In this document: one piece after another, positions 1 to 64,000 of the stretch
Position numbering within the stretch: position 1 is the first letter of the stretch
Layout of the letters: every line of letters begins with the position of its first letter
NCBI GenBank assembly: GCA_004257845.1
Contig: GCA_004257845.1_4800.1
Length of the DNA stretch: 64,000 bases
Strand: one strand, 5' to 3'
DNA from: a phage
Program-made: the position numbers and the translations under genes
Notes under the pieces: model-generated
The model's input: only the letters and a program-made list of their open reading frames with translations
Told to the model about the DNA's origin: nothing
The model's database searches: none

Positions 1-102
1 AAAAAAAATGGCCAGAAAAACTGGCCGAAAGATCACCCTTTATCCACTACTAAGCTGGAATCATAATTTTACTTGATATAGCTTGTACAAGCAAACTATA
101 AT

Positions 103-1563
103 ATGAATAAAATATTAACACATAATTGGAAATTCATGTACCAGTTGAATCCTGCTTTAAAAGAAGTCTGGAAGACAAAAGCGCGATACAAAGTAATATA
201 CGGCGGTCGTGCATCTTCCAAATCGCATGATGCCGCTGGTTTTGCTATTTATTTGGCGGCAAACTTCAAATTAAAATTCCTTTGCGTTCGACAATTCCAG
301 AACAAGATTTCTGAATCTGTATATACTCTATTAAAAGACAAAATAGAGATTTCTGATTTCAAAGATGAGTTCAATTTATTAAAGAACTCTATTGAACATA
401 AAAGAACTAAATCTGAATTTCTATTTTACGGTATCGCACGTAACGTTGATGAAATCAAATCAACGGAAGGTGTTGACGTCCTTTGGCTGGAAGAGGCGCA
501 CGCGCTTACTGAAGAACAGTGGGACATTATTGAGCCGACAATACGTAAAGAAGGGTCCGAAATATGGATCATCTTTAACCCTGATGAAGAGGCCGATTTC
601 GTCTATCAAAACTTTGTCATGCGACCGCCGAAGAATGCCATTGTCAAAAAGATAAACTGGCAAGACAATCCATTCTTGTCGCAAACAATGCTGGACGTTA
701 TTGCAGGTATGTACGAGCGTGACCCGAAAAAGGCAGAGCACGTTTATGGCGGCGTGCCGAAGACTGGCGGCGATAAATCTGTAATCAACCGCGCATTCGT
801 TAAGGCCGCGCTTAACCTCCACAAACACCCTACGCTGGGGTGGAGTTTGTCAGGGTCTAACCGTATAGGCTTTGACGTAGCGGACGATGGCGACGACCTT
901 AACGCCACTGCATTCGTTACAGGAAACGTATTGCGCGGCATCAAGACATGGGAAGGTCTGGAAGATGAATTGTTGAAATCGGCAAGCGGAGTTTGGAAAG
1001 ATGCGCTTACATTTGGCGCTTCTATAACTTATGACGCCATCGGTGTCGGCGCTTTTGCTGGTTCAAAATTTGATGAACTGAACGAGTATGCAATACATGA
1101 AAATCCATCATTTCCAAGAATCGAATTTAATGCGTTCAATGCGCAAGGGTCTGTTGATGATCCTGATGACGTTTTTCTTGAATTACCACACGTTGAAATA
1201 CTCAATAAAGACCATTTCGCAAACATAAAAGCGCAAAAGTGGACTGAAATTGCAGAGAGATTCAGAAAGACATACGAATATGCAACTGGGCAAGCCGTAT
1301 ATCCGACTGACGAATTGATTTCAATCGACACCGATGGTATACCGGAACTTGGGATTCCAGCTTGGACTACTGAAGAGATTGAGACGTTTCTTTTTGAGAT
1401 GTCAGCGCCGCGCAAAGATACGTCTGTTCTTGGCAAGTTCAAAGTTGAATCCAAAAAGGATATGGCAAAGCGTGGAGTTAAATCACCTAACAAAGCGGAC
1501 GCAGCAATCATGGCATTGATGAAACCAATCGTTGCAGCATCCGGCTTCTTCTCTAACCTTTAA
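103..1563 (+). CDS. terL: terminase large subunit
   Basis: 486 aa; N-terminal ATPase-like motifs (GGRASSKS Walker A-like, LWLEEAH Walker B-like), Asp-rich C-terminal half; sits upstream of portal. True start could be the internal Met at 136. Confidence 0.75.
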   Translation: MNKILTHNWKFMYQLNPALKEVWKTKARYKVIYGGRASSKSHDAAGFAIYLAANFKLKFLCVRQFQNKISESVYTLLKDKIEISDFKDEFNLLKNSIEHKRTKSEFLFYGIARNVDEIKSTEGVDVLWLEEAHALTEEQWDIIEPTIRKEGSEIWIIFNPDEEADFVYQNFVMRPPKNAIVKKINWQDNPFLSQTMLDVIAGMYERDPKKAEHVYGGVPKTGGDKSVINRAFVKAALNLHKHPTLGWSLSGSNRIGFDVADDGDDLNATAFVTGNVLRGIKTWEGLEDELLKSASGVWKDALTFGASITYDAIGVGAFAGSKFDELNEYAIHENPSFPRIEFNAFNAQGSVDDPDDVFLELPHVEILNKDHFANIKAQKWTEIAERFRKTYEYATGQAVYPTDELISIDTDGIPELGIPAWTTEEIETFLFEMSAPRKDTSVLGKFKVESKKDMAKRGVKSPNKADAAIMALMKPIVAASGFFSNL

Positions 1564-1566
1564 CAA

Positions 1567-1806
1567 TCAAAGCATTCCGTGCTGAAGGTCGAGTTTTCTT
1601 GCAGCAAATGACCTGGCACGGAATCGCTTACCCGCTCTTACTGCCTGCCGAATCTTCTTCTGCATACACTTACGGTCAAAATCGTTGCGGTCAACGGCTT
1701 CGAGTAAATCCCGACGCAAAGCACCTAGTGTCGCCTTTTCGGATACTTCTATGCCCAGCGCGGCTGCAACATCTTTCAAAACATCGAGTTCGGTTAACGT
1801 TCTCAT
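1567..1806 (-). CDS. hypothetical small protein (79 aa), basic helical C-terminus
   Basis: Minus-strand ORF with start overlapping stop of upstream gene (ATGA at 1803-1806); no recognisable motif. Confidence 0.45.
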   Translation of the reverse strand: MRTLTELDVLKDVAAALGIEVSEKATLGALRRDLLEAVDRNDFDRKCMQKKIRQAVRAGKRFRARSFAARKLDLQHGML

Positions 1807-2219
1807 TTGATAATCCCCTTGATGTCTGATTCTGCCATAAAGATTGGAGTGCCGCCGCCAGGAACAATCGAGCGCGTTACTTTGTCAAACATATCGTTTT
1901 CTTCAACTTGAATACGATAAAATTTATTTTTGGATGAAGATGGGCACAATCCCATAAATTTACCAATGCCGCGAACGCATTCATCTTCAAAGTATACCGT
2001 TTCACCTTGAATGGATTCGATGTTTTCAACCGGATATACCTTGCGACTTAAAAGCCATTCATCCATGGTCGCCTGCAACACGTTTCGTGCATCCAAAATC
2101 CAAGGGTCAACTGTGGCACCTTCATATCGCGCAGCAGTGGCTTTTGCCAGCTCTTCATATTCGCATACGTTTACTACTTCGCCTTGATGAAGGACGACAA
2201 ATACAATTGTTGTGCTCAT
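1803..2219 (-). CDS. hypothetical protein (138 aa), first gene of minus-strand moron
   Basis: ORF preceded on minus strand by strong RBS (AAAGGAGATTGAA-ATG) and AT-rich promoter region; no recognisable motif. Confidence 0.5.
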   Translation of the reverse strand: MSTTIVFVVLHQGEVVNVCEYEELAKATAARYEGATVDPWILDARNVLQATMDEWLLSRKVYPVENIESIQGETVYFEDECVRGIGKFMGLCPSSSKNKFYRIQVEENDMFDKVTRSIVPGGGTPIFMAESDIKGIIK

Positions 2220-2224
2220 TTCAA

Positions 2225-2345
2225 TCTCCTTTCGTTTGGTTAACTAAAATATAACTCAAAATGATACAAAAGCAAAATATTTTATGAACTATTTATGATT
2301 ACTGTACATATCATTTGCTTACAAACACATGAATATTTATAATAT
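2225..2345. promoter_or_regulatory. AT-rich divergent promoter region (plus: TTGCTT-17-TATAAT toward portal; minus: TTGCTT-16-TATATT toward moron)
   Basis: Sigma70-like -35/-10 hexamers with correct spacing read on both strands in a 120-bp AT-rich gap between divergent genes. Confidence 0.4.
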
Positions 2346-2382
2346 AGATTGATTCCCTTTCACTGTCAGGTGGCGTTAACAA

Positions 2383-4757
2383 TGAAAATTCTTGGCATAA
2401 AACTCTGGGAGAAGACGCAACCAGAAGCCGAACCAGCGGAGATGCCGCCAGGCGACCCATTGGCACCGTTTGAACGCCTTGAAAGGCGCGGCAGCGGTCA
2501 ACGCTGGGAAAGGACTGAAAGCAATCGACCGACCTTTAAAACGGTTGATGACTTCCCTTTATATGAGCCTGATATTAACGGGGACGGTGTTGCAATCATC
2601 AAAGGTCGCTCAGTAGATTCAGCAACCGTATCCAAAAAAGTTATGGATAATGCTTTGAAGAACATCAGTTCAGAAGGGCAGGTTAATCCATACACAGTAC
2701 CTATTCAGCTGCAAAACTGGTACTTGTCGCAGTCATTCATCGGCTATCAAGCTTGCGCAATTATCGCGCAGCATTGGCTGGTAAACAAGGCTTGCTCGAT
2801 GGTAGGTCGCGATGCAGTACGTAAAGGTTGGGAAGTAAAATCAAGTTCTGAATCAGAATTGTCTGTGCAGGCAAGTGAACGTCTAAAGCAAATTGATAAA
2901 GAATTTAATATCAAAGAGCACTTAGTTGAAGCCGAACGATTCAAAAATATTTTTGGTATCCGCGTCATCATATTTGATGTGCGTAGCGATGACCCAGAAT
3001 ACTACAGTAAACCTTTTAACATTGATGGTGTGACAAAGGGGTCTTATAAGGGGATCATTCAGGTTGACCCTTATTGGATGATGCCATTTCTGACGTCTGA
3101 AAACACCGCCGACCCTGCTTCACAGCACTTCTATGATCCAGAATACTGGGTGATCAGCGGCCAGCGTTATCATCGCAGCCACCTCATAATCTTGCGCAAC
3201 GATGAGCCAGCTGATATTCTCAAGCCGACTTATATTTACGGCGGCATTCCTCTGACTCAGCAGATTTATGAACGCATCTATGCCGCTGAACGTACCGCCA
3301 ACGAAGCGCCATTGCTGGCGATGTCCAAGCGCACAACGACGCTGCGGACCGACGTTGACAAGGCCATTGCCAATGAGCGGTCTTTTGCAGAACGTCTGAT
3401 GATGTGGATCAAGTACCGCGACAACTATGCGGTCAAAGTGCTTGGTCAGAAAGAAGAGATGGACCAGTTTGACATCAACTTGTCAGACTTCGACAGCATC
3501 ATCATGAACCAGTACCAGCTGGTGGCTGCAATCGCAAAAGTTCCGTCGACCAAACTTCTTGGGACTTCGCCAAAAGGCTTTAACGCCACTGGTGAATTTG
3601 AGATGGTCAGCTATCACGAAGAGTTGGAAACGTGCCAGCAACATGACCTGACAAAAATTCTCGACCGCCATTATAAAATCCTTCTCAAATCAGAAGGGGT
3701 GGAAGTCGACGTTAAGGTTGCATGGGAACCAGTCGGCTCACTTACTGCTACTCAACTTGCAGAAATCAACGACAAGCGAGCTAACACTGGCAAAACTCTC
3801 ATTGATGCTGGCGTCATTTCTCCTGATGAAGAGCGCGACCGCATCAAAGACGACAAAAACAGCGGCTACAACCGTCTGCCGGAAGACGCAGCAGAAGAAA
3901 CCCCAGGGATGTCTCCAGAGAATATGGCATTGCTTGGCAAGTCTGCTGGTGAAGTCCTGCAAGGTAAGGCCGATATTGAACAGGCGAAAGCTGATGTCGT
4001 TAAGATGGGCGGCCAGTTCTATAGCGAAACAGGTATCATGCCAGAAGGTGCCGCGCGTGGTGAGTTGGCGGAAAACCCTGACAGAGCGCCTGTCGAAATC
4101 AACATGGACGATACCGATGATGAATCAAGCCATCAGGTTGATGTCCTAACGCAGTTGAAAGAAGGTCTGGAGGGTATTTCTGATTACTACCTAAAAGAAG
4201 GTCAGGATGTGGATTTTGACCCTCAAAAAGATTCACGGTCGGTGCAACCGTCTACCCTTCCAAGCGTTAAAGGACACGTCGTCAACTTACGCCACAACGT
4301 GGGTAAAATGGACGAAGCAGCATTACCTAAGATGAAGTTGCACGGAATGATTCTTGGCATTGAGAATCCGCGCAACAGCATTCGTAGAGGAAACAGCCTT
4401 GACGGTGAATGGGCTGTGAAGATGCCGCACCATTACGGATTCATCAAGGGCACCAAGGGTGCGGACGGCGATGAAGTCGACTGCTTTGTGGGTCCAAATC
4501 TGAAGTCGCCGAAAGTCTTTATCGTGAACCAAAACGATAACTACTCTGGCGAGTTTGATGAACACAAGTGCATGCTTGGATTCGATTCAGCAGAAGAAGC
4601 GAAAGAAGCTTATCAAGCATCATTTGGGAACGGCTGGAACGGATTCGACTCAATCCACGAATTGGATGTGAACTCATTCAAGGAGTGGTTGAAGGGTGAC
4701 TGCTCTCAAGCATACGGAGCACTCAATAATCCTACTAATTCACCGAAGCAAGGTTGA
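2383..4757 (+). CDS. portal protein with C-terminal inorganic-pyrophosphatase-like domain
   Basis: Long ORF after terminase with portal-like N-terminal ~470 aa; acidic linker; C-terminal ~160 aa contains HYGFI and DGDEVDC, matching the family I pyrophosphatase signature D-[SGDN]-D-[PE]-[LIVMF]-D-[LIVMGAC]. Start set at ATG 2383 (RBS AGGTGG) rather than TTG 2349. Confidence 0.6.
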
Positions 4758-4758
4758 T

Positions 4759-5610
4759 ATGGCTTTTAAAGCTTCGAAAAAACGTGAACGCCGCTCACCC
4801 GATAGAATCGGGCGCGGCAGTCCGATAATCCCATCAAACGCTATTGCGATGGCCTACCGTCGTGAGATGAAAGGTCTTTGCTATGCGATGATTGATGACT
4901 ATCAGGCAGGAATTTCAGAGTGGCTTGAAAAGAAGCAGGTGCAGAAGTTCTTTGCGCAAGACTCTGCTGATTCAACATTCCAAACTCTTATGAAACGTCT
5001 GCAGCTGAAATGGGCAAAGGCGTTTGCTCGTGTTGGGTCGAAGATTGCCGCTGATTTTATCAAGTCGGTTGAAAAGGGCGCTACTTCTGCTACATTTGCA
5101 AGTCTTAAGTCCGCAGGCATAGAAGCGCCAAAGGCCACATATAACAAATTCGTTGAGAACACTCTTAGAACAAGCGAGACGTTCAACACGACTCTAGTGA
5201 CTAAGGTTGGCGAGGATATTCACAACAGAGTGTACGAAGCAGTCATGCTTTCGCTGACTTCGCCCGACCCAGCCCAGCAAGGCACGTCAGGCATTCAGGC
5301 GGCGCTGCGAAACGTAAAACACTTCTCTGCAAAGAGAGTCGACTTAATCGCTAAAGACCAGACAAGCAAATTGTATTGCGTTCTAAGCGATGAAAGGATG
5401 CGACAGAATGGAGTTGAAGAATTTGAATGGTCGCACTCAGGAGCAGGGAAGGAGCCGCGAATCTCTCATGAACATGTCGACGGAATGAGATTCAAACTTG
5501 ATGACAAGCGTCTATGGGAAGTGGGCGGAGAGTTGAAGTTCAAAAAGGGTGACATCGGCCCTCCTGGATGGGCGATACGCTGCAAGTGCAGAAAAATACC
5601 AATCATTTGA
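4759..5610 (+). CDS. head morphogenesis protein (MuF / SPP1 gp7-like)
   Basis: Position immediately after portal; size and sequence character typical of MuF-like minor head proteins; start at ATG 4759 abutting portal stop. Confidence 0.45.
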   Translation: MAFKASKKRERRSPDRIGRGSPIIPSNAIAMAYRREMKGLCYAMIDDYQAGISEWLEKKQVQKFFAQDSADSTFQTLMKRLQLKWAKAFARVGSKIAADFIKSVEKGATSATFASLKSAGIEAPKATYNKFVENTLRTSETFNTTLVTKVGEDIHNRVYEAVMLSLTSPDPAQQGTSGIQAALRNVKHFSAKRVDLIAKDQTSKLYCVLSDERMRQNGVEEFEWSHSGAGKEPRISHEHVDGMRFKLDDKRLWEVGGELKFKKGDIGPPGWAIRCKCRKIPII

Positions 5611-5617
5611 GGTCATT

Positions 5618-6538
5618 ATGACGATACCAATCAGCACGTTTCCTCTATCTGGACAAACGCCAGTATTACCTGCTGTATATGCGAACGGTTTGGCGATTGT
5701 TTCAGAATTTACATCCGATAAAAATTTGATTGTTCCATTGAGTCCGCCATTGGCATCTGGATACAATTCAGTCGGACAATTCTTTATGATTGGCAATGAT
5801 GGCGATTCGACCAGCAAGCCTAATCTGACATTGTCTGTACCTAAGATGGACATCACAGATGTTCAAACTGGCTTGACTGCATCAACAATCACCATTGCTT
5901 TTGGAGAAGCGGTGATTATAGGAATGGAGTCTGGAGGGTCCAAGAATGCTGTCGCCGTTAAGGTAGTCAAATCCAGCGACAACCAATACACGTTACCAGC
6001 TGCGACGGCTTCCGTTCTCGGCGGCGTCAAAATAGGAAGCGGAATAAGCGTCGCAGGTGACGGTACAATTAGCGTTACTCAATACTCATTGCCGATTGCG
6101 TCAGCATCTACTTTAGGCGGCGTAAAGGTCGGTACAACTCTATCAATTGATGGTTCCGGTGTGCTTAACGCAGCGGAAAGCACCGTCCAGAATGCCATGA
6201 ACAGTGTTAGCAATCCTCCAACCACTTTGGTTAATCTGGCAACCTTAAACCTTCCTGCAGGAAAGTGGCTTGTGACGGCAAGTCAGTTGACTGTCGCGAC
6301 AGCAGGAATTCAAGCGAATACCGGAATTACAGCCAAATTGTCAACAAGCGATTCAGATATTACGGATGATGCATTTACGATGTCAGCTGGCATTCGGGCT
6401 GCAGGTCGTTTCGGCGGCAATATTCCAACAAAGATAATTACTCTTGCCGCGCCTGGCAACGTGTATCTAAACTATCAATGCACAGATGCGTTGACATCTA
6501 CCGTTTACGGACAGATCACCGCAATTAAGCTGAACTAA
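5618..6538 (+). CDS. virion protein with fiber-like repeats
   Basis: Repeated ...AS(V/T)LGGVK(I/V)G... blocks (three copies) resembling phage fiber repeat units; start at ATG 5618. Confidence 0.4.
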   Translation: MTIPISTFPLSGQTPVLPAVYANGLAIVSEFTSDKNLIVPLSPPLASGYNSVGQFFMIGNDGDSTSKPNLTLSVPKMDITDVQTGLTASTITIAFGEAVIIGMESGGSKNAVAVKVVKSSDNQYTLPAATASVLGGVKIGSGISVAGDGTISVTQYSLPIASASTLGGVKVGTTLSIDGSGVLNAAESTVQNAMNSVSNPPTTLVNLATLNLPAGKWLVTASQLTVATAGIQANTGITAKLSTSDSDITDDAFTMSAGIRAAGRFGGNIPTKIITLAAPGNVYLNYQCTDALTSTVYGQITAIKLN

Positions 6539-6718
6539 AGAGGAAGTTATGCAAAAGATTATTCAGTCACGTTATGTTAAAGTGCGAAATATTAATTGCA
6601 ACTCTTTGCTTTCTTGGAAATGGGCTGTTTACGACTCGATGTTAATTGGCGTTTTAGTTGCAGGAGTGCTATTTAATATTCACTGAATTCATCGGCAAAG
6701 GATTGCCGCGAGTTTTAT

Positions 6719-6994
6719 ACGTATAATGACGTATCATACGTATCAAGTAAGTTATTGTTTTCAAAAGAATCTTACGGATGATACGGATGATACGCGTTGC
6801 CGCCGTACTATATAGGAATTCAAATAAATTAATTTAAAATTATATATCTAATTTAATTTTATTTTTTTATAAACTCTTATATATGAAAAGTATCCGTATC
6901 ATCCGTATCATCCGTAGCACACCAGTGATAGCGCGGCTTATACACCGATACGGATAAAAATACGCCTCATTTTATCCGTATCATCCGTATCACA
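6719..6994. repeat. iteron/inverted-repeat element A around an AT-rich core
   Basis: CGTATAATGACGTA (6719-6733); direct CTTACGGATGATACGGATGATACGCG (6771-6796); AT-rich 6817-6890; inverted TATCCGTATCATCCGTATCATCCGTA (6891-6916) and TATCCGTATCATCCGTATCAC (6974-6994). A near-identical element occurs at 59124-59410. Confidence 0.7.
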
Positions 6995-7107
6995 CTAATA
7001 AAGGCGCGGCTATATCGGTTGTTATACATATTCAAACCATAATTATTGTTTGCCTAAGTTTTTTTCATTAGATATAATACACAATACTTATTTGAGGGTG
7101 GATGCGA

Positions 7108-8520
7108 ATGCAAACGGCACGCGAAATTGACAAAAATGGATTCTTGACGATTATGGGTTGTCCAATTTCGTCATTTGGCATTTTTGATTATTCTGCTGGT
7201 CAAGTTGGTCTTGATGGTGATCCGAATCGCATCGTAAAAGTCTATCGCCCTGAGTCAGCGGTGAAAGACCCCGAAGCGATAGATTCATTCAAAAATATCC
7301 CTTTCATCGACAATCACGAAATGCTTTCTGGATTTGAAGGTGATGAGGATAACACAGCACCCGAAGAGTATGGAGTTGATGGCGTTCTGACTGGCAATGT
7401 TTATTATGACAAGCCATGGATGCGCGGCGACCTTAAAGTGTTTAGCCGTCGTCTGAAGAAGGCCATTGATTCTGGAAAGGTTGACTTGTCTTTGGGCTAT
7501 GACTGTGAATTCATCATACAGTCTGGAGAGTTTGACGGGCAGCCGTATGAAGTGGTGCAGACAACTCTTCGCGGCAACCACATTGCTCTCGTGGACGTTG
7601 GTCGAGTACCAGGTGCACGGGTGCTGGATGGTCGTTGCTTTGACCATCTTTGTTTGACGACTGTAACACCATCCAACGAGGATTTAGACATGCCAAAACC
7701 GTTAAAAGGTAAAGCGCGTGATAATGCTGTTGAACAGCTGAAATCACTGATCCCTGCGCTCGAACAATTTCTGAATGAAGAGAGCACTGAAGCTGCTCAT
7801 CAGGACGAAGTTGAAGTGAAAGCAGAAGAGAAGGACTCAACCGAAAATCGTGAAGAAGTAATGGTTGATCCAGAAGTCAAGGCAGAAGCAGAAGAAACCC
7901 CAGAAGGTGAAGAGAAGTTTGAAGTTGAAACTGAATCTAACGCTGGCGGCGAACTTCCGCAATTGATCAGCCAAATCGAAGCACTTATTGCAAAACTGAA
8001 AGGTGGCGCGGTAGGTGATGAAGAAGAAGTTGAAGCCGAAGTCAAAGACGAAGAAGTTGAAGTCAAGGCTGAAGATGTATCACCTTGCGACAAAGCTGAA
8101 GATGTGGTTAGCGGCCTGCAAAACAGCAACGTAAAGGGGGCTTCGGTCGAAAAAGATGACAAACCGACAAAAGCGGCGAAAGCGTCGCCAGGTCCAGCAA
8201 AAGGGGAACACTCAATGGCATCTGATTCAGCAGTTGCTGCTTTCTACGCTGATTCTGCTCGTAAGAATAGCCTCTACCAGCGCCTGTCTAAAGTTGTTGG
8301 TGCCTTTGATCATGCAACTATGGACTCCAAGTCCGTAGCGAAATATGGCGCTAAAAAGTTAGGCTTGAAGTGCGTTGATGGCGCTGAGTTTGACGTGGTG
8401 GATAACTATCTGCGCGGCGTTGAACACGGTCAAAAACAGCGTGTAGTCGCAAAACAAAAGGCCGCTGCGGATTCTGCAGCAACTGACGAAGCATTTGAAG
8501 CTTGGTTGAAAGGGGAATAA
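7108..8520 (+). CDS. putative prohead protease / scaffolding protein (XkdF/DUF2213-like N-terminus, Glu-rich scaffold-like C-terminus)
   Basis: Position directly upstream of decoration-like and capsid genes; long acidic low-complexity E/V/K repeat region at 7800-8100; RBS GAGGGTGG before ATG 7108. Confidence 0.4.
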   Translation: MQTAREIDKNGFLTIMGCPISSFGIFDYSAGQVGLDGDPNRIVKVYRPESAVKDPEAIDSFKNIPFIDNHEMLSGFEGDEDNTAPEEYGVDGVLTGNVYYDKPWMRGDLKVFSRRLKKAIDSGKVDLSLGYDCEFIIQSGEFDGQPYEVVQTTLRGNHIALVDVGRVPGARVLDGRCFDHLCLTTVTPSNEDLDMPKPLKGKARDNAVEQLKSLIPALEQFLNEESTEAAHQDEVEVKAEEKDSTENREEVMVDPEVKAEAEETPEGEEKFEVETESNAGGELPQLISQIEALIAKLKGGAVGDEEEVEAEVKDEEVEVKAEDVSPCDKAEDVVSGLQNSNVKGASVEKDDKPTKAAKASPGPAKGEHSMASDSAVAAFYADSARKNSLYQRLSKVVGAFDHATMDSKSVAKYGAKKLGLKCVDGAEFDVVDNYLRGVEHGQKQRVVAKQKAAADSAATDEAFEAWLKGE

Positions 8521-8522
8521 AC

Positions 8523-9140
8523 ATGACTTTCCAAACTAGTGTAGGCCGTCAATATACAACTGGCTTTCCTGGCGACATCGTTCGCGACGGCCCACAGCGT
8601 GGGAAGCCAGGTCGAATCGTTAGCGCCAACGAAGGTGCAAACGTAAACGCCATCAGCCGTGTGTTTGGTTTTAAAGCTGACGTATCTTTAATGGGCACTG
8701 GCCAAACCAAAACCTTGGGCGCGCAGGACTTTGAAGTTGAACTGGGCGGCACCAATTACTATGGCATCCTTGGCAACAGCAAGCGTTACGCTCTGTATGG
8801 CAACTCTACTGGGCCTTTGGGTGCCAGCATGGTTCTGCCTCAATATAGCGAAGGCGAGTTTTACGATATGTGCACGGGCCTCGTAGTTGAAGTATTCAAC
8901 CCTGGCACCAGTCCGCAGACGCTGAACTACGGCGACCTGCTCGCTTATGTACCTAAAGGCATTTCCAGCGGCAACAACCCGAACAACTTGCCTATCGGTG
9001 CAATTATCGCCTATACTGGCTCACTGCCAACTGGCATGGCTGCCATTCCAGGCGGTATCGTGATTGACCCGACTGCTATTGCCCTTTCCGGCCCAAGCGT
9101 CCAGTCTTCCACTTATACCATTGTACAATTGACTCGTTAA
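8523..9140 (+). CDS. putative head structural/decoration protein
   Basis: Gly/Ser-rich 205-aa ORF between scaffold-like and capsid genes. Confidence 0.35.
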   Translation: MTFQTSVGRQYTTGFPGDIVRDGPQRGKPGRIVSANEGANVNAISRVFGFKADVSLMGTGQTKTLGAQDFEVELGGTNYYGILGNSKRYALYGNSTGPLGASMVLPQYSEGEFYDMCTGLVVEVFNPGTSPQTLNYGDLLAYVPKGISSGNNPNNLPIGAIIAYTGSLPTGMAAIPGGIVIDPTAIALSGPSVQSSTYTIVQLTR

Positions 9141-9154
9141 TAGGCAGGTGAATA

Positions 9155-10294
9155 ATGACTCGCATTAGCCAAACACACTCTCGCCTCCCAGCGAGCAAGG
9201 TGCGCCCTTTTGATATGCAATCCGTTACCGACGCGGCTGTTTCCCAGCTTGCTCGTATCGGTATTGTGTTTGATTCCGCGATTGTGCGTGATCAGATTGA
9301 GCACTTAAACCGTGCAGGCGCTTTCCGCGTAGGTGATGCCGCGTTTACTGCGCCGCAGACCACTCCGTCAATCCCGACCCCGTTGCAGTTCCTGCAGCAG
9401 TGGTTGCCTGGCTTCGTCAAAATCATGACCGCCGCTCGTAAAATCGACGAGCTGGTTGGTATTGATACCGTTGGTCAGTGGGAAGATGCAGAAATCGTTC
9501 AGGGTATCGTTGAACCAGCTGGCACCGCAGTTGAATATGGTGATTTCACCTCTATTCCTCTGGCAAGCTGGAACGTAAACTTTGAACGTCGTTCTATCGT
9601 TCGTGGCGAAATGGGCATGGCAGTTGGTATGCTGGAAGAAGGCCGCGCGTCTGCGATGCGTCTGAACTCCGCAGAAACCAAGCGCCAGCAGGCTGCTGTA
9701 TCTCTGGAAATCATGCGTAACGCAATCGGCTTCTATGGCTGGTACAACGGGAACAACCGTACATTCGGCTTCCTGAATGATCCAAATCTGCCAGCGGCGA
9801 TGACTTCCAACACCACTTCCGGCTGGGCTACTGCGACCTTCCAACAGGTGACTGCAGACATCCGTTTGATGGTTCGTCAAATTCGTGTGAACTCTCAGGA
9901 CCAGATTGATCCAGAGAAGGTTGACATGACTCTGGCACTGCCGACCAACTCTATCGATTGGCTGTCCAACACCACTGACTTCGGTATTTCTGTACGTGAC
10001 TGGATCACCCAGACTTATCCGAAGATGAAGATCAAGTCTGCACCGGAACTCAACGGCGCACTTGGCAGCGACCCGACTTTCTTGAACGTGGCATACCTGT
10101 ACGCTGATCACATCGATTCCTCAATCGATGGTTCAAGCGATGATGGTTCCGTATTCAGTCAGCTGGTTCAGACCAAGTTCATGACTCTGGGCGTTGAAAA
10201 GCGTGCTAAGAGCTACGTCGAAGACTACGCAAACGCAACAGCAGGCGTTCTGCTCAAGCGTCCTTTCGCAGTCGTCCGTATGACTGGTATTTAA
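9155..10294 (+). CDS. major capsid protein
   Basis: 379-aa ORF in canonical position after scaffold-like and decoration-like genes; RBS AGGCAGGTGA. Confidence 0.5.
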
Positions 10295-10409
10295 TTGCTG
10301 TGATTACACAGTAAAACACATGGGGCGTGGTCGAAAGGCTTCGCCCCATATCAATAGACCTCAAGGGCTGTAGGGGCTTATCTGAGGCTTATATAAATAG
10401 GACTACAAA

Positions 10410-10874
10410 ATGTCAAAATACATCGTTTCAACTATGTCTATGTCAGTAAACTACACCTTCTATACGGAAGTGAAAGAAAACCCGAATGCAAAAGCTGGTT
10501 CAGGCGCTCTTCCAAATATTCGCAAACAGATTCTAATCAAGGGCGGCGCTGGTCTTACTTCAGCAACTTCCGGCTTTGGTGAAATGGCAAAAGGCGCTGA
10601 CGGTGCACCTTTGTGGACTCCTGAAGGAATCGTCACCGTTGTAAGCGATGCAGATTTTGAGCATCTGAAAGATCATCACGTATTTAAGCAGCATCTTGAA
10701 AAAGGTTTGGTGAAAGTCGTAAATCACGACATTGTTGGCAATCACAAAGCCGTCGCTAAAGAAGTTCGCGGCATGTCAGACGACCCGTTTGCGCCTATGA
10801 CGCGCGAAACTGCTGACAAGCGCATCAAGGTGAAATTGAGCGGCGACCAAGAAGATGATTTATTCCGCGTTTAA
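10410..10874 (+). CDS. hypothetical virion protein
   Basis: ORF in head-tail joining region. Confidence 0.4.
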   Translation: MSKYIVSTMSMSVNYTFYTEVKENPNAKAGSGALPNIRKQILIKGGAGLTSATSGFGEMAKGADGAPLWTPEGIVTVVSDADFEHLKDHHVFKQHLEKGLVKVVNHDIVGNHKAVAKEVRGMSDDPFAPMTRETADKRIKVKLSGDQEDDLFRV

Positions 10875-10888
10875 ATAAGGTGAATGCC

Positions 10889-11344
10889 ATGTCATTAGAT
10901 TACGAAAAGTTCAGAATTAAATTTCCACAGTTTGCTGATCAGGTTAAATTCCCTGACACAACACTTCAAGTATTCTATGACATGGCATGTGAATTTATTG
11001 AATCACAAGACAGTCCTTGTCGTGTTTTAAATGGCAGTAAATTGGAGCTGGCATTGGAATATATGACGGCTCATCTTTTATGCATAGCCGCAGACCAACA
11101 AGTGTCTGTGTCTTCTGGTGACGGAGTTGAACAAAGCGGCTTCGTGACTGGCGCAACAATTGGTGATATCACAGTGAACAAAGTCGCGCCGCCTGCAAGT
11201 GATGGTTGGGAATACTGGCTTTCAAGCACTCCTTATGGCATGGCGCTGTGGGCGCTTCTTCAAGCACTGGCCGTTGGCGGCTTGTCATTCGGCGGTCTTC
11301 CAGAGCGTGAAGGATTCCGTAAAATTGGTGGGGTATTCTGGTGA
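10889..11344 (+). CDS. putative head-tail connector/head completion protein
   Basis: Position and size; ATG 10889 with RBS AAGGTGA. Confidence 0.3.
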   Translation: MSLDYEKFRIKFPQFADQVKFPDTTLQVFYDMACEFIESQDSPCRVLNGSKLELALEYMTAHLLCIAADQQVSVSSGDGVEQSGFVTGATIGDITVNKVAPPASDGWEYWLSSTPYGMALWALLQALAVGGLSFGGLPEREGFRKIGGVFW

Positions 11345-11727
11345 GGATTCCTGGCGTAAACTTATATCGAGTTGCGACAAAGGTTATCGGTCGCCAACCG
11401 ATTCAATATTACATGTACAAGGGGCGCACCCTTGATAAGATGCGCAACTATGTCACTACATATGAAGAACCAATCACCTTACTTGCTTCGGTGCAGGCTG
11501 TACTTCGAAACCAATACGTTGAGCTTGGATTAGAGCTTCAAAAGAACTATGTCAAAATCTGGGTGGACAAAGACATTGTTGACCTTGACCGCGACGCTTC
11601 CGGCGACTATTTTGTGTTTGGTGGCAAAACGTACAAGATGGAAGATGAAACGACATGGTTTGACCAAGATGGTTGGACGTCTTGCCTTGCCGTGGAAGTA
11701 AAACAAAGCTTTCCAGTGTCTACTTGA
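11341..11727 (+). CDS. hypothetical virion protein
   Basis: GTG start overlapping upstream stop (GTGA). Confidence 0.35.
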   Translation: MRIPGVNLYRVATKVIGRQPIQYYMYKGRTLDKMRNYVTTYEEPITLLASVQAVLRNQYVELGLELQKNYVKIWVDKDIVDLDRDASGDYFVFGGKTYKMEDETTWFDQDGWTSCLAVEVKQSFPVST

Positions 11728-11734
11728 GGTGTAT

Positions 11735-12310
11735 ATGACAGATGTCGACCTGATTGACATGCTGGCAACGCGAATTGAAGAAGGTCTGGCGGCGTATAGT
11801 CGTGCAGACCTTTCTGCTGTTCCGGTCCAGAAAAAATACCAACCGACTCAACAGGGCATTCCGACTGGTGATCAGATTTGGTTTAACCTTTTATTCTCAG
11901 TTCCATTCGGTTGGTCGATGAGAAAGAATGAATTTGTCAATGATGAATCTCAATTCGTTAATGGCAAATTTAAAGATATTGAAGATCAGATATATGCAAC
12001 ACGTTTTCAAATTAGCGGCTTATTTCCAGAAGTCCCTGGCAATCCAGAAAAGCCTACGGCTAATGACGTTTTGACTTATTTAGCAAGATTCATAACCCAC
12101 AAGGCTAATTTGAGGGATTGGTTTAAAAGGCATCAAGCTTCAGTATATAGAGTCGACATGAACAACAATGAAAAGTTCTATGACGACATGTCTCAGTTCG
12201 AATCGTTTCCTTCTTTTGATTTGGTAATCCTTCACAGAAACGCAATTTCAATTGACACGCCTGCTGTTGCAAGAGCTGTTAATAATGATTTAGGCGATAT
12301 TCCGGTGTGA
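11735..12310 (+). CDS. hypothetical virion protein
   Basis: ATG 11735 with RBS TGAGGTG. Confidence 0.4.
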   Translation: MTDVDLIDMLATRIEEGLAAYSRADLSAVPVQKKYQPTQQGIPTGDQIWFNLLFSVPFGWSMRKNEFVNDESQFVNGKFKDIEDQIYATRFQISGLFPEVPGNPEKPTANDVLTYLARFITHKANLRDWFKRHQASVYRVDMNNNEKFYDDMSQFESFPSFDLVILHRNAISIDTPAVARAVNNDLGDIPV

Positions 12311-12311
12311 T

Positions 12312-12797
12312 ATGACAAAATCAAAAATGATAGAAAAACAGATAAAGGCGCTTCAATCGATGAAGGGTCTTACTGTAGAGGCAGGATGGTTTGATTCTAC
12401 CAGATACCCTTCAGAAACTGGTGGAGAAGGGATGTTGGTGTCAGAAGTCGCGCGACTTAATGAATTTGGTCACATAGCCGTTTTGAACTTTGGACAAGGT
12501 CCAGTCAGGGTAGAAGTGCCACCCAGACCATTCATGAGATATGCCTATGAATTATTCGTTAGTGAGCGCAGTGAAATAGAGAATAAAATTGCTAAAAAGA
12601 TTTTTTCCGGTAAAATAGACGCTAGACAGGCATTAGGTCAGATTGGGCTTGCGATGGAAGCAAAGATTGTCGAATCAATTAAAAACGGACCTTGGCAAAG
12701 AAACGCCAGATATACCGTGCGTGTGAAAGGATTCGACAAACCTTTAATTCACAGCAGCCTTATGTGGCAATCTGTCAACAGCCAAGTCATTAAATAA
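12312..12797 (+). CDS. hypothetical virion protein (tail completion candidate)
   Basis: Position before sheath gene. Confidence 0.35.
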   Translation: MTKSKMIEKQIKALQSMKGLTVEAGWFDSTRYPSETGGEGMLVSEVARLNEFGHIAVLNFGQGPVRVEVPPRPFMRYAYELFVSERSEIENKIAKKIFSGKIDARQALGQIGLAMEAKIVESIKNGPWQRNARYTVRVKGFDKPLIHSSLMWQSVNSQVIK

Positions 12798-12809
12798 GAG
12801 GACACCGAC

Positions 12810-14348
12810 GTGATCAGTCAATCTCGTTATATTAAAATTGTATCAGGGGTCGGAGCAGGCGCGGCTGTTGCAGTTCGCAAACTGTCGCTTCGCATCATGA
12901 CTTCCAATACAGTTCTGCCGCCTGGCATTGTAGCAGAATTTTCAACTGCTGATGCCGTTGGATCATATTTCGGTTTTTCTTCCGAAGAATACAAGCGTGC
13001 AGCACTGTATTTCGGATTCATCAGCAAGCAAATCAACTCGCCTGATTCAATCAGCTTTTCTCGCGTTGTATCCACGGCGATTCCTGCAATGGTTATCGGC
13101 GACACTGAGCCTAAAACGCTTGCTACTTTCCAGGCATTCACTGGCGCTATCTTAAGCATCACTTATGACGGCACAGACTACCTGACTGACGCCATCAACC
13201 TTTCAGCGGCAACAAGTCTTGCCAACGTAGCGGAACTTTTGGAAACGGCAATCAACACCAAGTTTGCAGCAGAAGGTGGCACGTCGGTGCCTGCACTTGC
13301 TGATGCAGAAGTGTATTGGAATGCCAACACCCAGCAGTTCACTTTGGAAGCCGCTCCGTCGACCGCTGGTGCTGGAAACCTTTCGATTAACGTCACAGGT
13401 CAACCGACAGACCCATCTCAGGCGCTTGGTTGGACGACTACTGGCACCGTTACGGTTGCTGGACAGGGTGTAGCAAGTCCGGTAGAAGCCATCGCGGCAT
13501 CTGTGGAGATTTCCAACAACTTTGGCTCATTCCTTTTCGCTGGAGCAGACCGAACGCTGGAAGAAATCACAGCCGTTGCAGCTTGGACTCACTCGCAGAA
13601 CAACATGTACATGTATCTGTTCTCGACTGCATTCGCCAACATCGGCTCATACTATACCGCGTTGAAAGGTTACTCAGGCGTTGGTATGATGATCCGTGCA
13701 ACTAACCTCGCGAATGATTACATCGACCAGGCACCTGCTGAAATTCTTGCGGCGACAAACTATAACACTGTAAATGCAACTCAAAACTACATGTATTATC
13801 AGTTTGAAACGCGAAATGTAACCGTATCGACTGATTCACGCGCAGATACTGCTGATCAAAACCGTGCAAACTATATCGGTGCGACTCAGCAAGCTGGTCA
13901 AACTCTCGCGTTCTTCCAGCGTGGTGTTCTGATGGGCGGGTCTACCGCAGCAGTTGACATGAACACTTATGCCAACGAGATGTGGCTTAAATCTGCTATC
14001 ACTTCTCAGCTGTTCAGCATGTTCTTGAATCTTGGTCGCGTGCCTGCAAACGAAGAAGGCAAAGCGACTGTCCAAGCCATGATTCAAGTTGCTGTTGACA
14101 ATGCGAAGGTTAACGGCACCATCTCTGTCGGTAAGGCGCTGACGGAAATTCAGAAACAGTACATCACGCAAACCTCCGGTGACAACACTGCTTGGCGGCA
14201 GGTTGAGACTATCGGTTATTGGTTGACTGTCGATTTTGACACTGAAACCACTTCCGATAACCGCACCGAATACTATGCAACATACACGCTAATCTACTCT
14301 AAAGATGATGCTGTGCGTCGCGTTGAAGGTCGTGACGTTCTTATTTAA
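12810..14348 (+). CDS. putative tail sheath protein
   Basis: 512 aa, immediately upstream of tube gene; baseplate J- and V-like genes downstream support a contractile tail. Confidence 0.45.
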   Translation: MISQSRYIKIVSGVGAGAAVAVRKLSLRIMTSNTVLPPGIVAEFSTADAVGSYFGFSSEEYKRAALYFGFISKQINSPDSISFSRVVSTAIPAMVIGDTEPKTLATFQAFTGAILSITYDGTDYLTDAINLSAATSLANVAELLETAINTKFAAEGGTSVPALADAEVYWNANTQQFTLEAAPSTAGAGNLSINVTGQPTDPSQALGWTTTGTVTVAGQGVASPVEAIAASVEISNNFGSFLFAGADRTLEEITAVAAWTHSQNNMYMYLFSTAFANIGSYYTALKGYSGVGMMIRATNLANDYIDQAPAEILAATNYNTVNATQNYMYYQFETRNVTVSTDSRADTADQNRANYIGATQQAGQTLAFFQRGVLMGGSTAAVDMNTYANEMWLKSAITSQLFSMFLNLGRVPANEEGKATVQAMIQVAVDNAKVNGTISVGKALTEIQKQYITQTSGDNTAWRQVETIGYWLTVDFDTETTSDNRTEYYATYTLIYSKDDAVRRVEGRDVLI

Positions 14349-14395
14349 ATAATTGCCGCCGTAAATGGCGGCCATCTCTCTGAGAGGAATCTGTA

Positions 14396-14863
14396 ATGAT
14401 TAACGTTTCCGGTTTTGGCGCTTCGATTCGTTTGGTAGCATCAAACACTTTTCCGAATGGTGTGACTCTTTCTGATTTTGCAGATGATGCTGATCCGATT
14501 GACGCGCCGGACCTGCAAATCTCTGAGGCTGCAATGGGCCTTAACGGTGACTTAGTAGTATGGAACCGTGCAAACCCGCTTGAAGTAGGTGTGAACATCA
14601 TCCCTACTTCTGAAAGTGATGTCAACTTGGACGTTCTTGCAGCTGCAAACCGCGTAGGCAAGCGTAAGAACTCTGCAAAAGACGTGATCACACTTGTGCT
14701 GACTTATCCTTCTGGAATGGTTATCACGCTAAACAAAGGCACCTTGACAACTGGTTCAGTAATTCCTGGCATCCAGTCTCAAGGTCGTGTGAAAACACGC
14801 CAATATCGCTTCAAGTTTGAGAACGTAGTCAAAACTGGCGTGAGCAACCAAGAGATTTTATAA
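14396..14863 (+). CDS. putative tail tube protein
   Basis: 155 aa after sheath; paralog of 15814-16311. Confidence 0.45.
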   Translation: MINVSGFGASIRLVASNTFPNGVTLSDFADDADPIDAPDLQISEAAMGLNGDLVVWNRANPLEVGVNIIPTSESDVNLDVLAAANRVGKRKNSAKDVITLVLTYPSGMVITLNKGTLTTGSVIPGIQSQGRVKTRQYRFKFENVVKTGVSNQEIL

Positions 14864-15192
14864 TGTATCAAATACCACTTGACAGCGTACCTAACCAGAA
14901 TATCAGCTTTAACGTTGACGGTGCATATTGGCAGTTGCACATTTTTGCTGCTATCGAGCACATGTGCGCCGACGTATACCGCAACGGTGAACTTTTGATT
15001 CAAGGGGTGCGCTGTTTTGGTGGTATCCCAATGGTGCCTTATAAGTATCTCATGATTGGGTACGGTAATTTCATTTTCGACAGCGTACCTGATTATGAAA
15101 GTTTTAACTCTGGCGGCTGTAATCTATATTACATGTCAGAATCTGAGTTGGCTGAATTCCAGGCAACTGCTGAAGCGGAGTTTGCAATTTGA
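14863..15192 (+). CDS. hypothetical protein
   Basis: ATG overlapping upstream stop (TAATG). Confidence 0.4.
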   Translation: MYQIPLDSVPNQNISFNVDGAYWQLHIFAAIEHMCADVYRNGELLIQGVRCFGGIPMVPYKYLMIGYGNFIFDSVPDYESFNSGGCNLYYMSESELAEFQATAEAEFAI

Positions 15193-15545
15193 CAACTCTA
15201 ACAATTGAAGTTAACGAAAATAATGACCTTTTTCTGCCTGATGGAAGAAACTTAAATATTCTTTCAGGAGAAAAAGCGATGGTGCAAGTAATCAAGGCCG
15301 CGCACCAGATGCGACTTGGTGAAGACTTGTACGATATAGAAAACGGTGTCGATTATTTGGGGACCGTTTTCAAGTCGCCCGTTGACGAAGACGGTGCGCG
15401 AAAGTCGATTGCAGATGCTATTCTGAAGAAAGCAGACGTTGCCGGAATCGACTCATTGACTGTCACCATCCAAAACGGTATCCTTGGATTCACTGCAGAA
15501 GTGGTGACTATTTATGGCGAACGTATAAAGGTGAGTAATCAATAA
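15189..15545 (+). CDS. hypothetical protein
   Basis: ORF with TTG start overlapping upstream stop; alternative ATG near 15279. Confidence 0.3.
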   Translation: MTTLTIEVNENNDLFLPDGRNLNILSGEKAMVQVIKAAHQMRLGEDLYDIENGVDYLGTVFKSPVDEDGARKSIADAILKKADVAGIDSLTVTIQNGILGFTAEVVTIYGERIKVSNQ

Positions 15546-15811
15546 TGGCACAAGTAATTCATTTTGCAAATGGCGTCATGAAATTTGGCGAAAAATTTGA
15601 AGACGCATCAGAGCTGTTTAATAAGAAGGTTGAGCCTGTTGCAGAAATCAAAGAGCAGGTCGAAGAAAAATCCGTTGAACAAAAACTAGATTTTGATTCC
15701 ATGAGCGTTTCAGAATTGAAGTCTTATGCTAAAGAAAATGGCATTGACATCAAGGGTCTTTCTTATAAGGATGAAATTCTTGCTGCAGTTAAATCTGCAT
15801 CTGCGGAGTAA
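15545..15811 (+). CDS. hypothetical protein (88 aa)
   Basis: ATG overlapping upstream stop (TAATG). Confidence 0.4.
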   Translation: MAQVIHFANGVMKFGEKFEDASELFNKKVEPVAEIKEQVEEKSVEQKLDFDSMSVSELKSYAKENGIDIKGLSYKDEILAAVKSASAE

Positions 15812-15813
15812 AC

Positions 15814-16311
15814 ATGGTCAATATTAGTGGATTTGGCACAAGCATTAGAATTGTCGCTCTTCAATCTTTTCCTGTTGGGCTGAATATCAGTTCTTTGTCT
15901 GATGACCAGGATTCGCTAATTATTGAGGAAGTTGAATCAGTAGGTTATCAACTTACTTACGACGGCGGCATTTGCATATACGACAAAGCCGCCGTCGTTC
16001 GCGTATCCATTGCGGTCATTCCAAACACTGAAGACGACATAAATCTTAAGCTTTTATTATCTGCCCGTAAAGGTGGATTCAAGTGGTTGCCAATTCAGGA
16101 TGTGACATCGATGCTCATTACATATCCTGACGGTGGAAGGGTGGCATTCTCTAACGGAACGATAATCAGCGGTCCGCTTGGTGACTCCATAGAGCAATCA
16201 GGCCGTCGCAAGACAAACCGATACACATTTGTGTTTGCCAGCTACGGTGGCGCACAGAGCACGTCTCAAATTGCCAAGGGCGTGGTGCAGAGCATATTGG
16301 GGTCCATTTAA
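15814..16311 (+). CDS. tail tube protein paralog
   Basis: Alignable with 14396-14863 product over full length (M-INxSGFGxSIRxVA ... IPxxEDDxNL ... TYPxG ... GRxKTxxYxF). Confidence 0.45.
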   Translation: MVNISGFGTSIRIVALQSFPVGLNISSLSDDQDSLIIEEVESVGYQLTYDGGICIYDKAAVVRVSIAVIPNTEDDINLKLLLSARKGGFKWLPIQDVTSMLITYPDGGRVAFSNGTIISGPLGDSIEQSGRRKTNRYTFVFASYGGAQSTSQIAKGVVQSILGSI

Positions 16312-16844
16312 TGGCTATCGATTTACTGTCATATAGTCTATCAAACAGAAGCTTCACGATAAAGAGCTTCAACCTTGGAGAAGTATCCACGCTTGGATGG
16401 GCCATAGTCAACGTCAAAATAAGACTCCAAGCGAAGATATTCAAAAACCAAAGGGAAGACGGCAGCTATATTGTCGATGGCAGAGTAAAGATGCCGCGAA
16501 TACTCACTGTCACCGTGATAGCTCAGACGAAAAGCGCATCAGATGCAATAGCTAAGATGTTGCAAAACAGGTCGACTATATACACAATTAATTCCCGTGG
16601 TCTAATATTCGAACGTATGGTGCTGCAAAATAACAACTTCAGCCAGGACGCTGACAATATAACGTCTCAGCCCATACAATTGGTCTTCCATGAGATATTA
16701 ACACAGCAGGATGTGTCTATTCAAACAGCGCAGGCAGGCGACTCAACAGTAATAGAGCGCGGCATTGCATACATAAAAGAAACTTCTGCCAGCGTCACTG
16801 GCGTCGCTACAAAGGTGATGAATGGTATCAAGGGGATGTTCTGA
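16311..16844 (+). CDS. hypothetical tail protein
   Basis: Shares C-terminal block with the next gene (INSRGLIFERMVLQNNNF vs ITSRSIIASKMSMSDVEI). Confidence 0.4.
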   Translation: MAIDLLSYSLSNRSFTIKSFNLGEVSTLGWAIVNVKIRLQAKIFKNQREDGSYIVDGRVKMPRILTVTVIAQTKSASDAIAKMLQNRSTIYTINSRGLIFERMVLQNNNFSQDADNITSQPIQLVFHEILTQQDVSIQTAQAGDSTVIERGIAYIKETSASVTGVATKVMNGIKGMF

Positions 16845-17404
16845 TGGACTTCGTTTCGATTCTGCTTTCTGGTCAATCTTTGACCATAACGAATGAGTCA
16901 ACAGGTCTTCCTGTCTGGACAAGGCTTTCACCTGTTTCTGCAGAAATAACATCCCCAGCAGAAACAACTCAATTCCCTCTTGCTGGTACAGCCATGCAGG
17001 TTGTCGAAGTATCAAGCACGTCATCAGTAAGCAATTTACAGGCGGCAAAGGTTGTAATGCCAGCCCATATGGCGTTAAACGTAATTTGCAATGACCAGTC
17101 TACAATTGAAAATATCATAAATTCATTTGATGATGACGAAGTCACATTTTCAATAACTTCTCGAAGCATCATTGCCAGTAAAATGTCGATGTCCGACGTT
17201 GAAATAACCCAGTCAGAAGAAAACTTGAATGGAGTCTCAATAGTAATAACTTTCGAGCAAACGTCATTTAGCATTCAAGGAAGCTTCGACCCTAAACAAT
17301 CTGCAGACGAATCATCAAATGGTGTTGCCATTAAAGAACCAGTCAGTTTGACTACAACTGTGAGTTCGTTATATAATAAAATAAAATCAACAGTAGGAAT
17401 ATAA
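16844..17404 (+). CDS. hypothetical tail protein (paralog of previous)
   Basis: See previous; ATGA start-stop overlap. Confidence 0.4.
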   Translation: MDFVSILLSGQSLTITNESTGLPVWTRLSPVSAEITSPAETTQFPLAGTAMQVVEVSSTSSVSNLQAAKVVMPAHMALNVICNDQSTIENIINSFDDDEVTFSITSRSIIASKMSMSDVEITQSEENLNGVSIVITFEQTSFSIQGSFDPKQSADESSNGVAIKEPVSLTTTVSSLYNKIKSTVGI

Positions 17405-17405
17405 A

Positions 17406-17822
17406 ATGAAGATCACCAACAAACAAACTGGTCGTACAGTAGAAATTAAAATCAGCAAAATGACTGCGATGGAAGGCTGGAATATTCAGCGTCGATTCGT
17501 AGAATTTGCAATGTCGAAAGACCCTGCTTTTCGTTCAGAGTATACGATGGAAGTGTTGGGCTTTGCAAAAGTCGAGCTTGACGTGGGACAAGAAATCCCA
17601 TTAAGCACTGGTGCACTAATTGACAACCATCTTGGTGACTGGGAAAACCTTAAAGAAGTATTTGAAGCAGTTCTCATGGAGAACGGTATAAACCCAGACA
17701 CCCACGCCGAGCGTGAAGGCTACTGGGAACAAGCTGGCGGCGAAATGGCTGCAGCATTCATCGGCGAATCGATGCGATTAATCGCGCCATTCCTCAGCGG
17801 CGAGACTCCAAACAAGGGGTAA
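17406..17822 (+). CDS. hypothetical protein (tail assembly chaperone candidate)
   Basis: Position immediately upstream of tape measure. Confidence 0.3.
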   Translation: MKITNKQTGRTVEIKISKMTAMEGWNIQRRFVEFAMSKDPAFRSEYTMEVLGFAKVELDVGQEIPLSTGALIDNHLGDWENLKEVFEAVLMENGINPDTHAEREGYWEQAGGEMAAAFIGESMRLIAPFLSGETPNKG

Positions 17823-17825
17823 ACT

Positions 17826-20006
17826 GTGTCTGACTCATTAGAAAAATTTGTGCTTCAATATACGGTGGACTTGAAAGAGTCCATCAATCGTCTTGAGCAA
17901 TTGCAAGATAAGGTTGATCAGACAAACAAAAAGGCAAAATCCGCTGGCAAAGATTTCTCTGGAGCATTCAAAGATGTTTTTGGCGAGCTAAAGCCGCTTA
18001 CTGGTGAGCTAGGGTCAATTGACGGAATACTTGCGCGGCTGACATATCGTTTTGCCGCGCTCGTTCCTGTTGTCGCAGGATTGGCCGTCGTCGTCAAATC
18101 CATCGTTGATGTTCGAAAAGAATACGAAGCGCAAAGAAAGCTTGGTTTTGAAGCCGGACTCTCTCCAATGGGTGTCGAACAACTACAACGACAGTTGAAT
18201 GAAAGTTCAGGTGGCATCCTTGGCGCACAGGGGTCGCGAGACTTAATCAGCAAAGCTTCTAATCTGGCATTCAATGCATACACCAACCCCGATGTGATGA
18301 ACAAGGACAACTTGTTGTTGAACAAGATGGGGACAAGTCCTTTCAACAGTAACGGCGGCATCAAAGACACGAATCAGCTGCTTGATGAAATTGGAACAAA
18401 GCTGAGAAGTGTGAATGAGCAAACCGCTCGTGCTATTGGTGCCCTGGCAGGTTTTACCGCCGATGAAGTCCGCGCCCTTCGTGAGCGCAACCAGTCTGTG
18501 AAAGAAAGCACGCGCATAAGCGACGAAGAAACCGCGAAGCTGCAAAGACAGCAAGCTGCTCTTGAGACTATACGAAATAGTATGGGGCAAATTCAAGAAG
18601 ATTGGCGGCGTATTGAGTTGGTAATTGGTGAAAATGTCATGCCTGCATTCTCGACTCTTGTCAGCAAAACTGCTGATACAGTCGAAGGATTCCAGATGAT
18701 GTTTCAGAGAATGTCTGACGGATGGAGCGAATTTGTCGACAACTTCATCGCTGACTTGAAACATCCGTTCGACAAGCAGGCCGCTGTCAACGAACGTCAC
18801 GAAAGAGCGGTTGACCGATGGATCACCCAAATGGCTGATGGCGATGTTAAACGCCAAAGGAATCAAGAACAGAACGCCGCTGAACAACGTTCTGCACAGG
18901 CTCTTTTTACTCGTGACATAAATCTTTTTTCAAGTGCTGTGTCAACCTTTGCTGGCGTGATTGATGAGCGTCAAGCTTGGGCGGCATGGGCAGGTGAAAT
19001 CGGGCGCAGCGCAGGGCAATCCGCGATGCCTGGAACACCAGCATTGAATACTGGCGCGACCGTAGGGAATAATCTTGGGTCAGGGAATCCGACAGCATAT
19101 GACTCAATATATGAGGAAGCTTCAAAACGCTATGGCATACCTGTAGCAATGATGAAGGCTGTAACTGAAGTCGAATCTGGATTCAATCCAAATGCTGTGA
19201 GCGGAGCAGGCGCGACTGGTTTGATGCAAATCATGCCTTCTAACTTCAAGGGTCTTGGTATCACAGACGGCAACGACCCTAGACAAAACATTATGGGCGG
19301 CGCTCAACTGTTGAAAGAGTATTTAAACGCTGCCAACGGCGATTGGAATCTTGCGCTGACGATGTATCACGGTGGCTACGACCGCAGCGGCTGGGGCAAG
19401 AATACACGCGCTTATCCTGGAAAGGTCATGGCTGCTCTCGACCGACAATCCAATGGTGAGTATGCCACGGCAGCGCCGCAAGGTGCACCAGTTACTCCAG
19501 TACTTAGCGGTAGCGGAGCGGAAGCACCAAAGGGCCGTTATGCACCAGTACAAGGTCAATCGCGCCAAACGGTGCAATACAGGCAATTGCAAGAAGCCAT
19601 TGCAGGATACCTGAACGTACCAGTTGAGCAGTTGATGCAGGGACAAGTCAACAAAGGTGATATTGACTTTGCTCAAACTTACCTTAAGCTCGGAACGCAA
19701 AGGGATTATATTAAAAATATGCAGCTGGCTTCAACTCCAGGTGTAAGACCGAACATTCAAGCCGAAGCGATGAAAAACGCTCGTCTTGCTGCATTCCAAC
19801 TTGAAGCGTTCCAGAAATATGGCGGCGACCTTTCCGCGAATAGTCGACCTGGTGGGCGTGATATTACTATGGGTCAGAAAAACGTTGTCATCAACGTCAA
19901 CGGCGCCCAAGACCCACGCAGCACGGCATTCGAAACGAAACGGGTGCTTGAACAAGATGATATCAACGACATAAACAACCTTACTGCTACACCTTTGAAG
20001 TGGTGA
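17826..20006 (+). CDS. tail tape measure protein with lytic transglycosylase (SLT) domain
   Basis: 726 aa; helical N-terminal half; SLT signature EVESGFNPNAVSGAGATGLMQIMPSNF ... YHGGY. Confidence 0.65.
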   Translation: MSDSLEKFVLQYTVDLKESINRLEQLQDKVDQTNKKAKSAGKDFSGAFKDVFGELKPLTGELGSIDGILARLTYRFAALVPVVAGLAVVVKSIVDVRKEYEAQRKLGFEAGLSPMGVEQLQRQLNESSGGILGAQGSRDLISKASNLAFNAYTNPDVMNKDNLLLNKMGTSPFNSNGGIKDTNQLLDEIGTKLRSVNEQTARAIGALAGFTADEVRALRERNQSVKESTRISDEETAKLQRQQAALETIRNSMGQIQEDWRRIELVIGENVMPAFSTLVSKTADTVEGFQMMFQRMSDGWSEFVDNFIADLKHPFDKQAAVNERHERAVDRWITQMADGDVKRQRNQEQNAAEQRSAQALFTRDINLFSSAVSTFAGVIDERQAWAAWAGEIGRSAGQSAMPGTPALNTGATVGNNLGSGNPTAYDSIYEEASKRYGIPVAMMKAVTEVESGFNPNAVSGAGATGLMQIMPSNFKGLGITDGNDPRQNIMGGAQLLKEYLNAANGDWNLALTMYHGGYDRSGWGKNTRAYPGKVMAALDRQSNGEYATAAPQGAPVTPVLSGSGAEAPKGRYAPVQGQSRQTVQYRQLQEAIAGYLNVPVEQLMQGQVNKGDIDFAQTYLKLGTQRDYIKNMQLASTPGVRPNIQAEAMKNARLAAFQLEAFQKYGGDLSANSRPGGRDITMGQKNVVINVNGAQDPRSTAFETKRVLEQDDINDINNLTATPLKW

Positions 20007-20010
20007 TAAT

Positions 20011-20883
20011 TTGAAAAAGAGAATCCTTAAAGTCACCTTATCTATGCCGGATGGCACAAGCCAAGTGCTTGATGAAGGATTGATGCTCAGATGCCGAATC
20101 AAAAAGGCAGCACTTTCCGTGCAGAATAAGGCCACAATCGAAGTTGCAGGATTGACAGGGTACTTGAGAGAGTACCTGCTTTCCAACTTCACGGCATTCA
20201 ACAAACGTCTGCGTGATCAAGGCCAGTTGGCGGAGAACTATGTCAACGTGACTATTGAAGCTGGGTACAGAGAGGGGAACGTAATCAGCAGCAACTTGGT
20301 ATACAAGGGACAGGTGACGACTGTCGAGATAACAGCGCCGCCGCCGAACATCGTCATACGCATCACTTGCTACACCAACCAGATAAACAGGACTAAGTTT
20401 ATCACTCAAGCTGCACCGTCAAACCCAACCTTCAAAGAGTTTGTGGAGTGGTCAGCAAAGCAAATGGATATTGATACTGTTATATGCGATACGTCGATTA
20501 ACAATCAACGCCTTGTGAACCCAGGCCGAACAACATATGTTGCAGCTGCCTTGCTGCTTGAGATTCAGAACTATCAAAGGAACTCTATTGCGGCATATAT
20601 TGATGATGATACGCTAATCGTCAAGGATAAAGACAAAATTCTGAATCCAGAACAGATAACGGTGATTGAGGAATTTGTCGGAATACCGATGTGGAACGAG
20701 TGGGGCGCTGACTTCACTTGCATGTATAACGCGGATTTGAAGCTTGCCCAAGGTGTGAAATTCAAATCAGTCTTAAACCCAAGCTTGAACGACACCACAT
20801 TCGTCATCATGCAACTTGAATATGATTTAGCAAGTCGTGATGACATATTTACGGTGACGGGCGGCGTTGCACCATCGGCCTAA
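20011..20883 (+). CDS. putative baseplate/distal tail protein
   Basis: Position after tape measure. Confidence 0.35.
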   Translation: MKKRILKVTLSMPDGTSQVLDEGLMLRCRIKKAALSVQNKATIEVAGLTGYLREYLLSNFTAFNKRLRDQGQLAENYVNVTIEAGYREGNVISSNLVYKGQVTTVEITAPPPNIVIRITCYTNQINRTKFITQAAPSNPTFKEFVEWSAKQMDIDTVICDTSINNQRLVNPGRTTYVAAALLLEIQNYQRNSIAAYIDDDTLIVKDKDKILNPEQITVIEEFVGIPMWNEWGADFTCMYNADLKLAQGVKFKSVLNPSLNDTTFVIMQLEYDLASRDDIFTVTGGVAPSA

Positions 20884-20885
20884 AT

Positions 20886-21407
20886 ATGAGAAAGAATAAA
20901 GTAATTGATCTGTTTGGAGTCACTTATGAAATACATCAATTCAGCGCAATAGATGCGTTTGAAATGGTTGATGCGATAAGCATATTAACTCCACTTGAAT
21001 TATTAAGTGAATGTCATGTTATCAAATATGACGGAACTAAAGTCAGGTTAAACTCTGAGAAGGCAATAAGTGAAGAAGTGAAAAGTGTGCCAAATCATTT
21101 GCCGCCCAACCTTGTATTGAAAGTTCTAATGGAAGCGGTAAAGAAGCACAATTTTGGATTCCTCAGCGATTGGAAAGGTACTAAGATTCCAAATAGATTC
21201 TTGGCTGACGTTCCGACCGTAGAGCCTAATTATCTTGAGCCGATGGTTGCAAGCCTAATAAACAATGGTCTTGCTTCGTTAAAAGAATTGGAAGAATATT
21301 ATTCATTGCGTGATGCATTCGCTATGTTTGATGGACTAATAGCAAAATCACTTAATGAAGCCTACTCAAACGAAGCTGCCATTAAAGAATCAAAGTCAAA
21401 TCGCTAA
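20886..21407 (+). CDS. hypothetical baseplate protein
   Basis: ORF in baseplate module. Confidence 0.35.
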   Translation: MRKNKVIDLFGVTYEIHQFSAIDAFEMVDAISILTPLELLSECHVIKYDGTKVRLNSEKAISEEVKSVPNHLPPNLVLKVLMEAVKKHNFGFLSDWKGTKIPNRFLADVPTVEPNYLEPMVASLINNGLASLKELEEYYSLRDAFAMFDGLIAKSLNEAYSNEAAIKESKSNR

Positions 21408-21464
21408 AATATTGCTTATAGACTCCTTATAGATTATAATTTGTTGATCAGATATAAGGAGTCT

Positions 21465-22193
21465 ATGATGGCAGAAAAGTTAACCCAACTTACAAGCCCC
21501 AACCAAACTGACAAATCAAGTATGTTTGCCGCGCTGCAGGGAATGCTGGACCGTGGCAAGTATACCACTGACGGCATGATTCCTGCACAAGTAATATCTT
21601 ATGACCGCAAACAGAATTTAGCAGTCATAAAGCCTGTTATTCATTTCGTAAGTCTTGATGATAAACCAGTGGAGCGTCAACCTTTGGTGTCAATTCCTGT
21701 ATTGGCAATCGGCGGCGGCGGCTTCGTAATCAACTTTCCTCTGAAAGAGGGTGATTTGGGCTGGATATTCGCTGGCGACCGCGAGTTGTCGACATTCCTT
21801 GAAGAATTGAAGCCGACCGCGCCTACCAATGGCCGTGCGAAAACTTTCGCTGATGGACTGTTCATACCGGATGTATTTCGAAAATACACCATAAGCGGAG
21901 AGGATGCAGGCTCAATGGTAATCCAGTCACTCAGCGGAGATGTCCGCATCGCATTAAGTGATGACTCGATAAACATAACTGCATCGGCTGGAGTAAATGT
22001 GAAAACACCAATAACCACTATCGACCAACAATTGATAGTTAATGGAAAGGCAACGTTCAATGGTGGTATAGAAGGGAAAGAAGGAACGACGGCAACGCTT
22101 CCGACTGGCACAACAATCGGCGGCACAAATGTATCCACTCACGGTCACATAGGTAACGGACCTGGAAACAGAACTGGGGATATGATAGAATGA
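21465..22193 (+). CDS. putative baseplate spike/hub (gpV-like)
   Basis: Position before baseplate J-like gene; RBS AAGGAG before ATG 21465. Confidence 0.35.
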   Translation: MMAEKLTQLTSPNQTDKSSMFAALQGMLDRGKYTTDGMIPAQVISYDRKQNLAVIKPVIHFVSLDDKPVERQPLVSIPVLAIGGGGFVINFPLKEGDLGWIFAGDRELSTFLEELKPTAPTNGRAKTFADGLFIPDVFRKYTISGEDAGSMVIQSLSGDVRIALSDDSINITASAGVNVKTPITTIDQQLIVNGKATFNGGIEGKEGTTATLPTGTTIGGTNVSTHGHIGNGPGNRTGDMIE

Positions 22194-23461
22194 GTGCACA
22201 ATATTCTTACATAGTAAGCACTGGTGTAATAACCATCGACACAGCCGATTTGCTGGCTGACGTTCAAAGTGAATGGATTGAGTCATTAGGGGTCGGGCTT
22301 GACGTTGATGCATCGACACCGCAAGGCACCCTAATCGCGACAGAGACTTTGGCAAGAACTTCAGTCATGAAGAACAACGCCGAGCTGGGAAGTCTCATCA
22401 ACCCTAATTATTCATATGGCGTATACCTTGATGCCATCGCGGCATTGCTTGGGATTGAGCGAACTAAAAACATCAGCACGATGCTAAAAGGAATTACCGC
22501 AGAAGGAACGCCGCTGTTGGAAATTCCTGCTGGAAGTTTGCTGACGGATTCAAACGGCACATACTGGTATGTTCTTGAAGACGTTCAAATCACTTCGACT
22601 GGCAAGACAAGCAACATGACTCTTGCATCAAAAGATTATGGCTCATTTACGGTTGCCCCTGATGAAGAGTTTACCGTGGTGCAAGGTTATGACGTCATCG
22701 GATGGTCAAGAACGTATTCAACATCAGCAACGACGACCGTACCAGGTACGCAATACATGGGCGACGGAGCGTTAAAGGCCGCTCGCGTTAAGCGCCTTTA
22801 CCAGCAGGGAATTGCATCGCTTGGTGCTATTCGCGCTCGCGCCATGTCGGTCGACGGCGTGGAATCGGTGATGGTAGTGGAGAATGACACGGGATTGCCT
22901 GGAACGGTGCGCGGCATCACCTTTTCAACGCCTAACGGTGTCTGGGTGTGCGCAAGCGGAACGTTCGATAAGCAAGTTTTTGCTGAGACTATTTTCAAGG
23001 CAAAGATGGGCGGCCAGCCGTGGGACTTTGGTGCTGCCAACCAGGGTGATCCAGTCAACTCGCCTGATGGAATAGAAGTTGTCGACGAAGAATCGCAACT
23101 GTCTTATTTCGTAAAGTTCAACACTGCTGTCATATATGACTTGTATGTCGATATTACTGTTGTAAGAGGCACCGCAACCGCCGATGCCGAATCTATTATT
23201 GCCGCTGTGTTGAATTACGGTAATGGAAATTTTAACGGCGAGCAAGGATATGCAGTGGGCCAATCTCAATCTTCTTTTGAGATTGCTTCAGCAGTGTCTT
23301 GCGAGTATCCAGGCTTGTATATTAAAGATTGCAAAATTGCAGCAGTTAAAAGCGGACAGGCAGCGCCAAATTATCCATCCGATTACGGCAGCGAGTGGAT
23401 TGCCAATCCTTGGGATAAGGCGAATACTATGCGCGGCTTCATCAACGTTAAATTTGTGTGA
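22190..23461 (+). CDS. baseplate J-like protein
   Basis: 423 aa; N-terminal region reminiscent of baseplate J family; ATGA overlap with upstream gene. Confidence 0.45.
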   Translation: MSAQYSYIVSTGVITIDTADLLADVQSEWIESLGVGLDVDASTPQGTLIATETLARTSVMKNNAELGSLINPNYSYGVYLDAIAALLGIERTKNISTMLKGITAEGTPLLEIPAGSLLTDSNGTYWYVLEDVQITSTGKTSNMTLASKDYGSFTVAPDEEFTVVQGYDVIGWSRTYSTSATTTVPGTQYMGDGALKAARVKRLYQQGIASLGAIRARAMSVDGVESVMVVENDTGLPGTVRGITFSTPNGVWVCASGTFDKQVFAETIFKAKMGGQPWDFGAANQGDPVNSPDGIEVVDEESQLSYFVKFNTAVIYDLYVDITVVRGTATADAESIIAAVLNYGNGNFNGEQGYAVGQSQSSFEIASAVSCEYPGLYIKDCKIAAVKSGQAAPNYPSDYGSEWIANPWDKANTMRGFINVKFV

Positions 23462-23467
23462 GGAACT

Positions 23468-26206
23468 ATGCAAAAGTTTGACACAAACCTGTTGCAAAAC
23501 CTTAAGTGGATGCAGAACAATGCACCAAACATTACATCTTTGGTGCAAAAGAAAAGTGACTGGTATGAAAGATACCAAGATCAGTTTTGGACTGACTGGT
23601 ACAATAACATTTTTAACATTGACACTTGTGATGCAATGGGCATTTATATTTGGTGCGACATTCTTTGCATACCAAGAGACTTTGTGGACTTAAGCAATTA
23701 TGAGCACAACTGGGCGTTTGGACCGACGCGCGACAACTTTGAAGGTGCGGACAACATCGGCGGCAACTTCTTTGGTGCTGGCGGGAAGGTTGTAAAGAAT
23801 ATCGAAGAAGCGCGCATACTTCTTAAGCTTCGTTATCTGACGCTTACAAGTGATGGCCGCATCGAAAGTATCAACCGCATGCTTAAGTGGATTTTTAACC
23901 GTGGAGAGGCTTGGGATTACTCTTCATCACGCTACGCATATGTGACCGACAATACTCAAGGTGCGGTGTCTTCATCTGAATCAACAAATGGCTCATTCCT
24001 TCTGTACGACTGGCAAGGGTCAACTGAGATTCAGCATGATTATAAGCAGATACTTTTAAGCCATGGCAACAATGCCGGGCTGACCATCAGCGGAGTGTCA
24101 GGCACCGTGTCACGGATGGCGCACCCAGATTGGTACTCATGGGGAAATGGTTCCGGCACAGGGCTTGTCGGCGGCGACACCAGACAGTATGGTGGGCCTG
24201 ATTACTATGGGCAGTTGTGTGGTGATTACCCAGGCGAGGCCATAGAGAATTTTGCCAACGCAGTAAGGGTCATCAAGACGGCTTCAAGCGGTGAGCCTGT
24301 GTATTCTTTGGCCAATAATCCAAGTGCCAAATCAATTTCGCTTCCTTCGCAGGCTGGCGTCAACGTTTGCTATAGCTTCTACATAAAGGTGCTTTCTGAA
24401 AATGTCGCTTCTGTTTCTGTTACAGAGAATAGTGATGCATCGAGTAATGGAAAGCTGTTTGACCCCGTCACTGGACAGTTCAACTTAGACTCGTCCTTGA
24501 GTTATTTCATCACAGGCAAGTTTGATGGGGTGAGAAGGGAATCAAGCCGTGGTGGCATAAAAGCAATCGGCGGCGATTGGTATCGAATCTGGATTGTAGA
24601 GCAGACGGCAACCGATGCTTCTGGAGTAAGTACCAGCTTTTCAATAGAGTTGAAGGCAACTGCCGCTGGATCAACTCAAACTCGTGAATTGCCTGAAGGG
24701 TCTGACGCTCTTTTGTTTGGATACTCGATTTGCGTCTGCGACCCTGTTCAGAATCCAAATGGACCTGAGCCTTATTTTTATGGAACGCAAAACCCTCCTT
24801 CTGACGGAACAGCAATCCTGTCTGTAACGGCGGGAACGCTCAATAACATCTCCTGTGCAAACGGACCGCTGACGACAAGAAACGGTGTAGTTGGCGAGTC
24901 ATTCATGCAACCTGGCTCATCACTTGCATACTCTGGCTCAATCGGCGGCTACCCGTACCCAGGGAACGCCACGCTGATTGCAGAGACTGATGGAATCAGA
25001 CGCTCATGGAACGTTAGCAGGCTGGATGGAGCACCGCCGCCGCCGACCGCCGACTATTACATGGAATACGTCATCGGACCTTATTTCGCCAACAACCTGT
25101 CTGACAACTTTAAGACGCTAGTTGGCGACAGGAATGAAGGATTCTTGCCAGCAAATGCCGGAATACGCTGGCAGCTTTACCAAGAAGTCGCAGACTTATC
25201 TGATATTGATTTGACTGTCAGCGACATAACGGACACGCGAGTAGGATTTGAAACGGAAGGTGTTGCGTGGATTAACACTGATGGCATCATCAGAGTTGGC
25301 GGCATTAACGAGTGGCCACTGAACAACTTCAACGGTGTGATACGCCAACTTGAATCTTTGAAAGGTGTTAACCAAGTCGTCGATGGCGCTTTTGTCAACG
25401 ACTATTCAATCTCCAAGGCTTCTCGCGATGACTTTGGCCGTGAAATACCGCGCGCAGCCATCACAAACTATTGGCGATATACTCAGCCTAATGATGGAAC
25501 TTCATTTGGCAATATCATTGAGGATGGCGCAAACACTGTCACAGCGACGCCAATCAGCGGTGTGCCCAACCAGTTCCCATCATTCAAGCTTTCCGCTACA
25601 ATAGGGACTGTGCCAGCATCCGGTTATGCACGCGCTGTACTTGCTACTAAATACACTGGCACCCTGACTGGCCCTTTGTCATTTATCGCAATAGTCAAAA
25701 ACAACACGGTTAACGGTCAAAAACTTTTTGTAACTGTACCGGATGGGATGGGTGGCTATATCCCTAAATTCTACAACATAGGCGCAGGTGATTTGCAACG
25801 TATCGAAATTGACCTTGCCGCTGAGATTGTTGAAGGCGCTACCTGGGATGGATCAACAGGCGGCATCAGCATCGGTTTGATATCAGGGAAAGACTTGCCG
25901 ACCGAAGTTGGTACGACTCTTGAACTTGATATTTTAAGCTTGATGCTTGTGTCTGGTAATACGATGAATGCGCTTGCAATTTCAACAAGCGAAGATTTCG
26001 CAAAGAAAACTGCGACTTCTATATACATCAAAAACCCAGGATCACTTGCCACTGGAGTTCAATTGATTGCTTCTAATGGTGATGTTGTAGCAACAGTAAA
26101 CTTTCCGAGAAGTGCTGCTGGTGGTTATGTTTCAAGCATGAACATAACTGACTTAACTGGTGATTGGGCATCAACCCTTTTATCAAAAATTAAATACATC
26201 GTGTAG
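23468..26206 (+). CDS. large tail fiber / baseplate wedge protein
   Basis: 912 aa after baseplate J; Gly/Ser/Thr-rich distal half. Confidence 0.4.
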   Translation: MQKFDTNLLQNLKWMQNNAPNITSLVQKKSDWYERYQDQFWTDWYNNIFNIDTCDAMGIYIWCDILCIPRDFVDLSNYEHNWAFGPTRDNFEGADNIGGNFFGAGGKVVKNIEEARILLKLRYLTLTSDGRIESINRMLKWIFNRGEAWDYSSSRYAYVTDNTQGAVSSSESTNGSFLLYDWQGSTEIQHDYKQILLSHGNNAGLTISGVSGTVSRMAHPDWYSWGNGSGTGLVGGDTRQYGGPDYYGQLCGDYPGEAIENFANAVRVIKTASSGEPVYSLANNPSAKSISLPSQAGVNVCYSFYIKVLSENVASVSVTENSDASSNGKLFDPVTGQFNLDSSLSYFITGKFDGVRRESSRGGIKAIGGDWYRIWIVEQTATDASGVSTSFSIELKATAAGSTQTRELPEGSDALLFGYSICVCDPVQNPNGPEPYFYGTQNPPSDGTAILSVTAGTLNNISCANGPLTTRNGVVGESFMQPGSSLAYSGSIGGYPYPGNATLIAETDGIRRSWNVSRLDGAPPPPTADYYMEYVIGPYFANNLSDNFKTLVGDRNEGFLPANAGIRWQLYQEVADLSDIDLTVSDITDTRVGFETEGVAWINTDGIIRVGGINEWPLNNFNGVIRQLESLKGVNQVVDGAFVNDYSISKASRDDFGREIPRAAITNYWRYTQPNDGTSFGNIIEDGANTVTATPISGVPNQFPSFKLSATIGTVPASGYARAVLATKYTGTLTGPLSFIAIVKNNTVNGQKLFVTVPDGMGGYIPKFYNIGAGDLQRIEIDLAAEIVEGATWDGSTGGISIGLISGKDLPTEVGTTLELDILSLMLVSGNTMNALAISTSEDFAKKTATSIYIKNPGSLATGVQLIASNGDVVATVNFPRSAAGGYVSSMNITDLTGDWASTLLSKIKYIV

Positions 26207-26216
26207 AGGAACGGCA

Positions 26217-28004
26217 ATGCCAACACTTATTAACAGACCTTTCGCGCAAAGCGGTGATGTATCCGTGGTGCCGGATGCAAGTCCAAGCGGTTATGTGAAC
26301 TTCCAGCGCGGCTACACCCCTGACTATGCACTTGCCCTGGAAGCCGGAAACGTCGCCGCGAAAGCGGTTGAACGTGAGTCGATGAACTGGTTGCTGAATC
26401 TGATCACCGACAACCTTATGTTCATCCAGGACCACGGCGCTCAACAGTATTTCTCGTCTGACTTGAAGCCAGACGGATACCCGAAAAATGCCATCGTTGT
26501 CAGCAACTCTGGCACCCCTTCAGCGCCTGAATGGCGCATTTTCCAGAGTGCGGTAGACGGCAACACCAGCGCAGTCCCAGCTAACGGCGAAACGGAATCT
26601 TGGCAGGAATTGACGCTGCCTAGCGAAGCGAGAAAATATATTCCTATGCCTGCTGGCGGCGATGCGCAAAACCCGTATTTTGTTCGCGGACTGATTTCAA
26701 ACTTTGTGGACTTTGATAATATCACGACTTCCACAACTATTGTCATTCAATCTGATGCCGTTGCCGCTCTCTGCTCTAACATCCCGAACGCGGTTGGTGC
26801 GACGAAGGTTGCAGGCCGTCTCCAGGTTTGCGCTTGGCAGGTTAATGCGCAGACTTTCGCCCTGCAACAATACACGTCAATGAACGGATATGTTTTCACC
26901 CGCTCTTATACTTCTGGTGCTTGGAGTGCCTGGATTCAAAATGCTACTGTTCAAGACGTGCAAATTGGAACGCCGAATCTTGCATCAGGTAAAGGCGCAC
27001 AAGATATAATCCTTACCGTTCCAGCAGGTTATTCATGGCCTCCGTCAGCAGGTAGTCGCCTGACCATCGTTAATGATGTCACGACCACCGGACCTGTCAC
27101 CGTGACCATTGGTGCAAACAAAGTTGCAGTCCTTGGATTCGACGGCGGCGAGCTGCCAGCAGGGTCCATCGTCGGTCTTCTTCCTTTTACTATTATTTAT
27201 GACGGCACCGTTTGGCGTCTTCTTCAAGCGTTCGGCGCGGCGCAAATCGGTGTCGATGCTAGTGAGCCGCAACAGTTTGTTACAAAGCGCCAACTCGATG
27301 CTTTGGCCGCGAAGTTGATCACTATGGGTGATGTGTTCGAAGTCGGTGAGACTCGATTCTTGACTAATGGCACCAACCCAAATACTAAACTGGGCGCTTA
27401 CGGTCAGGTATGGACCAGGTTGCCTGATAACATGGTCATCAGGACGTCTGGCACGGCAAGAAACGGTCTTGACACTGGAGGTGCAGACTCTGTTACTCTT
27501 ACCGCCGCCATGCTTCCTCTGCACAATCACAGCGTGAACATAACTACGCGACAGAGTGGTCCATGGTCCAATACCACTGGAGACGCAGGCAACCATAACC
27601 ACACAGGCGATACCAGTCAAAACGGTGCTCACGTGCACGGAATGGATTCAGCAGGCAACCACCACCATGACAGTAGCTGGGGTGAATCAAATACGACTGA
27701 TGCGCGGTATGGCGTGTATGATGGGACGCACAACAACTTCGGAAGTCGAAAGGGTGGCGACTGGGACAACTATAAATACAACACCTCAACTAACGGCAAC
27801 CACGTTCACAATATTCAATCTTCTGGGTCACACACTCATGGGTTGAATATAAATTACGCTGGCAATCACAGCCATGGATATACCCTCCCAGCTCACACTC
27901 ACGATGTGGTCGGTAACACTGGCGATGCAGGGCAGGCCGTCCCAACGGCTGTTTCAACTCTGCCGCGATATGTCGTCTTGAACGGCTGGTACAGAAGCGC
28001 ATAA
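26217..28004 (+). CDS. tail fiber protein with C-terminal His-x-His repeat tip
   Basis: Repeated HNH, HVH, HHH, HTH, HSH motifs in the last ~130 aa, as in metal-binding tail fiber tips; start ATG 26217. Confidence 0.55.
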   Translation: MPTLINRPFAQSGDVSVVPDASPSGYVNFQRGYTPDYALALEAGNVAAKAVERESMNWLLNLITDNLMFIQDHGAQQYFSSDLKPDGYPKNAIVVSNSGTPSAPEWRIFQSAVDGNTSAVPANGETESWQELTLPSEARKYIPMPAGGDAQNPYFVRGLISNFVDFDNITTSTTIVIQSDAVAALCSNIPNAVGATKVAGRLQVCAWQVNAQTFALQQYTSMNGYVFTRSYTSGAWSAWIQNATVQDVQIGTPNLASGKGAQDIILTVPAGYSWPPSAGSRLTIVNDVTTTGPVTVTIGANKVAVLGFDGGELPAGSIVGLLPFTIIYDGTVWRLLQAFGAAQIGVDASEPQQFVTKRQLDALAAKLITMGDVFEVGETRFLTNGTNPNTKLGAYGQVWTRLPDNMVIRTSGTARNGLDTGGADSVTLTAAMLPLHNHSVNITTRQSGPWSNTTGDAGNHNHTGDTSQNGAHVHGMDSAGNHHHDSSWGESNTTDARYGVYDGTHNNFGSRKGGDWDNYKYNTSTNGNHVHNIQSSGSHTHGLNINYAGNHSHGYTLPAHTHDVVGNTGDAGQAVPTAVSTLPRYVVLNGWYRSA

Positions 28005-28012
28005 GGTGATTT

Positions 28013-28657
28013 ATGATTAATGCAAACGTAATATCTAAAGGGACCGGATGCAGCATGGATGTTGCTGAAAAATGGGTCGACCCCTTCAAGCAGGCTTGTG
28101 AGCACTACGGAATCAAAAGCAAGAATGCCATCGCGGCGCTGCTTGCAAACGTAGGAGTGGAAACAGGCAGCCTGAAGACCTTTGTGGAAAACCTGAATTA
28201 TTCCGCTCAAGGTCTTGCTAATACGTGGCCTAGCCGTTACAGCGCCAGCGGTCGTTTCGGTGGCGCACCAAACTCCTTGGCATTGTCGATTGCCCGTAAA
28301 CCAATGGAAATCGCCAATAATACATATGCAAACCGAATGGGAAATGGTTCGGTAGCATCTGGCGACGGTTGGAAGTACCGTGGCCGTGGTGCCATTCAGC
28401 TGACTGGAAAGGCTAACTATGCAGAGTATTCAAAGCAATCAGGGTATGACGCATTGAATAACCCTGACATTTTGACTGAGCCGAAATACATCGCTGACAG
28501 CGCGGCGTGGTTCTTCAAGAACAGCGGTTGCATTCCACTTGCCGATGCGGGTGCATTTGATTCGACCGTGAAGCGGATTAACGGGGCCGCGCCGAATACG
28601 GCTAACCATGGGGATTTGCGACGGAAGCGTTACAAGGATGCACTAGCAGTTATGTAA
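28013..28657 (+). CDS. endolysin, glycoside hydrolase family 19 (chitinase-like)
   Basis: GH19 motifs AALLANVGVETG and YRGRGAIQLTGKANY. Confidence 0.7.
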   Translation: MINANVISKGTGCSMDVAEKWVDPFKQACEHYGIKSKNAIAALLANVGVETGSLKTFVENLNYSAQGLANTWPSRYSASGRFGGAPNSLALSIARKPMEIANNTYANRMGNGSVASGDGWKYRGRGAIQLTGKANYAEYSKQSGYDALNNPDILTEPKYIADSAAWFFKNSGCIPLADAGAFDSTVKRINGAAPNTANHGDLRRKRYKDALAVM

Positions 28658-28660
28658 GAA

Positions 28661-28680
28661 AAAGGCCCATATGGGCCTTT
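28661..28680. terminator. bidirectional intrinsic terminator
   Basis: Perfect 20-bp palindrome AAAGGCCCATATGGGCCTTT flanked by A-run and T-run, between convergent genes. Confidence 0.6.
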
Positions 28681-28682
28681 GT

Positions 28683-28913
28683 TTATTTTACGGCTTCAAC
28701 CTGGACGGGCGGCGCGGAACTTGTATCAATGTCTGGCAAGTCGAAGTAATACCCCGCCATGCCAATCACGCCAACAATCGCGGCCCGTGCCACCTTGTTG
28801 CTAATTGACTCCCCAATAAGCTTTACCAACAGGGACAAGATTTGAGACGTCAAAGCCTTTTTCAGCCTTTTGTTTTCTTCCAAATCTTTCTGCATAACTA
28901 CCACCCATGTCAA
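28683..28913 (-). CDS. small membrane protein (76 aa; holin candidate)
   Basis: Single hydrophobic segment AAIVGVIGMAGYYF; ATGA overlap with upstream gene. Confidence 0.4.
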   Translation of the reverse strand: MTWVVVMQKDLEENKRLKKALTSQILSLLVKLIGESISNKVARAAIVGVIGMAGYYFDLPDIDTSSAPPVQVEAVK

Positions 28914-29452
28914 CGCACATCCTGTGTCTTAACATTACCTGAAGCATCTCTTAAGGGCAGTGGATAGTAGGCCATTTGGTAGTCTGATACGCCTTCAACA
29001 TGATAAAACACGATTACGTCTTTGCTGTTGATGAGCATGTTAACGACATCTGATTTATCTTCTGGAGTGAGTATGAGTGCGCCGCCTGTCCTGCTGTCTA
29101 CTGCAACAGGGTATGTCTTGTCGACAAGGCCGCTGTCCAATGTATTATACCTGACAACGATTTCAGCGGCATCAACTTTTGCAATTGACATTCCGAACAC
29201 AAACGAAACGACTTGGCGACCGCGATCATTCATTACGCACATCTTTTCCTTATCAAACCTTTCCTTTATCACATCATATTTGTTCCAGCAAAATTCGAAC
29301 GATTGGCCGTTGTTAAAATATCTCGTTAACACTTTGGCATTACTATTTGGCGGCGTAAACATACTTTCAGCCGCTGCACTTTTGGTGAAGAACAAGACTG
29401 TCAGCATAGCCATGATGGTGATCAAAACAATCTTTAAAGTTTTCGATTTCAT
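28910..29452 (-). CDS. secreted/periplasmic protein (180 aa) with N-terminal signal peptide
   Basis: Signal-peptide-like MKSKTLKIVLITIMAMLTVLFFTKSAAA; own promoter TTTACT-16-TATACT and RBS AAAAGGTGA. Confidence 0.5.
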   Translation of the reverse strand: MKSKTLKIVLITIMAMLTVLFFTKSAAAESMFTPPNSNAKVLTRYFNNGQSFEFCWNKYDVIKERFDKEKMCVMNDRGRQVVSFVFGMSIAKVDAAEIVVRYNTLDSGLVDKTYPVAVDSRTGGALILTPEDKSDVVNMLINSKDVIVFYHVEGVSDYQMAYYPLPLRDASGNVKTQDVR

Positions 29453-29537
29453 TATAATTCACCTTTTGATTACGAATATTAATAGTATAGGCCGAAGGTT
29501 TTGAAAGTAAATAAGGCGAAAGGTAAATAAAAGAAAA

Positions 29538-29553
29538 GCCGGAGATTTCCGGC
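29538..29553. terminator. intrinsic terminator hairpin (functional mainly on minus strand, after ligase gene)
   Basis: GCCGGAGATTTCCGGC flanked by A-run and T-run. Confidence 0.5.
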
Positions 29554-29628
29554 TTTATGTATACACTGTATATTAAATTCTATAAAACGACGCGATAGAT
29601 TATCCGCACCAATTATTTATCTAGTGTC

Positions 29629-30591
29629 TTAAAAATACTCCATATCGGTAATATCACGGAAGCATTTATACAAAGCAGAGCGCGGCACGTCGACGATGCC
29701 AAAGTTAAAGAATTTATACGTTAGGTATTTATCGCGATAGTTCTCGCGATTCTCCCAAAGCATTTTACGCTCTGCCATAGGCATTGAACCAGCGGAGACG
29801 CGGAAAGGAATCATTTCACCTTTCTCATCCACATATTTTGGATTGACGACTACGAATGAGCCAAGGTATCCTTTCGCAACTAAACCTTCAGCCTCTTTTG
29901 AACGCTTGGTGCGACCCAATTCGTCAATGAATGCTTCGTTGTTGTTCTCCATCATCTCAACGAAGTCTATGATCAACCCTTCTTCATCGGTCCACGGCTT
30001 GTCCTTCCACACATCACGTGACTTCGGCGTCGCGCGGCCATGCTTATATTTGCCCGTCCAAGACTTGCCATACAAGCCTTCATATCCAAGCTGGTCTGCT
30101 TCGATTTGCATCGCCGCGTACTGTTCCATATTTTCGATGTTTCGATATTCGAGAGCGCGAAGGAATGGGCGTCGACCATGGTTGATGAGATGTTGATTAA
30201 CTTCAGCAACTCTAGCTCGATAGTTTGCATAACGCTTTTCAAAAGGCAGATCAGGGTCGCTGAAGTCATCAAACACCCACCATGTAAAGTTAGTGATTGC
30301 ATCAGTATTCATGCATGCAGTATAGGCCTGTTGCATGACGTTCTTATCATTTGGATTGCCGTCGATTAGCTCTCCATCAAGTCCGTGAATTAGTTCACCC
30401 AAAAAGAGGAACTCTTTTTTGATTTGAACGTTGCGCAACGGCATGCCGGAAGTGCCCATTGGCAAGTTGTCATACGCCATTGCACGTATGCCATCGACCT
30501 TGAATGACAGTCCGCAAGGCAGCGGCACGTCCTCGCCGCGCTCGATAATCTGCTTACGTTGGCAACCCTTCATTGGTTTTAATGCTGTCAT
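29629..30591 (-). CDS. ATP-dependent DNA ligase
   Basis: Nucleotidyltransferase motifs: KVDGIR (motif I), LDGELI (motif III), EGLYGK (motif IV), downstream Lys-rich motif V. Confidence 0.6.
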   Translation of the reverse strand: MTALKPMKGCQRKQIIERGEDVPLPCGLSFKVDGIRAMAYDNLPMGTSGMPLRNVQIKKEFLFLGELIHGLDGELIDGNPNDKNVMQQAYTACMNTDAITNFTWWVFDDFSDPDLPFEKRYANYRARVAEVNQHLINHGRRPFLRALEYRNIENMEQYAAMQIEADQLGYEGLYGKSWTGKYKHGRATPKSRDVWKDKPWTDEEGLIIDFVEMMENNNEAFIDELGRTKRSKEAEGLVAKGYLGSFVVVNPKYVDEKGEMIPFRVSAGSMPMAERKMLWENRENYRDKYLTYKFFNFGIVDVPRSALYKCFRDITDMEYF

Positions 30592-30593
30592 AA

Positions 30594-31217
30594 TTATTGT
30601 CCTGTAACTTCTCTGATCACACGGTCTTCAAGTTCCAGCTTCTTTACCATTTTGCAGGAGTGCTCATAAGCTGGATCAGTAGATTTGATGAACGTTCCGT
30701 TGTACATGACACCTTTGCGGTCCTTGATGTCTTCGTAGGCCGCTTGCGCACAGTCGGATAAGCGAAGGCCATAATCATGAGCTACGCCGGAAAGGTAATC
30801 GACTGCGGCCATGATGGTGACGTCAATATCCATGGTCTGATTCTTAGCAATAGCATCACCAAGCCGTCCAAGGGTCTTTGCCAGGCGAAGGATGAATGAA
30901 TGAGGGTGAGCGCCTTTATCAGCACAACCGCCGCCATTAATGTTTTCGATTTCAGTACCGTTTTGCGCCGCCAGGATGGTCAACACAACAAGACAATCGC
31001 CAATGTCGTCCTTGATTGCAGCTTGCAAGTCACAGATGGCCTGCTCTGTATATCCAATTTCAGGGTCGAAGAACACAAGGTCATGGAGTTGATCAACGTG
31101 GTCGGTTAACTCCCCAAACTCGCTGATAAGCTTCGGGTATTGGTCCTTAAGGTCGCAACCTTGGATGATGTTACGGTCAGAAGCCCACTGGCGAATGTTT
31201 GCATAAATCTGTTTCAT
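30594..31217 (-). CDS. MazG-like nucleotide pyrophosphohydrolase (tandem all-alpha domains)
   Basis: Two helical repeats with acidic motifs (EFGELTDH ... DDIGDCLVVL and RLGDAI ... DYGLRL). Confidence 0.45.
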   Translation of the reverse strand: MKQIYANIRQWASDRNIIQGCDLKDQYPKLISEFGELTDHVDQLHDLVFFDPEIGYTEQAICDLQAAIKDDIGDCLVVLTILAAQNGTEIENINGGGCADKGAHPHSFILRLAKTLGRLGDAIAKNQTMDIDVTIMAAVDYLSGVAHDYGLRLSDCAQAAYEDIKDRKGVMYNGTFIKSTDPAYEHSCKMVKKLELEDRVIREVTGQ

Positions 31218-31733
31218 TTATTTTTCCTTTGATGCATTGAATTGATCGATTTTTATTTTAGCCTGATTATAAGTATCAATCAAGCTATTAACTTTCTCTT
31301 TTAATCGATTTGTTTCTGCGGCGAACTGAACAAGAAATCTGACATCCTCTTCTGATAGTCCACAGTTTCCTTCTGGGATAGAGAGGCGTCCAGTGGTCGC
31401 AGAGTCGGGCACACTCCTGAGTAACTCACGGGAGCAGCTGAGTTGCTCGCGCAACTTGACATTCCCAGACTTGTAACGAGCAATAGTGTCATCAGCAACC
31501 AGTTGCGCTTCCTGGCGACCCTTCTCATATGCCGATGCCGATTCAACCTGTAAAGTTGCAATTTGCTCTTCGAGTGCATTTATCTTGTCCTTACGCTCAT
31601 TAAGCGATGTCAGATATTGATTATCCTTGGCCAGTGATGCGTTGGTTTGCTGCAGGTCTTCAACGTATGATCCAGCGGCAAACGCGCCAACAAGGGCCAG
31701 AATCTTCAGGAGCGGTACAATTCTTTCTATCAT
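31218..31733 (-). CDS. i-spanin (Rz-like)
   Basis: N-terminal TM segment (LLKILALVGAFAAGSYV) followed by coiled-coil-rich periplasmic domain, 171 aa. Confidence 0.5.
   Translation of the reverse strand: MIERIVPLLKILALVGAFAAGSYVEDLQQTNASLAKDNQYLTSLNERKDKINALEEQIATLQVESASAYEKGRQEAQLVADDTIARYKSGNVKLREQLSCSRELLRSVPDSATTGRLSIPEGNCGLSEEDVRFLVQFAAETNRLKEKVNSLIDTYNQAKIKIDQFNASKEK
31301..31492 (-). CDS. o-spanin (Rz1-like) embedded in alternative frame of Rz
   Basis: Internal ORF fully inside the Rz-like gene: signal peptide MTLLLVTSLGMSSC with lipobox-like Cys, Pro-containing short mature part. Confidence 0.35.
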   Translation of the reverse strand: MTLLLVTSLGMSSCASNSAAPVSYSGVCPTLRPLDASLSQKETVDYQKRMSDFLFSSPQKQID

Positions 31734-31790
31734 GATGCACCAGATAAATAAAAGGCCGCCAAACGGCAGCCTTGTTGATTTGATTGTCGA

Positions 31791-32651
31791 TTAAAACTCT
31801 TCTGCGTCGGTCGGAGTTTCATTGACAGGACCAGCGGCACCGCTTGCTTCTTCCTGCTTGCTGCGGTCGATGTTAACGTTACCGCCAACTACGTCGTTGC
31901 GGAATGCCTTGGCGACTTCGTACAGACCTTTGTCCTGCACCAGACCTTCCAGCTCAAACTTCAGAACGGACCAGGTGTTGCCGTCTTTGGACTGGGATGC
32001 AGTACCCATGCGAACGATGTTCATAAAGGTCGGCGGCGTTTTCAAACCTTGCGGAGTTTGAACTTTCTTCTGCTGCAGCGCGGTCATCAGCATACGAGAC
32101 GGCTTGATCATCGAAGAAGTCAAAGACAGCATGGCACTGCCAAATTCACCCGTTTCTTCGTTCAACAGAATCACGAAGTGGTTACGTGTATCTGCATAGT
32201 AAGGAGATTTCTTCTCGTGCACTTTGCCGTTTTCGTCCGGCACAAATACCTTACCGTTGATCTCAACAGCGCGGCCTGCCGCGACTTCTGCATCAACGTG
32301 CTCTTTGGTGAATTCACCTTTAAAGCCTTTATCGTCGGACTCGCGACCGCCCCAAAGGATGAAGGTGCGTTTGAATGCGCAAGGGATGATCTGCACGCCT
32401 TTCTTGCCGTCATACAACTCACCAGTAACGGTGTTGTAAAGCATGCCAGCTTTTGCACCAGGAACGTGTTTTGGATCATCTTCGTCGACCATAGGAGACA
32501 TCTTCTGCAGGACGACGATAAAAGGAATGGCATACGCATCGGCATCGGCACCTTCAAAACCAGCGCCAAAATCGGTCATGTCGACAAAATCAGCCATAGC
32601 GGACATCTGGGTGTTTTTCACTGCAACTTCGGTGGTTTCTTTCTTAGACAT
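31791..32651 (-). CDS. putative ssDNA-binding protein (T7 gp2.5-like, acidic C-terminal tail ending in Phe)
   Basis: Acidic C-terminus ...TPTDAEEF reminiscent of gp2.5-type SSB tails; sits in replication module. Confidence 0.3.
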   Translation of the reverse strand: MSKKETTEVAVKNTQMSAMADFVDMTDFGAGFEGADADAYAIPFIVVLQKMSPMVDEDDPKHVPGAKAGMLYNTVTGELYDGKKGVQIIPCAFKRTFILWGGRESDDKGFKGEFTKEHVDAEVAAGRAVEINGKVFVPDENGKVHEKKSPYYADTRNHFVILLNEETGEFGSAMLSLTSSMIKPSRMLMTALQQKKVQTPQGLKTPPTFMNIVRMGTASQSKDGNTWSVLKFELEGLVQDKGLYEVAKAFRNDVVGGNVNIDRSKQEEASGAAGPVNETPTDAEEF

Positions 32652-32710
32652 TTGATATTTTCCTATAGTATCAAGTTTCGTGGCAACCTGATTTCAAGAT
32701 AAAGGTTAAA

Positions 32711-33268
32711 TTACTTTTTGCTTTTAGGCAAGGTTATTTTAGCTTCTTTGTATTCAAAAACGCTAATATCTTCACTAACTGGATTGCCCGCTTCCAGCTG
32801 TTCTTTTACAAACGACTTCAGTGTAGCAGAATGAACGCCTTGTTTCAACGTGGCTTCAACACCATCTTCACGCAGCGCGGCAACAATCTCTTGCGCCTGT
32901 TCGATTTCTTCGCGACCGAACTCAGCCGTGACGCTGGACTTGATCAAGCCGCCGTAACCGTTGTTGACAAGCCAATCGAAAACTTTTAATTCGTTTTCTT
33001 TCTTGATTGAAGCGTTCACCTTGGACTCGACCTTGATTTTGGTCTTGTCCTCAAGCTTGATTTCGGACACGCCAAGCTCATCCATAACGCCAGGAAGCAG
33101 AACAGTTTTGATTTCACTGATTCGCTGCTTTTGCATATCAGCTTCATCTTCAAGCTCTGTCAAAGCTTCTTGGCGTTCTGCCAGTTCAGATACTAAGCGC
33201 GCAAGGCGCTCTTGAATGCTCTCAGGAGCGACCTGCGGCAAATCATCTTCCCAATTAATATTGCTCAT
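32711..33268 (-). CDS. hypothetical protein (helical, acidic; recombination-associated candidate)
   Basis: ORF adjacent to SSB-like gene. Confidence 0.35.
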   Translation of the reverse strand: MSNINWEDDLPQVAPESIQERLARLVSELAERQEALTELEDEADMQKQRISEIKTVLLPGVMDELGVSEIKLEDKTKIKVESKVNASIKKENELKVFDWLVNNGYGGLIKSSVTAEFGREEIEQAQEIVAALREDGVEATLKQGVHSATLKSFVKEQLEAGNPVSEDISVFEYKEAKITLPKSKK

Positions 33269-33528
33269 ATTTTACCTTCTTGCATTAGCCCTTCAACACG
33301 GGTCATTTGATAACGTTCAGGTTTCCAAGCCGCCAAAGCCTTCTCAGCGCCTTTCAAGGTTTTATATGCCTTGATGCCAGGCATAATAACGGTATTCACC
33401 CCAGCACCGTTGCCATAATCAAACTCTTTAACAACGCGGAACATCCCGTCAATTTCTTTGACCAAAAGACGTTTGAAAGCGATTGCACCAGTAGCTTCAT
33501 TTTTGTAACGTTCAAGGATGCGTACCAT
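33265..33528 (-). CDS. hypothetical protein (87 aa)
   Basis: ATGA-coupled ORF. Confidence 0.4.
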   Translation of the reverse strand: MVRILERYKNEATGAIAFKRLLVKEIDGMFRVVKEFDYGNGAGVNTVIMPGIKAYKTLKGAEKALAAWKPERYQMTRVEGLMQEGKI

Positions 33529-33602
33529 TTTGTATTCCTCTGTTTCGTTTCGATGAAGTAATTATGACTCATCTTCCGTGACAAGTCAAATTATTTTTGA
33601 TA

Positions 33603-35126
33603 TTAATTCATCTTTTTGCCGTCGAGGATGTGATCAGCAAGCATAGACTTCATACTTAATGAACGCTGAATTTCTTCATCGATGGTATCAACACCAATAA
33701 AATCAACATACAGCACACTTGATTTGGTGCCGATGCGGTGATTTCGGTCTTCGGATTGTTTGCGCAACTCGTTGTCATAGTTGCAAGAATAATAGATTGC
33801 CAAGTCGGCGGCGGTAAGCGTGATACCGATTCCTGCCGCTGCAGCGTGACAAACAAGCACTTGCGTCCCACCGTTCTCGACTGTGTTCTTCTGGAAGTCA
33901 TCAATCAAGAACTCACGCTGCTCTTTTGACGTCTCACCGTTATATACACCAGTGACCACGCCTTCAGACTCAAGCCAGTCCTTAATCTGGTTCATTTCTT
34001 CCTTAAAGATGGCCCAAACGATGAATTTGCGCTCTGGGTCGTCTTCCAGCACCCCTTCCACATAATCCTTAAAGGCCGTGAATCGTGGGTTGTCTTCCAT
34101 GTAGACCATCTCATCATACACCTTGACAAAGCCGGATGTAACCTGCTTCATCTTGGTGCGCGACGCGATCATCTCAAACTTGACGTTTTCTTCTTCGCCC
34201 TTGTATTCCATCAAATAGTTGTACTCATTCTTGAGTTCATCGTAGACATCGCGTTGTTTAGGCGACAGCTCGAAGTCGATAAACTTATACACCTTCTCTG
34301 GAAGGTCAGGCAAGTATTCCGCTTTTGTCGCACGAAAATAGTGCGGTTCCATCAGCCGGATAAGCTTGTCAAGGTTTTTGTACATCGGTCGGCCAAACTG
34401 GTCTTTGCGCGGCACTTGCGGAATCCCATAGCCATTGCCGCCGATTTTCTTGAGGATGGCTTGCATTTCTGGGTCGTGCGCTTCAAGTAGCACAGTGAAT
34501 TCAGAGTTGAAGGCGCGGAAAGATTTGGTGCCGAGCAAGCCTGCTTCAAGGAAGTGATATTGCATGTAAATATCCGCAGGCGAGCGCGGCAACGGCGTGC
34601 CAGAAAGGATTCGACGGGCCTTTGCCAGCCGACCCAATTCCACGACCTTGATGGAGCGTTTTGCTGTGTTATTTTTGATGCGAGTCGATTCATCAATGAT
34701 CATCAGGCAGCGGTATTTCTTCAAGACCGACTCGATGTGTTGATAACCTACTGGTGTGTTGACGGTATCGATGTTGAATGAGAAGATGCGCGCAGGCACT
34801 TCGCCTTCAGGGTAGTGATCAGCAAACATCTTCTCCCAAAGCGCCTTGCCCTTTTTAGTCTTCATCTTGTCGTTGCCGCGCCAGTAGTGCCCAATCCACT
34901 TGATGGAAAGGTGTTCTGGTGCTTCACGACGAATCCAGTTGGAGTGGACACCGTTTGGAGCGATGACGACCATGGCATCGAACGCGCCAGCAGTGAAGTG
35001 CTTTTCAAACTCTGCCAAAGCGGTCCAAGTTTTACCAAGACCCTGTTCCATGAAATAGGCAAAGTATTTTCTGCGGCCTGCTTTATCAAGCGCCAGAAGC
35101 TGGTGGCGCATCCCTTGTGTTTTCAT
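33603..35126 (-). CDS. SNF2-family helicase
   Basis: Motifs QGLGKT (Walker A-like), DESTRIKN (DExx box), SGTPLP, C-terminal QSEDRNHRIG. Confidence 0.7.
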   Translation of the reverse strand: MKTQGMRHQLLALDKAGRRKYFAYFMEQGLGKTWTALAEFEKHFTAGAFDAMVVIAPNGVHSNWIRREAPEHLSIKWIGHYWRGNDKMKTKKGKALWEKMFADHYPEGEVPARIFSFNIDTVNTPVGYQHIESVLKKYRCLMIIDESTRIKNNTAKRSIKVVELGRLAKARRILSGTPLPRSPADIYMQYHFLEAGLLGTKSFRAFNSEFTVLLEAHDPEMQAILKKIGGNGYGIPQVPRKDQFGRPMYKNLDKLIRLMEPHYFRATKAEYLPDLPEKVYKFIDFELSPKQRDVYDELKNEYNYLMEYKGEEENVKFEMIASRTKMKQVTSGFVKVYDEMVYMEDNPRFTAFKDYVEGVLEDDPERKFIVWAIFKEEMNQIKDWLESEGVVTGVYNGETSKEQREFLIDDFQKNTVENGGTQVLVCHAAAAGIGITLTAADLAIYYSCNYDNELRKQSEDRNHRIGTKSSVLYVDFIGVDTIDEEIQRSLSMKSMLADHILDGKKMN

Positions 35127-35545
35127 GACAATTCCTCTAAATACTTGATGATGTGATGGATGGACCCGCTCGCGGCGACCATAGCCAGAATCTCATGCTT
35201 AGTATATTCTTTTAATCGCAATGAAGGGTGAACTAAATAATAAGCCTTTTCAGAGTCCACCTTCAGCAACACGAATGACGAGAATTTCCAATCACTCCAA
35301 GAAGTCAAAAAGCTTTGTTGACCTTTCTCAAATGCGCTCTTGAAAGGAAGAGTGGTGGCCCTTGCAGGCCACGATTCAAAGAACTTCATTTCAAGCCAAA
35401 AGCCGCGCCCTTTCCGGTTGGTGCCGATTACGTCCGGCACACCATCACCCGTCATTGATTCGATTCTTTGAAGCTTCAAGATTGATTCTGAATGCTTCTT
35501 CAAAGGCACGAATATGTATTTCTGTTCACGGTTATTTGTTGCCAT
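35123..35545 (-). CDS. VRR-NUC domain nuclease
   Basis: GVPDV ... FWLEMK PD-(D/E)xK-like motif; typical partner of phage SNF2 helicases; start taken at internal Met (ORF extends to 35596). Confidence 0.45.
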   Translation of the reverse strand: MATNNREQKYIFVPLKKHSESILKLQRIESMTGDGVPDVIGTNRKGRGFWLEMKFFESWPARATTLPFKSAFEKGQQSFLTSWSDWKFSSFVLLKVDSEKAYYLVHPSLRLKEYTKHEILAMVAASGSIHHIIKYLEELS

Positions 35546-38429
35546 CTGGATACACCTGTTTGATAACGTCGACGATGAACATGTCAATGCCTTCAAGTTT
35601 GCGGCCTTTCATCAGGAAGAATGCGCCGTTCCCGACGTTCTCTGCAATGTATTTCCCGTATTTCTGGAACTTCTCTGGACGAATCCTGAAGCGCATTGGC
35701 GAGTCGGTCGAATCGTCCTTGCACATAAGGTCAATGAACTGAGTCTCAAGCTTGTTTCCATACTGGTCAAACTCTGCGTAGCGGCCATCAGCTTGAAGAC
35801 CCTTTTTAAGTTTGCCGTGCTTTGTATAAATGCCGCGCTCAAGACGTTTACGGATGCGTGTCGCTTCGTTCTCGTCAGCCAGCACTTTCTTGGTCAACTT
35901 GCCGATCACTATTGCACGCTCGTCATCGCCGACTTCCTTCATCTGGCGTATTGAAGCACCGGAAGTAACGCCAATCAGATAGGGGTCATTATATGCCCAT
36001 CCGAACTTTGTGTGCATCTCTGTAAGGTCGCCGTATTTGACTTCAGCATTGGCCAATGCATCCTTTTGCTTTTGCGTTAAGGTTCCGGCTTCACGTGCTT
36101 CGATATACTTCATCGCCTTCACCATGCCATATCCTTTTGCGTTCATGATGCCGCCGATTAGCTTTCCGTTAGCGATGGTCCAGTTCATTGAAGAGTGATC
36201 AGGGTCGATTGGCACATAATCCACGCCTTCCTTCGCAAGTTCACGTAATATCGCAATCGTCTGGTCTTCGTCCTTAGCAGCGCGTAAGCAAGCAGCGGCA
36301 AATTCCAACGGGTAGTGTCGCTTAAGCCACAAGGTCCAGTAGGTCACGACCGCGTATGATACGGAGTGTGACTTGTTAAAGCCCCATGACCCGAACGTCG
36401 CCATCGCTTGCCAAAGCTTTCTTGCATCCGCTTCCGGTACGCCGTTATTTATTGCTCCTGCAACGAAGTCTTCGCCAAGCTTGTTAAAGTATTCCTCACC
36501 CTTACGACCTGACATCGCCTTACGTACAGCGGATGTTTTCGCCCAGTCAAATGAACCAATCTCTTTGACCACGGCCATGATTTGCTCTTGGTAAAGAAAC
36601 ACGCCGTAAGTCTCTTTTAAGTACGGCTCAAGCTGCGGCACGTCGTACTCAATCGGCGCACGTCCTGCCGCGCGTTCAATGTATTTCTGGGCCATACCGG
36701 ACGACAACGGGCCAGGTCGGCCAAGTGCTGTCAGGTTATCGATTTTGTTAAAGTTATCAACGTGCACAAAGTTGGTTACTGAGCGTACAGCGTCGCCTTC
36801 AAACTGGAAGATGCCTGACATCTTGTTTTCGTTAAGGATGTCAAGGACGCTTTGGTCATCAAGCTTGATTCCGTACAGCGTTTCAGCATCTATCACGCCA
36901 GTATCAGAAATGATTCCGAGAGTACGAAGGCCCAGCGCATCAAGCTTCAAAAGGTTTAGGTATTCGCTGTCAGGCTTATCGATTTGCGCAATCCCTTCTG
37001 CAGTTACAGTACAGTAATCAGAGATTGGGTCATTACACACAATGATTCCCGCTGCGTGAACACCTGTGTGAGACGGGTGAATCTCAAGGTCACCCATGCA
37101 ACGCGCGGCGTCAGGATATTTCGCCACGAACTCTTGGCCCGTGGTCGTTGTTGCAAAGGTATCCTCCAGGCCGTGACCATAACGGGCGTCACCGGATGAG
37201 TATTCAAGCAGTGCGTTTTTAATGTTGGCTGTTTCGTGGTATCCAATGTTGAACTTCTTACCAACTTGAGCCATTACTGAGTTGGCCTTAAGCGTGTTGA
37301 TGTTGCCAAGCTTTGCAACGTTCATTTCGCCGTATTTCTCTTTAAGATAATCAAACACCATATAGCGTTTGGTATCTTCAAAGTCGATGTCGATGTCAGG
37401 AAGGTCGGCGCGGCTTACGTCGATGAATCGGGCAAACAGTAGCTTATACGGGATTGGGTCCACTTCCGTGATGCCGAGGCAATAGCAAACAAGTGAACCA
37501 GCCGATGAGCCGCGAGCAGGACCGACGAGCATTTTTGTTTTTGCGAATCGTACAAGGTCTGCTACCACCAGAAAGTATGAGTCGAAATCTTTCAGCTGAA
37601 TCTGGTGAATTTCTTCGTTGAAGCGGTCCTCGTATTCCTGAGTCCATTCTTTGATGTGACCTGCTTTGAGACGGTACTCCATGCCCTCACGCGCAAGCTT
37701 TACCATGTCACCAGCAAGGTGAATAATCGGTGCCTTACGCAATTTCAGGTCAAGTCCGACTATGCCGTTTGCTATGTCAACAGCATTGGCCGTTGCCTGA
37801 TTGAGCTCATCTTCAGTCAAGATGCCTTTAAGCTGTTTTCGCAAGTCTTCCGCGTCAACGATGCAATGCGGCTTCACCGTGTCGCGCACTTCCCAAGCAT
37901 AAGCAAAGTCAACGTGCTCAGGTGAAGGCATGTGGTTGTATCCGGTTAAAACCAGCGGCCTTCCACCACTACGATGAGCCAACACCTGGCGCTTTGCCAA
38001 AAGGAACGACGATGGGTTGACGTCTATATAGTCGTAGTCCTCTGGCCGCAGCAGTTCCACGGCACCGCCACAGAATTTAACGACGCCATCGAGCGCCCCG
38101 AACTCTGCACGGGTAAGACCACCACGCTGCGTTGCAAGTGTTGTAGCGTTGTAAAAAGATTTTAAGTCAAGGGCCAATATCCAAGCCTTCGGTTTGAATC
38201 CCTTTTTCGGGTCCGCATCAGGGTCGATGATTGGAATCTCCATTCCAAACATAGGATTAATATCATTTTTCTGGCATTCCTTTTCCCAGCGAACGTGACC
38301 CCATGTGTTGTTATCAACTAATGCCGCGACTTCGCAGCCCAACTCTTTGAGCCGTGCTATAATTTCAGGATGCCGTCCATAAACTTCTTTGAACGTGTAA
38401 CCGCTGCGAACTCTCAATTGTGGAAACAT
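35532..38429 (-). CDS. dnaE: DNA polymerase III alpha-like replicative polymerase (DnaE family, PHP domain)
   Basis: 965 aa; N-terminal PHP-like region; DnaE palm motif ...RADLPDIDIDFE...; length and organisation. Confidence 0.75.
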   Translation of the reverse strand: MFPQLRVRSGYTFKEVYGRHPEIIARLKELGCEVAALVDNNTWGHVRWEKECQKNDINPMFGMEIPIIDPDADPKKGFKPKAWILALDLKSFYNATTLATQRGGLTRAEFGALDGVVKFCGGAVELLRPEDYDYIDVNPSSFLLAKRQVLAHRSGGRPLVLTGYNHMPSPEHVDFAYAWEVRDTVKPHCIVDAEDLRKQLKGILTEDELNQATANAVDIANGIVGLDLKLRKAPIIHLAGDMVKLAREGMEYRLKAGHIKEWTQEYEDRFNEEIHQIQLKDFDSYFLVVADLVRFAKTKMLVGPARGSSAGSLVCYCLGITEVDPIPYKLLFARFIDVSRADLPDIDIDFEDTKRYMVFDYLKEKYGEMNVAKLGNINTLKANSVMAQVGKKFNIGYHETANIKNALLEYSSGDARYGHGLEDTFATTTTGQEFVAKYPDAARCMGDLEIHPSHTGVHAAGIIVCNDPISDYCTVTAEGIAQIDKPDSEYLNLLKLDALGLRTLGIISDTGVIDAETLYGIKLDDQSVLDILNENKMSGIFQFEGDAVRSVTNFVHVDNFNKIDNLTALGRPGPLSSGMAQKYIERAAGRAPIEYDVPQLEPYLKETYGVFLYQEQIMAVVKEIGSFDWAKTSAVRKAMSGRKGEEYFNKLGEDFVAGAINNGVPEADARKLWQAMATFGSWGFNKSHSVSYAVVTYWTLWLKRHYPLEFAAACLRAAKDEDQTIAILRELAKEGVDYVPIDPDHSSMNWTIANGKLIGGIMNAKGYGMVKAMKYIEAREAGTLTQKQKDALANAEVKYGDLTEMHTKFGWAYNDPYLIGVTSGASIRQMKEVGDDERAIVIGKLTKKVLADENEATRIRKRLERGIYTKHGKLKKGLQADGRYAEFDQYGNKLETQFIDLMCKDDSTDSPMRFRIRPEKFQKYGKYIAENVGNGAFFLMKGRKLEGIDMFIVDVIKQVYPDGNK

Positions 38430-38971
38430 TATTTACTCCAGATGTCATATACGCCAATTTGTTGGCAGACTTTGTGCAGTAATATTACGTCGTCTAATGC
38501 ACGGTGTTTCTGTTCATATTTTCCGAAATATAATTCATACAGCTCTTGAAGCTTAACTCTTCGGCCAAAAATAGGCAAGGTTTGCTCAACTGTACAAATG
38601 TTTATTTCTGGAAAATTAACATCATCAAGCGTAAGTCCTTCGCGCTGTAGTGCATAATCAAGAATGTTTTTATCGAACGCATGGTTGTGCGCGATAGTTG
38701 CATCAGTCTTCTTGAAGATTTCTTTTAGCTGCGGGACGAAATTGATGAACGGTGGATTGCACTCAAGGTCTTCATTTGTTAATCCGGTAATCTTTGTGAT
38801 AATTTCTTCAATCACGATTTCAGGATTAATTATGAATTCAAACGTTTCAAGAATCTCTTTGCCGTCTGTCAACAGACCTGCAAATTCAATAGGGCGCGGC
38901 TGCATCCCAAGCGGCGCTTTCGGGTGCACGGTCAATCCGGTTGTTTCGAAGTCATAAGGGAGAAATAACAC
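38429..38971 (-). CDS. DnaQ-like 3'-5' exonuclease (DEDDh)
   Basis: Exo motifs DFETTGL, AHNHAFD, HRALDDV; ATGA-coupled to polymerase gene. Confidence 0.7.
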   Translation of the reverse strand: MLFLPYDFETTGLTVHPKAPLGMQPRPIEFAGLLTDGKEILETFEFIINPEIVIEEIITKITGLTNEDLECNPPFINFVPQLKEIFKKTDATIAHNHAFDKNILDYALQREGLTLDDVNFPEINICTVEQTLPIFGRRVKLQELYELYFGKYEQKHRALDDVILLHKVCQQIGVYDIWSK

Positions 38972-39025
38972 ATTAGCCTCCTACAAAAAGGCCGCCCATT
39001 AGGACGGCCACAGATTCACGATTCG

Positions 39026-39577
39026 TTATACAGTGTACGGAGTACCGTCTTGATTCAAGCGCACGATAAACTTCAAATCAACGCCGATGATTTCACGCGT
39101 ATCAAAGATCACATAGTTGTAACGACGTTGACCAGCAATGTTCGGGTTGGTATGAGAGTCAGTTACAACTTCCTGTGCAACCTGAATGCCTTCTTCGCTA
39201 AAGAACTTACGCCATTCAGCAAGTTCAGCGGCAGTTACGTGCATACCAAGATGGCTAACCTGATTGTCATGCGCATCGATATATTCGATGTTTTCGTTAA
39301 TCCAGTTGCAGCCCATTGTGTAGTCAAGGATTTCAAGCTCAAGAGGCTTACCAGCGCCGCCATCAGTACCGTTGCCAGCCTGATAGTTGAAGCGCAAGTC
39401 AGCTTCATTGGTGCAATCGTCGCGACGACCTTTAAAGTCATCAGCTTCAAATACGCGACCAGTAGCAACAACATGATCATGGAACCATTCTGTCAGGCCG
39501 ATTTTAGCCAAGAAATCCTGTGCGCGCTGAGCATCTGGAATTGACAGGGCGATTTGTTCAATTTTAAAATGTGGCAT
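39026..39577 (-). CDS. VOC (glyoxalase/dioxygenase-like) family protein
   Basis: Two-module beta-alpha-beta-like sequence with conserved His/Glu positions (HDHV ... HLGMHV); weak. Confidence 0.3.
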   Translation of the reverse strand: MPHFKIEQIALSIPDAQRAQDFLAKIGLTEWFHDHVVATGRVFEADDFKGRRDDCTNEADLRFNYQAGNGTDGGAGKPLELEILDYTMGCNWINENIEYIDAHDNQVSHLGMHVTAAELAEWRKFFSEEGIQVAQEVVTDSHTNPNIAGQRRYNYVIFDTREIIGVDLKFIVRLNQDGTPYTV

Positions 39578-39673
39578 TTTGTTTCCTTAATTAAATATTA
39601 TTGATTAATTACTGTGTTGTCTTCGTCCTGTTTCTTTTCAGGAGCGGGTGTGACAACTTCAAATGTTCGTGAT

Positions 39674-40357
39674 TTATTTACCAAATGGAATATCAGTACC
39701 AGACATAAAGCGCCATGCGCCAGTAATTAAGATATGGCGAATGAAGTCAGCAATTACTTGCGGCTCAGTCTCCAATCCATTCATCAATGCCTTTTTCTGG
39801 TATTCAGCAGCGTATTCAGGAGTCCAGCCGCGAGTCGCGCAAACGGCATCTTCAATCTGTTTAGACATGCCAGTGCCGCGCAACTTGTTAGGACTAATAG
39901 AGAATACCGTGATGCCGTACTTAGGCGTAAGTTCGTGAGCCATCTGCTTGCTGATCATAAGCGCAGCAGCCTTGGATGCATTATAACACAAGCTGGACGT
40001 CATAGGAATATGCGCAGCGTTGGAAACGATGTTGATCACAAAGCCTTTGTTGTCGATAAGACTTTTCAGCGCAGCCTGAGTCGTGTTAACGAAAGAGAAT
40101 GCGTTGGTGTGCATAACGCGGTTAAACTCTTCATAGTTTACATCTTCAAACCAATTGTTAGAGTTGACACCAGCACAGTTGATCAAGCCTTCAACATCAT
40201 ATGGGCTTAAAATTTCTTTCATCTGTTTAGCATCGCGGACGTCATATCCGTATGCTGAATCGATGCCAAGCACGTTATGACCGTAAGCGCCAAGGGTGTC
40301 AAAAATAGATTTACCAAGACCGGAATTGGAACCTGTTACAACAATTACTTTTTTCAT
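39674..40357 (-). CDS. short-chain dehydrogenase/reductase (SDR)
   Basis: N-terminal VVTGSNSGLGKS (TGxxxGxG), NCAG, catalytic S ... YNASK. Confidence 0.65.
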   Translation of the reverse strand: MKKVIVVTGSNSGLGKSIFDTLGAYGHNVLGIDSAYGYDVRDAKQMKEILSPYDVEGLINCAGVNSNNWFEDVNYEEFNRVMHTNAFSFVNTTQAALKSLIDNKGFVINIVSNAAHIPMTSSLCYNASKAAALMISKQMAHELTPKYGITVFSISPNKLRGTGMSKQIEDAVCATRGWTPEYAAEYQKKALMNGLETEPQVIADFIRHILITGAWRFMSGTDIPFGK

Positions 40358-40422
40358 TTATTTATCCTTTTTGGACTTCGTTTCGATGAGGTAAATATAA
40401 CTCATCGAAACGCACAAGTAAA

Positions 40423-41295
40423 CTATTTATTGAAATTAATATTATGGGTGTTTACAAGACGTTCACACATGGCGCTATAAACACCATCGTCGTGTATTGA
40501 GTCTTCGTGCTTCAGGCCGCTGATTGCGAAGCGTGTAAGCTTGACAATCTTAAGCTCGAACAGATGCCACATGTGGTAGTCTTCCGGCGTTTTCAGCGTC
40601 ACGCCATTAGGGAACAACACCTGCATAACCTGACCTACCATCACAGCGTTATCGCCATAAACGGCATTGCGCTCACGGAAGGTCGCGGCCATCGCATCAA
40701 GAATATCGGCGGCAGTTGCCGGAGATTGTTCAACTTCCACAGCCTTAGTCTCTTCTTGCCCTGTTGCGCTTGGATCAATTGCTAATTGTTGCACCACTTC
40801 ACCTGCTTTGCAAAGATTAAATGTAAAAGCGATTTTATTTTGAGCAACGGAGTTATAATACAATGCTTCATCTTGCATCCGCGCGAGTACGTCTTGTCGG
40901 TCGTCGAATACATTGATGATTCGATAATCGCCGTGCCGCAAAGCGTGCGATAGCCATGCAGATTTCATAATAGTTGATGGACGTTTGTCGCCATAGTCTC
41001 TCATCTTGATTGTAAATTCATCAAAAGGGAAAACATTGTCCAGACGTTCAAAAGTCACTTGTCTGTATTTTTCTGGCCTTGCAGTCCAATATTCAACCGC
41101 CTCACCGCGAAGAGATGCCGACTCTACTGCTGATGCAATGTGAGGATAGAACTGATCATAACCAATACCGCTGTGATAGTCATCATAGTCTGACAACGGA
41201 CCTGCCACCTTGATGCGGTCTAAGCGCCAACGGTCATCAAACAGCGTTCCGTCAAGGTCGAATACGTTTAAGATTTCGCTGTTTTTAATGCTCAT
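40423..41295 (-). CDS. HAD-superfamily phosphatase fused to an unknown C-terminal domain
   Basis: Motif I VFDLDGTLFDD and motif IV-like VFDDRQDV; ~110-aa helical C-terminal extension. Confidence 0.5.
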   Translation of the reverse strand: MSIKNSEILNVFDLDGTLFDDRWRLDRIKVAGPLSDYDDYHSGIGYDQFYPHIASAVESASLRGEAVEYWTARPEKYRQVTFERLDNVFPFDEFTIKMRDYGDKRPSTIMKSAWLSHALRHGDYRIINVFDDRQDVLARMQDEALYYNSVAQNKIAFTFNLCKAGEVVQQLAIDPSATGQEETKAVEVEQSPATAADILDAMAATFRERNAVYGDNAVMVGQVMQVLFPNGVTLKTPEDYHMWHLFELKIVKLTRFAISGLKHEDSIHDDGVYSAMCERLVNTHNINFNK

Positions 41296-42095
41296 CCTTT
41301 TGATACTCCATCTTTAGCAACTGGATTGTTGGTGATTGGCATTGCACTCCAAAACTGGATGCGCAACTCTTCTTGCTGTGCCGTGGTATCCATCCAATCA
41401 CGATACCAAGGGCAATGGGCTTTGCCATGACGAGGAAACGCGCACTTACCCATACCGATGCACTGAGGCTGTAGTAAAGGATTGGCCCACGGGTGCACCT
41501 TAAGGACTTCCGCAACCATTGCACGGAATACTTCTTGATACTCGCCTTGAGTACGCGTGCACAAGCGGTTAGAGGCCATTTGTTGCAGAGTGCGCAAGTT
41601 GAACTTTGCCATGATATGCGTTTGCATATTAGAAGGCAACACGGCACGTGCATCTTGAATCTCTGCGCCAGCCGCGCGAAGTTCTTGGTATAGGGCGTCA
41701 ATGGTTGCCATTGCATCATCCCATTTCTCTGCCAGTTCAGCAGCCTTCTCGTCATGACGAGTCCATCCCTTTGGATCATCCTCTGGGTAAGTAAATTTGG
41801 CAGGACGAATCGCATCAAATGCTGACGACTCCTGAGCGCGGCTTGTGCGTTCTTGATATGCACCTGTGCGTGTGCGCACCATCTGATGAGTCATATTCTT
41901 TGATACATCAGTGATGTCAAAGATATAGTCCACAAAGTCAAAAGGCGACTTGATTGTATCAAGCATGTAGCGCCAGTGCTCTTGCTTCTCTGATTCTGTC
42001 ATCTCAGAGACTGGCTTACCAGTCATGCGCGTGTTCTTTGTTTCCAGCAAAAGGTCAAGTGCATCTTGGGTGTATCGAATTAATTCAACTTTCAT
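41292..42095 (-). CDS. divergent ThyX-like (flavin-dependent thymidylate synthase-like) protein
   Basis: Segment FVDYIFDITDV ... HQMVRTRTGAYQERTSRA recalled as paralleling the ThyX RHR-x7-S-x-R-Y region but with RTR, T and A at signature positions; ATGA-coupled to HAD gene. Confidence 0.4.
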   Translation of the reverse strand: MKVELIRYTQDALDLLLETKNTRMTGKPVSEMTESEKQEHWRYMLDTIKSPFDFVDYIFDITDVSKNMTHQMVRTRTGAYQERTSRAQESSAFDAIRPAKFTYPEDDPKGWTRHDEKAAELAEKWDDAMATIDALYQELRAAGAEIQDARAVLPSNMQTHIMAKFNLRTLQQMASNRLCTRTQGEYQEVFRAMVAEVLKVHPWANPLLQPQCIGMGKCAFPRHGKAHCPWYRDWMDTTAQQEELRIQFWSAMPITNNPVAKDGVSKG

Positions 42096-42108
42096 TTTAA
42101 TTATCCTA

Positions 42109-42555
42109 TTAACGGTAATTCACTAGTTGCTGATCACCAGAGAAGGTGCAATGATAAACGAATTGTGCGTTATAAAGCAACTGAAAACTTTTCTTTGGTT
42201 CATTATTAGAACTCATTGATGTAAAGATTTCTGCACCAGAACGGTTTTCACCAATCAGGTTAATAAAGCCGCCAGTTGAACGAGGCTGAACGAAAGTGAA
42301 ACGCTGCATCCACGGAGTCCGGTTGGCACCTTTTCCAGTGAATCCCTGAATCTGAATATTCAGACCTTCTTGCTCGTTCACACCGATGTAAGTGGTAATT
42401 GTTGCGCCAGTCGTCGCTGCGGTCTTGCCGTCCATCGCTTCGCAATCGTAAACAGCGATTGAATCGGAAGTACGGACAGCGGCTTCAGTCGCTTCCATAT
42501 ACATGGTTCCGAGAATAGCAGTCGCGGCAAGCGCGATTCCAGTGATGCGTTTCAT
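42109..42555 (-). CDS. secreted protein (148 aa) with signal peptide
   Basis: MKRITGIALAATAILGTMYMEA signal-like N-terminus. Confidence 0.45.
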   Translation of the reverse strand: MKRITGIALAATAILGTMYMEATEAAVRTSDSIAVYDCEAMDGKTAATTGATITTYIGVNEQEGLNIQIQGFTGKGANRTPWMQRFTFVQPRSTGGFINLIGENRSGAEIFTSMSSNNEPKKSFQLLYNAQFVYHCTFSGDQQLVNYR

Positions 42556-42620
42556 TTTCGTTTCCTCTATGAGTTCTGCTTCAATGATTAAAGTATACGC
42601 CCATTGAAGCAGAAAGCAAA

Positions 42621-43616
42621 TTATTTATTAGCAATATAAGCAAATTTTTGATAGTTATTTGCTTTGATGAGTTTTTCAACTTCAGCAAGGTCATGAGCGA
42701 CGTCATCAAGCAAAATGTTTCGCCAAGTAGCGAATCGACCGACACTAAATACGTTCAAATCCATAGTCAACTGGAGCAGTAAGGCGTGGCGCAAGTCTTT
42801 CGGAATGTCGACAATTTTGCCATACTTCTGGTCAACCTTTTCAACTTCTTCCAAAGAGATGTCATTCCATGAAAGACCAAAAGCGGTAAGAACTTCATCC
42901 ACTTCTGCACGCAGCTTCATGTCGCGATAACGGGTAATGCCGCCAGCGGCTTCAACTGCTGCCGCGCTGACGCTTACCAATGGAATTGTTTCAATGATCA
43001 GCGTGTCACCAGTGATTGATGCGCGGTAAGTCCTTACAGAATAGTCAGGGAAGTAAATTGTTTGATAAAGTTCACACTTGCGCTTAATCTTAAAACGATA
43101 AACGCGAATATTTGCCTTATCAAACGAGAAGTCGAGTTTTTGATCAATACCAGCAAGCTTCATCATGACTGGCAGCGGCGATGTGTTGATGATTGGCGTC
43201 TCGCTATAGCCGCAAAGCGTGTCGACCGGAGTATTAAAGAATATACGGTCACCCAGTTTATCGACAAGTTGATCATAAAAGTCATCCGGCGCTATGTAGC
43301 GCGTAGCAGTTTGAAGCTTCATGATTGAGCGGCTGCCAAACTGGTTGGTGACTTTCATAGAGTACATGTTGGCAAGGTTAATCGGGCAGTGGTCGTGATA
43401 GTAGTTGCCGCGAAAATACACAGCCTTATCGACTGTCACGGCCTTAAAGGGGATTCCGGTAATACGGCTTACTTCTTCGCCGCGAAATCGTAGCAGCGCC
43501 TTGTGCTGCGCGACGCGTTCGCCTGCTTCGTACACAATAGAGTTCGGAAAGTGACAAGCCGTGATAAGTCCTGCCAGTCCGCCGCCGATAATCATTACAG
43601 GTTGTTTCATGTTCAT
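42621..43616 (-). CDS. FAD/NAD(P)-binding oxidoreductase
   Basis: N-terminal dinucleotide-binding motif VMIIGGGLAGLITA. Confidence 0.5.
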   Translation of the reverse strand: MNMKQPVMIIGGGLAGLITACHFPNSIVYEAGERVAQHKALLRFRGEEVSRITGIPFKAVTVDKAVYFRGNYYHDHCPINLANMYSMKVTNQFGSRSIMKLQTATRYIAPDDFYDQLVDKLGDRIFFNTPVDTLCGYSETPIINTSPLPVMMKLAGIDQKLDFSFDKANIRVYRFKIKRKCELYQTIYFPDYSVRTYRASITGDTLIIETIPLVSVSAAAVEAAGGITRYRDMKLRAEVDEVLTAFGLSWNDISLEEVEKVDQKYGKIVDIPKDLRHALLLQLTMDLNVFSVGRFATWRNILLDDVAHDLAEVEKLIKANNYQKFAYIANK

Positions 43617-43749
43617 TTGTCCTTTGTGGGTGATATGATAAGTATAATAGCTAAATTATCTTACAGCAACAAGTCATTTTATTTAGTACAGACGAAAAAA
43701 GACCCACAACTGGTGTGGGTCAATTACCGCTACATAACCGTCCTAGAGG

Positions 43750-44598
43750 TTATTCTGCTTGATCGTCGTGCTCTTCGGCATCTGCTTCGGATTCAACATC
43801 GATGAACTCGATGTGGCCCATCTCTTCCAGTTTGCTCAGGTAAGAGCGAACTGAAGCGCCAAACAGCTGATCTTTAACTTTTTCACCCAGCTCGTCGATA
43901 GACTGCGGCTGACCGATTTCACCTTCTTTGATCGCAGCCAGTACGCGACCACGGGTGGAATGTTCTTGCGGCTGGCTCAGGCCGTTTCCGGTGTAAACAA
44001 AGTGAGTTGCTTTAGCGCGACGCTGACCATTAGCTTTCTTGGCGGCTTTACGCTCTGCAATCGCTTTGCGACGCTCTTCAGCTTCTTTCTTACGCTGTTC
44101 TTTCTGTTGTTCTGCAGCTTCTTTCGCCGCAATCTTAGCAGCTTCACGCTCTGCCTTGCGTTTCGCTTTCGCTTCTTCTTTAGCCTTTTCTTTTTCGGCT
44201 TTCGCTTCTGCACGGGCCTGATCACGTTCAGCCTTTTTCGCCGCAGCTTGTTCAGCTTTCAGGCGCTTGGCTTCTTCTTTCGCCTTTGCCTTTTCAATTT
44301 CTTTAGCGGCTTTAGCGGCTTCACGCTCTGCCTTCTTAGCAGCAGCCTTTTCAGCACGCTCTGCAGCCTTCTTAGCGGCTTCTTCAGCACGCTTCTGAGC
44401 CTTCTCGTCAGCAGCCTGCTTGCGTTTCAGCGCAGCTTCTTCACGCTTGGCTTGTTTTTCCTGCTCACGCTTCTGGCGTTTTTCTTCGGCTTCTTTCTTT
44501 TTAGCCAGGCGTTTTTCTTCAGCCACGCGACGACGTTCTGCTGCAGCTGCTTGTTTTTCTTCTTTAGATAATACTTTGATTGCTTCGGCCATATTCAC
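43750..44598 (-). CDS. protein with ~200-aa Lys/Glu/Ala-rich low-complexity helical region and acidic C-terminal tail
   Basis: Continuous 282-aa ORF; repeats of EEKR/AKKA/EAK over ~210 aa; the repetitive DNA generates several shadow ORFs. Confidence 0.5.
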   Translation of the reverse strand: MNMAEAIKVLSKEEKQAAAAERRRVAEEKRLAKKKEAEEKRQKREQEKQAKREEAALKRKQAADEKAQKRAEEAAKKAAERAEKAAAKKAEREAAKAAKEIEKAKAKEEAKRLKAEQAAAKKAERDQARAEAKAEKEKAKEEAKAKRKAEREAAKIAAKEAAEQQKEQRKKEAEERRKAIAERKAAKKANGQRRAKATHFVYTGNGLSQPQEHSTRGRVLAAIKEGEIGQPQSIDELGEKVKDQLFGASVRSYLSKLEEMGHIEFIDVESEADAEEHDDQAE

Positions 44599-44751
44599 AG
44601 TCCTTAAATAAATTAGTTTATTTTATATTCCCCGTTTGGGATAACTTAATTGTGCCTTAAGTCGCCGCCAGTAGCAACTAAAAACTATGGCGGAAATGCC
44701 ACTTTAATTAAACTGATTTTCAGTTTTATTTTTCGTAAATTTACGTCAACA

Positions 44752-45936
44752 TTAACGCGCTTTCAAATCACGGTACACGGTCAGATTCTTCTTAGCACGG
44801 GTGATAGCTGTGTACATCATCTTGGAGTACGGAACGCCGCGCAAGATTTCTTCCAGCACGCACACATTGTCCCACTCGCTGCCTTGCGATTTGTGCACCG
44901 TGATGACATAGCCATAATCCATCCCGCCAACAGCGCGTTGGGCCTCTTTGCGCACTTCCTGATCAGTAGAGAAGGAAAGAGGATTAATCTTAACCTTTAT
45001 ATCTTTGCCATCGGTAAGCGAGCGCAAATTGACATACATGATTTCATTGGACTCGTCTTCGTCCCTTTCAAAGTCCGGCACTGGTTCATAGCTAATAACA
45101 ATCCCTTGCTCGCCATTACAGAATCCTGGCCCGTGCTGGTTGAAGGTGCAAATAACTTTCTCGCCGATTCCTGGCATTGGCGTTATACGTCCGCTCACTT
45201 GCCGTAATAATGAATTCCATTTATCTTTGGTGCTATTATAGGAGCAAATAATTTGATCATCTTCGCCCATGAATTTCTTCAATGCAGTAACGCGCGGCGA
45301 TTCTGCCAGAACTTTTACATCGTCGTATTCACGCGGAGGAAGGCGGTTGCCTTGGCGCACGAAGAAGGAGGCGCGGATGATGTTGGACTCTTTCCCTTGG
45401 CGCATGATTTCTGTTAACAGTACGTCAACGGCTTCTTCGGTAAAGTAGGCGGCGGCTTTTACCGGAGGGACTTGTCCAATGTCGCCTAATGCCAGGACAG
45501 GGATGCGGTGATCAAGAAGGCGCTCTGTGTCCCACTCGCCAACCATTGACGCTTCATCAAGAACAACAAGGAGCGGCTTTTCGTCCAGCTTTGACTTTCT
45601 CGAGAATATTGGCTCATTGTCGTCATTTACGCCGCGCACGTTATAGATGAACTGGTGAAGGGTCTTAGCTCCACGACAGCCTTTTTGCTTTAATCGGCTT
45701 GCAGCCTTTCCGGTAGGCGCAATATAGATAGCGCCGTACTCACCGACACAGCGGCGCACAATCTCGCGAGCAATAGAGGTTTTACCAGTCCCTGCATAGC
45801 CAGCGATGAAAAACACGCGCTTCGTCGTTTTACCGTCCTGCAATCGCTTGTACCATGCAACGGCCTTCTCGATGGCATCGATTTGTTGCGCGTTAAACTG
45901 AATCACTGGCTCATCATTAAATTCTGGAATGTTCAT
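44752..45936 (-). CDS. SF1 helicase (Dda/RecD-like)
   Basis: GYAGTGKT (Walker A), VVLDEASMV (Walker B), LGDIGQVPPV, VHKSQGSEWD, AITRAKKNL. Confidence 0.7.
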   Translation of the reverse strand: MNIPEFNDEPVIQFNAQQIDAIEKAVAWYKRLQDGKTTKRVFFIAGYAGTGKTSIAREIVRRCVGEYGAIYIAPTGKAASRLKQKGCRGAKTLHQFIYNVRGVNDDNEPIFSRKSKLDEKPLLVVLDEASMVGEWDTERLLDHRIPVLALGDIGQVPPVKAAAYFTEEAVDVLLTEIMRQGKESNIIRASFFVRQGNRLPPREYDDVKVLAESPRVTALKKFMGEDDQIICSYNSTKDKWNSLLRQVSGRITPMPGIGEKVICTFNQHGPGFCNGEQGIVISYEPVPDFERDEDESNEIMYVNLRSLTDGKDIKVKINPLSFSTDQEVRKEAQRAVGGMDYGYVITVHKSQGSEWDNVCVLEEILRGVPYSKMMYTAITRAKKNLTVYRDLKAR

Positions 45937-46262
45937 TATAACTCCACTACGCTTTCAAGGTCCAGATATACTGGAATAAAATGGCAATCTTCTTTTCGTT
46001 CAAACATCTCACCATCAACATGGCTGAAGAAAACAGTCGTGTTTGGTATCTTCCATCCTTTCTCGTCGCGCACTAAGTACGCCATGGATTCAACAGGGAT
46101 GTACAGAGATACCGGATTTGCGGCAAAAATAAATTTGATTCTGTCTGGTTGACCCAGGAATCGCATGATTGTTAGGCTTGAATTCAATCTTGTATTAAGG
46201 AAGGACTCAACGATTCCGACGTGTGTTGCACGTTCGCGTTGCTTCGTCTCTTTTTCGTTCAT
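45936..46262 (-). CDS. hypothetical protein (108 aa), first gene of minus-strand replication operon
   Basis: ATGA-coupled ORF downstream of divergent promoter region. Confidence 0.4.
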   Translation of the reverse strand: MNEKETKQRERATHVGIVESFLNTRLNSSLTIMRFLGQPDRIKFIFAANPVSLYIPVESMAYLVRDEKGWKIPNTTVFFSHVDGEMFERKEDCHFIPVYLDLESVVEL

Positions 46263-46422
46263 TTCAGGCGACCTTTGTTAGTGCGGAAATATTTTCTGAT
46301 AGTATAATTGCAGATATAGTATAAAGCAAAGTAAATCGAAATTGTGAACTAAATGGTAAATATTGTTGACTTTGTATCACTCAATATTATACTGCAGGTA
46401 TTGATCACCGAAGGAAAGAAAG
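46263..46422. promoter_or_regulatory. divergent promoter region between minus-strand replication block and plus-strand early block
   Basis: Plus strand TTGACT (46366-46371) -16- TATACT (46388-46393) before ATG 46423; AT-rich with TATAAT-like boxes readable on the minus strand. Confidence 0.45.
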
Positions 46423-47505
46423 ATGGCTAGTTTAAGAGAAGAAGCAAAAATAATTGAAGAGTTTTTAACAGAACTCCAAAGAGGCATCCCAGAAGATGAG
46501 CGCGTCATGACGGTGTTTGCTCCTGAAGCAACGGTGCAGACCGACGAGCGCGGCAAGAAGATCAACAGCAGCTTCTGGCCTAAGCCTTGGAAGTTGGGCA
46601 AGCCGCTCATGCAGCACCAAAACGGCTATGCATGCATCAGTTCAATGCGTAAGTCTCCCAACCCAAAGACGGGTGAGATGCGATACTGGCGTACAGAGTC
46701 GGCCTTTGGTCACGGCATGGCGATGATGGTCGACGACATCGGTCACGGTAAAGGTTCCAAAGGCGATTTAGATTTGGAATTCTTTTTTGAGCGACTGAAG
46801 CCGACTGTCATCGTCGAGACTTCACCGAACAACCACCAGCTTTGGTACTTCTTTAAAGAACCGATTGACCATCTTATTCAGTTCAAAGCGTTCCTTGGGT
46901 CTTTCGTTAACATGGTACTCAAGAAGGGCGGCGACAACACGATTAAAGACGTAACGCGCGTGGGTCGTGTTCCTGGGTGCATCAACAACAAGCGTGTGAC
47001 TCACGACGGCCCCTATAAATATGTCGATGAGAACGGCGACCCGTTCCGCTGCCGACTTGTCCATGCAGACTACTCATTGCGCTACACCATCGAAGACATT
47101 TGTCAGGCATTTGGCTTTCACGTCGTCATGCCACAAAATCGTGAGATTCAAATTGACGTCGATGAATACAAGTATGATGCTGTTTGGTATAAAATAGCCC
47201 AGCAGATTCTATCGCGCAACAAGATGGGTGAAGGGTCTGATGGCGACGTCATCGAGAATATGTCAGGCAAGTGCCGCATAATCTGTCCTTGGGGTGAAGA
47301 ACACACCAACGGCGACCCGTATGGCGCTTACTTTCGCGGCCCTATCCCTGGTGCAGAACATGAGTTTGTGTTCGGTTGCGCCCACGACTGTCACCGGAAA
47401 GGGGAAGGCAAGAAAGGTTGGACTGCTTTTGTTGAAGCAATCGTCATGCCTTATATTGAGAATCAACTTGACATGATAAATCGTCGTGCAGGTGGCATAA
47501 AATAG
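46423..47505 (+). CDS. putative primase (prim-pol/RepB'-like) with C-terminal Cys/His zinc-binding motif
   Basis: Acidic MVDDIGHGKG and SPNNHQLWYFF motifs; CPWGEEH ... CAHDCH cluster; directly upstream of VirE-like NTPase. Confidence 0.4.
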   Translation: MASLREEAKIIEEFLTELQRGIPEDERVMTVFAPEATVQTDERGKKINSSFWPKPWKLGKPLMQHQNGYACISSMRKSPNPKTGEMRYWRTESAFGHGMAMMVDDIGHGKGSKGDLDLEFFFERLKPTVIVETSPNNHQLWYFFKEPIDHLIQFKAFLGSFVNMVLKKGGDNTIKDVTRVGRVPGCINNKRVTHDGPYKYVDENGDPFRCRLVHADYSLRYTIEDICQAFGFHVVMPQNREIQIDVDEYKYDAVWYKIAQQILSRNKMGEGSDGDVIENMSGKCRIICPWGEEHTNGDPYGAYFRGPIPGAEHEFVFGCAHDCHRKGEGKKGWTAFVEAIVMPYIENQLDMINRRAGGIK

Positions 47506-47563
47506 TTTGCTTTTATTTTCATAGCAACTATAATCATTTTATGAACTGAAGCAGAGGTGATTT

Positions 47564-47710
47564 ATGCAAAGCGAAGAATTGAAAATCGAGGTTGAATGTC
47601 TGTTAAAGTCGTTAGAACCTAAACCAGCAGAGCTTCCGACCCTTCAAGGAGTCATGGCTCACCATCAAGCGGCTGCGGCCAAACACTACTCTGAATTTGT
47701 TAAGGAATAA
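47564..47710 (+). CDS. small ORF (48 aa)
   Basis: RBS AGAGGTGA then ATG; not in ORF track (below 60 aa). Confidence 0.3.
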   Translation: MQSEELKIEVECLLKSLEPKPAELPTLQGVMAHHQAAAAKHYSEFVKE

Positions 47711-47712
47711 AG

Positions 47713-48003
47713 ATGAACGAACCAAAAATGATGACCGTTGAAGAAGCGCAAAAGCTTCGTGTTGAAAACGAGCTTAAGCTTGTCAACCAGATTCTTCCTT
47801 TGTTTGCAGGCTACGCAGTGGAGGAAGTTGTTGGGGCAATCCTTAACGTATCCACGCATGTCGCTATGAATCTTCAGGCCGAGCGATTCAACACACTGCT
47901 GACTATTAAAGACCTTACCGTCAGCGCAACGTTCACTGTTGAGCCAGTCAATTTTGACGAAGCTTCAGCCGCGATTCAACAGCAAAGAGATCAAGAGGTG
48001 TAG
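47713..48003 (+). CDS. hypothetical early protein
   Basis: ORF. Confidence 0.4.
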   Translation: MNEPKMMTVEEAQKLRVENELKLVNQILPLFAGYAVEEVVGAILNVSTHVAMNLQAERFNTLLTIKDLTVSATFTVEPVNFDEASAAIQQQRDQEV

Positions 48004-48004
48004 C

Positions 48005-48268
48005 ATGGGTGCTTTCCGTAACGAGTTCATCTGGAACGTTACCAGCAATCTCTCGACTTGTCCTAACTGTGCGAGCGATGTTATCAAGGTGCGGCAGCAT
48101 CGCAACGCGGAGAAGGGTGCATGGGAAGATGGCGACCTTGTAGAGTGCCAGTGCTGCTCTCATGAAGGTGTTGTTGAGCTTCAAGCTGGTGAAGGTTGCC
48201 CACCAGCAGAGCGCACAGCACGCGTTGAATGGGATGCAACAGACTCCATTGGTGATCCTCAACAGTAA
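48005..48268 (+). CDS. small Cys-rich zinc-ribbon-like protein
   Basis: CPNC ... CQCC motif pairs; start at ATG 48005. Confidence 0.4.
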   Translation: MGAFRNEFIWNVTSNLSTCPNCASDVIKVRQHRNAEKGAWEDGDLVECQCCSHEGVVELQAGEGCPPAERTARVEWDATDSIGDPQQ

Positions 48269-48286
48269 ATTTAGGTATAGATACTT

Positions 48287-48391
48287 ATGAAAGCCGTAAA
48301 GAAATACACATTAATCATTTCCCTTGTCATCATCCTGGGGCTATTATATGTATTGGATATGGCATATTATTTGGCAGGGGTGAGTGGATGA
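48287..48391 (+). CDS. small hydrophobic peptide (34 aa, one predicted TM helix)
   Basis: MKAVKKYTLIISLVIILGLLYVLDMAYYLAGVSG; stop overlaps next start (ATGA). Confidence 0.3.
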   Translation: MKAVKKYTLIISLVIILGLLYVLDMAYYLAGVSG

Positions 48392-48678
48392 ATATTGTAA
48401 TTCTTTATGGTGAAAATATCAGCGATGACGACATCGAAGTTGCCGTTGATGTTTACGGTATCGATGAGGTGAAACGTGTTGAAGAAATTAGTGGCGCAAA
48501 TCTCAATGAGATTGTCAAAGAGGCTGGCTGTCCTTCGGAAGAGATTCTGGTGGTTACTAACGATGACCTGTCTTCTATGGATCATTTGCGCCGCATCTTC
48601 ACCGATTGCCAATACCTTCATGCTGTTCAATCAGTAAACAAATTGAGAAAGGCATACGCCAACCAATTTCCTTGCTGA
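48388..48678 (+). CDS. hypothetical early protein
   Basis: ORF. Confidence 0.4.
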   Translation: MNIVILYGENISDDDIEVAVDVYGIDEVKRVEEISGANLNEIVKEAGCPSEEILVVTNDDLSSMDHLRRIFTDCQYLHAVQSVNKLRKAYANQFPC

Positions 48679-48728
48679 TAGTTCACCAGTTATATTGCTT
48701 TAAATTGAGTTTTACTATATTAATATAC

Positions 48729-48748
48729 AACGCCAGATTTCTGGCGTT
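48729..48748 (+). terminator. intrinsic terminator
   Basis: Hairpin AACGCCAGATTTCTGGCGTT followed by TATTTA. Confidence 0.5.
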
Positions 48749-48814
48749 TATTTACCGCACCCTGAAAGGATATATCCATGCAACAATATAACAAAGCCGT
48801 ATCAGGAGGATTAA

Positions 48815-50485
48815 ATGTCAATTAATAATGACAATCTTCCAGAGGATACAGGTGATGAATTTGGTGCAATCTTTGACGAAATTCAAGATGCAGGTGTTTC
48901 GGAAGAAATGCAGGCAGCAGAGCAGCAAGGCACCAGAGCTAAAATCAGCCTTCAACACAAAGCTGTTGAAAAAGATTCAGAGCGCATGGAATGCTACGGT
49001 GAAGAAGACTTGGTTGAAAGAGCACGCTTGCTCGCCTCACTTCAGGTAATCAAGTTCCCTCACTACAAGCCTACCAAAGATGACTTCGTTCTACAGGCAG
49101 ACCGGACGAGTGACATGAACCGTTATGCGGTTTTCGACGCGTTGTTTGATAAGGGAAGTGGCATTGTTCCATTCCCTCACAAAGATACTTTTCGTGGGCG
49201 CTTAGTCGACCATCGCGGCGAAACATTCACTGACCGTACCTTGGAAGTCACAGAGATAGTCGCTGCTGTCGACGCAGCAGGGTTGTCCAACCCAAACTCA
49301 CGTCAGGTCGCTCAATCCTATAAGGAATGGGCCATGCGTTATCAGCGTGACGACCTGATGGACTTCTTCTACAAGAAGCTGCCTGAATGGGACGGTACTG
49401 CGCGCATCGAGAAATACCTTATCGAGCTATTCCGACCGTTCGATACAGAGTTAAACCGACAAATCGGTGTGTATTTTTGGCTATCGCTCTACAACCGCCT
49501 GACCAACCCTGGCTGTCAAGCGCCAATCTCCATCGCGCTAATCGGCGGCCAGAACGCAGGGAAGAGTTATTTTAGCAAGCTGCTTTGCGAAGCTATTATG
49601 AACGACCGCCACGCAACACCGATTCCGTTGAACTTAGCCGCGCAAAACTTCAACCCGTTCTTGCGAGCTATTACGGGTCGCTCAATTATCGCGAACGTTG
49701 GCGAGATGACAGGCTTTAAAAAGGCCGACATCGAAAACATGAAAGCATTCCTGACTAAGACGGAAGATGACCTGGACTTCAAATTTGAAGATACGCAGGT
49801 TAAACCACGCCAGTGGATTGCCATCATGGACGGCAACGAATACGCAGGCATGCAGCGTGACGATACGGGCAACCGTCGTGTTTACCCTATCTTTGTTGGC
49901 CAACTTGCTGACAAGGACGGGCAACCGAACTGGTCTAAAGACTTCCAAGCTGACCTTTCCACTTTGAAAGAAGATGTTTGGCAGCTTATGGCTGAGTGCG
50001 CTGCGTGGATGGAGAAGCACGGCGAAGCAGGCTATAACGCGTTTGTTGGTGAAACATCTCGCATGCTTACTGAGTTCAGTAAAAACGAAATGGAACGTGC
50101 ACGCGGCGTTATCCGTGATGAGATGGTCGACAACGACCTTGTTGAAGTCGTCATCACCGCGCCTTATGACCGACATCACAGCGGACGCTGGCACATCACA
50201 AGTGGTGCTATTGCTATGGGATTCAGAGCGAAGTGCGGCAAGTCGCCTTTCTCTCGTACCCTTGCGCCGCACATGTCGAAGCTTGGCTTTGAGCCTGCGA
50301 CCTATCGCAACCAGCGCGGCTACTTTACGCCGCTGATTAAGAATGAAGCAGGGGAATACATTTCTGATCTGATGACCATCTTAGCGTATCTTATCCGCGA
50401 TGAGTCTGACCCTGAAGATATTGAATTCTTGAAGAAGGTTATTGAGCGTAAACGTTCTTTGGGAAGAGATAAGGATGAATTCTGA
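48815..50485 (+). CDS. VirE-like P-loop NTPase (primase-associated helicase)
   Basis: Walker A LIGGQNAGKSYFSKLL; Walker B-like WIAIMDG; 556 aa. Confidence 0.6.
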   Translation: MSINNDNLPEDTGDEFGAIFDEIQDAGVSEEMQAAEQQGTRAKISLQHKAVEKDSERMECYGEEDLVERARLLASLQVIKFPHYKPTKDDFVLQADRTSDMNRYAVFDALFDKGSGIVPFPHKDTFRGRLVDHRGETFTDRTLEVTEIVAAVDAAGLSNPNSRQVAQSYKEWAMRYQRDDLMDFFYKKLPEWDGTARIEKYLIELFRPFDTELNRQIGVYFWLSLYNRLTNPGCQAPISIALIGGQNAGKSYFSKLLCEAIMNDRHATPIPLNLAAQNFNPFLRAITGRSIIANVGEMTGFKKADIENMKAFLTKTEDDLDFKFEDTQVKPRQWIAIMDGNEYAGMQRDDTGNRRVYPIFVGQLADKDGQPNWSKDFQADLSTLKEDVWQLMAECAAWMEKHGEAGYNAFVGETSRMLTEFSKNEMERARGVIRDEMVDNDLVEVVITAPYDRHHSGRWHITSGAIAMGFRAKCGKSPFSRTLAPHMSKLGFEPATYRNQRGYFTPLIKNEAGEYISDLMTILAYLIRDESDPEDIEFLKKVIERKRSLGRDKDEF

Positions 50486-51132
50486 TGAATAAAGCAATCA
50501 ACATCGCTAAATTCTTTCAACATCTTGGTGAACTGAACAAAGAGAGTGATGTTCACGGCGAAGAAATGAACCGGATGATTTCAACAGTGTTGCGCGGCTT
50601 TGGTTATGATAAGGACTCAATCACTTGCAAGCGCACAAAGCTTGTCGATGAGTCTTATCTTTACTACGTAGAGCTGCGCATTGGTAAAGATGTAATGATC
50701 ATTGACCCTAAACTGGAAGGGGCACACTGTTTTGGCGCTCATCCTCGTGCGAGTGAATTCAAGGGTCGCGGTCGCAACCGAATCCAGAAGCTTGATGACG
50801 CAGGCGACTTGAACATCGCAATGTTCCTTAAAGAGTTCCTTGCGCTACCGAAGGTTGCATCATCCACGGGCCGTGATGACCCTTGCAAGATTGGATTCCG
50901 AACTAAAGATTTGCGCAATGCGCTACGCAAGAAGGGATTTGTGCCTTCTTATGACAATGTCGCCGCGCTGATGGCTTCAATGGAGGAAGCTGAAGCGATG
51001 GACAAGGTACGCGGCTATTTCCTGAATACAGGCTTCACCATGTATGAATGGCACACGAAGGGATTGACTGTCGCCGACTTCATCTATTCATTAGAGCAGA
51101 AGTATGTACGCAATATGCAGGCCACAGGATAA
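50485..51132 (+). CDS. hypothetical protein (215 aa)
   Basis: ATGA-coupled ORF. Confidence 0.45.
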   Translation: MNKAINIAKFFQHLGELNKESDVHGEEMNRMISTVLRGFGYDKDSITCKRTKLVDESYLYYVELRIGKDVMIIDPKLEGAHCFGAHPRASEFKGRGRNRIQKLDDAGDLNIAMFLKEFLALPKVASSTGRDDPCKIGFRTKDLRNALRKKGFVPSYDNVAALMASMEEAEAMDKVRGYFLNTGFTMYEWHTKGLTVADFIYSLEQKYVRNMQATG

Positions 51133-51171
51133 TCATCATCAAAATATTTGCTTTTCTGACGAGGTGATATT

Positions 51172-51396
51172 ATGATTAATTTAGACAGGATTGAGTTAGC
51201 ACTTAGTACCTTAATCAAATATTACCAGTTTGCTTTTAAGGCTAGTTTGTTTGGCTTGTTCAATCCTCATCAAGCAGCAAAGGCGCGAAGCAATGCCAAC
51301 CGCCTGCGCTGCACTGGTATAGTCATCCATGACCGGATATTGACAGAGGGTAGATTCAGCCATGAATACACAGTGGAGAATAACAAATCAACGTAG
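51172..51396 (+). CDS. hypothetical small protein
   Basis: ORF with RBS GAGGTGA. Confidence 0.35.
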   Translation: MINLDRIELALSTLIKYYQFAFKASLFGLFNPHQAAKARSNANRLRCTGIVIHDRILTEGRFSHEYTVENNKST

Positions 51397-51571
51397 GGCT
51401 TTACAAGTCCTCATCCACTACCTGTCACGCCTTTATCCAACGGCGCACGAGCAGAATCCAGCAACTGGTCATCTGTTTAAGCGCCGTAACCTTTCGCTAA
51501 AAACATTCGCTTTAATCCAATATGACCGCTACCTGGACGGGCGCTACTGCGGCCCGAAGGATTCTCTATGA
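51362..51571 (+). CDS. hypothetical small protein (overlaps previous by 35 nt)
   Basis: ORF; uncertain. Confidence 0.25.
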   Translation: MNTQWRITNQRRALQVLIHYLSRLYPTAHEQNPATGHLFKRRNLSLKTFALIQYDRYLDGRYCGPKDSL

Positions 51572-51846
51572 TTACTACATACAAAGTATTCTTTGTCAAA
51601 TGCACATCATCTATTGATGACCAATTTACTGCTGGCAAGAATTATCCCGTGATTTCTGAGTCAAAGCTAGATATAATCTTGAACGATCATGAAATCTATG
51701 AGCCGATGCCAGCGACTGCGTTTGATGTTATCGGTCACGTTCGGATTAAGACGAATGTTGAGACGATGCACGATCCGTTGTTCAAGAAGCAAATCAAGAA
51801 TGCCATGCAAGACTTTTGCGCGGCTATGTTTAAATATTATAAGTGA
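51568..51846 (+). CDS. hypothetical small protein
   Basis: ATGA overlap. Confidence 0.4.
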   Translation: MITTYKVFFVKCTSSIDDQFTAGKNYPVISESKLDIILNDHEIYEPMPATAFDVIGHVRIKTNVETMHDPLFKKQIKNAMQDFCAAMFKYYK

Positions 51847-51853
51847 GTTGAAG

Positions 51854-52075
51854 ATGAGCAAGAAAACCCTTAAGGCTGGCGACCGTATCCGTTGGATGTC
51901 AGGACAGAATATGCGCGCAGGCACCATCCTTGAGCTGGACCAATACCTTACTGATTCACGCGGTCGCAATCATTACCGTGTAAGAATCGATACGGTAAAA
52001 GAAGATGACAAGTCACTGGTTGGTGAAGTCGTCATCGTAACTCCACGTCAAATCAAGGCGGCTTGTGAAGCATGA
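51854..52075 (+). CDS. hypothetical small protein
   Basis: Start at internal ATG 51854. Confidence 0.4.
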   Translation: MSKKTLKAGDRIRWMSGQNMRAGTILELDQYLTDSRGRNHYRVRIDTVKEDDKSLVGEVVIVTPRQIKAACEA

Positions 52076-52227
52076 ATAAATATCAATTTAGCGATAATAA
52101 AATCAGTAAGGCAGACGCAATCAAGCAGCTTCGCCGCGTACTTGAAGCCAGCGGCCATACGAAAGAGCGCGCACGCGTCCTGGCCAAAGAGCATTATAAA
52201 CGTTTCGTGTCACAAATCAGAGGTTAA
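52072..52227 (+). CDS. small ORF (51 aa)
   Basis: ATGA overlap with previous gene; fills gap before 52230; not in ORF track. Confidence 0.3.
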   Translation: MNKYQFSDNKISKADAIKQLRRVLEASGHTKERARVLAKEHYKRFVSQIRG

Positions 52228-52229
52228 TT

Positions 52230-52721
52230 ATGATCATCCATCGCCCTTTAATGTTAAACAAAGAAGAAGCTAAAGAAATTTTACACGCATTGAGACGTGC
52301 AGAAGCAGATGTTAACCTTCGCGTAAAGGTAAGAGACTTCATTATGAAGCAGTTCGAAAGTTATGATGTTGACTATGCCATCGATGAATTACTGAAGCGA
52401 AACGTCAAGGGTGCAACAAGACCTATTCACCATCAATCACGTTGCGTAAGAGTTCCTATTAAAACTTATGTTGATAAAAAGCCGCGCCTTAAGCCAATTG
52501 ACATATTTGACATAAAGAACGGCGACTCAATCATAAGCAAGGACGCGGAAGAGGGTGCAATTCCTGTCAATGGCCGAGTGATTTACGTGTCGCATGACGC
52601 TGATCAGACTTTAATTCAATGGGTAAGGTTTGATAACACCGGCGGCGGCAAATATCGCTACTATGGCGACGAGCGATTCACCACTAAATTCTATAAGGTA
52701 CTCGACCATGGCTCATGTTAA
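52230..52721 (+). CDS. hypothetical protein
   Basis: ORF. Confidence 0.4.
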   Translation: MIIHRPLMLNKEEAKEILHALRRAEADVNLRVKVRDFIMKQFESYDVDYAIDELLKRNVKGATRPIHHQSRCVRVPIKTYVDKKPRLKPIDIFDIKNGDSIISKDAEEGAIPVNGRVIYVSHDADQTLIQWVRFDNTGGGKYRYYGDERFTTKFYKVLDHGSC

Positions 52722-53055
52722 AGACGAAGTGTTGTTTGGCGCAGAGATTAAGAAACGTGTCAGAGAAATGGCAGGAGAAGAAAGAATGAAGTCGCTGCGA
52801 AAAGGTTTTGATCACATCAATGGCGTATCCGGCACGAAGGAGATGGGCGTGTTGGTAAAAGACATTCGCATTGGCGATGTCATGGTCATCGACCGACAAG
52901 CGCGCGTCGTTATCCAGGTACAGCCGAACGATGATGAAGGTTGTGTCCTATTGAAGTTGAAGAAGCTTTCATCAAGCCCAGCGAAGGCCGTCATCAAGAA
53001 GGTATGGCCCGAAGGATTACGCAAACTCATTCGTCGACCAGTGGAGAATGTATAA
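52708..53055 (+). CDS. hypothetical protein
   Basis: Start at ATG 52708. Confidence 0.4.
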   Translation: MAHVKDEVLFGAEIKKRVREMAGEERMKSLRKGFDHINGVSGTKEMGVLVKDIRIGDVMVIDRQARVVIQVQPNDDEGCVLLKLKKLSSSPAKAVIKKVWPEGLRKLIRRPVENV

Positions 53056-53291
53056 TGGAAGATTATATCAATGCTATGTATATGGCATTCTATGTCGTGC
53101 AACTTCCGAATGGCGCGGTATTCTATGGCGAGTATACCTTTGACGTTCAATATGACGTTTCAGAGCGTACAGTGTTAACAAGGGAGTTGATTGCTGACCT
53201 TAAGGACGACATCAAACGCGTCGCGCGGCAGCAGTTCAATTTGGATGACACCGTCATCGTTCGAATTACTGGAATAACAGAGGTGCAGTGA
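53055..53291 (+). CDS. hypothetical small protein
   Basis: TAATG overlap. Confidence 0.4.
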   Translation: MEDYINAMYMAFYVVQLPNGAVFYGEYTFDVQYDVSERTVLTRELIADLKDDIKRVARQQFNLDDTVIVRITGITEVQ

Positions 53292-53620
53292 TGACCCGTG
53301 ATCAGATACTTGCCGCGTATGAGCGTAGGAAGGTGAACGAAATCTGGAAAAGACACAACGCCTTTGCCGAGTCCTATTACTTCTTAAAGAGGTGCATAAA
53401 AGAGAATGTGAGGATGGGCGATACCGTTTTGACATTTAACATTTTGTCTTATGGTAATAAGCTTAATGCAATATATGCTTGTCGACTAGCCAACATGAAG
53501 TTCGATAGAGGAGGTGACGGAGAGTTGACCATCTATCGATTCTCTCACCGGACGGGTGATACAAAGATAACAAGGACACGTGACCAGATAGAGATTGACC
53601 TACTCCACTATGTAAAATGA
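53288..53620 (+). CDS. hypothetical protein
   Basis: ATGA overlap. Confidence 0.4.
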   Translation: MMTRDQILAAYERRKVNEIWKRHNAFAESYYFLKRCIKENVRMGDTVLTFNILSYGNKLNAIYACRLANMKFDRGGDGELTIYRFSHRTGDTKITRTRDQIEIDLLHYVK

Positions 53621-53638
53621 ATATCAAAAAGGTGATTT

Positions 53639-53833
53639 ATGAGTGTTAAACTAGACATACAGAAAACTCTTGATAAGGCCGCTGCAATAAAGAACTTCAT
53701 GGATTGTTACGCCAGTTGCACGCTTTATGGAAGCGTTCCAAACGGCGACGTAAGACCGGAAAGTATGCTTGAGTGGCTTGTTGAGCATCGCTACATAATC
53801 GACATAGTTGATGAATACATAAAGCAGAAATGA
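53639..53833 (+). CDS. hypothetical small protein
   Basis: RBS AAAAGGTGA. Confidence 0.4.
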   Translation: MSVKLDIQKTLDKAAAIKNFMDCYASCTLYGSVPNGDVRPESMLEWLVEHRYIIDIVDEYIKQK

Positions 53834-53837
53834 ATAT

Positions 53838-53867
53838 CAAAAAGGTGAGCTAAATGCTTGCCTTTTC
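53838..53867 (+). terminator. repeated terminator hairpin module, copy 1
   Basis: TCAAAAAGGTGAGCTAAATGCTTGCCTTTT: 10-bp stem with two G-U pairs, then T-run; identical 30-mer at 55090-55119; TATACT box follows. Confidence 0.45.
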
Positions 53868-53918
53868 TTTTATCAATATTTATACTCTTTTCATCAATAC
53901 GAACAAGTGAGGTGAATT

Positions 53919-54236
53919 ATGATTTACTTAGGCATCGACAAGGAACAGGACGAGCGGTTAGGAAGCGTGTTAAACGTAGACTTGAACACAGCTGTACACA
54001 CCAAGCCTTGGCCAGAGGGCCACCCCGACGTAGTTGTACCCGTTGCACCTTGGACGCGTTACGTGGCCATTGACGATAACGGCCTTGTTCATTGTTACTC
54101 AGAAAAGCCGACATACTTCGAAAAGTATCACCAATGGCTCATGACTGGATGGGCAAAGGTGCGCTGTTGCGGCGAAGTCGGTCTGGATGGCTGGAGCTTC
54201 GAGGCTAGTGAATCGTGTGTCGAGGTGCAATTATGA
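53919..54236 (+). CDS. hypothetical protein
   Basis: RBS GAGGTGA. Confidence 0.4.
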   Translation: MIYLGIDKEQDERLGSVLNVDLNTAVHTKPWPEGHPDVVVPVAPWTRYVAIDDNGLVHCYSEKPTYFEKYHQWLMTGWAKVRCCGEVGLDGWSFEASESCVEVQL

Positions 54237-54451
54237 ATGCCGCGCTGGGTAAGTTGTCTTTTAATAAGCGCAATGAGTTGCGTATGGTGTCGGCTTTTCA
54301 GCGCACCCTTAATGCCATGTCAAGCATTGCAATGACAATTCTTCGTGCCGATTGTCCTGAAGAAGAACGTGAGTGCTTGTACGCAAGACACAAACAACTA
54401 AACAAAGCTGCATTCAAGTTGCAGCAATATGCTATGGAGTATGCGAAATGA
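54233..54451 (+). CDS. hypothetical small protein
   Basis: Start ATG 54233. Confidence 0.4.
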   Translation: MNAALGKLSFNKRNELRMVSAFQRTLNAMSSIAMTILRADCPEEERECLYARHKQLNKAAFKLQQYAMEYAK

Positions 54452-54831
54452 GAATGAAGCGTTGCCCTTACTGCCACGATGTGATGCACCTTCCACACGA
54501 AGAGTTTGTGCAGCACATGACTGACTGTGATAAGAATCCTAATAGCGAAAGCCAACTTGAAGAAAGAATGTTCTTGGTGTCATTCAAAGCTTCTGCTTAT
54601 GAAGTGCAACGTTCTTACGGCGCACCAAGTACGATTTACTGTCCAACAACATTGAGAAGCGACATCGACTCAATTCAGCTTGCGGCCTGGATTAACGTTA
54701 AGGAAGGAATCACGCCGCACTTTATTGCGCGCATCCAATCTCAGATTCTACAAATCAAGCGCGAATACAACCGTGACATCACTGAAGTGAAGGTGTTGTC
54801 TATCACGCCGATGAATAAGGAGTTGCCGTGA
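54448..54831 (+). CDS. hypothetical protein with CxxC ... H ... C zinc-binding-like N-terminus
   Basis: CPYCHDVMH ... HMTDC. Confidence 0.4.
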   Translation: MRMKRCPYCHDVMHLPHEEFVQHMTDCDKNPNSESQLEERMFLVSFKASAYEVQRSYGAPSTIYCPTTLRSDIDSIQLAAWINVKEGITPHFIARIQSQILQIKREYNRDITEVKVLSITPMNKELP

Positions 54832-55088
54832 ACAAGGGTCCGATGACCAAGTTGGCCGTTGGCGCGCGGAAGCTTCGACAAGCCGTTAATGGGTCGCGGC
54901 CCGTGGCGTTAACACTAGACGATGCAAAGGCACTGGTAGAGCTACTCGACGAGCACAACCGACGCAAGAATCTGGAGAACACATTACGCTGGCGCGTTAC
55001 TCCGAAAGGGCGGGAGAGCGAAAAGAAAGCTTACTTGCGACGCAAACTAAGGTCGGTCGGCCTTCACGAAGAGGCGAAGAAGATTTGA
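54828..55088 (+). CDS. hypothetical small basic protein
   Basis: ORF. Confidence 0.4.
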   Translation: MNKGPMTKLAVGARKLRQAVNGSRPVALTLDDAKALVELLDEHNRRKNLENTLRWRVTPKGRESEKKAYLRRKLRSVGLHEEAKKI

Positions 55089-55089
55089 T

Positions 55090-55119
55090 TCAAAAAGGTG
55101 AGCTAAATGCTTGCCTTTT
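55090..55119 (+). terminator. repeated terminator hairpin module, copy 2
   Basis: Identical 30-mer to 53838-53867 followed by T-run and TATACT box. Confidence 0.45.
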
Positions 55120-55166
55120 TATTTACCTGTATTATACTTAGTTCATCAAGCAAAGGAGAAATGATT

Positions 55167-55469
55167 ATGAGTTACGACGAAAGGTTTGGCAGAAGCGGAT
55201 TATTTCATGACGCTGTACACAAAGACAGCAAAGATGTTGTCTGCGCATTCAAGGTTGATTCTTACGGTACGCTGAAACCTTTTAAGGTCGGCGAAACATA
55301 CAAGCTGTTTCACGGATGGTTAACGCGTCGCAACAACTTGCCTGACATGGAAGTCTGGTGGATAGAATACAATGGTCAGGCTCATCGGTGCAAGGTTGTA
55401 GAGGTGCGCGGCGTGACCTACTACCAATCTGTTATCAGCGGCTTTGTTTTTAAAGAGGGTGAGTTATGA
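55167..55469 (+). CDS. hypothetical protein
   Basis: Start at ATG 55167 after RBS AAGGAG; track ORF start 55107 lies inside the terminator hairpin. Confidence 0.4.
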   Translation: MSYDERFGRSGLFHDAVHKDSKDVVCAFKVDSYGTLKPFKVGETYKLFHGWLTRRNNLPDMEVWWIEYNGQAHRCKVVEVRGVTYYQSVISGFVFKEGEL

Positions 55470-55771
55470 GCACCAAAGCGATGAAGATTAAGTTGTTGAA
55501 GGTGATGCAGGCCGCTGTAGAGTGCGGCGCTATTCAGGAGTTCAAAGAGACTCAAGAAGGCGGTGAGCCAGTATTCTTCTTTAAGAATAAGAAAGGTGCG
55601 GCAGTTGCGTTGATGCTCTTGAAGAACAGCGACACGACCTTTATTCTTTGCGCAGGCGGTTATGACCTTGTTGCCGATGACGCTTACATCACCTGCGCGA
55701 CGGGCCTTAATCCTATGTTAACGTTCGAGCGTCGCGGTATTCGTGTTGCGACATTTGGAGGCTGTTTATGA
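55466..55771 (+). CDS. hypothetical protein
   Basis: ATGA overlap. Confidence 0.4.
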   Translation: MSTKAMKIKLLKVMQAAVECGAIQEFKETQEGGEPVFFFKNKKGAAVALMLLKNSDTTFILCAGGYDLVADDAYITCATGLNPMLTFERRGIRVATFGGCL

Positions 55772-56064
55772 AACTAAGTTTAGCACAAGTCCAAACATTA
55801 TACCGTATGGAAGACGGGACGCGATATATGTTGCGTGGCGATTGCAAGAAGGCTCATGAGAAGCGCCCATCGCTGTTTCATGACGTCAATGCACCATCAA
55901 TCCCTGTTTTGTTTCGCCTTGGGCTTGTTGATTGGGCGGTTCAAGGAGAAAAAGACCCAAGGCTATATTCATTTGTGGTGATGACAAAGAAGGGTCGCGA
56001 GGCATTACAAGGAATTAAAGAGAATATGAGAGGAGGAAAATACTATTATGACATCCAACCTTAA
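55768..56064 (+). CDS. hypothetical protein
   Basis: ATGA overlap. Confidence 0.4.
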   Translation: MKLSLAQVQTLYRMEDGTRYMLRGDCKKAHEKRPSLFHDVNAPSIPVLFRLGLVDWAVQGEKDPRLYSFVVMTKKGREALQGIKENMRGGKYYYDIQP

Positions 56065-56284
56065 AGCCCGTTTGTTATTCATCAAGCCACATATGCCTTA
56101 TAAGATTAGTAAACGCACCTGGCTCAACATCTACAACCGCAGCGGCGACCGTTGCTTGTACAAGGCGAAGCGACGCAAGAAGGTATATTTAAAAGCGGTG
56201 ATGTCGCAGCCAGTCGATGCATTCATCATCGGAGAAAATGAATTGTCAGTAGGACATCAAATCGAACTCGGAGCAAAGAAATGA
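56048..56284 (+). CDS. hypothetical small protein
   Basis: ORF. Confidence 0.35.
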   Translation: MTSNLKARLLFIKPHMPYKISKRTWLNIYNRSGDRCLYKAKRRKKVYLKAVMSQPVDAFIIGENELSVGHQIELGAKK

Positions 56285-56784
56285 AAATCGAACAACTCGA
56301 AGCAGTATTGGAAATGGCTGTTAAAGCAGGCGCAATCAAAAGCTGGCGTCGCGAGAAGTCGGATGACGCCGCGCACTTTTGCCGCAACTTCTATATTGTC
56401 GGCAACCTTAACGACCACTACACCATCGAGTGGTATACTAATATGATGACGCTTAAGTCGCGCACCATGGAGCTTTGGTGCAATGACATTTGCTTATCCA
56501 ACACTCATCCATCCTACGACGTTGCATTGGCATTCTATCACGGAAGTCATCAACCAGTAGCCCACATTGGTGAGAAGCACGAATACCTGAAGGCGGGACC
56601 AGAAGATCCAATGGAAGGTTGGATTGAATGGTCTGGCGGCAAGAATCCGGTGCCTGGTAAAAAGGTCATGTTGATGTGGAGGAATGGCGCAAAGTCATCA
56701 TACGCTTTCAATTCAAAAGGATACATATGGACTCACGACGGAAGCACCCATGACATCATCGCTTATCGCGTCGTGGAGGAATAA
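56281..56784 (+). CDS. hypothetical protein with C-terminal W-GG-NPVPGK domain
   Basis: C-terminal ~55 aa alignable with C-terminus of 57930-58349 product. Confidence 0.45.
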   Translation: MKIEQLEAVLEMAVKAGAIKSWRREKSDDAAHFCRNFYIVGNLNDHYTIEWYTNMMTLKSRTMELWCNDICLSNTHPSYDVALAFYHGSHQPVAHIGEKHEYLKAGPEDPMEGWIEWSGGKNPVPGKKVMLMWRNGAKSSYAFNSKGYIWTHDGSTHDIIAYRVVEE

Positions 56785-57125
56785 TGGAAGAGCAAGAAGG
56801 CCGTGAGCTAACGTTCGACGAGCAGATGCAAGAGCTTCAGCGCACATCGCCGCTGCGCGGTAAGGTTGTTGACATCGAGGCGAGAGAATCCAATCTCACC
56901 CAGTGGCGGCTCAAGTGCACCAGCGCAAGCAAGGATATGTTAAGCTTCAAAGTCGGTCAGACCTATTTGCTTTATGAGGCAAAAGGACTTATTATTGATG
57001 GAAGGCAAATTGTCTTCACGGTCGTCAGCGGAATGCGTTGGTTTGTGAAGCGTGATGTCGAGGGCCGTGACATGTTTGTCGCAGGCTTTCCAGCAACAAG
57101 ATTCCAATTGGAGAAGGTTGAATGA
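56784..57125 (+). CDS. hypothetical protein
   Basis: ORF. Confidence 0.4.
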   Translation: MEEQEGRELTFDEQMQELQRTSPLRGKVVDIEARESNLTQWRLKCTSASKDMLSFKVGQTYLLYEAKGLIIDGRQIVFTVVSGMRWFVKRDVEGRDMFVAGFPATRFQLEKVE

Positions 57126-57445
57126 AGTCTCTTCAACTGCACGCGCAATCGCTTGCATCTAAGTTCGGATTCATGGATGGTGACATCGTGTCACTTTTCT
57201 GTGAAGAAAATAATATTGAATCAGAATTAAAGGACAAAGACTCCCACGACGTTTTAATCAAATTAGTAAGGAAGCACCTTTTGCCGCTGGTAAGTCACGT
57301 TGAGGTGTTTGAAATATCAACGATGCACAACCCGATACGTTGTGAAGATGAATTCATTGATGATATGCGTCAAAGCGATGTGCAAGTTGAAGTTGGCATC
57401 AAAGAAGTATTACAGTGCATTAAAGAAACGGAGAAATTTGAATGA
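57122..57445 (+). CDS. hypothetical protein
   Basis: ATGA overlap. Confidence 0.4.
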   Translation: MKSLQLHAQSLASKFGFMDGDIVSLFCEENNIESELKDKDSHDVLIKLVRKHLLPLVSHVEVFEISTMHNPIRCEDEFIDDMRQSDVQVEVGIKEVLQCIKETEKFE

Positions 57446-57933
57446 CTAACAAAACGCAGCGCATCAATTTTGAAGGTAAAGAATACGAAATAGACGCTCG
57501 TGCAAGATTTGTTGCGCGCGATTCTAACGGAACCATCTGGGCGTATGAGGGGAAACCTGCATGGAACGATTGGCGCGGCCAGTGGGGATACGAAGTCGGC
57601 GATTCGCTTTGGTGCAAGCAAATTGGTGATGGAAAGATGTTTGAAGAGAACAGACCCGCATCACGCGATTCATTGAAGGAAGTGGCAGAAATCAAAATCC
57701 AGGACCCAACGCCGTCGACCGATAATCAATACGCAGTCGGGCAACGTGACATCGAGCAACTCGACGAGGGCGGCTATTATACGCGCCACATCTATGCTAT
57801 GACTCAAGAAGGACTTTACAGCAAGTCGGACATTGCCGCTGAACTGGCCCATCGTGACTTGCAAATTGACCTGCTCAAGATAGAAGTGCAAAACTTACGC
57901 AACACCCTTTTAAATACCTGGAGCTTAAAATGA
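57442..57933 (+). CDS. hypothetical protein
   Basis: ATGA overlap. Confidence 0.4.
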   Translation: MTNKTQRINFEGKEYEIDARARFVARDSNGTIWAYEGKPAWNDWRGQWGYEVGDSLWCKQIGDGKMFEENRPASRDSLKEVAEIKIQDPTPSTDNQYAVGQRDIEQLDEGGYYTRHIYAMTQEGLYSKSDIAAELAHRDLQIDLLKIEVQNLRNTLLNTWSLK

Positions 57934-58349
57934 TACAGCGTTACGATGTTGATTATTGCACGCAGCACGCTTGCACTTGTGAAGTTGTAAAGGATGATGA
58001 AGGCGGCTATGTTGAATATGAGGACTATGAATCACTACTCAAGCTTAATGAGTCGCTAACAAAAGAGATTGAGCAATACCGCGAGCGCATCAAAGTCGCT
58101 GAAGATATTATCAAGCTTTTTAGCGAGGCTGTTGAGAAATACAAGGAGCGCAACGTACCGATTAAGGAGGAAGCGTGGACCGTGTGGTTTGGTGGCGTGA
58201 ATCCGGTGCCTGGGAAGATGGTTGAGTTTGAATTACTCAACGGTTATAAATCAAAAGGTGCTGTTCCTTCGGATAGTTTGACATGGGATAAAGTCACAAG
58301 CCCGACTGGTGCAAAGATTGTTGCTTATCGGGTCGTTAAGGAGGGGTGA
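57930..58349 (+). CDS. hypothetical protein with C-terminal W-GG-NPVPGK domain (paralogous domain)
   Basis: WTVWFGGVNPVPGKMVEF ... IVAYRVVKE vs WIEWSGGKNPVPGKKVML ... IIAYRVVEE. Confidence 0.45.
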   Translation: MIQRYDVDYCTQHACTCEVVKDDEGGYVEYEDYESLLKLNESLTKEIEQYRERIKVAEDIIKLFSEAVEKYKERNVPIKEEAWTVWFGGVNPVPGKMVEFELLNGYKSKGAVPSDSLTWDKVTSPTGAKIVAYRVVKEG

Positions 58350-58798
58350 TGGGTAAACGGCTTATCGCCGCTGGTTGGGCCATACCGAAGTGGGGCCATC
58401 GTGCGCATTACTTTGACGAAGGAGAAGTGCAAAGCCTTTGTGGTCGCGCAACATACTTCGGTGATGAGCGCGTCAGCGGCGATTACATCGACTCGCTTTT
58501 AGGCAAAGGTGATTGCAAGAAATGTCAGGATATATTAAGAGATATTCTTACGCAAAGAGGATTGCTTGAGCTTGATGAATCGGAGGAAGTAATTGAACTT
58601 AAGCTTGAAGCGAATTACCTTATTTATACGTTCAAGAACTATTACGCAACTAATATGCGCTCAAAAATGAGCGAGGAAGTAATAGAAAAGGTGTTCACCT
58701 ACAATCCGCTAAGGATGAATAAAACTAAATTGAAGAAGTTTAATATAATGTTAAGGAAAGAATTTAAAAGGCTTGGAGTGAAGAATTTTATATTTTAA
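58346..58798 (+). CDS. hypothetical protein, last gene of plus-strand early block
   Basis: ATGA overlap; followed by terminator. Confidence 0.4.
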   Translation: MMGKRLIAAGWAIPKWGHRAHYFDEGEVQSLCGRATYFGDERVSGDYIDSLLGKGDCKKCQDILRDILTQRGLLELDESEEVIELKLEANYLIYTFKNYYATNMRSKMSEEVIEKVFTYNPLRMNKTKLKKFNIMLRKEFKRLGVKNFIF

Positions 58799-58814
58799 TA
58801 GTGATTAATGTTAA

Positions 58815-58830
58815 GAGGGCCGATTGGCCC
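58815..58830 (+). terminator. intrinsic terminator
   Basis: Hairpin AGGGCCGATTGGCCCT followed by TTTTTGTTTG. Confidence 0.6.
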
Positions 58831-58840
58831 TTTTTGTTTG

Positions 58841-59060
58841 CCTGTGGAATGTGAGGCTTTATTATCGGATAAAGCGATTGATTTGTGTAAATCTATTAGA
58901 GGGTCGTGGGTAGTAAGGATTGTGACGTGAATTTTGTGTCTTGAATATGTGTGCGAATTTGGAAGAATATTGTACTGTGGTGCTGTGGGATTGGAGAGGG
59001 AATCACTAGGAATTGGAGCGTGTACCGTGGTGTGTGGTCCTGTAGGCTGCGCCGTATATG
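58841..59060 (+). other. G/T-skewed non-coding segment rich in GGA motifs (candidate structured or sponge-type RNA)
   Basis: No ORF; strong G+T excess on plus strand; about ten GGA triplets, five within GGGATTGGAGAGGGAATCACTAGGAATTGGAGCG. Confidence 0.3.
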
Positions 59061-59123
59061 GGATTGTCGCTTGAAACTAAAAAGGAGATATAGTTAGCTG
59101 GCTAACCTTACGCATAGAATTTA

Positions 59124-59410
59124 AGCGTATAATGACGTAAGATTTGGACCTATCCGTAGTTCACTCCACACACTTCTATGGTGCGCCGCGACTGGGTTCA
59201 GTGGTACATCTTACGGATGATACGGATGATACGCGTCGCCGCTATACTTTATACAACTTTGAAAAAACAATTAACTCCATTTTGAATTAATTTAAATTAA
59301 TTTTTTTCTACATCCTCATACTTATACTAAACTTATATTTATACGTATTATCCGTAAGATATAAGTAAAAACAAAGACTTGCGGCAATACGGATGATACG
59401 TCATGATACG
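59124..59410. repeat. iteron/inverted-repeat element B (second copy of element at 6719-6994)
   Basis: GCGTATAATGACGTA (59124-59138); CTTACGGATGATACGGATGATACGCGTCGCCGC (59210-59242); AT-rich core; inverted TTATCCGTAAG and ACGGATGATACGTCATGATACG. Confidence 0.7.
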
Positions 59411-59522
59411 CTTCGACCAGCCAGCAGCGGCTAAGTCATTGATTTGCATAACAAGCGGCGAAAGGGATGGATTTCTTTTATACGTATCAAACAGTACACC
59501 ACGCACCACGGTCCGCAATCCT

Positions 59523-60822
59523 ATTTGCACTATGATTTGTGTACGTTTATAGCCATAATGAACATCAATCTGCACTTGAATATAATGTCCATCCATTGTA
59601 TAATTCACACTATTAATTTGCACTATGGGATTTTGCACTATGAGTCAAGATTATGTAGCGATGCCTGAAGACTTTGAAGACCCGCGATTCGCAGAGCACA
59701 ATCAGGCTTTATTCGATGAGTTCATTGACCTTGTTATTCAGGGCCATGACATGCGCGCAGCTTTTGCACTAGTATTTGGAATGGAAGTTGCAACGGATAA
59801 CTACACTGGCCAGCGAATCCTTTGCGCACAACGCAATCCGTACTACAAAATGCGCTTCAAAAAGCGTATGGAAGAGATGCCACTCAAGGATTTGTGGAGC
59901 GTAAAAGGTGCAATTCACAATTTGGTCAAGCTTGTGCGTGATCCAGAAGTCGCGGCGTCAGCCAAGCTTAATGCTATTCGTGAACTGAATATCATCTACG
60001 GCATCACGATGATTGATGAAAACGGCAATAGTAAAATGGGCCGTTCCATGGACGATTTCTACAAGGATTTTGGAGAGGCAGCCAAAGAAGGTGAGCAATT
60101 CTCCCGCCACTAGCCAATTTGCACTATAAAACGGCCCTAGAACACATTTTCTCCACTTCTAGGGCCATCGGTAATACGACGGGGAAGGTTACAACCGTAA
60201 ACGCGTTAGAAAGTGTATTATTATAAGTCATCTTTTAGTCACTTTACGTAACAATTTACGACCTTCAACCGTCCAATCGAACGACTCCACCAGCAGATTT
60301 GCACTATAACCTAAGACGATGCGCCCTTTCTCGTTATCGACCCGCCAACAAGTCTCGAATAGCATTCGATTTGCACTATTAACTATTGCCGCAACTCGCG
60401 TAGGATAAGCGCAATTTGCACTATGGTCGTAAAGGGATAAGGTGCGACCACTTCCGATGGACAACGTAGCGATGAGAATGAGTGTATTCATAAGCCACCA
60501 ATTTGCACTATGAAAAGCGACCCCGAAGGGCCGCCATTCGATTAGATAATCTGGAAGGTGTAGGACTTGTTGCCGAACTCGAAGTTTAAGCGTCCAGCTT
60601 CCTTAAGCTTCATGCGGAAGCGAATGTGCTTGCTATCCGGTAAGCCCAGCGCGGCGAACGCTACGCGGACCGATTTGAACTCGCCTACACCCTCGACCAT
60701 GACACCGTTACGGGTAAGACGCTTTTGCGCCACTTCCTTATTATCCCAACTTTTTGCAATACCTTCGCTATTCGAACGGCGATGGGATGGAGTTCCATTT
60801 TGCACTACGCAATTTGCACTAT
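59523..60822 (+). promoter_or_regulatory. array of at least nine copies of the motif (A/T)ATTTGCACTAT, all in one orientation
   Basis: Copies read at about 59524, 59616, 59631, 60113, 60297, 60368, 60413, 60500, 60796 and 60808; variant AATTTGCAGTACACT at about 63205 and 63297. Confidence 0.55.
59640..60113 (+). CDS. hypothetical protein (157 aa; small-terminase or regulator candidate)
   Basis: ORF preceded by iteron element B and by two motif copies overlapping its start codons; helical, acidic N-terminus. Confidence 0.4.
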   Translation: MSQDYVAMPEDFEDPRFAEHNQALFDEFIDLVIQGHDMRAAFALVFGMEVATDNYTGQRILCAQRNPYYKMRFKKRMEEMPLKDLWSVKGAIHNLVKLVRDPEVAASAKLNAIRELNIIYGITMIDENGNSKMGRSMDDFYKDFGEAAKEGEQFSRH

Positions 60823-61168
60823 CGTTTAAACCGCTCTTAACGAAGGCTTCATACTCTTCGTCGGTCATCGCGTCGAGTTCTTCCTGGGTCGGCTCGGACT
60901 TTTTAACGACCGCACGCGCCTTATGCGTTTTTACATCGTTGGGCACTTCCTCGCGCGACTTCGCGTCTGGGATGGGCGACTCGTTGGACGGCTCATCGAG
61001 CGCGTTTAAGGACTCGATTAACGCTATTACGCGAGTCTCGGCGGTCCGGCGGTCCGCAAATTTTTTGATCGGCTTCGAACCGGAATTTGCATTATAAAAT
61101 GCAACGAGGTCGGCGGTCTTAGTTGCGATAACGTCGCCGCTAGTCGAGAAACGATTTAAGCTAACCAT
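60542..61168 (-). CDS. hypothetical protein (208 aa) in atypical-codon-usage island
   Basis: ORF with CpG-rich, C-ending codon usage distinct from the rest of the window. Confidence 0.4.
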   Translation of the reverse strand: MVSLNRFSTSGDVIATKTADLVAFYNANSGSKPIKKFADRRTAETRVIALIESLNALDEPSNESPIPDAKSREEVPNDVKTHKARAVVKKSEPTQEELDAMTDEEYEAFVKSGLNDSANCVVQNGTPSHRRSNSEGIAKSWDNKEVAQKRLTRNGVMVEGVGEFKSVRVAFAALGLPDSKHIRFRMKLKEAGRLNFEFGNKSYTFQII

Positions 61169-61248
61169 AATGAACTCCTATTTGTTAGGGCGCTAGGCGC
61201 GAAAGAATTTTATTAAAGCGCCGCGCACGACGCTCTAAAAATCCTCTC

Positions 61249-61533
61249 TTACGCTTCGACGAGGGAGAAGGTCTCAAATTCTTCTTCGCCCATAACGAGT
61301 AAGATGTTACCGATTTCGACCGCTTCGAAGAAGTATCCGTTAACGTTTACTTCGAAGGCTTCGCGGTCCGATTCCGGTAACGCCGCGTAAAGTTTAAAAG
61401 CCTCGGCGACCGTAACCCCACCCGCCTCGATAGTTTGGTCTACGTTCGCGGCGTAGACTTCGGATAAAATTTGTTTTACGCCGTAGTTCTCGACGATAGC
61501 GTTACGGATAGAAGAAACGTTAAGAATAGCCAT
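61249..61533 (-). CDS. small protein, paralog family member A
   Basis: Paralog of 62167-62457 product; preceded on minus strand by conserved promoter and 5'UTR hairpin with RBS AGGAG. Confidence 0.5.
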   Translation of the reverse strand: MAILNVSSIRNAIVENYGVKQILSEVYAANVDQTIEAGGVTVAEAFKLYAALPESDREAFEVNVNGYFFEAVEIGNILLVMGEEEFETFSLVEA

Positions 61534-61612
61534 TTTAAACTCCTAGTTGGGAGAGGCGTTAACGACCTATTCGTTAACTCATCCCGTCCCGATATGAGTA
61601 CATTATAATATA
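61534..61612 (-). promoter_or_regulatory. conserved promoter plus structured 5'UTR, copy A
   Basis: Minus-strand reading: GTGCTTTACT-16-TATAAT, TATCGGGACGGG, hairpin GTTAACGA-ATAGG-TCGTTAAC, CCAACTAGGAG RBS. Confidence 0.5.
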
Positions 61613-61644
61613 GTGTAGAAAAAAGTAAAGCACTTTTTCGATAA

Positions 61645-61673
61645 AGATGAGATAAATTATTTTATCTTTTTTC
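61645..61673 (+). terminator. AT-rich hairpin with T-run between divergent promoters
   Basis: AGATAAATTATTTTATCTTTTTT; weak stem. Confidence 0.25.
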
Positions 61674-61757
61674 TTTACTTCTTCGTACACTCGCGTATAC
61701 TTGTTTATATCGAGACGGGCGATGACCCTTTCTTTTACTACCATCGGGAGTTTTATT
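61674..61757 (+). promoter_or_regulatory. promoter (TTTACT-16-TATACT) and 5'UTR for 61758 gene
   Basis: Shares GTGCTTTACTTCTTCGTACACT and TTTATATCGAGACGGG with the other two copies. Confidence 0.45.
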
Positions 61758-62060
61758 ATGGCTACTTTAATTTCTTCTCTTCTTACTTACGACGAAGACC
61801 GCTTAACCGTCGCTTCTCTTCTTAAAGCCGTTAACGCAGAATTAGACGGGACCGCTATTAAGGTCCGCGCGTTCGCCTTCGTCGGCCTTTCCTTCGACGA
61901 TATGAAGTACGTCGAACGTAGCGCCATCCGCTTCGCGAAGACCGACGACGAAGCCGTTACCCTTATCGAAACCGTAACGCCGCGCGGCGAAGCGCTAATT
62001 ATCGTCGAGTATCTCGATATAGAAGGCTATAAAGCTTATAAACATTTTATCGCAAAATAA
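61758..62060 (+). CDS. hypothetical small protein (100 aa)
   Basis: RBS GGGAG; Leu codons almost exclusively CTT/TTA, unlike the rest of the window. Confidence 0.45.
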   Translation: MATLISSLLTYDEDRLTVASLLKAVNAELDGTAIKVRAFAFVGLSFDDMKYVERSAIRFAKTDDEAVTLIETVTPRGEALIIVEYLDIEGYKAYKHFIAK

Positions 62061-62070
62061 CGAAAAGTGC

Positions 62071-62166
62071 TTTACTTCTTCGTACACTAAGACTATAATG
62101 TTTTATATCGAGAGGGGATGAGGTAGCGAATAGGTCGCTACCCGCCCGACCAACTAGGAGATTATT
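62071..62166 (+). promoter_or_regulatory. conserved promoter plus structured 5'UTR, copy B
   Basis: TTTACT (62071-62076) -17- TATAAT (62094-62099); TATATCGAGAGGGG; hairpin GGTAGCGA-ATAGG-TCGCTACC (62122-62142); CCAACTAGGAG RBS. Confidence 0.55.
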
Positions 62167-62457
62167 ATGATTACTTTAGCCGCTATCCGTTCCGCTCGCG
62201 TCGAGACTTCCGAAAACTCTAACGTATTTGGCGAAACCTTAGAGAGCGTTTATCTCTCTAACGTAGACGCAACTATCGAATCTATTTATGAGCCGATCAA
62301 CTTCCTCGACCTTTACAAGTATCGCGATGAGGACATCGTATCTTGCCGCGTAACCATCAACGGCTTCGTCTATACGATTACCGAAATCGGCGGCGAATAT
62401 CTCGCGGTCCCGCAACTCGGCGGCGAAGTAACTTTCTTTAAAATCGTAAGCCTGTAA
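62167..62457 (+). CDS. small protein, paralog family member B
   Basis: Alignable with 61249-61533 product (SxYxxNVDxTIE ... VxxNGxxxxxxEIG). Confidence 0.5.
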   Translation: MITLAAIRSARVETSENSNVFGETLESVYLSNVDATIESIYEPINFLDLYKYRDEDIVSCRVTINGFVYTITEIGGEYLAVPQLGGEVTFFKIVSL

Positions 62458-62468
62458 GGAGAAGGAAG

Positions 62469-62678
62469 ATGACTAATATGAATAATTCTCTTAACGCGCG
62501 CGCCCATCGTACCGCCGTAATCGATATGTTCCGCGAGCTTAAGGAATTATGCGATAATATGAACGCGATGTTATCCATCGGCGGCTGGGGATACGAAGAA
62601 GAGGTTAAATACGCGGTTATGCGTCGCCGTCGCGATAACGTCCTTGGGCAAATTAAACGCGCCGGATTATTCCTTTAA
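62469..62678 (+). CDS. hypothetical small protein (69 aa)
   Basis: RBS GGAGAAGGA; followed by terminator. Confidence 0.4.
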   Translation: MTNMNNSLNARAHRTAVIDMFRELKELCDNMNAMLSIGGWGYEEEVKYAVMRRRRDNVLGQIKRAGLFL

Positions 62679-62704
62679 TTATAATTACCAACAGTTACTA
62701 ATAG

Positions 62705-62722
62705 GCCGCGCTTAGTCGCGGC
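62705..62722 (+). terminator. intrinsic terminator
   Basis: GCCGCGCTTAGTCGCGGC followed by TTTTCTTC. Confidence 0.55.
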
Positions 62723-62739
62723 TTTTCTTCGCCCCTATC

Positions 62740-63380
62740 TCGATGCGCTTCTCCGCGAAAACTCCTTTATCCTTCCCTTCGTCGTCGCATAATCTTCGTC
62801 GAGATGCTCCTTAGTTCGTATAACGGGTATTACGTTAAATGGAGAACATCGCGTAAGTCCTTGTTTTATATAGACACCTATATCGGACCGTTAGGGCGGG
62901 TCGCGTAAGTCGTTGTTTTATAAAGGCGCAAAACTTTCCCTTCGTTCCGAACTAAAACGAGGAATATGCCGACCCTTCGTCCGAAAATAGTACGCATGCG
63001 AAATTACATGCATCTCGAATAATTCCCACCGATATTATCCTACAAGCAATCATTCTCTTTCGAATCATTATGCTTCATATTATTATGCGTCGAATCATTC
63101 GCTTTCGAATTGTAACGCTGGAAACTGTAACGGCGATTGATTATTGCGTTCGTGTGGTTTTTAGGGCATGGGTCTTTTGGTGCGTTTTGGTACTTGATGA
63201 AATTTGCAGTACACTAATCAAAATACGACACATTTGGTCCACTAACTTTTCAAAGAAAAAGTCCTGGACAGTACCGTACTATTTTGTACCCACAGGAAAT
63301 TTGCAGTACACTCCTGCGCGCCAGGCAAAATAAAGGGCCGCACTAAGCGACCCACGATTCACGGTTAAGGCAACATCCAC
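62740..63380. repeat. repeat-rich non-coding region
   Basis: Direct repeats CGCGTAAGTC(C/G)TTGTTTTATA (about 62853 and 62903), TCGAATCATT x3, TGTAACG x2, AAATTTGCAGTACACT x2; no convincing ORF. Confidence 0.5.
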
Positions 63381-63382
63381 CC

Positions 63383-63784
63383 ACTATTCACTCTTATGGG
63401 CATCACCAAAGCCATCCGCAATCTGGCTGATCAACGACTCAATGGACACAGTCTTACCAATTGATCGAGCGGTTATGGCGAGCATATTATCAATCAAACC
63501 GTGATTAACACAACACTCTGGAGATTTAGAGTCATCTTCAGAACAACCAAAAAGCTGGTCGCGCAGACTTTCAAGAGAACGCTCAATATTTTCCAACTTC
63601 TCTTCTAAATCGGATTGGCGACGTAAAACCCATGTCAAGTCACGGTTGCCAACTTCCAATCCATCAGAATAGCAAGGTGGAGCGTCAATTTTGATACTGG
63701 AGCCAAAAGCGGTGCCGCTGCCTTTAGTATATGTGTGGCTCATAGAATCATTTTTATTTGACATATCATTACCTTTAATATTTG
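63383..63784 (-). CDS. hypothetical protein
   Basis: Minus-strand ORF; start placed at Met with RBS AAAGGTAA (ORF extends to 63830). Confidence 0.4.
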
Positions 63785-64000
63785 GGTGATTAACAATAAC
63801 TATAATAAAGCCGCATAGCGCGGCATTCAAATCGATTTATTAATTGTGACGATTGGATTCATCAATCGATACCAATTGTGCAGGGTCGCCGGATACCGTT
63901 GCGCCGATGATTCCCATCTGAGAGAAAAATTCTGAATAAACTTCTTTCCAGTACTTGCGCGCAGCTTTCTGGGCCTGCCCTTTGCGCTTGTAACTTTTTC

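Follow-up and report, generated by a model that had tools for sequence, protein, structure and literature searches.

Two small minus-strand genes lie between the terminase (TerL) and portal genes of the 64,000-nt stretch of phage DNA that was analysed here (hereafter the window). We consider it moderately probable that they are the minimal survivor of an ancestral, leftward-transcribed cassette of non-structural genes and that they serve host takeover or regulation, not assembly. The two genes are ordinary conserved hypothetical phage genes and do not constitute a new type of system. The first of them adds a new member to a phage protein family that is known but uncharacterised, and is located in an early region of a known type.

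A coupled gene pair between TerL and portal

The window is a nearly complete genome of a Wifcevirus, an E. coli phage type. Over bases 1-6000, its identity is 96% to Escherichia phage vB_EcoM_WFC (WFC) and 93-96% to 28 other Wifcevirus records. A complete Wifcevirus genome was also found as a 68.6 kb contig inside the E. coli assembly GCA_018093385.1. TerL is encoded on the plus strand (ORF 103..1563; Pfam Terminase_3, 3e-37), and its start is placed at 136 in the records of relatives. A strong sigma70-like promoter (TTGATA-18-TATAAT, 11/12) was found ahead of it within 73..136, ending at 102. The start at 136 (MYQLNP...) is more likely than the one at 103, because the ATG at 103 directly abuts the -10 element. 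The portal gene follows on the plus strand at 2382..4757 (Pfam Phage_portal_3, 5e-88), and its product matches the portal entries of E217 (gp19) and Pa193 in the PDB (8fvh/9b41, E 1e-250). The C-terminus of the portal protein (residues ~660-782) is an InPase domain (PF18823, E 4e-46). The same fusion is present in the metagenomic phages L007, L008 and L011 and in the genome from GCA_018093385.1 (L013).

The first-pass annotation had described a translationally coupled gene pair on the opposite strand in this position, and both reading frames as well as their overlap were seen. Gene A (1803..2219, minus strand) is the first gene of the leftward unit, is divergent from the portal gene and encodes 138 aa from an ATG start. 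Gene C (1567..1806, minus strand) also starts with ATG and encodes 79 aa. The plus-strand positions 1803-1806 read TCAT, that is ATGA on the minus strand, and the stop codon of gene A overlaps the start codon of gene C, which couples the two. Gene C is convergent with TerL, and the stop codons of these two genes are 3 nt apart.

Both are genuine genes, as indicated by their low dN/dS values, their annotation in all relatives and the tagging of the gene A product (see below). All 29 Wifcevirus records contain the pair, and its equivalents in vB_Eco4M-7 are gp35 (gene A) and gp34 (gene C; locus tags checked). The dN/dS values are 0.094 for gene A and 0.058 for gene C, compared to 0.009 for the 5' part of the portal gene and 0.020 for the 3' part of TerL. 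Hence, selection on the pair is purifying, yet 5 to 10 times more relaxed than on its two neighbours. The GC content over the two genes ranges from 0.40 to 0.51 and the value for the genome is ~0.46, with a published genome mean of 46.2% (PMC7048862).

Control region and transcription of the pair

Gene A and the portal gene are separated by a divergent control region of 162 nt (2220..2381) with a GC content of ~27% (0.275). It contains the Shine-Dalgarno sequence AAGGAG (2231..2226, minus strand) six nt ahead of the gene A ATG at 2219, which corroborates the strong ribosome-binding site and the AT-rich gap noted in the first-pass annotation. The divergent sigma70-like promoters that had been proposed along with them fared less uniformly. 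Candidate hexamers occur in both directions. A promoter scan detected a candidate leftward promoter CTGACA-17-TATATT (2369..2341, minus strand, 10/12), while a second leftward candidate, TTGCTT-16-TATATT (-35 at 2275..2270, -10 at 2253..2248, minus strand), and a rightward candidate for the portal gene, TTGCTT-17-TATAAT (-35 at 2315..2320, -10 at 2338..2343, plus strand), were read by eye. The number of promoters found by the scan was at chance level, with 3 compared to 2.2 +/- 1.4 in shuffled sequences. The gap itself is 98.7% identical across nine Wifcevirus genomes, whereas the third codon positions of genes A and C are only 82% identical. It is this excess of conservation over that of third positions, rather than the scan count, that supports a control region, and a divergent promoter region ahead of the pair is probable. 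A search for repeats in the control region revealed nothing beyond short AT-rich palindromes, and Rfam detected no RNA family within 1..3000.

No terminator-like site was found in 1400..2500 and thus none at the junction of gene C and TerL. The first intrinsic terminator downstream of the leftward unit is located 1.5 kb beyond the pair at 10..26 on the minus strand, just past the 5' end of TerL and its promoter. It consists of GGCCAGTTTTTCTGGCC followed by T8 and forms a GGCCAG-TTTTT-CTGGCC hairpin. A counterpart is annotated in WFC at 9249-9267, and L007 has a terminator of conserved sequence at the corresponding position (9601-9618). The 138/79 pair comprises the only minus-strand genes upstream of this terminator, which implies antisense read-through of the whole of TerL. 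The transcripts of genes A and C would accordingly cross TerL in antisense and end at 26..10. Such read-through is not universal in the group, because in E217 the gp06/TerL junction itself carries a hairpin terminator.

This arrangement brings up a different explanation, in which the unit regulates in cis or acts on phage transcription. Leftward transcription that collides with TerL and runs in antisense to it would hold back the packaging enzyme until the promoter is shut off, and protein A and/or protein C could act on the 162-nt control region or on RNA polymerase. The two convergent stop codons without a terminator between them, the location of the sole downstream minus-strand terminator beyond TerL, its conservation in L007 and the overlap of the final cassette gene with the TerL stop codon in seven relatives are all in line with this explanation, and so are the strong conservation of the control region compared to silent sites and the promoter-proximal position that gene A always takes where it is present. 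Furthermore, residues 84-109 of protein A weakly resemble the RNAP-binding CarD/TRCF RID Tudor-like domain (Pfam E 0.12), and gp12 of phage 14-1, which is encoded in the homologous block, binds RNAP (PMC10914365). However, the CarD match is far under the Pfam threshold and an acidic protein such as A (pI 4.7) is untypical for a DNA-binding regulator. The E217 hairpin argues against read-through as a group-wide feature, and the strong purifying selection indicates that the proteins matter and not transcription alone. We regard a mainly regulatory unit of this kind as unlikely.

Reduction of an ancestral cassette

For the favoured explanation, a reduced cassette of non-structural genes, the region between TerL and portal was compared with that of related phages. 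In every PB1-like relative examined, a rightward TerL is followed by a minus-strand cassette and a rightward portal gene. The cassette proteins were assigned to six families by BLAST clustering and HMM searches: family A (the 138-aa proteins), family B (a lipoprotein trypsin-like serine protease), family C (the 79-aa proteins), family D (~103 aa), family E (~180 aa) and family F (DUF2786/DUF7168). The Wifcevirus cassette, with two genes in the order A-C, is the smallest version. The closest relative outside the Wifceviruses, L007, has the order A-protease-C-DUF2786 and a protein A that is 56% identical to that of the window. L010, L008, L011 and the Kylevirus Kyle carry A-protease-C and two to four further genes, the last of which encodes DUF2786, while the protease has shrunk to a 45-aa remnant in L009. 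Altogether, the cassettes comprise four to seven genes in the five metagenomic phages (L007-L011), five in Kyle, seven in the Myosmarvirus WR01, four in the Carpasinavirus XcP1 and 13 in the Pbunaviruses E217 and 14-1, in which an A homologue stands at the head.

Families B, D, E and F were not detected by BLAST or HMM searches anywhere in the Wifcevirus genome. Together with the larger cassettes of the relatives, this identifies the two-gene state as the end point of deletion. Genes A and C are separated by the protease gene in five lineages and by its 45-aa remnant in a sixth (L009). In the relatives, gene A is ATGA-coupled to gene B, which in turn overlaps gene C; judged from these overlaps, the loss of gene B left gene A directly coupled to gene C in Wifcevirus. 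Gene A is portal-proximal wherever it is present, and in seven relatives the cassette ends in a gene that overlaps the TerL stop codon. Family C occurs in all enterobacterial relatives sampled, with homologues in seven further lineages. However, neither gene is a universal core gene, because HMM searches did not detect family A in the cassettes of Myosmarvirus and Carpasinavirus, although these share TerL and portal, and family C was not detected in Pbunavirus by BLAST and HMM searches.

The protease between A and C in the relatives contains the lipobox LAGC (6411..7019 in L007 and 6414..6959 in L002), and a secreted phage protease inside an early cassette is unusual. In the 45-aa remnant of L009 (3250..3387), only the signal peptide and the C-terminus are left. 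Across genera, no gene of the cassette between TerL and portal is more widely conserved than that encoding DUF2786/DUF7168, which was found in E217 (gp10), Kyle (gp024), WR01, XcP1 and L007-L011.

Within the Wifceviruses, the contig from GCA_018093385.1 has the 138-aa gene alone (6001..6417) swapped for a divergent allele, and the exchange is gene-precise. Compared to the window, this allele has a dS of 1.01 and a dN of 0.105, while the dS of the adjacent 79-aa gene is 0.09, and the flanking gene C, control region, TerL and portal gene are 95-98% identical. The swapped allele is still under purifying selection, and such a precise exchange fits a gene under host-driven turnover. A further variant was observed in a Logan contig of 17.9 kb (P0008), where a 156-aa version of the 138-aa protein is frameshifted and its C-terminal half lies in another frame, which points to a sequencing error or a pseudogene.

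These comparisons bear directly on the first-pass annotation, which had read the pair as a moron inserted between the structural genes, with its own promoter and possibly an anti-defence, exclusion or toxin-antitoxin-like function. We consider such a recent acquisition very improbable. The pair is an opposite-strand unit with a probable promoter of its own, it occupies a site that is plastic across the family (2 to 13 genes), and the divergence of the swapped A allele (dS 1.0 versus 0.09) fits host-driven turnover of this gene. Nevertheless, its occurrence is not sporadic, since no Wifcevirus record (29 of 29) lacks it and Kylevirus, Pbunavirus and the metagenomic relatives carry syntenic homologues. 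Its base composition does not deviate from that of the genome (0.40-0.51 versus 0.46), and while a plausible promoter lies in the conserved gap, there is no terminator belonging to the unit and the nearest one lies 1.5 kb away (26..10). Moreover, the Wifcevirus state was derived by deletion: two genes are left of an ancestral cassette of 4 to 13 genes, which represents loss and not gain. Family A is also small: among 1.84 billion representative proteins searched exhaustively with HMMER, only four members beyond Wifcevirus were retrieved, and the four contigs examined were all from phages. With regard to a toxin-antitoxin-like function, the acidic protein followed by a basic-tailed one from overlapping genes superficially resembles a type II layout, but Pfam, PADLOC, NCBIfam, PDB and fold searches revealed no known toxin or antitoxin family, and no PADLOC, NCBIfam or Pfam match pointed to an anti-defence function. 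In addition, A and C are not an obligate pair, because the protease gene separates them in most relatives.

Sequence and predicted structure of the two proteins

By profile comparison, protein A belongs to PHROG 5124 (hmmscan E 2e-4, residues 4-99 of 138). Kyle gp028 matches the same PHROG with the same E value (2e-4), and E217 gp18, which corresponds to 14-1 ORF16, matches it at 1e-88. With a profile of the combined family, the proteins of E217, HTN3 and Epa7 were recovered at 1e-21 to 1e-31, and a pairwise BLAST of protein A with E217 gp18 gave 1.6e-6 (small database). Word-indexed homology searches returned near-identical Wifcevirus proteins only. All lineages have an acidic protein A (pI 4.5-5.0). 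The AlphaFold2 model of protein A, a confident one built from an alignment of 15 sequences (pLDDT 88.7, pTM 0.78), has two parts, a beta-beta-alpha-beta unit at the N-terminus (residues 4-42) and an SH3-like barrel at the C-terminus (residues 59-137). A fold search of BFVD with this model recovered only its own family.

Protein C is composed of an acidic helical head (residues 1-46), a single invariant cysteine (Cys47) and a strongly basic tail with a net charge of +9. Across family C, the net charge of the tail ranges from +5 to +10 and an aromatic-Arg motif is conserved. The AF2 model contains four helices (pLDDT 75), and a fold search detected no structural neighbour (best E 4). A link of protein C to E217 gp12, suggested by BLAST (E 0.004 in a tiny database, 17% identity), was not accepted, as the two differ in their PHROGs: E217 gp12 is a member of PHROG 4784, while the weak match of protein C is to PHROG 2130.

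Pfam, NCBIfam and PADLOC assigned no significant family to either protein, and the sub-threshold Pfam noise (WGR, CarD_TRCF_RID and Ubiquitin_TPR1) contained no functional family.

Absence from virion data sets

The first-pass annotation would have been contradicted by homologues that are conserved virion assembly factors in related phages. Searching the PDB sequences with the family A and C profiles resulted in no match, with the E217 and Pa193 virion entries in the library. Likewise, the mass-spectrometry lists published for vB_Eco4M-7 and ECML-117 (PMC7048862 Tables 1-2) contain neither gp34 and gp35 nor their ECML-117 equivalents. These lists include several non-structural proteins and miss some true virion proteins and TerL (PMC7048862). 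No virion match was therefore found among PDB chains or mass-spectrometry data, which is evidence of a negative kind. Their absence from the virion and lysate lists and from PDB chains, together with the lack of family A in Myosmarvirus and Carpasinavirus, favours the accessory nature implied by the earlier reading, and genes A and C are most likely non-structural and accessory.

Tagging of the 138-aa product has been reported for vB_Eco4M-7 (PMC11074155), and the genome with HiBiT-tagged gp35 yielded 336 plaques compared to 332 for the untagged genome (PMC11074155 Table 1). A protein A that is non-toxic and tolerates a tag could equally be dispensable or have a subtle role in assembly.

A small terminase was found elsewhere in the window, at 59625..60113 on the plus strand. 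The encoded protein (162 aa) is a homologue of E217 TerS (PDB 7UXE, E 6e-34), otherwise matches only PHROG 4783, which is listed as "unknown function", and is encoded ~58 kb away from TerL. In E217, TerS has been experimentally defined (PDB 7UXE) and its gene is likewise located ~58 kb from TerL (PMC9611059). Protein A or C as TerS was consequently rejected, given this homologue of 7UXE and the lack of PDB matches for families A and C.

It may be speculated that the two proteins help in morphogenesis or packaging without becoming part of the virion, for example as a prohead or portal chaperone or as a terminase accessory protein, and that their genes were kept beside TerL and portal as those of partners. 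The conservation of the position between TerL and portal across several genera would fit such helpers, their absence from mass-spectrometry and PDB data is compatible with them, as assembly chaperones are typically not found in virions, and the basic tail of protein C could bind DNA. We nevertheless consider this role quite improbable. The small terminase is encoded at 59625..60113 (PMC9611059), Myosmarvirus and Carpasinavirus have TerL and portal but no family A, and Pbunavirus manages without family C. Moreover, the pair is on the opposite strand with its own promoter, the block elsewhere encodes a secreted lipoprotein protease, an RNAP inhibitor and a YfiN-binding peptide (PMC8085984), and omega is 5 to 10 times above that of the structural neighbours.

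Proposed role of the pair and its implications

In the favoured explanation, the pair descends from an ancestral leftward cassette that PB1-like myoviruses (Lindbergviridae and allies) all carry between their rightward TerL and portal genes. The host sigma70 RNA polymerase would start in the conserved back-to-back promoter region (2248..2369) beside the portal gene and transcribe gene A first and gene C next, with translation of the second gene via the ATGA coupling, and the transcript would probably run on in antisense through TerL to the terminator at 26..10. By analogy to the Pbunavirus block, the unit would be expressed early in infection. Both products would work within the infected cell and outside the virion. 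Judged from the models, the acidic two-domain protein A with its SH3-like barrel would most likely bind a host or phage protein, while protein C, with its acidic helical head and a tail rich in Arg, Lys and aromatic residues, would most likely bind nucleic acid or an acidic partner. Jointly, the two may serve host takeover or regulation rather than assembly.

A more far-reaching possibility, to which we assign a low probability, is that genes A and C form a minimal module, not characterised before, by which PB1-like phages take over the host or counter its defences. If so, the acidic SH3-like protein A would neutralise a protein of the host, with RNA polymerase and immunity sensors as possible targets, the basic-tailed protein C would bind nucleic acid, and read-through from the operon would in addition restrain TerL in antisense. 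An arms race would, on this view, have left its mark in the swapped A allele (dS 1.0 versus 0.09).

Phage therapy and biocontrol are potential applications of Wifceviruses and Pbunaviruses, whose early, host-directed genes are almost entirely uncharacterised. Wifceviruses have also been reported to be unusually fast replicators (PMC11990801). From an evolutionary point of view, the two genes can be framed as the irreducible core of a shrinking early cassette that is common to several genera. They also offer a small and tractable target, as a synthetic-genome system and a phage with tagged gp35 exist (PMC11074155).

Comparison with known systems

With the morons of lambdoid and HK97-type phages, the pair shares the character of a small opposite-strand unit with a probable promoter of its own in the morphogenesis region. 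It differs from them in that it is not sporadic, is ordinary in composition, lacks its own terminator and is ancestral and not acquired. The similarity of protein A to the SH3-like small beta-barrels (Sm/LSm, Tudor, KOW, PsaE and YaeO/Rof) is at the level of the fold only, with 8-16% identity and none of the family-specific motifs, and protein A has an extra N-terminal beta-beta-alpha-beta unit.

The members of PHROG 5124 (14-1 ORF16, E217 gp18 and the PB1 homologue) have a length of 133-148 aa and acidity in common with protein A. They also share the motifs IVFVV, D-x-W-V-L-D, G-D-x-V-x-F-x-D-E-x-x-R-G-x-G and D-I-x-G, and are always encoded by the first gene divergent from portal (window, WFC, Kyle, E217, 14-1 and L007-L013). 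The identity to the Pbunavirus members is only ~26%, however, and no member has an assigned function. Furthermore, the A homologue is followed directly by the 79-aa gene in Wifcevirus, but by 12 other genes in Pbunavirus.

The Pbunavirus block is described in the literature as a host-directed "early genome region" (PMC8085984, PMC10914365), and it contains the genes for 14-1 gp12, a transcription inhibitor that binds RNAP-alpha, and gp11 YIP, a YfiN-binding peptide (PMC8085984, PMC10914365). This region (14-1 ORF6-16) has the same architecture of TerL, leftward cassette and portal as the window, with the A homologue at the head. It comprises 13 genes compared to two in Wifcevirus, which has neither gp12 nor YIP nor the DUF2786 gene, and E217 has a terminator at the TerL junction, whereas the window has none. 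The Kylevirus-type cassette (gp028-gp024 of the Pantoea phage Kyle and the metagenomic relatives) contains a protease gene between A and C and one to four additional genes ending with DUF2786/DUF7168, none of which is present in Wifcevirus, but it carries A and C in the same order and orientation as the window, with gene A likewise ATGA-coupled to the next gene.

Follow-up and report, generated by a model that had tools for sequence, protein, structure and literature searches.

We describe a gene in an Escherichia coli phage of the genus Wifcevirus whose product joins a portal protein, by way of a linker, to a C-terminal InPase domain related to the family I inorganic pyrophosphatases. The explanation that we favour, at a probability of roughly 55%, is that this domain is a catalytically competent hydrolase, of which each capsid holds 12 copies and which is probably set free in the host. 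Both the fusion and the domain family are already known. The earlier note on this DNA had supposed the architecture to be undescribed, and in this it was mistaken: InPase was defined, and its fusion to portals stated, by Iyer et al. 2017 (Iyer, Burroughs, Anand, de Souza, Aravind; J Bacteriol 199:e00245-17; PMC5512222), who cite BcepF1.124 as the homologue carrying the fusion. Besides this 2017 publication, the family is encoded in Pfam (PF18823) and the fusion in PHROGs (phrog_4660), and an 'inorganic pyrophosphatase' annotation already exists.

The window, by which we mean the whole 64,000-nucleotide stretch of DNA that was analysed, contains an uninterrupted maximal ORF at 2349..4757 (+), giving 802 aa when counted from its TTG at 2349. 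In phage Mansfield the annotated start, which has a ribosome binding site, is the ATG at 2382, and this ATG is also the start codon in Bas98, SP13 and WFC (four relatives including Mansfield). The true portal-InPase protein most likely runs, as far as these shared starts indicate, from the ATG at 2382 to the stop at 4757 (+), and would comprise 791 aa plus the stop. The single continuous portal ORF noted earlier is indeed unbroken, whilst the 802 aa ascribed to it describe only the maximal ORF. Residue numbers such as D695 follow the 791-aa numbering unless stated otherwise. The gene sits in a head module that runs from the large terminase through the portal and a MuF-like gene to protease/scaffold and capsid genes. 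Upstream is the large terminase subunit (103..1563, +; PF04466, E=3e-37). Two nucleotides past the portal stop begins a MuF/SPP1 gp7-like minor head protein (4759..5610, +; PF04233, E=8e-7, 30.2 bits vs 29.6), and the synteny is likewise in BcepF1, FoX6 and PB1. Further downstream lies a DUF2213 protein (7102..8520, +; PF09979, E=5e-35) that carries the label 'capsid maturation protease' in the Mansfield annotation and may be a candidate for proteolytic processing of the portal arm.

The portal core (2700..3995, +) takes in wing, stem and crown as well as the beginning of the C-terminal barrel, and corresponds to what cryo-EM has resolved of gp19 in phages E217 and Pa193. It matched Phage_portal_3 (PF06381 / DUF1073) in Pfam with an E-value of 4.7e-88 and 295.7 bits. 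E217 gp19 (8fvh_O) aligned to aa 118-549 in the 802-aa numbering (E=3.7e-189), and Pa193 gp19 (9b41, 765 aa) aligned end-to-end, its residues 22-763 pairing with aa 25-790 in that same numbering (E=1.3e-250). Moreover, phrog_4660 matched the protein over its full length with 1270.7 bits. A search of NCBIfam gave only a sub-threshold match to an HI1409-family portal and no match to the C-terminal domain. Public annotations disagree, with 'inorganic pyrophosphatase', 'portal protein', 'minor head protein' and 'hypothetical protein' all in use. The portal barrel is joined to the InPase domain by an acidic, fast-evolving linker (3996..4298, +; pI 4.5), which across genera is 23-24% identical and contains indels, against 55-64% identity in the flanking modules. 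The last ~40 aa of the linker form a clade-specific extension that is conserved beside the InPase domain, as seen in both conservation and pLDDT.

The C-terminal domain was identified by its match to InPase (PF18823) in Pfam (E=3.6e-46, 156.8 bits for the protein and 160.5 for the fragment), a score far over the cut-off of 26.8. This match covers nt 4326-4694 and profile positions 12-135 of 135; the part that was modelled confidently is 4299..4718 (+; aa 640-779). A family I pyrophosphatase-like domain occupying the C-terminal ~150-190 aa, in frame with a genuine portal, was thus borne out by the Pfam match, by a profile search of the PDB and by hhalign; the domain lies inside the 4200-4757 assigned to it in the earlier note but has a narrower extent. 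Its score against the classical family, PF00719, was 18.0 bits (20.6 for the fragment), below the gathering score of 23.5, and only profile positions 32-56 aligned. The domain is therefore assigned to PF18823 and is treated neither as a bona fide Ppa orthologue nor as a classical PF00719 member. On sequence grounds it is a divergent sister family of the classical family I pyrophosphatases. The N-terminal Q...GNY of the InPase profile (positions ~1-11) is absent, with V, D, E and A standing where 80-85% of domains carry Q, G, N and Y; this motif is missing throughout the portal-fused clade and present in ~80% of the InPase domains of polyvalent proteins. To our knowledge Q...GNY has no catalytic role, and membership of PF18823 therefore stands despite its loss. 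Both HYGFI and the DGDEVDC that follows it were found as previously noted. DGDEVDC (nt 4464-4484) is the sole match in a six-frame translation of the window to D-[SGDN]-D-[PE]-[LIVMF]-D-[LIVMGAC], which we take to be the PROSITE signature of family I pyrophosphatases; mononucleotide shuffles of the window gave a mean of 0.01 signature matches against the 1 observed.

Structure prediction, which had been put forward as a means of refuting the claim, returned a pyrophosphatase-like fold. AF2 models of the InPase domain had pLDDT values of 84 and 88.7, and all of the top Foldseek matches to the predicted domain (50/50) were family I pyrophosphatases, with probabilities of 0.85-1.0 and TM values of 0.24-0.47. 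The profile search of the PDB listed pyrophosphatases alone after the phage homologue, and hhalign paired the domain with E. coli Ppa at 64-88% probability. The InPase domain is accordingly modelled as an OB-fold beta-barrel of the pyrophosphatase type, the predicted similarity being specific but moderate. InPase is described as being without one beta-hairpin of the classical type I fold (Iyer et al. 2017, PMC5512222).

The residues of the putative active site were mapped onto E. coli Ppa with hhalign, using either a single sequence or a 15-sequence profile; the alignments can be relied on in just two segments, IENP and YGF...DGDEVD, and the Ppa homologues retrieved, at 82-99% identity to each other, are too similar for a deep profile. 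The segment best aligned to both Ppa and PF00719 is the HYGFI...DGDEVDC block (4431..4484, +), in which HYGFI occupies aa 684-688 (nt 4431-4445) and DGDEVDC aa 695-701. Here the alignment pairs Y685 with Ppa Y55, and D695, D697 and D700 with the metal-binding and catalytic aspartates D65, D67 and D70; Y685, D695 and D700 are invariant and position 697 is D or E. Upstream, IENP (4359..4370, +) is paired with IEIP, which places E661 on Ppa E20; neither E661 nor N662 varies among 66 portal-fused homologues, and 98% of 165 InPase domains have the E of position 661. The FDEHK block (4554..4568, +; aa 725-729), which had been thought to resemble the second metal-binding region, falls near Ppa E101/D102/K104. 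F725, D726, E727 and K729 are invariant in the 66 homologues, and HMMER aligns DEhK to the DEK of the H. pylori pyrophosphatase 1ygz. D726/E727 and K729 are the probable counterparts of Ppa D102 and K104, in a register that is ambiguous against Ppa.

Residues invariant in the portal-fused homologues include E661, R668, Y685, D695, D700, Q717, D726, E727, K729 and Y744. Moreover, the residues that are 98-100% conserved among the 165 domains, which come from many architectures (E of IENP, R, YG, D-G-D/E-x-x-D, Q, D-E-x-K and Y), are all kept here. Of the ~13 active-site residues of Ppa, E20, Y55, D65, D67 and D70 have equivalents that are both aligned and conserved. The equivalent of D97 is D719, which this protein has but which lacks conservation, being N in PB1, and hhalign mapped no equivalents of K29, E31, R43, Y141 and K142, the C-terminal half of its alignment being of low confidence. 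H684, Q717, E727 and H728 (mostly H) are InPase invariants that are absent from classical pyrophosphatases.

The likely position of the domain in the particle can be read from homologous structures. The portals of E217 and Pa193 were built as dodecamers, with models covering residues 97-528 and 94-528 of 765. In the cryo-EM structures the C-terminal barrel extends inwards into the head, and density is lacking for residues 529-765, which fits the earlier proposal that the portal C-terminus lies inside the capsid; the pyrophosphatase domain is not mentioned in either paper. By homology, a portal dodecamer would bring 12 InPase copies into each virion, as mobile, unordered modules hanging among the packaged DNA. 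In the PB1-like phage SCUT-S1 the homologue (ORF20, 84.5 kDa) was found in virions through 44 peptides at 59% total coverage, from a whole gel lane. For peptides of the C-terminal domain itself, neither the E217 paper, which is without mass spectrometry, nor the KTN6/KT28 paper gave data.

Among the family I (OB-fold) inorganic pyrophosphatases, InPase represents the 'polyvalent-protein' branch of phages. We propose that the domain would be an active Mg2+-dependent phosphoanhydride hydrolase, pre-loaded in the particle. Acting in the host would require cleavage of the arm, the prohead protease being one example of how, after which the free domain would exit together with the DNA and act in the first moments of infection. 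Its ~110 linker residues reach less than 400 Å whereas the tail measures 1300-1500 Å, and the portal remains with the capsid; the domain would therefore need to be cleaved to reach the cell. Twelve enzyme molecules could make hardly any change in bulk PPi beside the abundant Ppa of the host. The substrate may be PPi, although a phosphoanhydride of a nucleotide-like or defence-related kind is more plausible with only 12 molecules per infection. Injection has been proposed (Iyer et al., PMC5512222). The searchable literature yielded no assay of enzyme activity for an InPase domain.

The strongest competitor, which we consider possible but doubtful, is that the domain stays tethered and acts inside the capsid, either in assembly or packaging or as a module binding metal and phosphate that organises or senses DNA near the portal, the chemistry being secondary. 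Such a role would agree with the protein itself, in which neither a cleavage site nor a protease domain was identified, and with a linker whose acidity (pI 4.5) would be expected of a DNA-avoiding spacer. In E217 the barrel folds only once DNA fills the head, which means that DNA does affect the C-terminal region, and the SCUT-S1 homologue was seen in its full predicted mass class, though the whole gel lane was analysed. However, InPase is found with the same invariant residues in ~12,000 representatives of clusters made at 50% identity, most of which are giant polyvalent proteins other than portals, so that its function cannot depend on the portal. Some close relatives, moreover, encode a portal-InPase-ADP-ribosyltransferase in which the additional domain is C-terminal and Alt-like; an ADP-ribosyltransferase on this same arm requires host targets. 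We also know of no PPi-producing reaction inside capsids. An effector arm is the reading that we favour, because the ADP-ribosyltransferase has no obvious target inside the capsid and because giant virion polyvalent proteins carrying InPase number in the thousands.

Within the favoured explanation, a narrower and more tentative version holds that the injected enzyme acts not on PPi but on a nucleotide-derived phosphoanhydride, which might be an alarmone or a defence signal. Two points count against it: with Mg2+, family I enzymes have a high specificity for PPi, and the conserved D-x-D-x-x-D and D-E-x-K motifs match the constellation of enzymes that hydrolyse PPi. On the other side stand the family-specific invariants H684, Q717, E727 and H728, the absent part of the classical fold (PMC5512222), and the 12 copies per infection, which we infer to be too few for removal of bulk PPi. 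For related InPase domains a linkage with genes of the NUDIX, GNAT and TmrB types has been noted and a nucleotide-like substrate proposed (PMC5512222). Wifcevirus, furthermore, was isolated on K-12 only after the removal of all known defences. An equally speculative extension would make the portal arm a cargo loader that confers exactly 12 enzyme copies on each particle. InPase, and in some relatives the ADP-ribosyltransferase, would be freed by the prohead protease, leave the particle before the DNA or together with it, and destroy a particular phosphoanhydride-containing molecule of the host, for instance an alarmone or nucleotide immune signal, and not bulk PPi.

A further alternative, that the domain is a catalytically dead relic serving as a structural or spacer module only, appears improbable. 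The sub-threshold PF00719 score, the variable D97 equivalent and the loss of Q...GNY in the portal-fused clade might be expected of a decayed enzyme. Nevertheless, every acidic residue aligned to the metal and catalytic site of Ppa is invariant in the 66 fusions, and the dN/dS of the domain is ~0.02 (0.014-0.024 at dS 0.3-0.8); that of the linker is 0.03-0.07. The InPase domain is under strong purifying selection. A spacer would evolve like the linker, with its 23-24% identity, whereas the InPase domain is 55-62% identical between genera, which is comparable to the portal core.

Lastly, the comparison of genomes bears on whether portal and pyrophosphatase form one gene at all. All 29 Wifcevirus genomes covering the gene (29/29) contain one full-length ungapped match at 92-97% nucleotide identity, and in five Wifcevirus copies together with PB1, BcepF1 and FoX6 the ORF is free of internal stops. 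Portal and InPase are both present in 120/120 of the best protein clusters, one or more phage homologues are annotated 'inorganic pyrophosphatase', and phrog_4660 and the Pa193 gp19 sequence have the identical architecture. Synonymous changes predominate along the entire gene. The notion that a portal and a small pyrophosphatase are separate genes joined by a sequencing or assembly frameshift, raised earlier as what could overturn the fusion and recommended by nothing except an unusually long portal ORF, is thus refuted by the 29 independently sequenced genomes, the uninterrupted frames, the 120 clusters, the full-length phrog_4660 match and the synonymous excess, and we give it a negligible chance. 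As judged from these alignments, the fusion is real and old, and has been kept across Wifcevirus, Pbunavirus, Bcepfunavirus and Carpasinavirus.

The portal-InPase fusion is common to hundreds of related phages, and a scan of 50,697 phage genomes found the domain in 471. Nearly 300 of these are records of Pseudomonas phages, mostly of the PB1-like kind that serves in therapy. The 'putative portal' of Achromobacter phage CF418P1 (2684 aa) was rejected as a portal fusion, since in Pfam it contains InPase, LPD3 and LPD38 but no portal domain. The domain is therefore very widespread, whilst its biochemistry is putative, and it has been passed over by two high-resolution virion structures of homologous phages. 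Injection of 12 active hydrolases, and the identity of their substrate, would bear on how infection starts and how host defences are coped with. The cargo loader, if true, would make InPase a counter-defence enzyme delivered by the virion in a phage group, PB1-like phages and Wifcevirus, with wide use in therapy.

Several known systems are close to the Wifcevirus protein. BcepF1.124 has the same order of large terminase, small genes, portal-InPase and MuF, with 64% identity in the portal core and 62% in InPase. The gp19 proteins of E217 and Pa193 (Pbunavirus; 8fvh, 9b41) share the layout of core, linker and InPase at 62%, 24% and 57% identity, respectively, Wifcevirus and Pbunavirus being recognised as distant relatives. 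Polyvalent proteins contain 2-15 domains and often a processing metallopeptidase, whereas here a portal carries a single accessory domain and no peptidase was detected; in place of their Q...GNY, the portal-fused clade has its own conserved N-terminal extension. Portal and MuF fusions have been treated as relatives of the polyvalent proteins with the 'simplest architectures' (PMC5512222), and the portal-InPase-ADP-ribosyltransferase relatives come nearer to the definition of a polyvalent protein. E. coli Ppa, a family I enzyme, shares with the present domain the signature and the equivalents of E20, Y55, D65, D67 and D70, and the predicted fold retrieves such enzymes only; however, Ppa is a free cytoplasmic hexamer whereas the InPase described here is fused to a virion protein and scores below the PF00719 gathering threshold. 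T4 Alt and the MuF-toxin fusions likewise attach an enzyme domain to a head component near the portal and MuF genes. Packaging and injection have been demonstrated for T4 Alt (PMC5512222), whereas delivery of the portal-fused InPase is what we infer; unlike Alt and the MuF effectors, it is attached to the portal, which remains with the capsid.

The portal gene occupies a single unbroken ORF (2349-4757, + strand; 802 aa counted from a TTG). Its product is probably 791 aa rather than 802 aa long, as four relatives (Mansfield, Bas98, SP13 and WFC) have their annotated start at the ATG equivalent to window position 2382 and the Mansfield annotation includes a ribosome binding site close upstream of the matching ATG. 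Residues are numbered here on the 791-aa protein; adding 11 gives the numbering of the earlier note, which a model made from the sequence alone. Pfam analysis identified Phage_portal_3 (PF06381, E=4.7e-88) and, near the C-terminus, InPase 'Inorganic Pyrophosphatase' (PF18823, E=3.6e-46, 156.8 bits vs a cut-off of 26.8), the latter match spanning profile positions 12-135 of 135. PF00719, the profile of the classical family I enzymes, remained below its Pfam cut-off (18.0-20.6 bits vs 23.5) and covered the signature segment only. In PHROGs the whole protein gave a full-length match to phrog_4660 ('minor head protein', 1270.7 bits), and the C-terminal domain alone also matched many giant virion proteins, e.g. 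DarB-like proteins. GenBank names for the gene vary between 'hypothetical protein', 'minor head protein', 'portal protein', 'DUF1073 domain-containing protein', 'putative structural protein' and 'inorganic pyrophosphatase'.

The possibility that two genes had been merged by a frameshift, raised in the earlier note, did not hold. A total of 29 GenBank records match the entire gene as one piece at 92-97% nucleotide identity, no internal stop was present in five extracted Wifcevirus copies or in the PB1, BcepF1 and FoX6 orthologues, and a search of 5.8 billion proteins returned both PF06381 and PF18823 in all of the 120 best clusters, mostly on 66-74 kb contigs. The fusion is therefore real. In two records, ECO71P1 and RCIP0319, two features lie under the gene match, which suggests splitting by the gene caller. 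Within Wifcevirus nearly all substitutions in the InPase domain are synonymous (dN/dS 0.014-0.024 at dS 0.3-0.8). Cross-genus identity is 59-64% for the portal core and 55-62% for the InPase domain vs 23-24%, with indels, for the intervening ~120 aa. This contrast, together with a pI of 4.5 for the intervening region, is the pattern of two constrained modules with a flexible acidic linker between them.

The earlier note had proposed a family I pyrophosphatase-like domain at the portal C-terminus, and several lines of analysis support this. A motif search of the translation located each of the three motifs on which it relied: HYGFI (aa 684-688, nt 4431-4445, +), DGDEVDC (aa 695-701, nt 4464-4484, +) and FDEHK (aa 725-729, nt 4554-4568, +). 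Across all six reading frames of the window, the pyrophosphatase signature pattern occurred once (mean of 0.01 in shuffled sequence). When the domain profile was searched against all PDB sequences, the portal of Pseudomonas phage Pa193 came first, followed by family I pyrophosphatases in 18 of the 19 remaining matches (H. pylori 1ygz, E=0.004; the other pyrophosphatases, E=0.1-1.4). Alignment by hhalign to Ppa, the E. coli family I enzyme, gave 64-88% probability, with a confident segment pairing Y685-G-F-I...D695-G-D697-E-V-D700 with Ppa Y55...D65-G-D67-P-V-D70 and a weaker pairing of IENP (E661) with Ppa IEIP (E20). AlphaFold2 modelled aa 632-791 at pLDDT 84.0 and pTM 0.79 (15 sequences) and aa 600-791 at pLDDT 88.7 and pTM 0.82 (66 sequences), and all of the best 50 Foldseek matches were family I pyrophosphatases (E=2e-4 to 5e-3, TM 0.24-0.47). 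The predicted likeness is thus specific yet moderate, as expected for a branch of the pyrophosphatase fold that has diverged and been trimmed; Iyer et al. (2017, PMC5512222) describe InPase in this way, one beta-hairpin of the classical enzymes being absent in their account.

Across 66 portal-fused homologues E661, N662, R668, H684, Y685, G686, D695, D700, Q717, F725, D726, E727, K729, A740 and Y744 are invariant, and position 697 is D or E. Among the invariant residues, the catalytic ones (E661, R668, Y685, D695, D700, Q717, D726, E727, K729 and Y744) show 98-100% conservation across 165 InPase domains of unrelated architectures. The equivalent of Ppa D97 is D719 in the window and N in PB1; D726, E727 and K729 lie around Ppa E101, D102 and K104, the exact register being ambiguous, and Ppa K29, R43, Y141 and K142 have no fixed equivalents in the InPase alignment. 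These data show that a bona fide portal carries a conserved domain of pyrophosphatase-like fold, in which all the catalytic aspartates and the glutamate that can be aligned are retained. The upstream Q...GNY motif, kept in ~80% of polyvalent-protein InPase domains, is absent from the portal-fused ones. Portal-fused homologues share a clade-specific conserved extension, EGxD...R...P...PSV.G...LPKMK (4179-4325, +; aa 600-648), whose first 10 residues have a pLDDT of 89 in the AlphaFold2 model; it may belong to the fold or act as a site of processing or docking.

The InPase domain is widespread. Its profile recovered 12,138 representatives of clusters built at 50% identity; for 8,304 the match has E<=1e-30, and most representatives with the domain are proteins of 2,000-6,600 aa. 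In a phage genome collection it was found in 471 of 50,697 records, including 294 from Pseudomonas (those listed being PB1-like/Pbunavirus), 27 from Escherichia, BcepF1-like phages and Xanthomonas FoX6; in Vibrio phages it lies within a short standalone gene (283 aa) that encodes no portal and bears the annotation 'putative inorganic pyrophosphatase'. A 2684-aa 'putative portal' of Achromobacter phage CF418P1 (8822-16876) was rejected as a portal fusion: it has no Pfam portal domain and looks like a typical polyvalent protein, probably mis-annotated, in which Pfam finds LPD3, LPD38 and an InPase that matches the complete profile with its N-terminal motif. Five close relatives (P0177, 1321 aa; P0181, 1199 aa; P0259, 1272 aa; P0232; P0036), at about 51-53% identity, have the order portal, InPase, ~300 aa (260-375 aa without assignment) and an ADP-ribosyltransferase (PF03496). 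Since some homologues add PF03496 beyond InPase, the portal C-terminus of this clade appears to serve as an effector arm of modular build.

The solved E217 (8fvh) and Pa193 (9b41) portals, both from Pseudomonas phages, are homologous over the full length, and the alignment (E=1.3e-250) runs through InPase. Their models cover residues 97-528 and 94-528, respectively, of 765, and according to the Pa193 paper no density could be made out for C-terminal residues 529-765. The E217 C-terminal helical barrel points into the head, ordered only with DNA and unstructured once ejection is done. In Pa193 the first 93 residues were unseen by LC-MS and, according to its authors, may be cleaved, making maturation proteolysis of that portal plausible. 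In virions of the PB1-like phage SCUT-S1 an 84.5-kDa homologue was detected by 44 peptides (59% coverage of the whole protein, positions not given).

By analogy with the homologous structures, each virion would hold 12 copies of the portal-InPase protein, with the InPase domains inside the capsid on a mobile tether. We propose that InPase may be an active metal-dependent phosphoanhydride hydrolase working in the host. Such action would need the domain to be released from the portal, as ~110 linker residues span at most ~400 A vs a tail of 1300-1500 A. Release is the weakest step, because neither a cleavage site nor a peptidase domain was identified in the portal-InPase protein. Bulk PPi removal is unlikely, given that 12 molecules would enter a cell already rich in Ppa; a local or specific substrate for the putative hydrolase seems more plausible. 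Iyer et al. (PMC5512222) suggest either the clearance of PPi or a substrate resembling a nucleotide. An effector role is supported by the thousands of virion polyvalent proteins carrying the same domain, and by the ADP-ribosyltransferase on the same arm, an activity whose targets are in the host only, cf. T4 Alt (PMC5512222).

The window belongs to Wifcevirus, ~68-kb myophages of E. coli and Shigella. Between the large terminase (103-1563, +) and the portal, two small minus-strand genes (79 and 138 aa; 1567-2219) with no Pfam match interrupt the head module, as in Mansfield (CPT_Mansfield_022, 023). A MuF/SPP1 gp7-like minor head gene (4759-5610, +; 30.2 bits, narrowly above the Pfam cut-off of 29.6) begins 2 nt past the portal stop, suggesting translational coupling; unlike many MuF fusions in Iyer et al., its product has no extra C-terminal toxin domain. 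Neighbouring genes also encode a head-fibre-like protein, an E217 gp24-type cement protein and a 472-aa DUF2213 protein (7102-8520, +) that is highly acidic and rich in E/K/A over a long middle and C-terminal stretch. The last is annotated in Mansfield as a capsid maturation protease from a weak HHpred match (78%). It resembles in position Pa193 gp24, read as a scaffolding protein persisting beneath the fivefold vertices, both ORFs being found immediately upstream of the genes for decoration and capsid proteins, and it may join protease and scaffold functions. ARAGORN found no tRNA genes in the window. Coding strand and GC skew flip to minus at about 28-46 kb and then back, which fits structural modules diverging from early or replication ones.

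Neither the E217 nor the Pa193 structure paper mentions a pyrophosphatase domain, and the BASEL study, which confirmed the Wifcevirus-Pbunavirus relationship, does not mention InPase. The structural literature has overlooked the domain. The suggestion in the earlier note that the architecture was undescribed is incorrect. InPase was established by Iyer, Burroughs, Anand, de Souza and Aravind (2017, PMC5512222) as a monophyletic branch of the type I pyrophosphatases that occurs in phage polyvalent proteins; they already included the portal-fused form, citing BcepF1.124, and the NCBI record of Luteibacter phage Pluto names its homologue 'inorganic pyrophosphatase'. BcepF1.124 is an orthologue of the window gene that has the same synteny and is 64% identical to it in the core and 62% in InPase, and the portal-InPase fusion is an ordinary, conserved and already catalogued trait of this phage group.

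Follow-up and report, generated by a model that had tools for sequence, protein, structure and literature searches.

In the satellite phage P4, the alpha primase-helicase binds two loci, ori and crr, the second of which lies 4.5 kb from the first and acts in cis at a distance. The Bacillus phage SPP1 has two origins, oriL and oriR, both bound by the initiator G38P, while the replication promoters phiOL and phiOR of phage T7 are located next to the terminal repeat of the genome. In the pac sites of phages P1 and SPP1, repeats flank a central terminase cut. The SPP1 pac is likewise described in a review of the field (PMC9611059). The Rep proteins of SaPIs are self-loading initiator helicases, and the structure 7PDS is that of SaPI1 Rep1 bound to DNA; the C-terminal winged helix of these proteins reads penta- or hexanucleotide iterons, of which 6-12 are located immediately downstream of rep (PMC9371898). 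The SaPI ori has an AT-rich centre with at least two iterons per side, arranged in opposite directions, and two Rep hexamers are thought to load on either side of it (PMC9371898).

For the PB1-like phages, "AT-rich boxes and conserved intergenic motifs" of unclear function have been reported together with predicted promoters (PMC3008698), and on packaging the accessible literature adds only a tentative pac position in phage JG024 (PMC10913387). In this literature, we found no description of a paired module, of a Rep-type origin design, or of a genome end within the core of such an element. In this work, we analyse a phage DNA stretch of 64,000 nucleotides (hereafter the window), which carries two copies, A and B, of an iteron module around an AT-rich core.

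Each of the described systems shares a part of this arrangement. By analogy with P4, one SF3 initiator with a C-terminal DNA-binding domain would act on the same iterons at two loci; in contrast to crr, which is without an AT-rich core flanked by inverted iterons, both copies here have the full architecture, and P4 packages its DNA from a cos site unrelated to ori. Similarly to SPP1, two distant copies of initiator-type repeats with AT-rich DNA are present, one among replication genes and the other among late genes. However, the initiator of SPP1, an organiser of the DnaA/lambda O type, depends on a loader and a helicase that are separate from it, and the SPP1 pac is a distinct locus. The likeness to T7 lies in origin-type elements that abut the terminal repeat and would extend to a link between replication and concatemer processing, but the T7 elements are RNA-polymerase promoters with AT-rich DNA rather than iteron/helicase origins, and the T7 genome end is located outside phiOL and phiOR. 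The comparisons with the SaPI ori and with the pac sites are made below, together with the evidence on which they depend.

Two copies of one iteron module

Both loci are matched at 91-99% identity by 29 Wifcevirus records (E. coli/Shigella myophages of 67-72 kb), including WFC, WFH, ECML-117, FEC19, vB_Eco4M-7, Mansfield, and BASEL Bas98-101, and on this sequence identity we assign the window to Wifcevirus, as a 68-kb E. coli myophage. This genus is a distant relative of Pbunavirus, the PB1-like Pseudomonas phages (PMC11990801).

A sequence-only reading of the window had proposed a complex iteron and inverted-repeat element at 6719-6994 with a second copy at 59124-59410, and had suggested that the two loci be compared by dot-plot. 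The element proved to be real. When the loci were compared, they aligned collinearly over ~300 bp in the same orientation, and in an unbiased k-mer scan region B was the sole genome-wide partner of region A (z=12.2). Copy A occupies 6716-7010 (it extends from ~6704 to 7012), slightly beyond the span first proposed, and copy B occupies 59125-59411; the two copies of a genome are separated by 52 kb and 16 kb. The motifs quoted in that reading were all located at or near their proposed positions: CGTATAATGACGTA, common to both copies, at 6720 and 59126; the tandem iteron CTTACGGATGATACGGATGATACGCGT(T/C)GCCGC at 6771 and 59210; and, within the AT-rich core, AATTAATTTAAA at 6827 and 59285. The inverted ATCATCCGTA held for copy A (6898, 6907, and 6980) but not for copy B, where only an imperfect ATTATCCGTAA occurs at 59348; a further TACGGATGATACG at 59388 in copy B is in direct, not inverted, orientation.

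The 13-mer TACGGATGATACG, with at most 2 mismatches allowed, has 11 matches in the window against 1.17 expected (0/100 shuffles), and 10 of these 11 lie inside loci A and B. The real repeat unit is a five-base core, ATACG/CGTAT, with a spacing of 9-10 bp. Its density per 300 bp is 13 in A and 9 in B, with 0.61 expected, and these are its two densest places in the window; when degenerate units are included, copy B has 9-11 cores and copy A has 13. From left to right, the two copies share outer iterons, two tandem inner iterons (TACGGATGA twice), GCCGC, a TAYWWTATA box, an AT-rich core of 80-95 bp (79-85% A+T), inverted iterons, GCGGC, and more iterons (Table 1). The A+T content of the core is ~85% in copy A and ~79% in copy B, compared with 54% for the window. 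The inner arms of copy A, 6773-6794 and 6895-6916, are 22 nt long and 100% complementary, and the right arm of copy B is less regular than that of copy A. Opposed iterons are found in copy A at 6781 and 6790 (plus strand) versus 6895 and 6904 (minus strand), and in copy B at 59220 and 59229 (plus strand) versus 59344 (minus strand) with a degenerate unit at 59352.

Among six Wifcevirus genomes, 2.5% of the sites vary in the non-coding core of copy A versus 7-9% in the coding sequence upstream of it. Single-strand folding gave strong hairpins (z=-7.2 for A and z=-4.2 for B), which restate the inverted iterons and do not separate the candidate functions. No Rfam family was found in a scan of the whole window, and a scan of public viral contigs with the iteron 16-mer returned only known Wifcevirus genomes and single chance matches.

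Table 1. Positions of the module parts, the genome end, and the associated genes and signals in the window.
Feature	Coordinates	Strand	Details
Terminator-like hairpin with T-run	6693..6708	+	Ends the operon of portal, MuF, and head-fibre genes; adjoins copy A on the left
Copy A, outer-left iteron cluster	6716..6744		TATACGTATAATGACGTATCATACGTATC; CGTAT cores at 6720, 6730, 6739; spacing 10 and 9 bp
Copy A, inner-left iterons	6772..6803	+	TTACGGATGATACGGATGATACG (9-bp period), then GCCGC at 6799-6803
Copy A, AT-rich core	6805..6893		Opens with TACTATATAG box; candidate DNA-unwinding element
Copy A, inner-right iterons	6894..6937	-	CCGTATCATCCGTATCATCCGTAG; perfect inverted inner-left arm; GCGGC at 6933-6937
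Copy A, outer-right iterons	6947..7010		GATACGGATAAAAATACG (+), ATCCGTATCATCCGTATC (-); second GCGGC at 7006-7010
Sigma70-like promoter	7050..7078	+	TTGCCT-17-TATAAT; for the head protease/scaffold/capsid operon (starts at 7102)
RepB-type primase gene	46423..47505	+	PF16793; helicase partner
VapE/Rep-type SF3 helicase gene	48815..50485	+	Proposed initiator; SaPI1 Rep1 (7PDS) homologue; winged-helix-like C-terminal domain (predicted)
Terminator with T-run	58817..58840	+	GGGCCGATTGGCCC; ends the early-gene block that precedes it; WFH record carries the annotation
G-over-C-skewed non-coding left flank	58840..59100	+	Copy B only; GC skew +0.4 to +0.58
Copy B, outer-left iterons	59125..59159		GCGTATAATGACGTA; ATCCGTAG
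Copy B, inner-left iterons	59211..59242	+	TTACGGATGATACGGATGATACG, then GCCGC at 59238-59242
Copy B, AT-rich core	59243..59339		~79% A+T
B-specific word	59272..59286	+	TAACTCC|ATTTTGAA; virion DNA left end at 59278|59279
Direct terminal repeat	59279..63258	+	Left end exact; right end varies by record
Copy B, right-arm iterons	59340..59411		TATACGTATTATCCGTAA; GCGGC at 59381; ATACGGATGATACGTCATGATACGC
Small terminase gene (terS)	59640..60113	+	E217 TerS homologue (Pbunavirus); PDB 7UXE decamer, E=7e-34

The pair in related phages

Paired large non-coding regions occur at matching syntenic positions in PB1 and JG024 (Pbunavirus), Serratia phage Hera (Myosmarvirus), and Burkholderia phage WTB, one of them upstream of the head protease gene and the other between the VapE-type helicase gene and terS. 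The sequence-only reading had tied the standing of the element to its presence in related phages, and in all of these lineages the pair is found: in PB1/JG024, Hera, and WTB, the k-mer scan returns the B region as the sole genome-wide partner of the A region (z=7.9-11.3). Four genera share the A position, although the identity between their proteins is only 30-45%. The architecture common to all lineages comprises GCCGC, a TATA-like box, an AT-rich core, GCGGC, and inverted iterons, while the iteron itself differs by lineage and is the same in both copies of a genome (ATACGG in the window, ATACGT in L057, ATCCGCAAG in L058, GGTAATTTGG in PB1, ACTTTTCG in Hera, YTAACTAAA in WTB, and CGTTATTTAA in FoX7). 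Two metagenomic relatives form a graded series, in which the iteron ATACGT occurs at a helicase identity of 75% and TTATCCGCAAGA, which is of the L058 type, at 56%. Because the iterons of the two copies change together, these comparisons imply a single lineage-specific binding protein for both copies; the pair itself is ancient, and its two members evolve in concert.

The Xanthomonas phage FoX7 carries a B-type copy only, which follows its helicase gene directly, at a distance of 2.8 kb from terS; copy A was not found in this genome. Since FoX7 is without it, copy A is not essential for the phage group. The B-type copy also directly follows the helicase gene in PB1, Hera, and WTB, and in L058 one ORF lies between them.

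In the window, the helicase gene is separated from copy B by ~8.6 kb of small plus-strand ORFs (50485-59100), as is also seen in L057, and the same interval is nearly empty in PB1, Hera, WTB, and FoX7. This block looks like an accessory-gene expansion. In related genomes, homology drops abruptly just left of the B core (at ~59208 of the window): three unrelated left-flank haplotypes are found at Wifcevirus B, and many Pbunavirus records align only from JG024 ~59354 onward. Given this abrupt loss of homology, the element marks a boundary, of recombination or of mosaicism, at which the accessory early-gene block gives way to the terminal repeat.

Genome end and packaging start in copy B

The records of phages WFC, WFH, and Mansfield all start at a nucleotide that maps to window position 59279, in the middle of the AT-rich core of copy B; this left end of the virion DNA had not been mentioned in the sequence-only reading. 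The WFC record holds both copies of a direct terminal repeat of 3,784 bp, with the left boundary ...AATTAACTCC|ATTTT..., and the WFH record contains a repeat of 3,701 bp that starts at the nucleotide homologous to the WFC start. For Mansfield, a terminal repeat of 3,673 bp was predicted with PhageTerm (PMC6753283). The repeat runs rightward from the cut, which corresponds to one packaging direction, and terS lies 360 bp to the right of this end. On the right, the boundary is less consistent, with the repeat ending at 63177|63178 in WFH and Mansfield versus 63258|63259 in WFC, and no ATACG iterons were found there.

The right end of the WFC type is flanked by GAAATTTGCAGTACACT in two direct copies, at 63199 and at 63296, and just upstream there are short repeats of TCGAATCATT and of TGTAACG. 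With the segment 63050-63320, the genome has a third large non-coding region. Inside the terminal repeat, a 27-nt inverted repeat (61611-61637 and 62063-62089, 89% complementary) brackets 425 bp and adjoins an AT-rich stretch at 61500-61800 (32-34% G+C).

The genome of the Pbunavirus JG024 is reported to be circularly permuted; among 161 long reads, 36 have their start at 59,376 +/-5, restriction analysis revealed a pac fragment that agrees with this position, and there is a drop in coverage just before the site (PMC10913387). We located position 59,376 between the left and right iteron arms of the JG024 B-type element, and six independently deposited Pbunavirus records start at equivalents of JG024 59,374-59,378. 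The B-type core is the packaging start in a headful packager and in a terminal-repeat packager alike. Besides any role in replication, copy B is almost certainly a packaging start and genome terminus. Because it holds the physical left end of the virion DNA, copies A and B are not functionally equivalent.

No excess of record breaks was found at A-type copies: 294 of 297 Pbunavirus records span the element intact, and one record, that of E215, opens inside the A-type core against 0.45 expected by chance among the 297. This record (NC_042080.1, bases 1 and 66789) opens at ...GTAACGTTC|CAATAGAATTC... and was rejected as evidence of cutting at A, since it is an unprocessed SPAdes contig and a single such record in 297 agrees with chance; the opening is probably an assembler artefact.

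Several features are specific to the B-type copy. The cut-site word (Table 1) is unique in the window, is not present in copy A, and is kept in all three otherwise unrelated Wifcevirus left-flank haplotypes and in the metagenomic relative L057. The left flank of the B-type copy is G/T-rich and shows a strong G-over-C skew of +0.38 to +0.71 across Wifcevirus, PB1, and Hera, and on the right side PB1, Hera, and FoX7 have a flank rich in C and A. Flanks of such extreme strand composition are located at 58840-59100 of the window, at 42800-43000 and 43420-43640 of PB1 (L041), and at 54020-54150 of FoX7; the right flank of FoX7 has tandem CAACCCCATCAT and CAACAACCCCGG units, and A-type copies are without such flanks. 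An array of ATTTGCACTAT (at most 1 mismatch) comprises 10 copies, all on the plus strand, at 59523-61095 of the window, that is, 245-1,817 bp right of the left end, with 1.8 copies expected (0/100 shuffles). It spans terS and minus-strand genes, and words like ATTTGCACTAT precede terS in L057; the array may be a terminase-recognition or DNA-injection signal. A scan with the IHF consensus WATCAANNNNTTR gave 7 matches versus 4.25 expected, which is not significant, and one of them lies 150 bp right of the cut. It is most likely that the B-specific signals, namely the cut-site word, the G-rich left flank, and, on the side that is packaged, the directional ATTTGCACTAT array, direct the terminase. 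Copy A carries none of them, which would explain why it stays uncut.

A candidate replication origin and competing readings

The helicase encoded in the window is VapE-like in Pfam (PF05272) and matches 7PDS with E=4e-11 as a single sequence and E=9e-24 with a 40-sequence profile. Its AlphaFold model (pLDDT 86) includes an H-b-H-H-b-b segment at residues 436-504. In a fold search with this model, the best six PDB matches were all 7PDS chains (E~1e-16, ~480 columns), with an alignment that covers essentially the whole target (~450 residues), and the next matches, NrS-1 and poxvirus D5/E5, were about nine orders of magnitude weaker. Judged from the model and the whole-protein fold alignment, the C-terminal domain appears to be winged-helix-like. 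It is the fastest-diverging part of the helicase (identity of the C-terminal domain versus the core, 58% vs 85%, 37% vs 63%, and 27-35% vs 55%), and TerS diverges evenly along its length. This pattern is consistent with, although not decisive for, a C-terminal domain that sets iteron specificity.

The modules resemble the SaPI ori in their iteron cores of five or six bases (~6-13 copies; here 13 in A and 9-11 in B, phased at 9-10 bp), in the AT-rich centre with iterons on both sides, which is present in both copies, and in the opposed iterons, of which at least two per side are found fully in copy A and partly in copy B. Further likenesses are the lineage-specific iterons, the structurally homologous helicase of the self-loading SF3 Rep type, the separate primase gene beside the helicase gene, and, in most of the relatives, the position of the element immediately downstream of the helicase gene. 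Unlike the SaPI ori, the modules belong to a virulent 68-kb Gram-negative myophage and not to a satellite island, there are two of them per genome, and one contains the virion DNA end. In the window, neither copy is immediately downstream of the helicase gene, as the nearer one, copy B, lies 8.6 kb downstream and copy A is far from it. Gene orientation diverges from neither copy, which counts against an origin.

Because the design matches that of the SaPI ori, a Rep helicase homologue is encoded, and in most relatives the gene for it is closely followed by the B-type copy, the shared module is best read as a replication origin of the SaPI type that depends on Rep and occurs twice in the genome, and we consider this reading reasonably probable. 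Of the two functions offered by the sequence-only reading, an iteron origin or a late promoter, the origin is thus the better supported, through the helicase homologue, the SaPI-like design, and the gene order in relatives; it remains conditional in that the argument proceeds from homology and architecture. We infer that the Rep-like SF3 helicase would use its C-terminal winged-helix domain, which evolves fast, to recognise the phased iterons with their ATACG core, assemble in opposite orientations to the left and right of the AT-rich core, melt the core, and load itself, after which the RepB-type primase would prime synthesis. Copy B would be the ancestral origin; its counterpart is located directly downstream of the primase-helicase genes in Pbunavirus, Myosmarvirus, WTB, and FoX7. 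Copy A would be a duplicate held in step with B by selection for a common binding protein. Copy A is most likely a second origin or a helper site in cis, similar to the crr of P4.

A DNA end inside an origin core is unusual and could instead mean that the iterons are terminase sites, in the manner of the P1 and SPP1 pac. According to this main rival, which we regard as unlikely, a decameric TerS would bind on both sides, bend or wrap the DNA, and present the core to the large terminase. Copy B would then be the active pac and copy A, with as little likelihood, an uncut terminase-binding site that acts as a head-operon regulator or as a synapsis partner, of which the 'twin-ring pac synapsis' model of Black for T4 is reportedly an example. 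The virion DNA ends in the B core in two genera, the copy is 360 bp upstream of terS, and, as in the P1 and SPP1 pac, short repeats surround a central cut region of ~100 bp next to terS and packaging is unidirectional; the iterons, ~10-13 in number and phased at 9-10 bp, are comparable to the ten TerS subunits, and ring-ring oligomers have been proposed for E217 TerS. However, this homologous TerS showed no appreciable DNA binding in vitro (PMC9611059), and the Wifcevirus genomes all start at the site and end with a 3.9-kb direct repeat, unlike permuted headful genomes. There is no sign that the second copy of the module, whose iterons are arranged most perfectly, is cut, and in FoX7 the element adjoins the helicase gene and is 2.8 kb from terS, so that a pac module explains B but neither copy A nor the FoX7 layout. 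Moreover, the flanks of B, the ATTTGCACTAT array, and the cut-site word can account for terminase specificity without the iterons, whose design fits a Rep-helicase origin and is explained by the SaPI Rep parallel without TerS. The origin and the packaging signal could also be one and the same, which we hold to be distinctly unlikely: helicase melting or firing at B would make the DNA structure that the terminase cuts, packaging would be licensed by the replication initiator, and, in Wifcevirus, origin firing at the repeat boundary could re-replicate the 3.9-kb repeat in concatemers. If this were true, each cut genome would get a full copy of the repeat, which would solve the long-standing question of how long terminal repeats are regenerated.

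The late-promoter alternative of the sequence-only reading fared less well. In its present form, a phage regulator bound to the iterons would switch on, or set the timing of, late transcription at the head operon (A) and at terS (B), and the TATA(T/A)AG box would serve as a -10 element that depends on an activator and directs transcription into the AT-rich core; we consider both the regulator and the box in this role improbable. Late genes do follow both copies, the TATA(T/A)AG box comes after the left GCCGC in most copies in four genera, earlier annotators predicted sigma70 promoters inside Pbunavirus cores, and 11 non-sigma70 promoters are located somewhere in the genome of phage 14-1 (PMC10914365). 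In contrast, a sigma70 promoter scan found no enrichment inside the modules (4 vs 3.8 expected; 7 vs 4.0), and good sigma70-like promoters are separate and downstream, at 7050-7078 for the head operon and at 59559-59604 ahead of terS. With terminators upstream and these promoters downstream, both modules are transcriptionally insulated and need not be the promoters of the next genes. In addition, the late operons for the large terminase, the portal, and the tail have no such module, the head genes of FoX7 are expressed although copy A is not there, and the DNA end in copy B is left unexplained. It is very improbable that copy A is merely a neutral leftover of duplication or recombination at the genome-end region, with no function of its own. 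The absence of copy A from FoX7 and the nature of the element as a recombination hotspot, with mosaic boundaries in two genera, would fit such a history, but A has been retained at one position in four genera despite the low protein identity, every lineage shows parallel changes in the iterons of A and B, and the core of A is better conserved than the coding sequence next to it.

The PB1-like phages, including Pbunavirus, Wifcevirus, and their relatives, are among the phages most used in phage therapy and synthetic rebooting, and so far their replication origins have been undefined and their packaging signal only tentatively mapped; precise candidates are now available for both. For engineering, this means that both modules and the 59278|59279 junction have to be preserved in any synthetic genome. 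Since the virion DNA end lies in an origin-like core in two genera, in a headful and in an exact-repeat packager, the initiation of replication is suggested to be mechanistically linked to terminase cutting. If the origin reading is true, it would explain two conserved non-coding regions that were earlier listed as motifs or predicted promoters, and a SaPI-type system of a self-loading helicase and an iteron origin would operate in large virulent myophages.

Follow-up and report, generated by a model that had tools for sequence, protein, structure and literature searches.

Why should a phage carry a cluster of small-molecule enzyme genes directly upstream of its DNA polymerase gene? A reading of the sequence alone had proposed an undescribed nucleotide or DNA-modification pathway. 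In the analysis reported here, five enzyme genes of this cluster emerge as the best candidate machinery for thymine decoration in these phages and their Pseudomonas relatives, and we see about an even chance that they form a thymidine-hypermodification pathway of sugar or polyol type for the phage's own DNA.

Gene layout and genomic surroundings

The window, i.e. the whole stretch of 64,000 nucleotides analysed, belongs to a Wifcevirus, an E. coli myovirus, with 96% identity to BASEL phage Bas101. Six ORFs, all on the minus strand, lie exactly at the positions given by the sequence-only reading for six co-oriented genes; they are confirmed as real, and all are annotated in 29-30 Wifcevirus genomes. 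A single ATGA coupling is present, as an overlap of the ThyX stop and HAD start; the remaining junctions are gaps of 13-96 nt. Terminator-like hairpins with an 8 bp stem and a T-run flank the cluster on both sides, one upstream between a K/E/A-rich gene and the FADl gene (43701..43721, minus strand), the other, with 7 GC pairs, directly 3′ of the VOC gene (38990..39009, minus strand). Genes for an epsilon-type 3′-5′ exonuclease (38429-38971) and a DnaE-type polymerase (35532-38429), both on the minus strand, are the module's invariable downstream neighbours. The MazG-like pyrophosphatase (30594-31217) and ATP-dependent DNA ligase (29629-30591) genes said to lie nearby are indeed found on the same strand, about 8 kb off, and are conserved in Pbunavirus too.

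A conserved five-gene module

Of the six genes, five (FADl, ThyX-like, HAD-X, SDR and VOC) are a deeply conserved module. Conservation was scored in the interval between FADl and the DnaE polymerase in 52 IMG/VR viral contigs carrying both: ThyX-like, X and exonuclease occur in 52/52, HAD in 51/52, and SDR and VOC, always found together, in 36/52 each. Gene order is constant across these loci, with the module directly upstream of the exonuclease and polymerase genes, and it is also kept in metagenomic phages of 41 kb and 62 kb, despite identities as low as 28-62%. FADl, ThyX-like and HAD-X also lie within 6 kb in a Rhizobium phage of 207 kb that belongs to a different family. Among isolate phages, the ThyX-like clade counts 357 records and FADl 359-362, with identical genus counts.

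A gene order shared inside a single broad lineage of phages can stem from vertical descent without functional coupling, and vertical inheritance could likewise give this order if the genes served ordinary auxiliary nucleotide metabolism. According to this alternative, which we hold to be rather unlikely, the ThyX-like protein is a divergent, functional thymidylate synthase raising dTMP for a very fast-replicating phage, the HAD protein a nucleotidase or 3′-phosphatase engaged in salvage or repair beside the ligase, and FADl, SDR and VOC are unrelated housekeeping proteins. However, dTMP synthesis offers no rationale for the strict co-distribution with the orphan FADl and with HAD-X.

The sixth gene (42109..42555, minus strand) encodes a 148-aa protein with a signal-peptide-like N-terminus and occupies a variable slot. 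All of its 29 records are from Wifcevirus, no homologue was found outside this genus, and only 3/52 related loci carry it. It is a genus-specific insert outside the conserved module, and its earlier assignment to the pathway does not hold.

A ThyX-like protein with altered catalytic positions

The non-canonical ThyX-family protein (267 aa; 41292..42095, minus strand; Thy1 E=1.2e-30) shares the Thy1 fold with canonical ThyX of T. maritima (TM0449) and M. tuberculosis (Pfam E=1e-30), and scores 83.1 bits, under the TIGR02170 equivalog cut-off of 87.9 bits. It retains Gln75, Arg78, Arg80, Arg90, Arg147 and Arg174, which bind and polarise dUMP in canonical ThyX, and may therefore be a plain working, divergent thymidylate synthase. 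The nucleotide-metabolism alternative draws on this domain match and on the intact set of substrate-binding arginines, as well as on the name thymidylate synthase given to the protein in every database and the frequent occurrence of ThyX in phages with unmodified DNA; that ThyX needs no DHFR-type partner speaks against it.

The catalytic positions also argue against a thymidylate synthase. The substitutions noted in the sequence-only reading were correct, the window protein having the variant motif RTRTGAYQERTSRA (41835-41876) where T. maritima ThyX has RHRIASYNELSGRY. Canonical RHR…S…S.RY is replaced across the phage clade by R[T/S/N]R…[A/S]…[T/S].R[V/A]. The His53 position is Ile in 74/74 orthologues; among the 71-74 orthologues compared, Arg74 is replaced by His or Gln in all, His79 by Thr, Ser or Asn, and Tyr91 by Val, Ala or Thr, with Tyr in none and the RHR…S.RY motif in no clade member. 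Control phage ThyX proteins keep RHR…SQRY. Tyr91 and Ser88 have been described as strictly conserved in ThyX, and in the T. maritima enzyme Y91A slows the methylene-transfer step >100-fold (PMC8316439). The clade systematically lacks positions that genuine ThyX keeps without exception and that matter for its catalysis, and the clade-wide loss of Tyr91 and His53 counts against dTMP synthesis. Unlike canonical ThyX, the clade is always accompanied by FADl and HAD-X. The window protein also has four conserved cysteines (C179, C212, C218 and C228; 41412-41567), and an extra four-cysteine C-terminal element is present in half of the clade.

Partner proteins of the module

FADl (331 aa; 42621..43616, minus strand) is a two-domain flavoprotein and a sequence orphan, with no detectable similarity to Pfam families or PDB sequences. 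Its GxGxxG motif (43569-43586) and flavoenzyme fold agree with the previous call of an FAD-binding oxidoreductase; a C-terminal GRFATWRNILLDD motif lies at 42702-42740. The family comprises 1919 homologues, with 362 phage records. The nearest fold is that of UDP-galactopyranose mutase (Glf/UGM), followed by protoporphyrinogen oxidase, amine oxidases and PHBH-type monooxygenases. Eukaryotic UGMs are the closest structural matches, FADl being 130-180 residues shorter; PHBH-type monooxygenases match almost as well as UGM, so that the fold does not tell whether FADl is a mutase, an oxidase or a hydroxylase.

The HAD-X fusion gene (40423-41295, minus strand; 290 aa) encodes a Pnkp-type HAD phosphatase domain in its N-terminal half only (40771..41295; HAD_PNKP E=5.4e-8), followed by domain X (40456..40710), a four-helix bundle divergently related to DUF6378, in keeping with the HAD phosphatase with an extra domain recognised earlier. 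With the T4 Pnkp phosphatase domain (HAD_PNKP, PF25109) it shares the DxDxT motif I (DLDGT, 41245-41259) and the DDR motif IV (FDDRQD, 40891-40908). Whereas T4 polynucleotide kinase-phosphatase has a kinase domain and is without X, the phage protein has no kinase domain, which makes its database name 'polynucleotide kinase/phosphorylase' a misnomer, and X always accompanies the HAD domain, fused to it or as a separate partner. Domain X, in which R, Y, N, H, K, R, H, D, S and D are invariant, is a separate gene in 15/51 related loci; HAD_PNKP is matched by 68/89 X-fusion proteins.

The SDR (227 aa; 39674..40357, minus strand) is a classical short-chain dehydrogenase/reductase, as had been recognised (adh_short E=2.6e-31), with intact TGSNSGLG, NCAG and YNASK motifs. 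Its best matches are generic ketoreductases of the FabG, glucose dehydrogenase and 2,3-dihydro-2,3-dihydroxybenzoate dehydrogenase types, at scores far under every family cut-off. No pteridine reductase is among the best 25 matches listed, and the suggested FolM/PTR1 affinity thus finds no specific link. The VOC (glyoxalase/dioxygenase)-fold protein (183 aa; 39026..39577, minus strand) has a weak match of its own (E=0.004), but 13/20 orthologues match Glyoxalase_4 (best 1.7e-5), which upholds the original call.

Such proteins might instead form a unit that supports the replisome or ThyX with cofactors or redox power, without DNA modification, in which the SDR is a pteridine or folate reductase, FADl is a reductase linked to flavin or NAD(P)H that feeds the ThyX-like protein, and VOC and HAD process a cofactor precursor. 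We give this little credence. ThyX chemistry does need reduced flavin and a one-carbon donor, polymerase genes always adjoin the module, and the SDR and FADl folds are generic redox folds; yet ThyX itself restores tetrahydrofolate and uses NADPH to reduce its own flavin, the SDR matches point to ketoreductases, the folds nearest FADl are not those of flavin reductases, SDR and VOC are dispensable in 1/3 of lineages, and the restriction data would be left unexplained.

Hypermodified thymidine in Pbunavirus

Virion DNA of F8 and 14-1, from the sister genus Pbunavirus, contains hypermodified thymidine whose nucleoside masses, 362 and 390, were interpreted as those of sugar-alcohol and aldopentose derivatives and which replaces approximately 1/4 of T, in the TG motif; none of the genes responsible were identified in that study (PMC12191111). 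In the two genomes, 26.7-27.0% of T lies in TpG, and arithmetically the masses equal 5-hmdU plus tetritol or pentose minus water. By analogy, the Wifcevirus product may be a counterpart of this TpG-specific nucleoside.

Pfam scans of ten F8, 14-1 and PB1 ORFs around the module revealed no canonical modification enzyme. Neither the cluster proteins nor 46 other non-structural ORFs include a ThyA-type hydroxymethylase, 5-hmdU DNA kinase, aGPT-Pplase, TET/JBP, glycosyltransferase or methyltransferase, and no canonical hypermodification enzyme is annotated in Bas101. That relatives are chemically modified without other candidate enzymes again weighs against ordinary nucleotide metabolism. SDR and VOC are absent from Pbunavirus modules and hence not required for modification as such, so that a single six-step pathway is not tenable.

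It is very improbable that the module acts on a target other than DNA thymine, such as a sugar of the host envelope or uridine in tRNA or RNA. In favour of such a target, RNA provides the best-known cases of flavin-dependent chemistry at C5 of uridine (TrmFO, MnmEG, MnmC), sugar-nucleotide pathways typically employ UGM-like, SDR and HAD proteins, and the signal peptide of the 148-aa protein would hint at a cell-surface role. However, that protein is missing from 49/52 related modules, the module is welded to DNA replication genes, its HAD is mostly of the Pnkp (nucleic-acid or nucleotide 3′-phosphatase) type, and the modification in relatives is in DNA, not RNA.

Restriction resistance and TpG

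Wifceviruses have been published as restriction-resistant “without any known protection mechanism”. The EcoCFT_II site, inferred from site counts and not taken from the source text, was deduced to be CACAG/CTGTG, the sole 5-mer whose counts fit Bas101 (87) and Bas99 (92). This resisted site holds two TpG, whereas AGACC/GGTCT, the site of EcoP1, which kills Wifceviruses, holds none; the deduction and the contrast, like the flank and palindrome counts below, are new to this analysis. EcoRI and EcoRV sites lie mostly within TGAATTCA/TGATATCA contexts in three Wifcevirus genomes. In the window, TpG-forming flanks occur at 22/30 EcoRI and 6/6 EcoRV sites against a baseline of 31% (p=1.8e-6 and 8e-4), scattered across unrelated genes. 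Among hexamer palindromes, 15/48 TG-free but 0/16 TG-containing ones are missing from the window; lambda shows part of the same contrast. F8 DNA is cut by EcoRI. Protection at TG alone is insufficient to explain EcoRI and EcoRV resistance, for which the flank argument is indirect. Taken together, the resistance pattern points to TpG.

Under the nucleotide-metabolism alternative, resistance would come from site avoidance, a protein inhibitor encoded by one of the numerous small early genes, or fast replication together with the ligase, and the extreme palindrome avoidance of the genome is a protection strategy by itself. Against this, EOP is ~1 despite 30-38 counted EcoRI and 87-92 CACAG sites, and the EcoCFT_II/EcoP1 contrast and flank bias call for a change in the DNA that is specific to sequence context. 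Thymidine hypermodification, if true, would account for restriction enzymes failing against Wifceviruses.

A proposed hypermodification pathway

An undescribed modification pathway is now the best-supported reading, stripped of the secreted protein, the FolM/PTR1 link and the six-step unit, because of the conserved five-gene module, the residue losses of the ThyX-like protein, the absence of canonical modification genes, Pbunavirus hypermodified thymidine, and Wifcevirus restriction resistance with its TpG pattern. We infer each chemical step as follows. The ThyX-like flavoenzyme would still bind the uracil ring and activate C5, as the arginines responsible are retained. With His53 and Tyr91 lost, folate stacking and completion of methylene transfer and reduction would be abolished, so that it may deliver a reactive 5-methylene, 5-hydroxymethyl or larger aldehyde-derived adduct rather than dTMP. 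FADl, with its UGM/amine-oxidase fold, could work on either the C5 side chain or the sugar, and the HAD phosphatase, together with X as its obligatory partner, would dephosphorylate an intermediate that is a nucleotide or a sugar phosphate adduct. In the long module version only, SDR and VOC may modify the sugar further, through reduction of a keto group or through epimerisation; the 148-aa protein would be unrelated cargo.

To our knowledge, ThyX acts on mononucleotides only. TpG-specific, partial replacement would imply a sequence-specific step on DNA; no recognisable DNA-binding or base-flipping domain occurs in the module proteins, which counts against the proposed pathway. There are chemical precedents in its favour: the ThyX flavin is known to accept free aldehyde (PMC8316439), and elsewhere an FAD oxidoreductase acts on the DNA thymine side chain, with nucleophiles capturing the exocyclic methylene (PMC8989533).

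Comparison with known systems

Base J (glucosyl-hydroxymethyluracil) and the glucosyl- or arabinosyl-hydroxymethylcytosine of T-even phages are likewise sugar-bearing C5-methyl pyrimidines that block nucleases; they arise by Fe/2-oxoglutarate or ThyA-type hydroxymethylation and dedicated glycosyltransferases, domains not found here. The 5-hmdU-derived pathways of M6, ViI, PaMx11, SP10 and PhiW-14 (Lee et al. 2018/2021; PMC8989533) employ a ThyA-family dUMP hydroxymethylase, a P-loop 5-hmdU DNA kinase, an aGPT-Pplase transferase and PLP or radical-SAM enzymes, likewise not found here. A ThyX-family protein stands in this module in contrast to their ThyA-family enzyme, and the appended group is an amino-acid derivative in those pathways, a sugar or sugar alcohol in the Pbunavirus relatives. 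The outcome is nevertheless likely the same, namely that some of the thymidines, selected by sequence, bear a bulky substituent at the C5 methyl which protects against restriction, and in the 5-hmdU pathways, too, a flavoprotein can participate and a C5 exocyclic-methylene intermediate is the chemical hub (PMC8989533).

Organisation and conservation of the module

The region between positions 39026 and 43616 of the window shares 93-96% DNA identity with 29 Wifcevirus genomes (E. coli/Shigella myoviruses of ~68 kb), among which Bas101, a phage of the BASEL collection, is the best match. All six ORFs proposed by the sequence-only reading are present where it had placed them, on the minus strand, and are annotated as genes in related Wifcevirus records. 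They encode a flavoprotein (FADl, 331 aa, 42621-43616), a 148-aa protein (42109-42555), a ThyX-like protein (267 aa, 41292-42095), a HAD phosphatase with a C-terminal domain X (HAD-X, 290 aa, 40423-41295), an SDR (227 aa, 39674-40357) and a VOC-like protein (VOC, 183 aa, 39026-39577). The stop codon of the ThyX-like gene overlaps the start codon of the HAD gene (ATGA), and on the coding strand of the cluster a pair of strong terminator-like hairpins (43721-43701 and 39009-38990) encloses exactly the six genes.

IMG/VR was scanned with a FADl profile, and the 80 returned loci were searched using the window's own proteins together with divergent orthologues. Fifty-two loci contain both FADl and a DnaE polymerase, and the interval between them holds the ThyX-like protein, X and an exonuclease in every case (52/52 each), HAD in 51/52, and SDR and VOC in 36/52 each (together in 35). 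Gene order is fixed: FADl, ThyX-like, HAD, X, then SDR and VOC where present, exonuclease and polymerase. The cluster is a conserved module except for the 148-aa gene. The product of the latter resembles a signal peptide at its N-terminus and matches no family, and the gene is restricted to 29 Wifcevirus records; with only 3 of the 52 module loci having it, all of them Wifceviruses, this secreted protein can no longer be counted as a member of the pathway, as had been proposed. Synteny inside one lineage is weak evidence for functional coupling. The module is found more widely: FADl has 1919 homologues, nearly all of them from contigs of phage size, and 362 records of isolate phages contain it, 292 of them of the Pseudomonas Pbunavirus type (the sister genus) and others including phages of Serratia, Xanthomonas, Pantoea and Rhizobium. 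Among isolate phages the ThyX clade is found in 357 records (≥80% coverage) and FADl in 359-362, with equal genus counts, and more distant canonical phage ThyX genes are found without FADl. A short form of the module, without SDR and VOC, is present in the Pbunaviruses PB1, F8 and 14-1 and in one Salmonella relative, and the long form is that of Serratia Myosmarvirus and of numerous metagenomic phages. In a Rhizobium phage of 207 kb, which belongs to another family, FADl, the ThyX-like protein and an HAD-X fusion are encoded inside 6 kb.

Several further features of these genomes were recorded. In a 41-kb metagenomic phage, a gene for Pyr_excise, a pyrimidine-dimer DNA glycosylase of the T4 endonuclease V type, separates the module's ThyX-like gene from its HAD gene (5164-5526 in sequence L010, 3290-3652 in L011). 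Directly upstream of FADl in PB1-like lineages is the gene of a protein which in the window has 282 aa (43750-44598, minus strand) and combines a long Lys/Glu/Ala-rich low-complexity region with a conserved C-terminal domain of ~80 aa, 50-59% identical to Pbunavirus ORF66 and to its Serratia and Salmonella counterparts; it may bind DNA. Two other conserved proteins on the minus strand, matching Pam3_Gp34 (31791-32651, E=1.8e-85) and DUF7307, a Pam3 gp33-like family (32711-33268, E=2.6e-37), sit between the spanin and helicase genes and are common to Pbunavirus (ORF51/ORF52) and the 41-kb metagenomic phage. A PADLOC search gave 0 matches. Database names of module genes are often misleading (PQ850631, EU716414, NC_070967, OQ831730 and others): the “polynucleotide kinase/phosphorylase” is a phosphatase without a kinase domain, and FADl is recorded as “polysaccharide deacetylase”, “polyamine oxidase” or “oxidoreductase”.

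A ThyX-like protein with an altered signature

The ThyX-like protein matches Pfam PF02511 (Thy1) with E=1.2e-30 (107 bits, cut-off 24.8), and its residues 42-204 align to T. maritima ThyX structures. It scores below the equivalog threshold of NCBIfam TIGR02170 (83.1 bits, cut-off 87.9). The ThyX signature RHRxxSxxxxSxRY, which includes Ser88 and Tyr91 (T. maritima numbering), is absent from the window protein, which has RTRTGAYQERTSRA instead. The substitutions named in the sequence-only reading are thus correct for the window protein, and they extend to the whole clade of 71-74 orthologues: position 79 (His) is T, S or N; position 88 is T, S or A, most commonly Thr; position 91 is V, A or T and never Tyr; and Arg74 is replaced by His or Gln. 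His53, the residue that stacks on folate in T. maritima ThyX, is Ile in 74/74 orthologues. The residues that bind and activate dUMP (Gln75, Arg78, Arg80, Arg90, Arg147 and Arg174) are invariant when the clade is aligned with T. maritima ThyX. The canonical RHR…SQRY is present in two control ThyX proteins, one encoded by a Clostridium phage and the other by a phage of Desulfovibrio. Ser88 and Tyr91 are strictly conserved and have a catalytic role in ThyX, the flavin of which also accepts a free aldehyde (formaldehyde) directly (PMC8316439).

The window protein further carries a C-terminal add-on with a conserved four-cysteine element (C179, C212, C218 and C228; RLC…C-x5-C-x9-C) spanning residues 177-228 (41412-41567, minus strand), to which canonical ThyX has nothing similar. 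Half of the clade (26/52 loci) has this element, a possible metal or Fe-S site, as does the ThyX of Gordonia phage Lambo; it is missing from the Rhizobium subclade and that of the 41-kb phage. Compared with ThyX, then, the protein shares the fold but departs from it in both signature and equivalog score.

The other proteins of the module

The fusion of an HAD domain to an extra domain, proposed from the sequence, was borne out. The first ~175 of the 290 residues match HAD_PNKP (E=5.4e-8), with motif I (DxDxT) as DLDGT at aa 13 and motif IV (DD) in FDDRQD at aa 130; the phosphatase domain alone matches, and a P-loop kinase domain is absent from the protein. The remaining ~100 residues form domain X, the most conserved part of the module (55-72% identity across otherwise distant phages), for which 2063 cluster representatives were found at E≤1e-3. 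Its predicted model (pLDDT 92.6) is a four-helix bundle, for which no specific structural relative was found. The invariant positions (R, Y, N, H, K, R, H, D, S, D) carry polar residues, and this points to a site and not to a scaffold. Among 89 longer relatives of X, HAD_PNKP was found in 68 and a match to DUF6378 in 11 (best 3.1e-5), so that X appears to be a divergent DUF6378 domain recurrently paired with a Pnkp-type phosphatase; with the DUF6378 profile itself the window domain gave 0 matches and ORF57 of F8 an E-value of 0.022. HAD and X are fused in 36 loci and encoded by separate genes in 15. The X gene of the Rhizobium phage (gp205), annotated as a phosphoheptose isomerase, was considered as a fusion with an SIS domain, but alignment showed its N-terminus to be another HAD domain (DFDGV), and the protein is an HAD-X fusion; an argument for sugar-phosphate chemistry resting on the SIS reading was therefore dropped.

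FADl has a fold resembling UDP-galactopyranose mutase (UGM), and searches of Pfam and PDB sequences gave no match to it even at E≤10, the GLF-domain family included. The SDR was correctly named, with adh_short at E=2.6e-31 and intact TGSNSGLG (aa 8), NCAG (aa 60) and YNASK (aa 125) motifs, corresponding to the TGxxxGxG, NNAG-type and Ser-Tyr-Lys elements of classical SDRs. Its suggested kinship to FolM/PTR1-type pteridine reductases did not hold up: the best 25 NCBIfam matches listed are generic ketoreductases, all far under their cut-offs, with no pteridine reductase among them. The VOC protein of the window matches weakly (E=0.004, under the cut-off), and 13 of 20 orthologues match Glyoxalase_4 independently (best 1.7e-5). 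A profile search of the PDB with VOC returned no VOC structure, and sequence and profile searches of PDB sequences with FADl, X and VOC gave nothing useful.

Thymidine modification in Pbunavirus

Virion DNA of the Pbunaviruses F8 and 14-1 is left uncut by every tested enzyme with TG in its site, and contains a novel thymidine-derived nucleoside of mass 362 (a sugar-alcohol derivative) or 390 (a cyclic aldopentose derivative), which takes the place of roughly a quarter of T; as Yee et al. stress, these phages have no known modification genes (PMC12191111). No gene assignment for this modification was found in the literature searched, later papers included. Thymines followed by G (TpG) make up 26.7-27.0% of all thymines in F8 and 14-1, and the reported quarter therefore equals all TpG. 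Arithmetically, the two masses correspond to 5-hmdU plus a tetritol or a pentose minus water, and C-C-linked isomers fit equally.

Around the Pbunavirus module, Pfam searches of ten ORFs revealed no enzyme domain outside the module itself. In the window, Pfam scans of the six cluster proteins and 46 other non-structural ORFs gave no match to a ThyA-family dUMP hydroxymethylase, TET/JBP, P-loop 5-hmdU DNA kinase, aGPT-Pplase, glycosyltransferase or methyltransferase; the only families found among the 46 were primase, VapE, ligase, endolysin and Pam3-like, and the curated Bas101 annotation likewise has none of these modification enzymes.

F8 and 14-1 have different thymidine adducts, and HAD-X is the module enzyme that diverges most between them (80% identity). 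ORF70 (17894-19090 in F8, 17997-19301 in 14-1, 7179-8231 in PB1) is hypervariable among Pbunaviruses, the F8 protein being 56% identical to that of 14-1 and 34% to that of PB1, compared to 92-100% for neighbouring genes. It was considered as a specificity determinant and rejected, having only weak zinc-finger (CxxCxGxG) and coiled-coil matches, no enzyme domain and no Wifcevirus homologue.

Restriction resistance and TpG signatures in Wifcevirus

No restriction-digest or nucleoside data on Wifcevirus DNA were found in the literature. Wifceviruses were reported by Humolli et al. to be resistant to almost every restriction system “without any known genome protection mechanism”, the exception being EcoP1_I; EcoCFT_II has as many sites as EcoP1_I, and this split between resistance and sensitivity was flagged as unexplained. 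In their raw data, efficiency of plating is about 1 on EcoCFT_I, EcoRV and EcoCFT_II and 0.3-0.9 on EcoRI, with no plaques on EcoP1_I. From the published site counts we deduced the site of the type III system EcoCFT_II as CACAG/CTGTG, the unique match to the 87 and 92 sites of Bas101 and Bas99, respectively; published counts for the controls AGACC, GAATTC and GATATC were reproduced exactly. CTGTG contains two TpG, whereas the EcoP1 site AGACC/GGTCT contains 0, and the contrast between the two systems is what a TpG-directed modification of thymine predicts.

The EcoRI and EcoRV sites themselves contain no TpG, so protection at TG within the site should fail at both and cannot explain this resistance. 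This led to an analysis of flanking bases. In the window, 22/30 EcoRI flanks form a TpG, against a baseline of 31% (p=1.8e-6), as do all 6/6 EcoRV flanks (p=8e-4); for the half-site control, GAATT without a following C, the figure is 37.5% (Fisher p=4.6e-4). Fourteen of the 15 EcoRI sites (6306, 6685, 6816, 7507, 15154, 32310, 34497, 38834, 45212, 46180, 46777, 50423, 50477, 50755 and 57350) are flanked by T on the 5′ side or A on the 3′ side, and the 8 with both read TGAATTCA; all three EcoRV sites (11165, 19959 and 25879) read TGATATCA. These sites lie dispersed over unrelated genes. Bas101 and Bas99 repeat the bias, which is absent in lambda and F8/14-1. Furthermore, 15 of 48 hexamer palindromes without TG have no copy at all in the 64-kb window, against an expected 10-18 apiece (among them GGATCC, GGTACC, GCTAGC, GGGCCC, AGATCT, TCTAGA, CCTAGG, CGATCG and CCCGGG), compared to 0/16 with TG (Fisher p=0.014). 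Lambda has a milder ratio between the two classes and only two absences; the contrast is thus partly generic, and weight is therefore placed on all-or-none absence together with flank bias rather than on the ratio alone. We infer, short of proof, that sites which TpG cannot shield have been purged from Wifcevirus genomes.

The chief rival explanation is that the module serves ordinary nucleotide supply and that restriction resistance comes from elsewhere. The ThyX-like protein, with its invariant dUMP-binding residues, may still act as a thymidylate synthase; on the other side stand the altered signature and the TpG patterns around restriction sites, and we regard this explanation as rather unlikely.

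Proposed function of the module

We propose that the module is thymidine-hypermodification machinery for phage DNA, a proposal in which our confidence is evenly balanced. The ThyX-like protein would activate C5 but leave the normal reduction unfinished, FADl would act on a sugar or side chain, HAD-X would strip phosphate from a phosphorylated intermediate, and sugar tailoring in the long form would fall to SDR and VOC; both are absent from F8 and 14-1, the DNA of which is modified. No DNA-recognition element accounting for TpG specificity is evident in the module. As precedents, there are FAD enzymes whose substrate is a thymine side chain in DNA, and nucleophiles that trap an exocyclic methylene (PMC8989533).

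It is tempting to speculate further that the ThyX-like protein and FADl represent a new form of flavin-N5 covalent catalysis joining a sugar C-C to C5 of deoxyuridine, although we consider this a long shot. UGM forms a flavin-N5 adduct with galactose, and ThyX is able to form one with free formaldehyde. Here a sugar aldehyde would be held as a flavin-N5 iminium or carbinolamine in place of the one-carbon unit, moved to C5 of deoxyuridine and then reduced, giving C-C-linked 5-(1-deoxyalditol-1-yl)uracils, while the HAD-X pair would take phosphate off the sugar. With a pentose as donor, the nucleoside would have a mass of 362 and be isomeric with “thymidine plus tetritol”, and this mass alone cannot separate the C-C-linked isomer from an ether-linked 5-hmdU derivative. 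Such a reaction would constitute new enzymology of DNA-base hypermodification, needing neither 5-hmdU nor a glycosyltransferase.

A looser analogue of the module may exist in Gordonia and Mycobacterium phages. In Gordonia phage Lambo, the region 46993-57333 encodes DnaE and MazG together with a GxGxxG oxidoreductase, an HAD protein, an X-like protein, a FabG-like SDR and a ThyX of the RQR type, which shares the cysteine motif of the window protein. Statistically solid similarity to the module is confined to SDR, ThyX and polymerase; hhalign comparisons of the FADl and X profiles with Lambo gp67 and gp70 are weak (probability 16-20%), which leaves the link with only its shared motifs, an SDR of 31% identity and the variant ThyX. 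An analogous set near DnaE polymerase and MazG was noted in actinobacteriophage clusters DV, D and EF (Lambo; Xenia2 table, PMC11385102), comprising a GxGxxG oxidoreductase ending in GRYGEW…D, an HAD hydrolase, a methyltransferase, an RQR-type ThyX, a FabG-like SDR 31% identical to that of the window and a protein whose motifs resemble those of X (RKNADYGD…).

Returning to the module as hypermodification machinery, it is a testable candidate for filling two gaps, namely the genes behind the TpG modification of Pbunavirus and the restriction resistance of Wifcevirus. If confirmed, it would provide a route to thymidine hypermodification from a ThyX-family enzyme and a second flavoprotein, without the kinase and transferase of known pathways, in well over a thousand phage lineages and possibly in actinobacteriophages too. 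It would also supply a genomic marker predicting modified DNA in therapeutic phages, Pbunaviruses being widely used in therapy, with relevance to host range, END-type nucleases, sequencing or synthetic rebooting, and would correct the widespread names “thymidylate synthase”, “polynucleotide kinase”, “polyamine oxidase” and “polysaccharide deacetylase”. Its enzymology for phage thymidine hypermodification is probably new: compared with the known 5-hmdU-based systems the outcome would be alike, but at the level of genes the module differs from them in every character by which membership is recognised.
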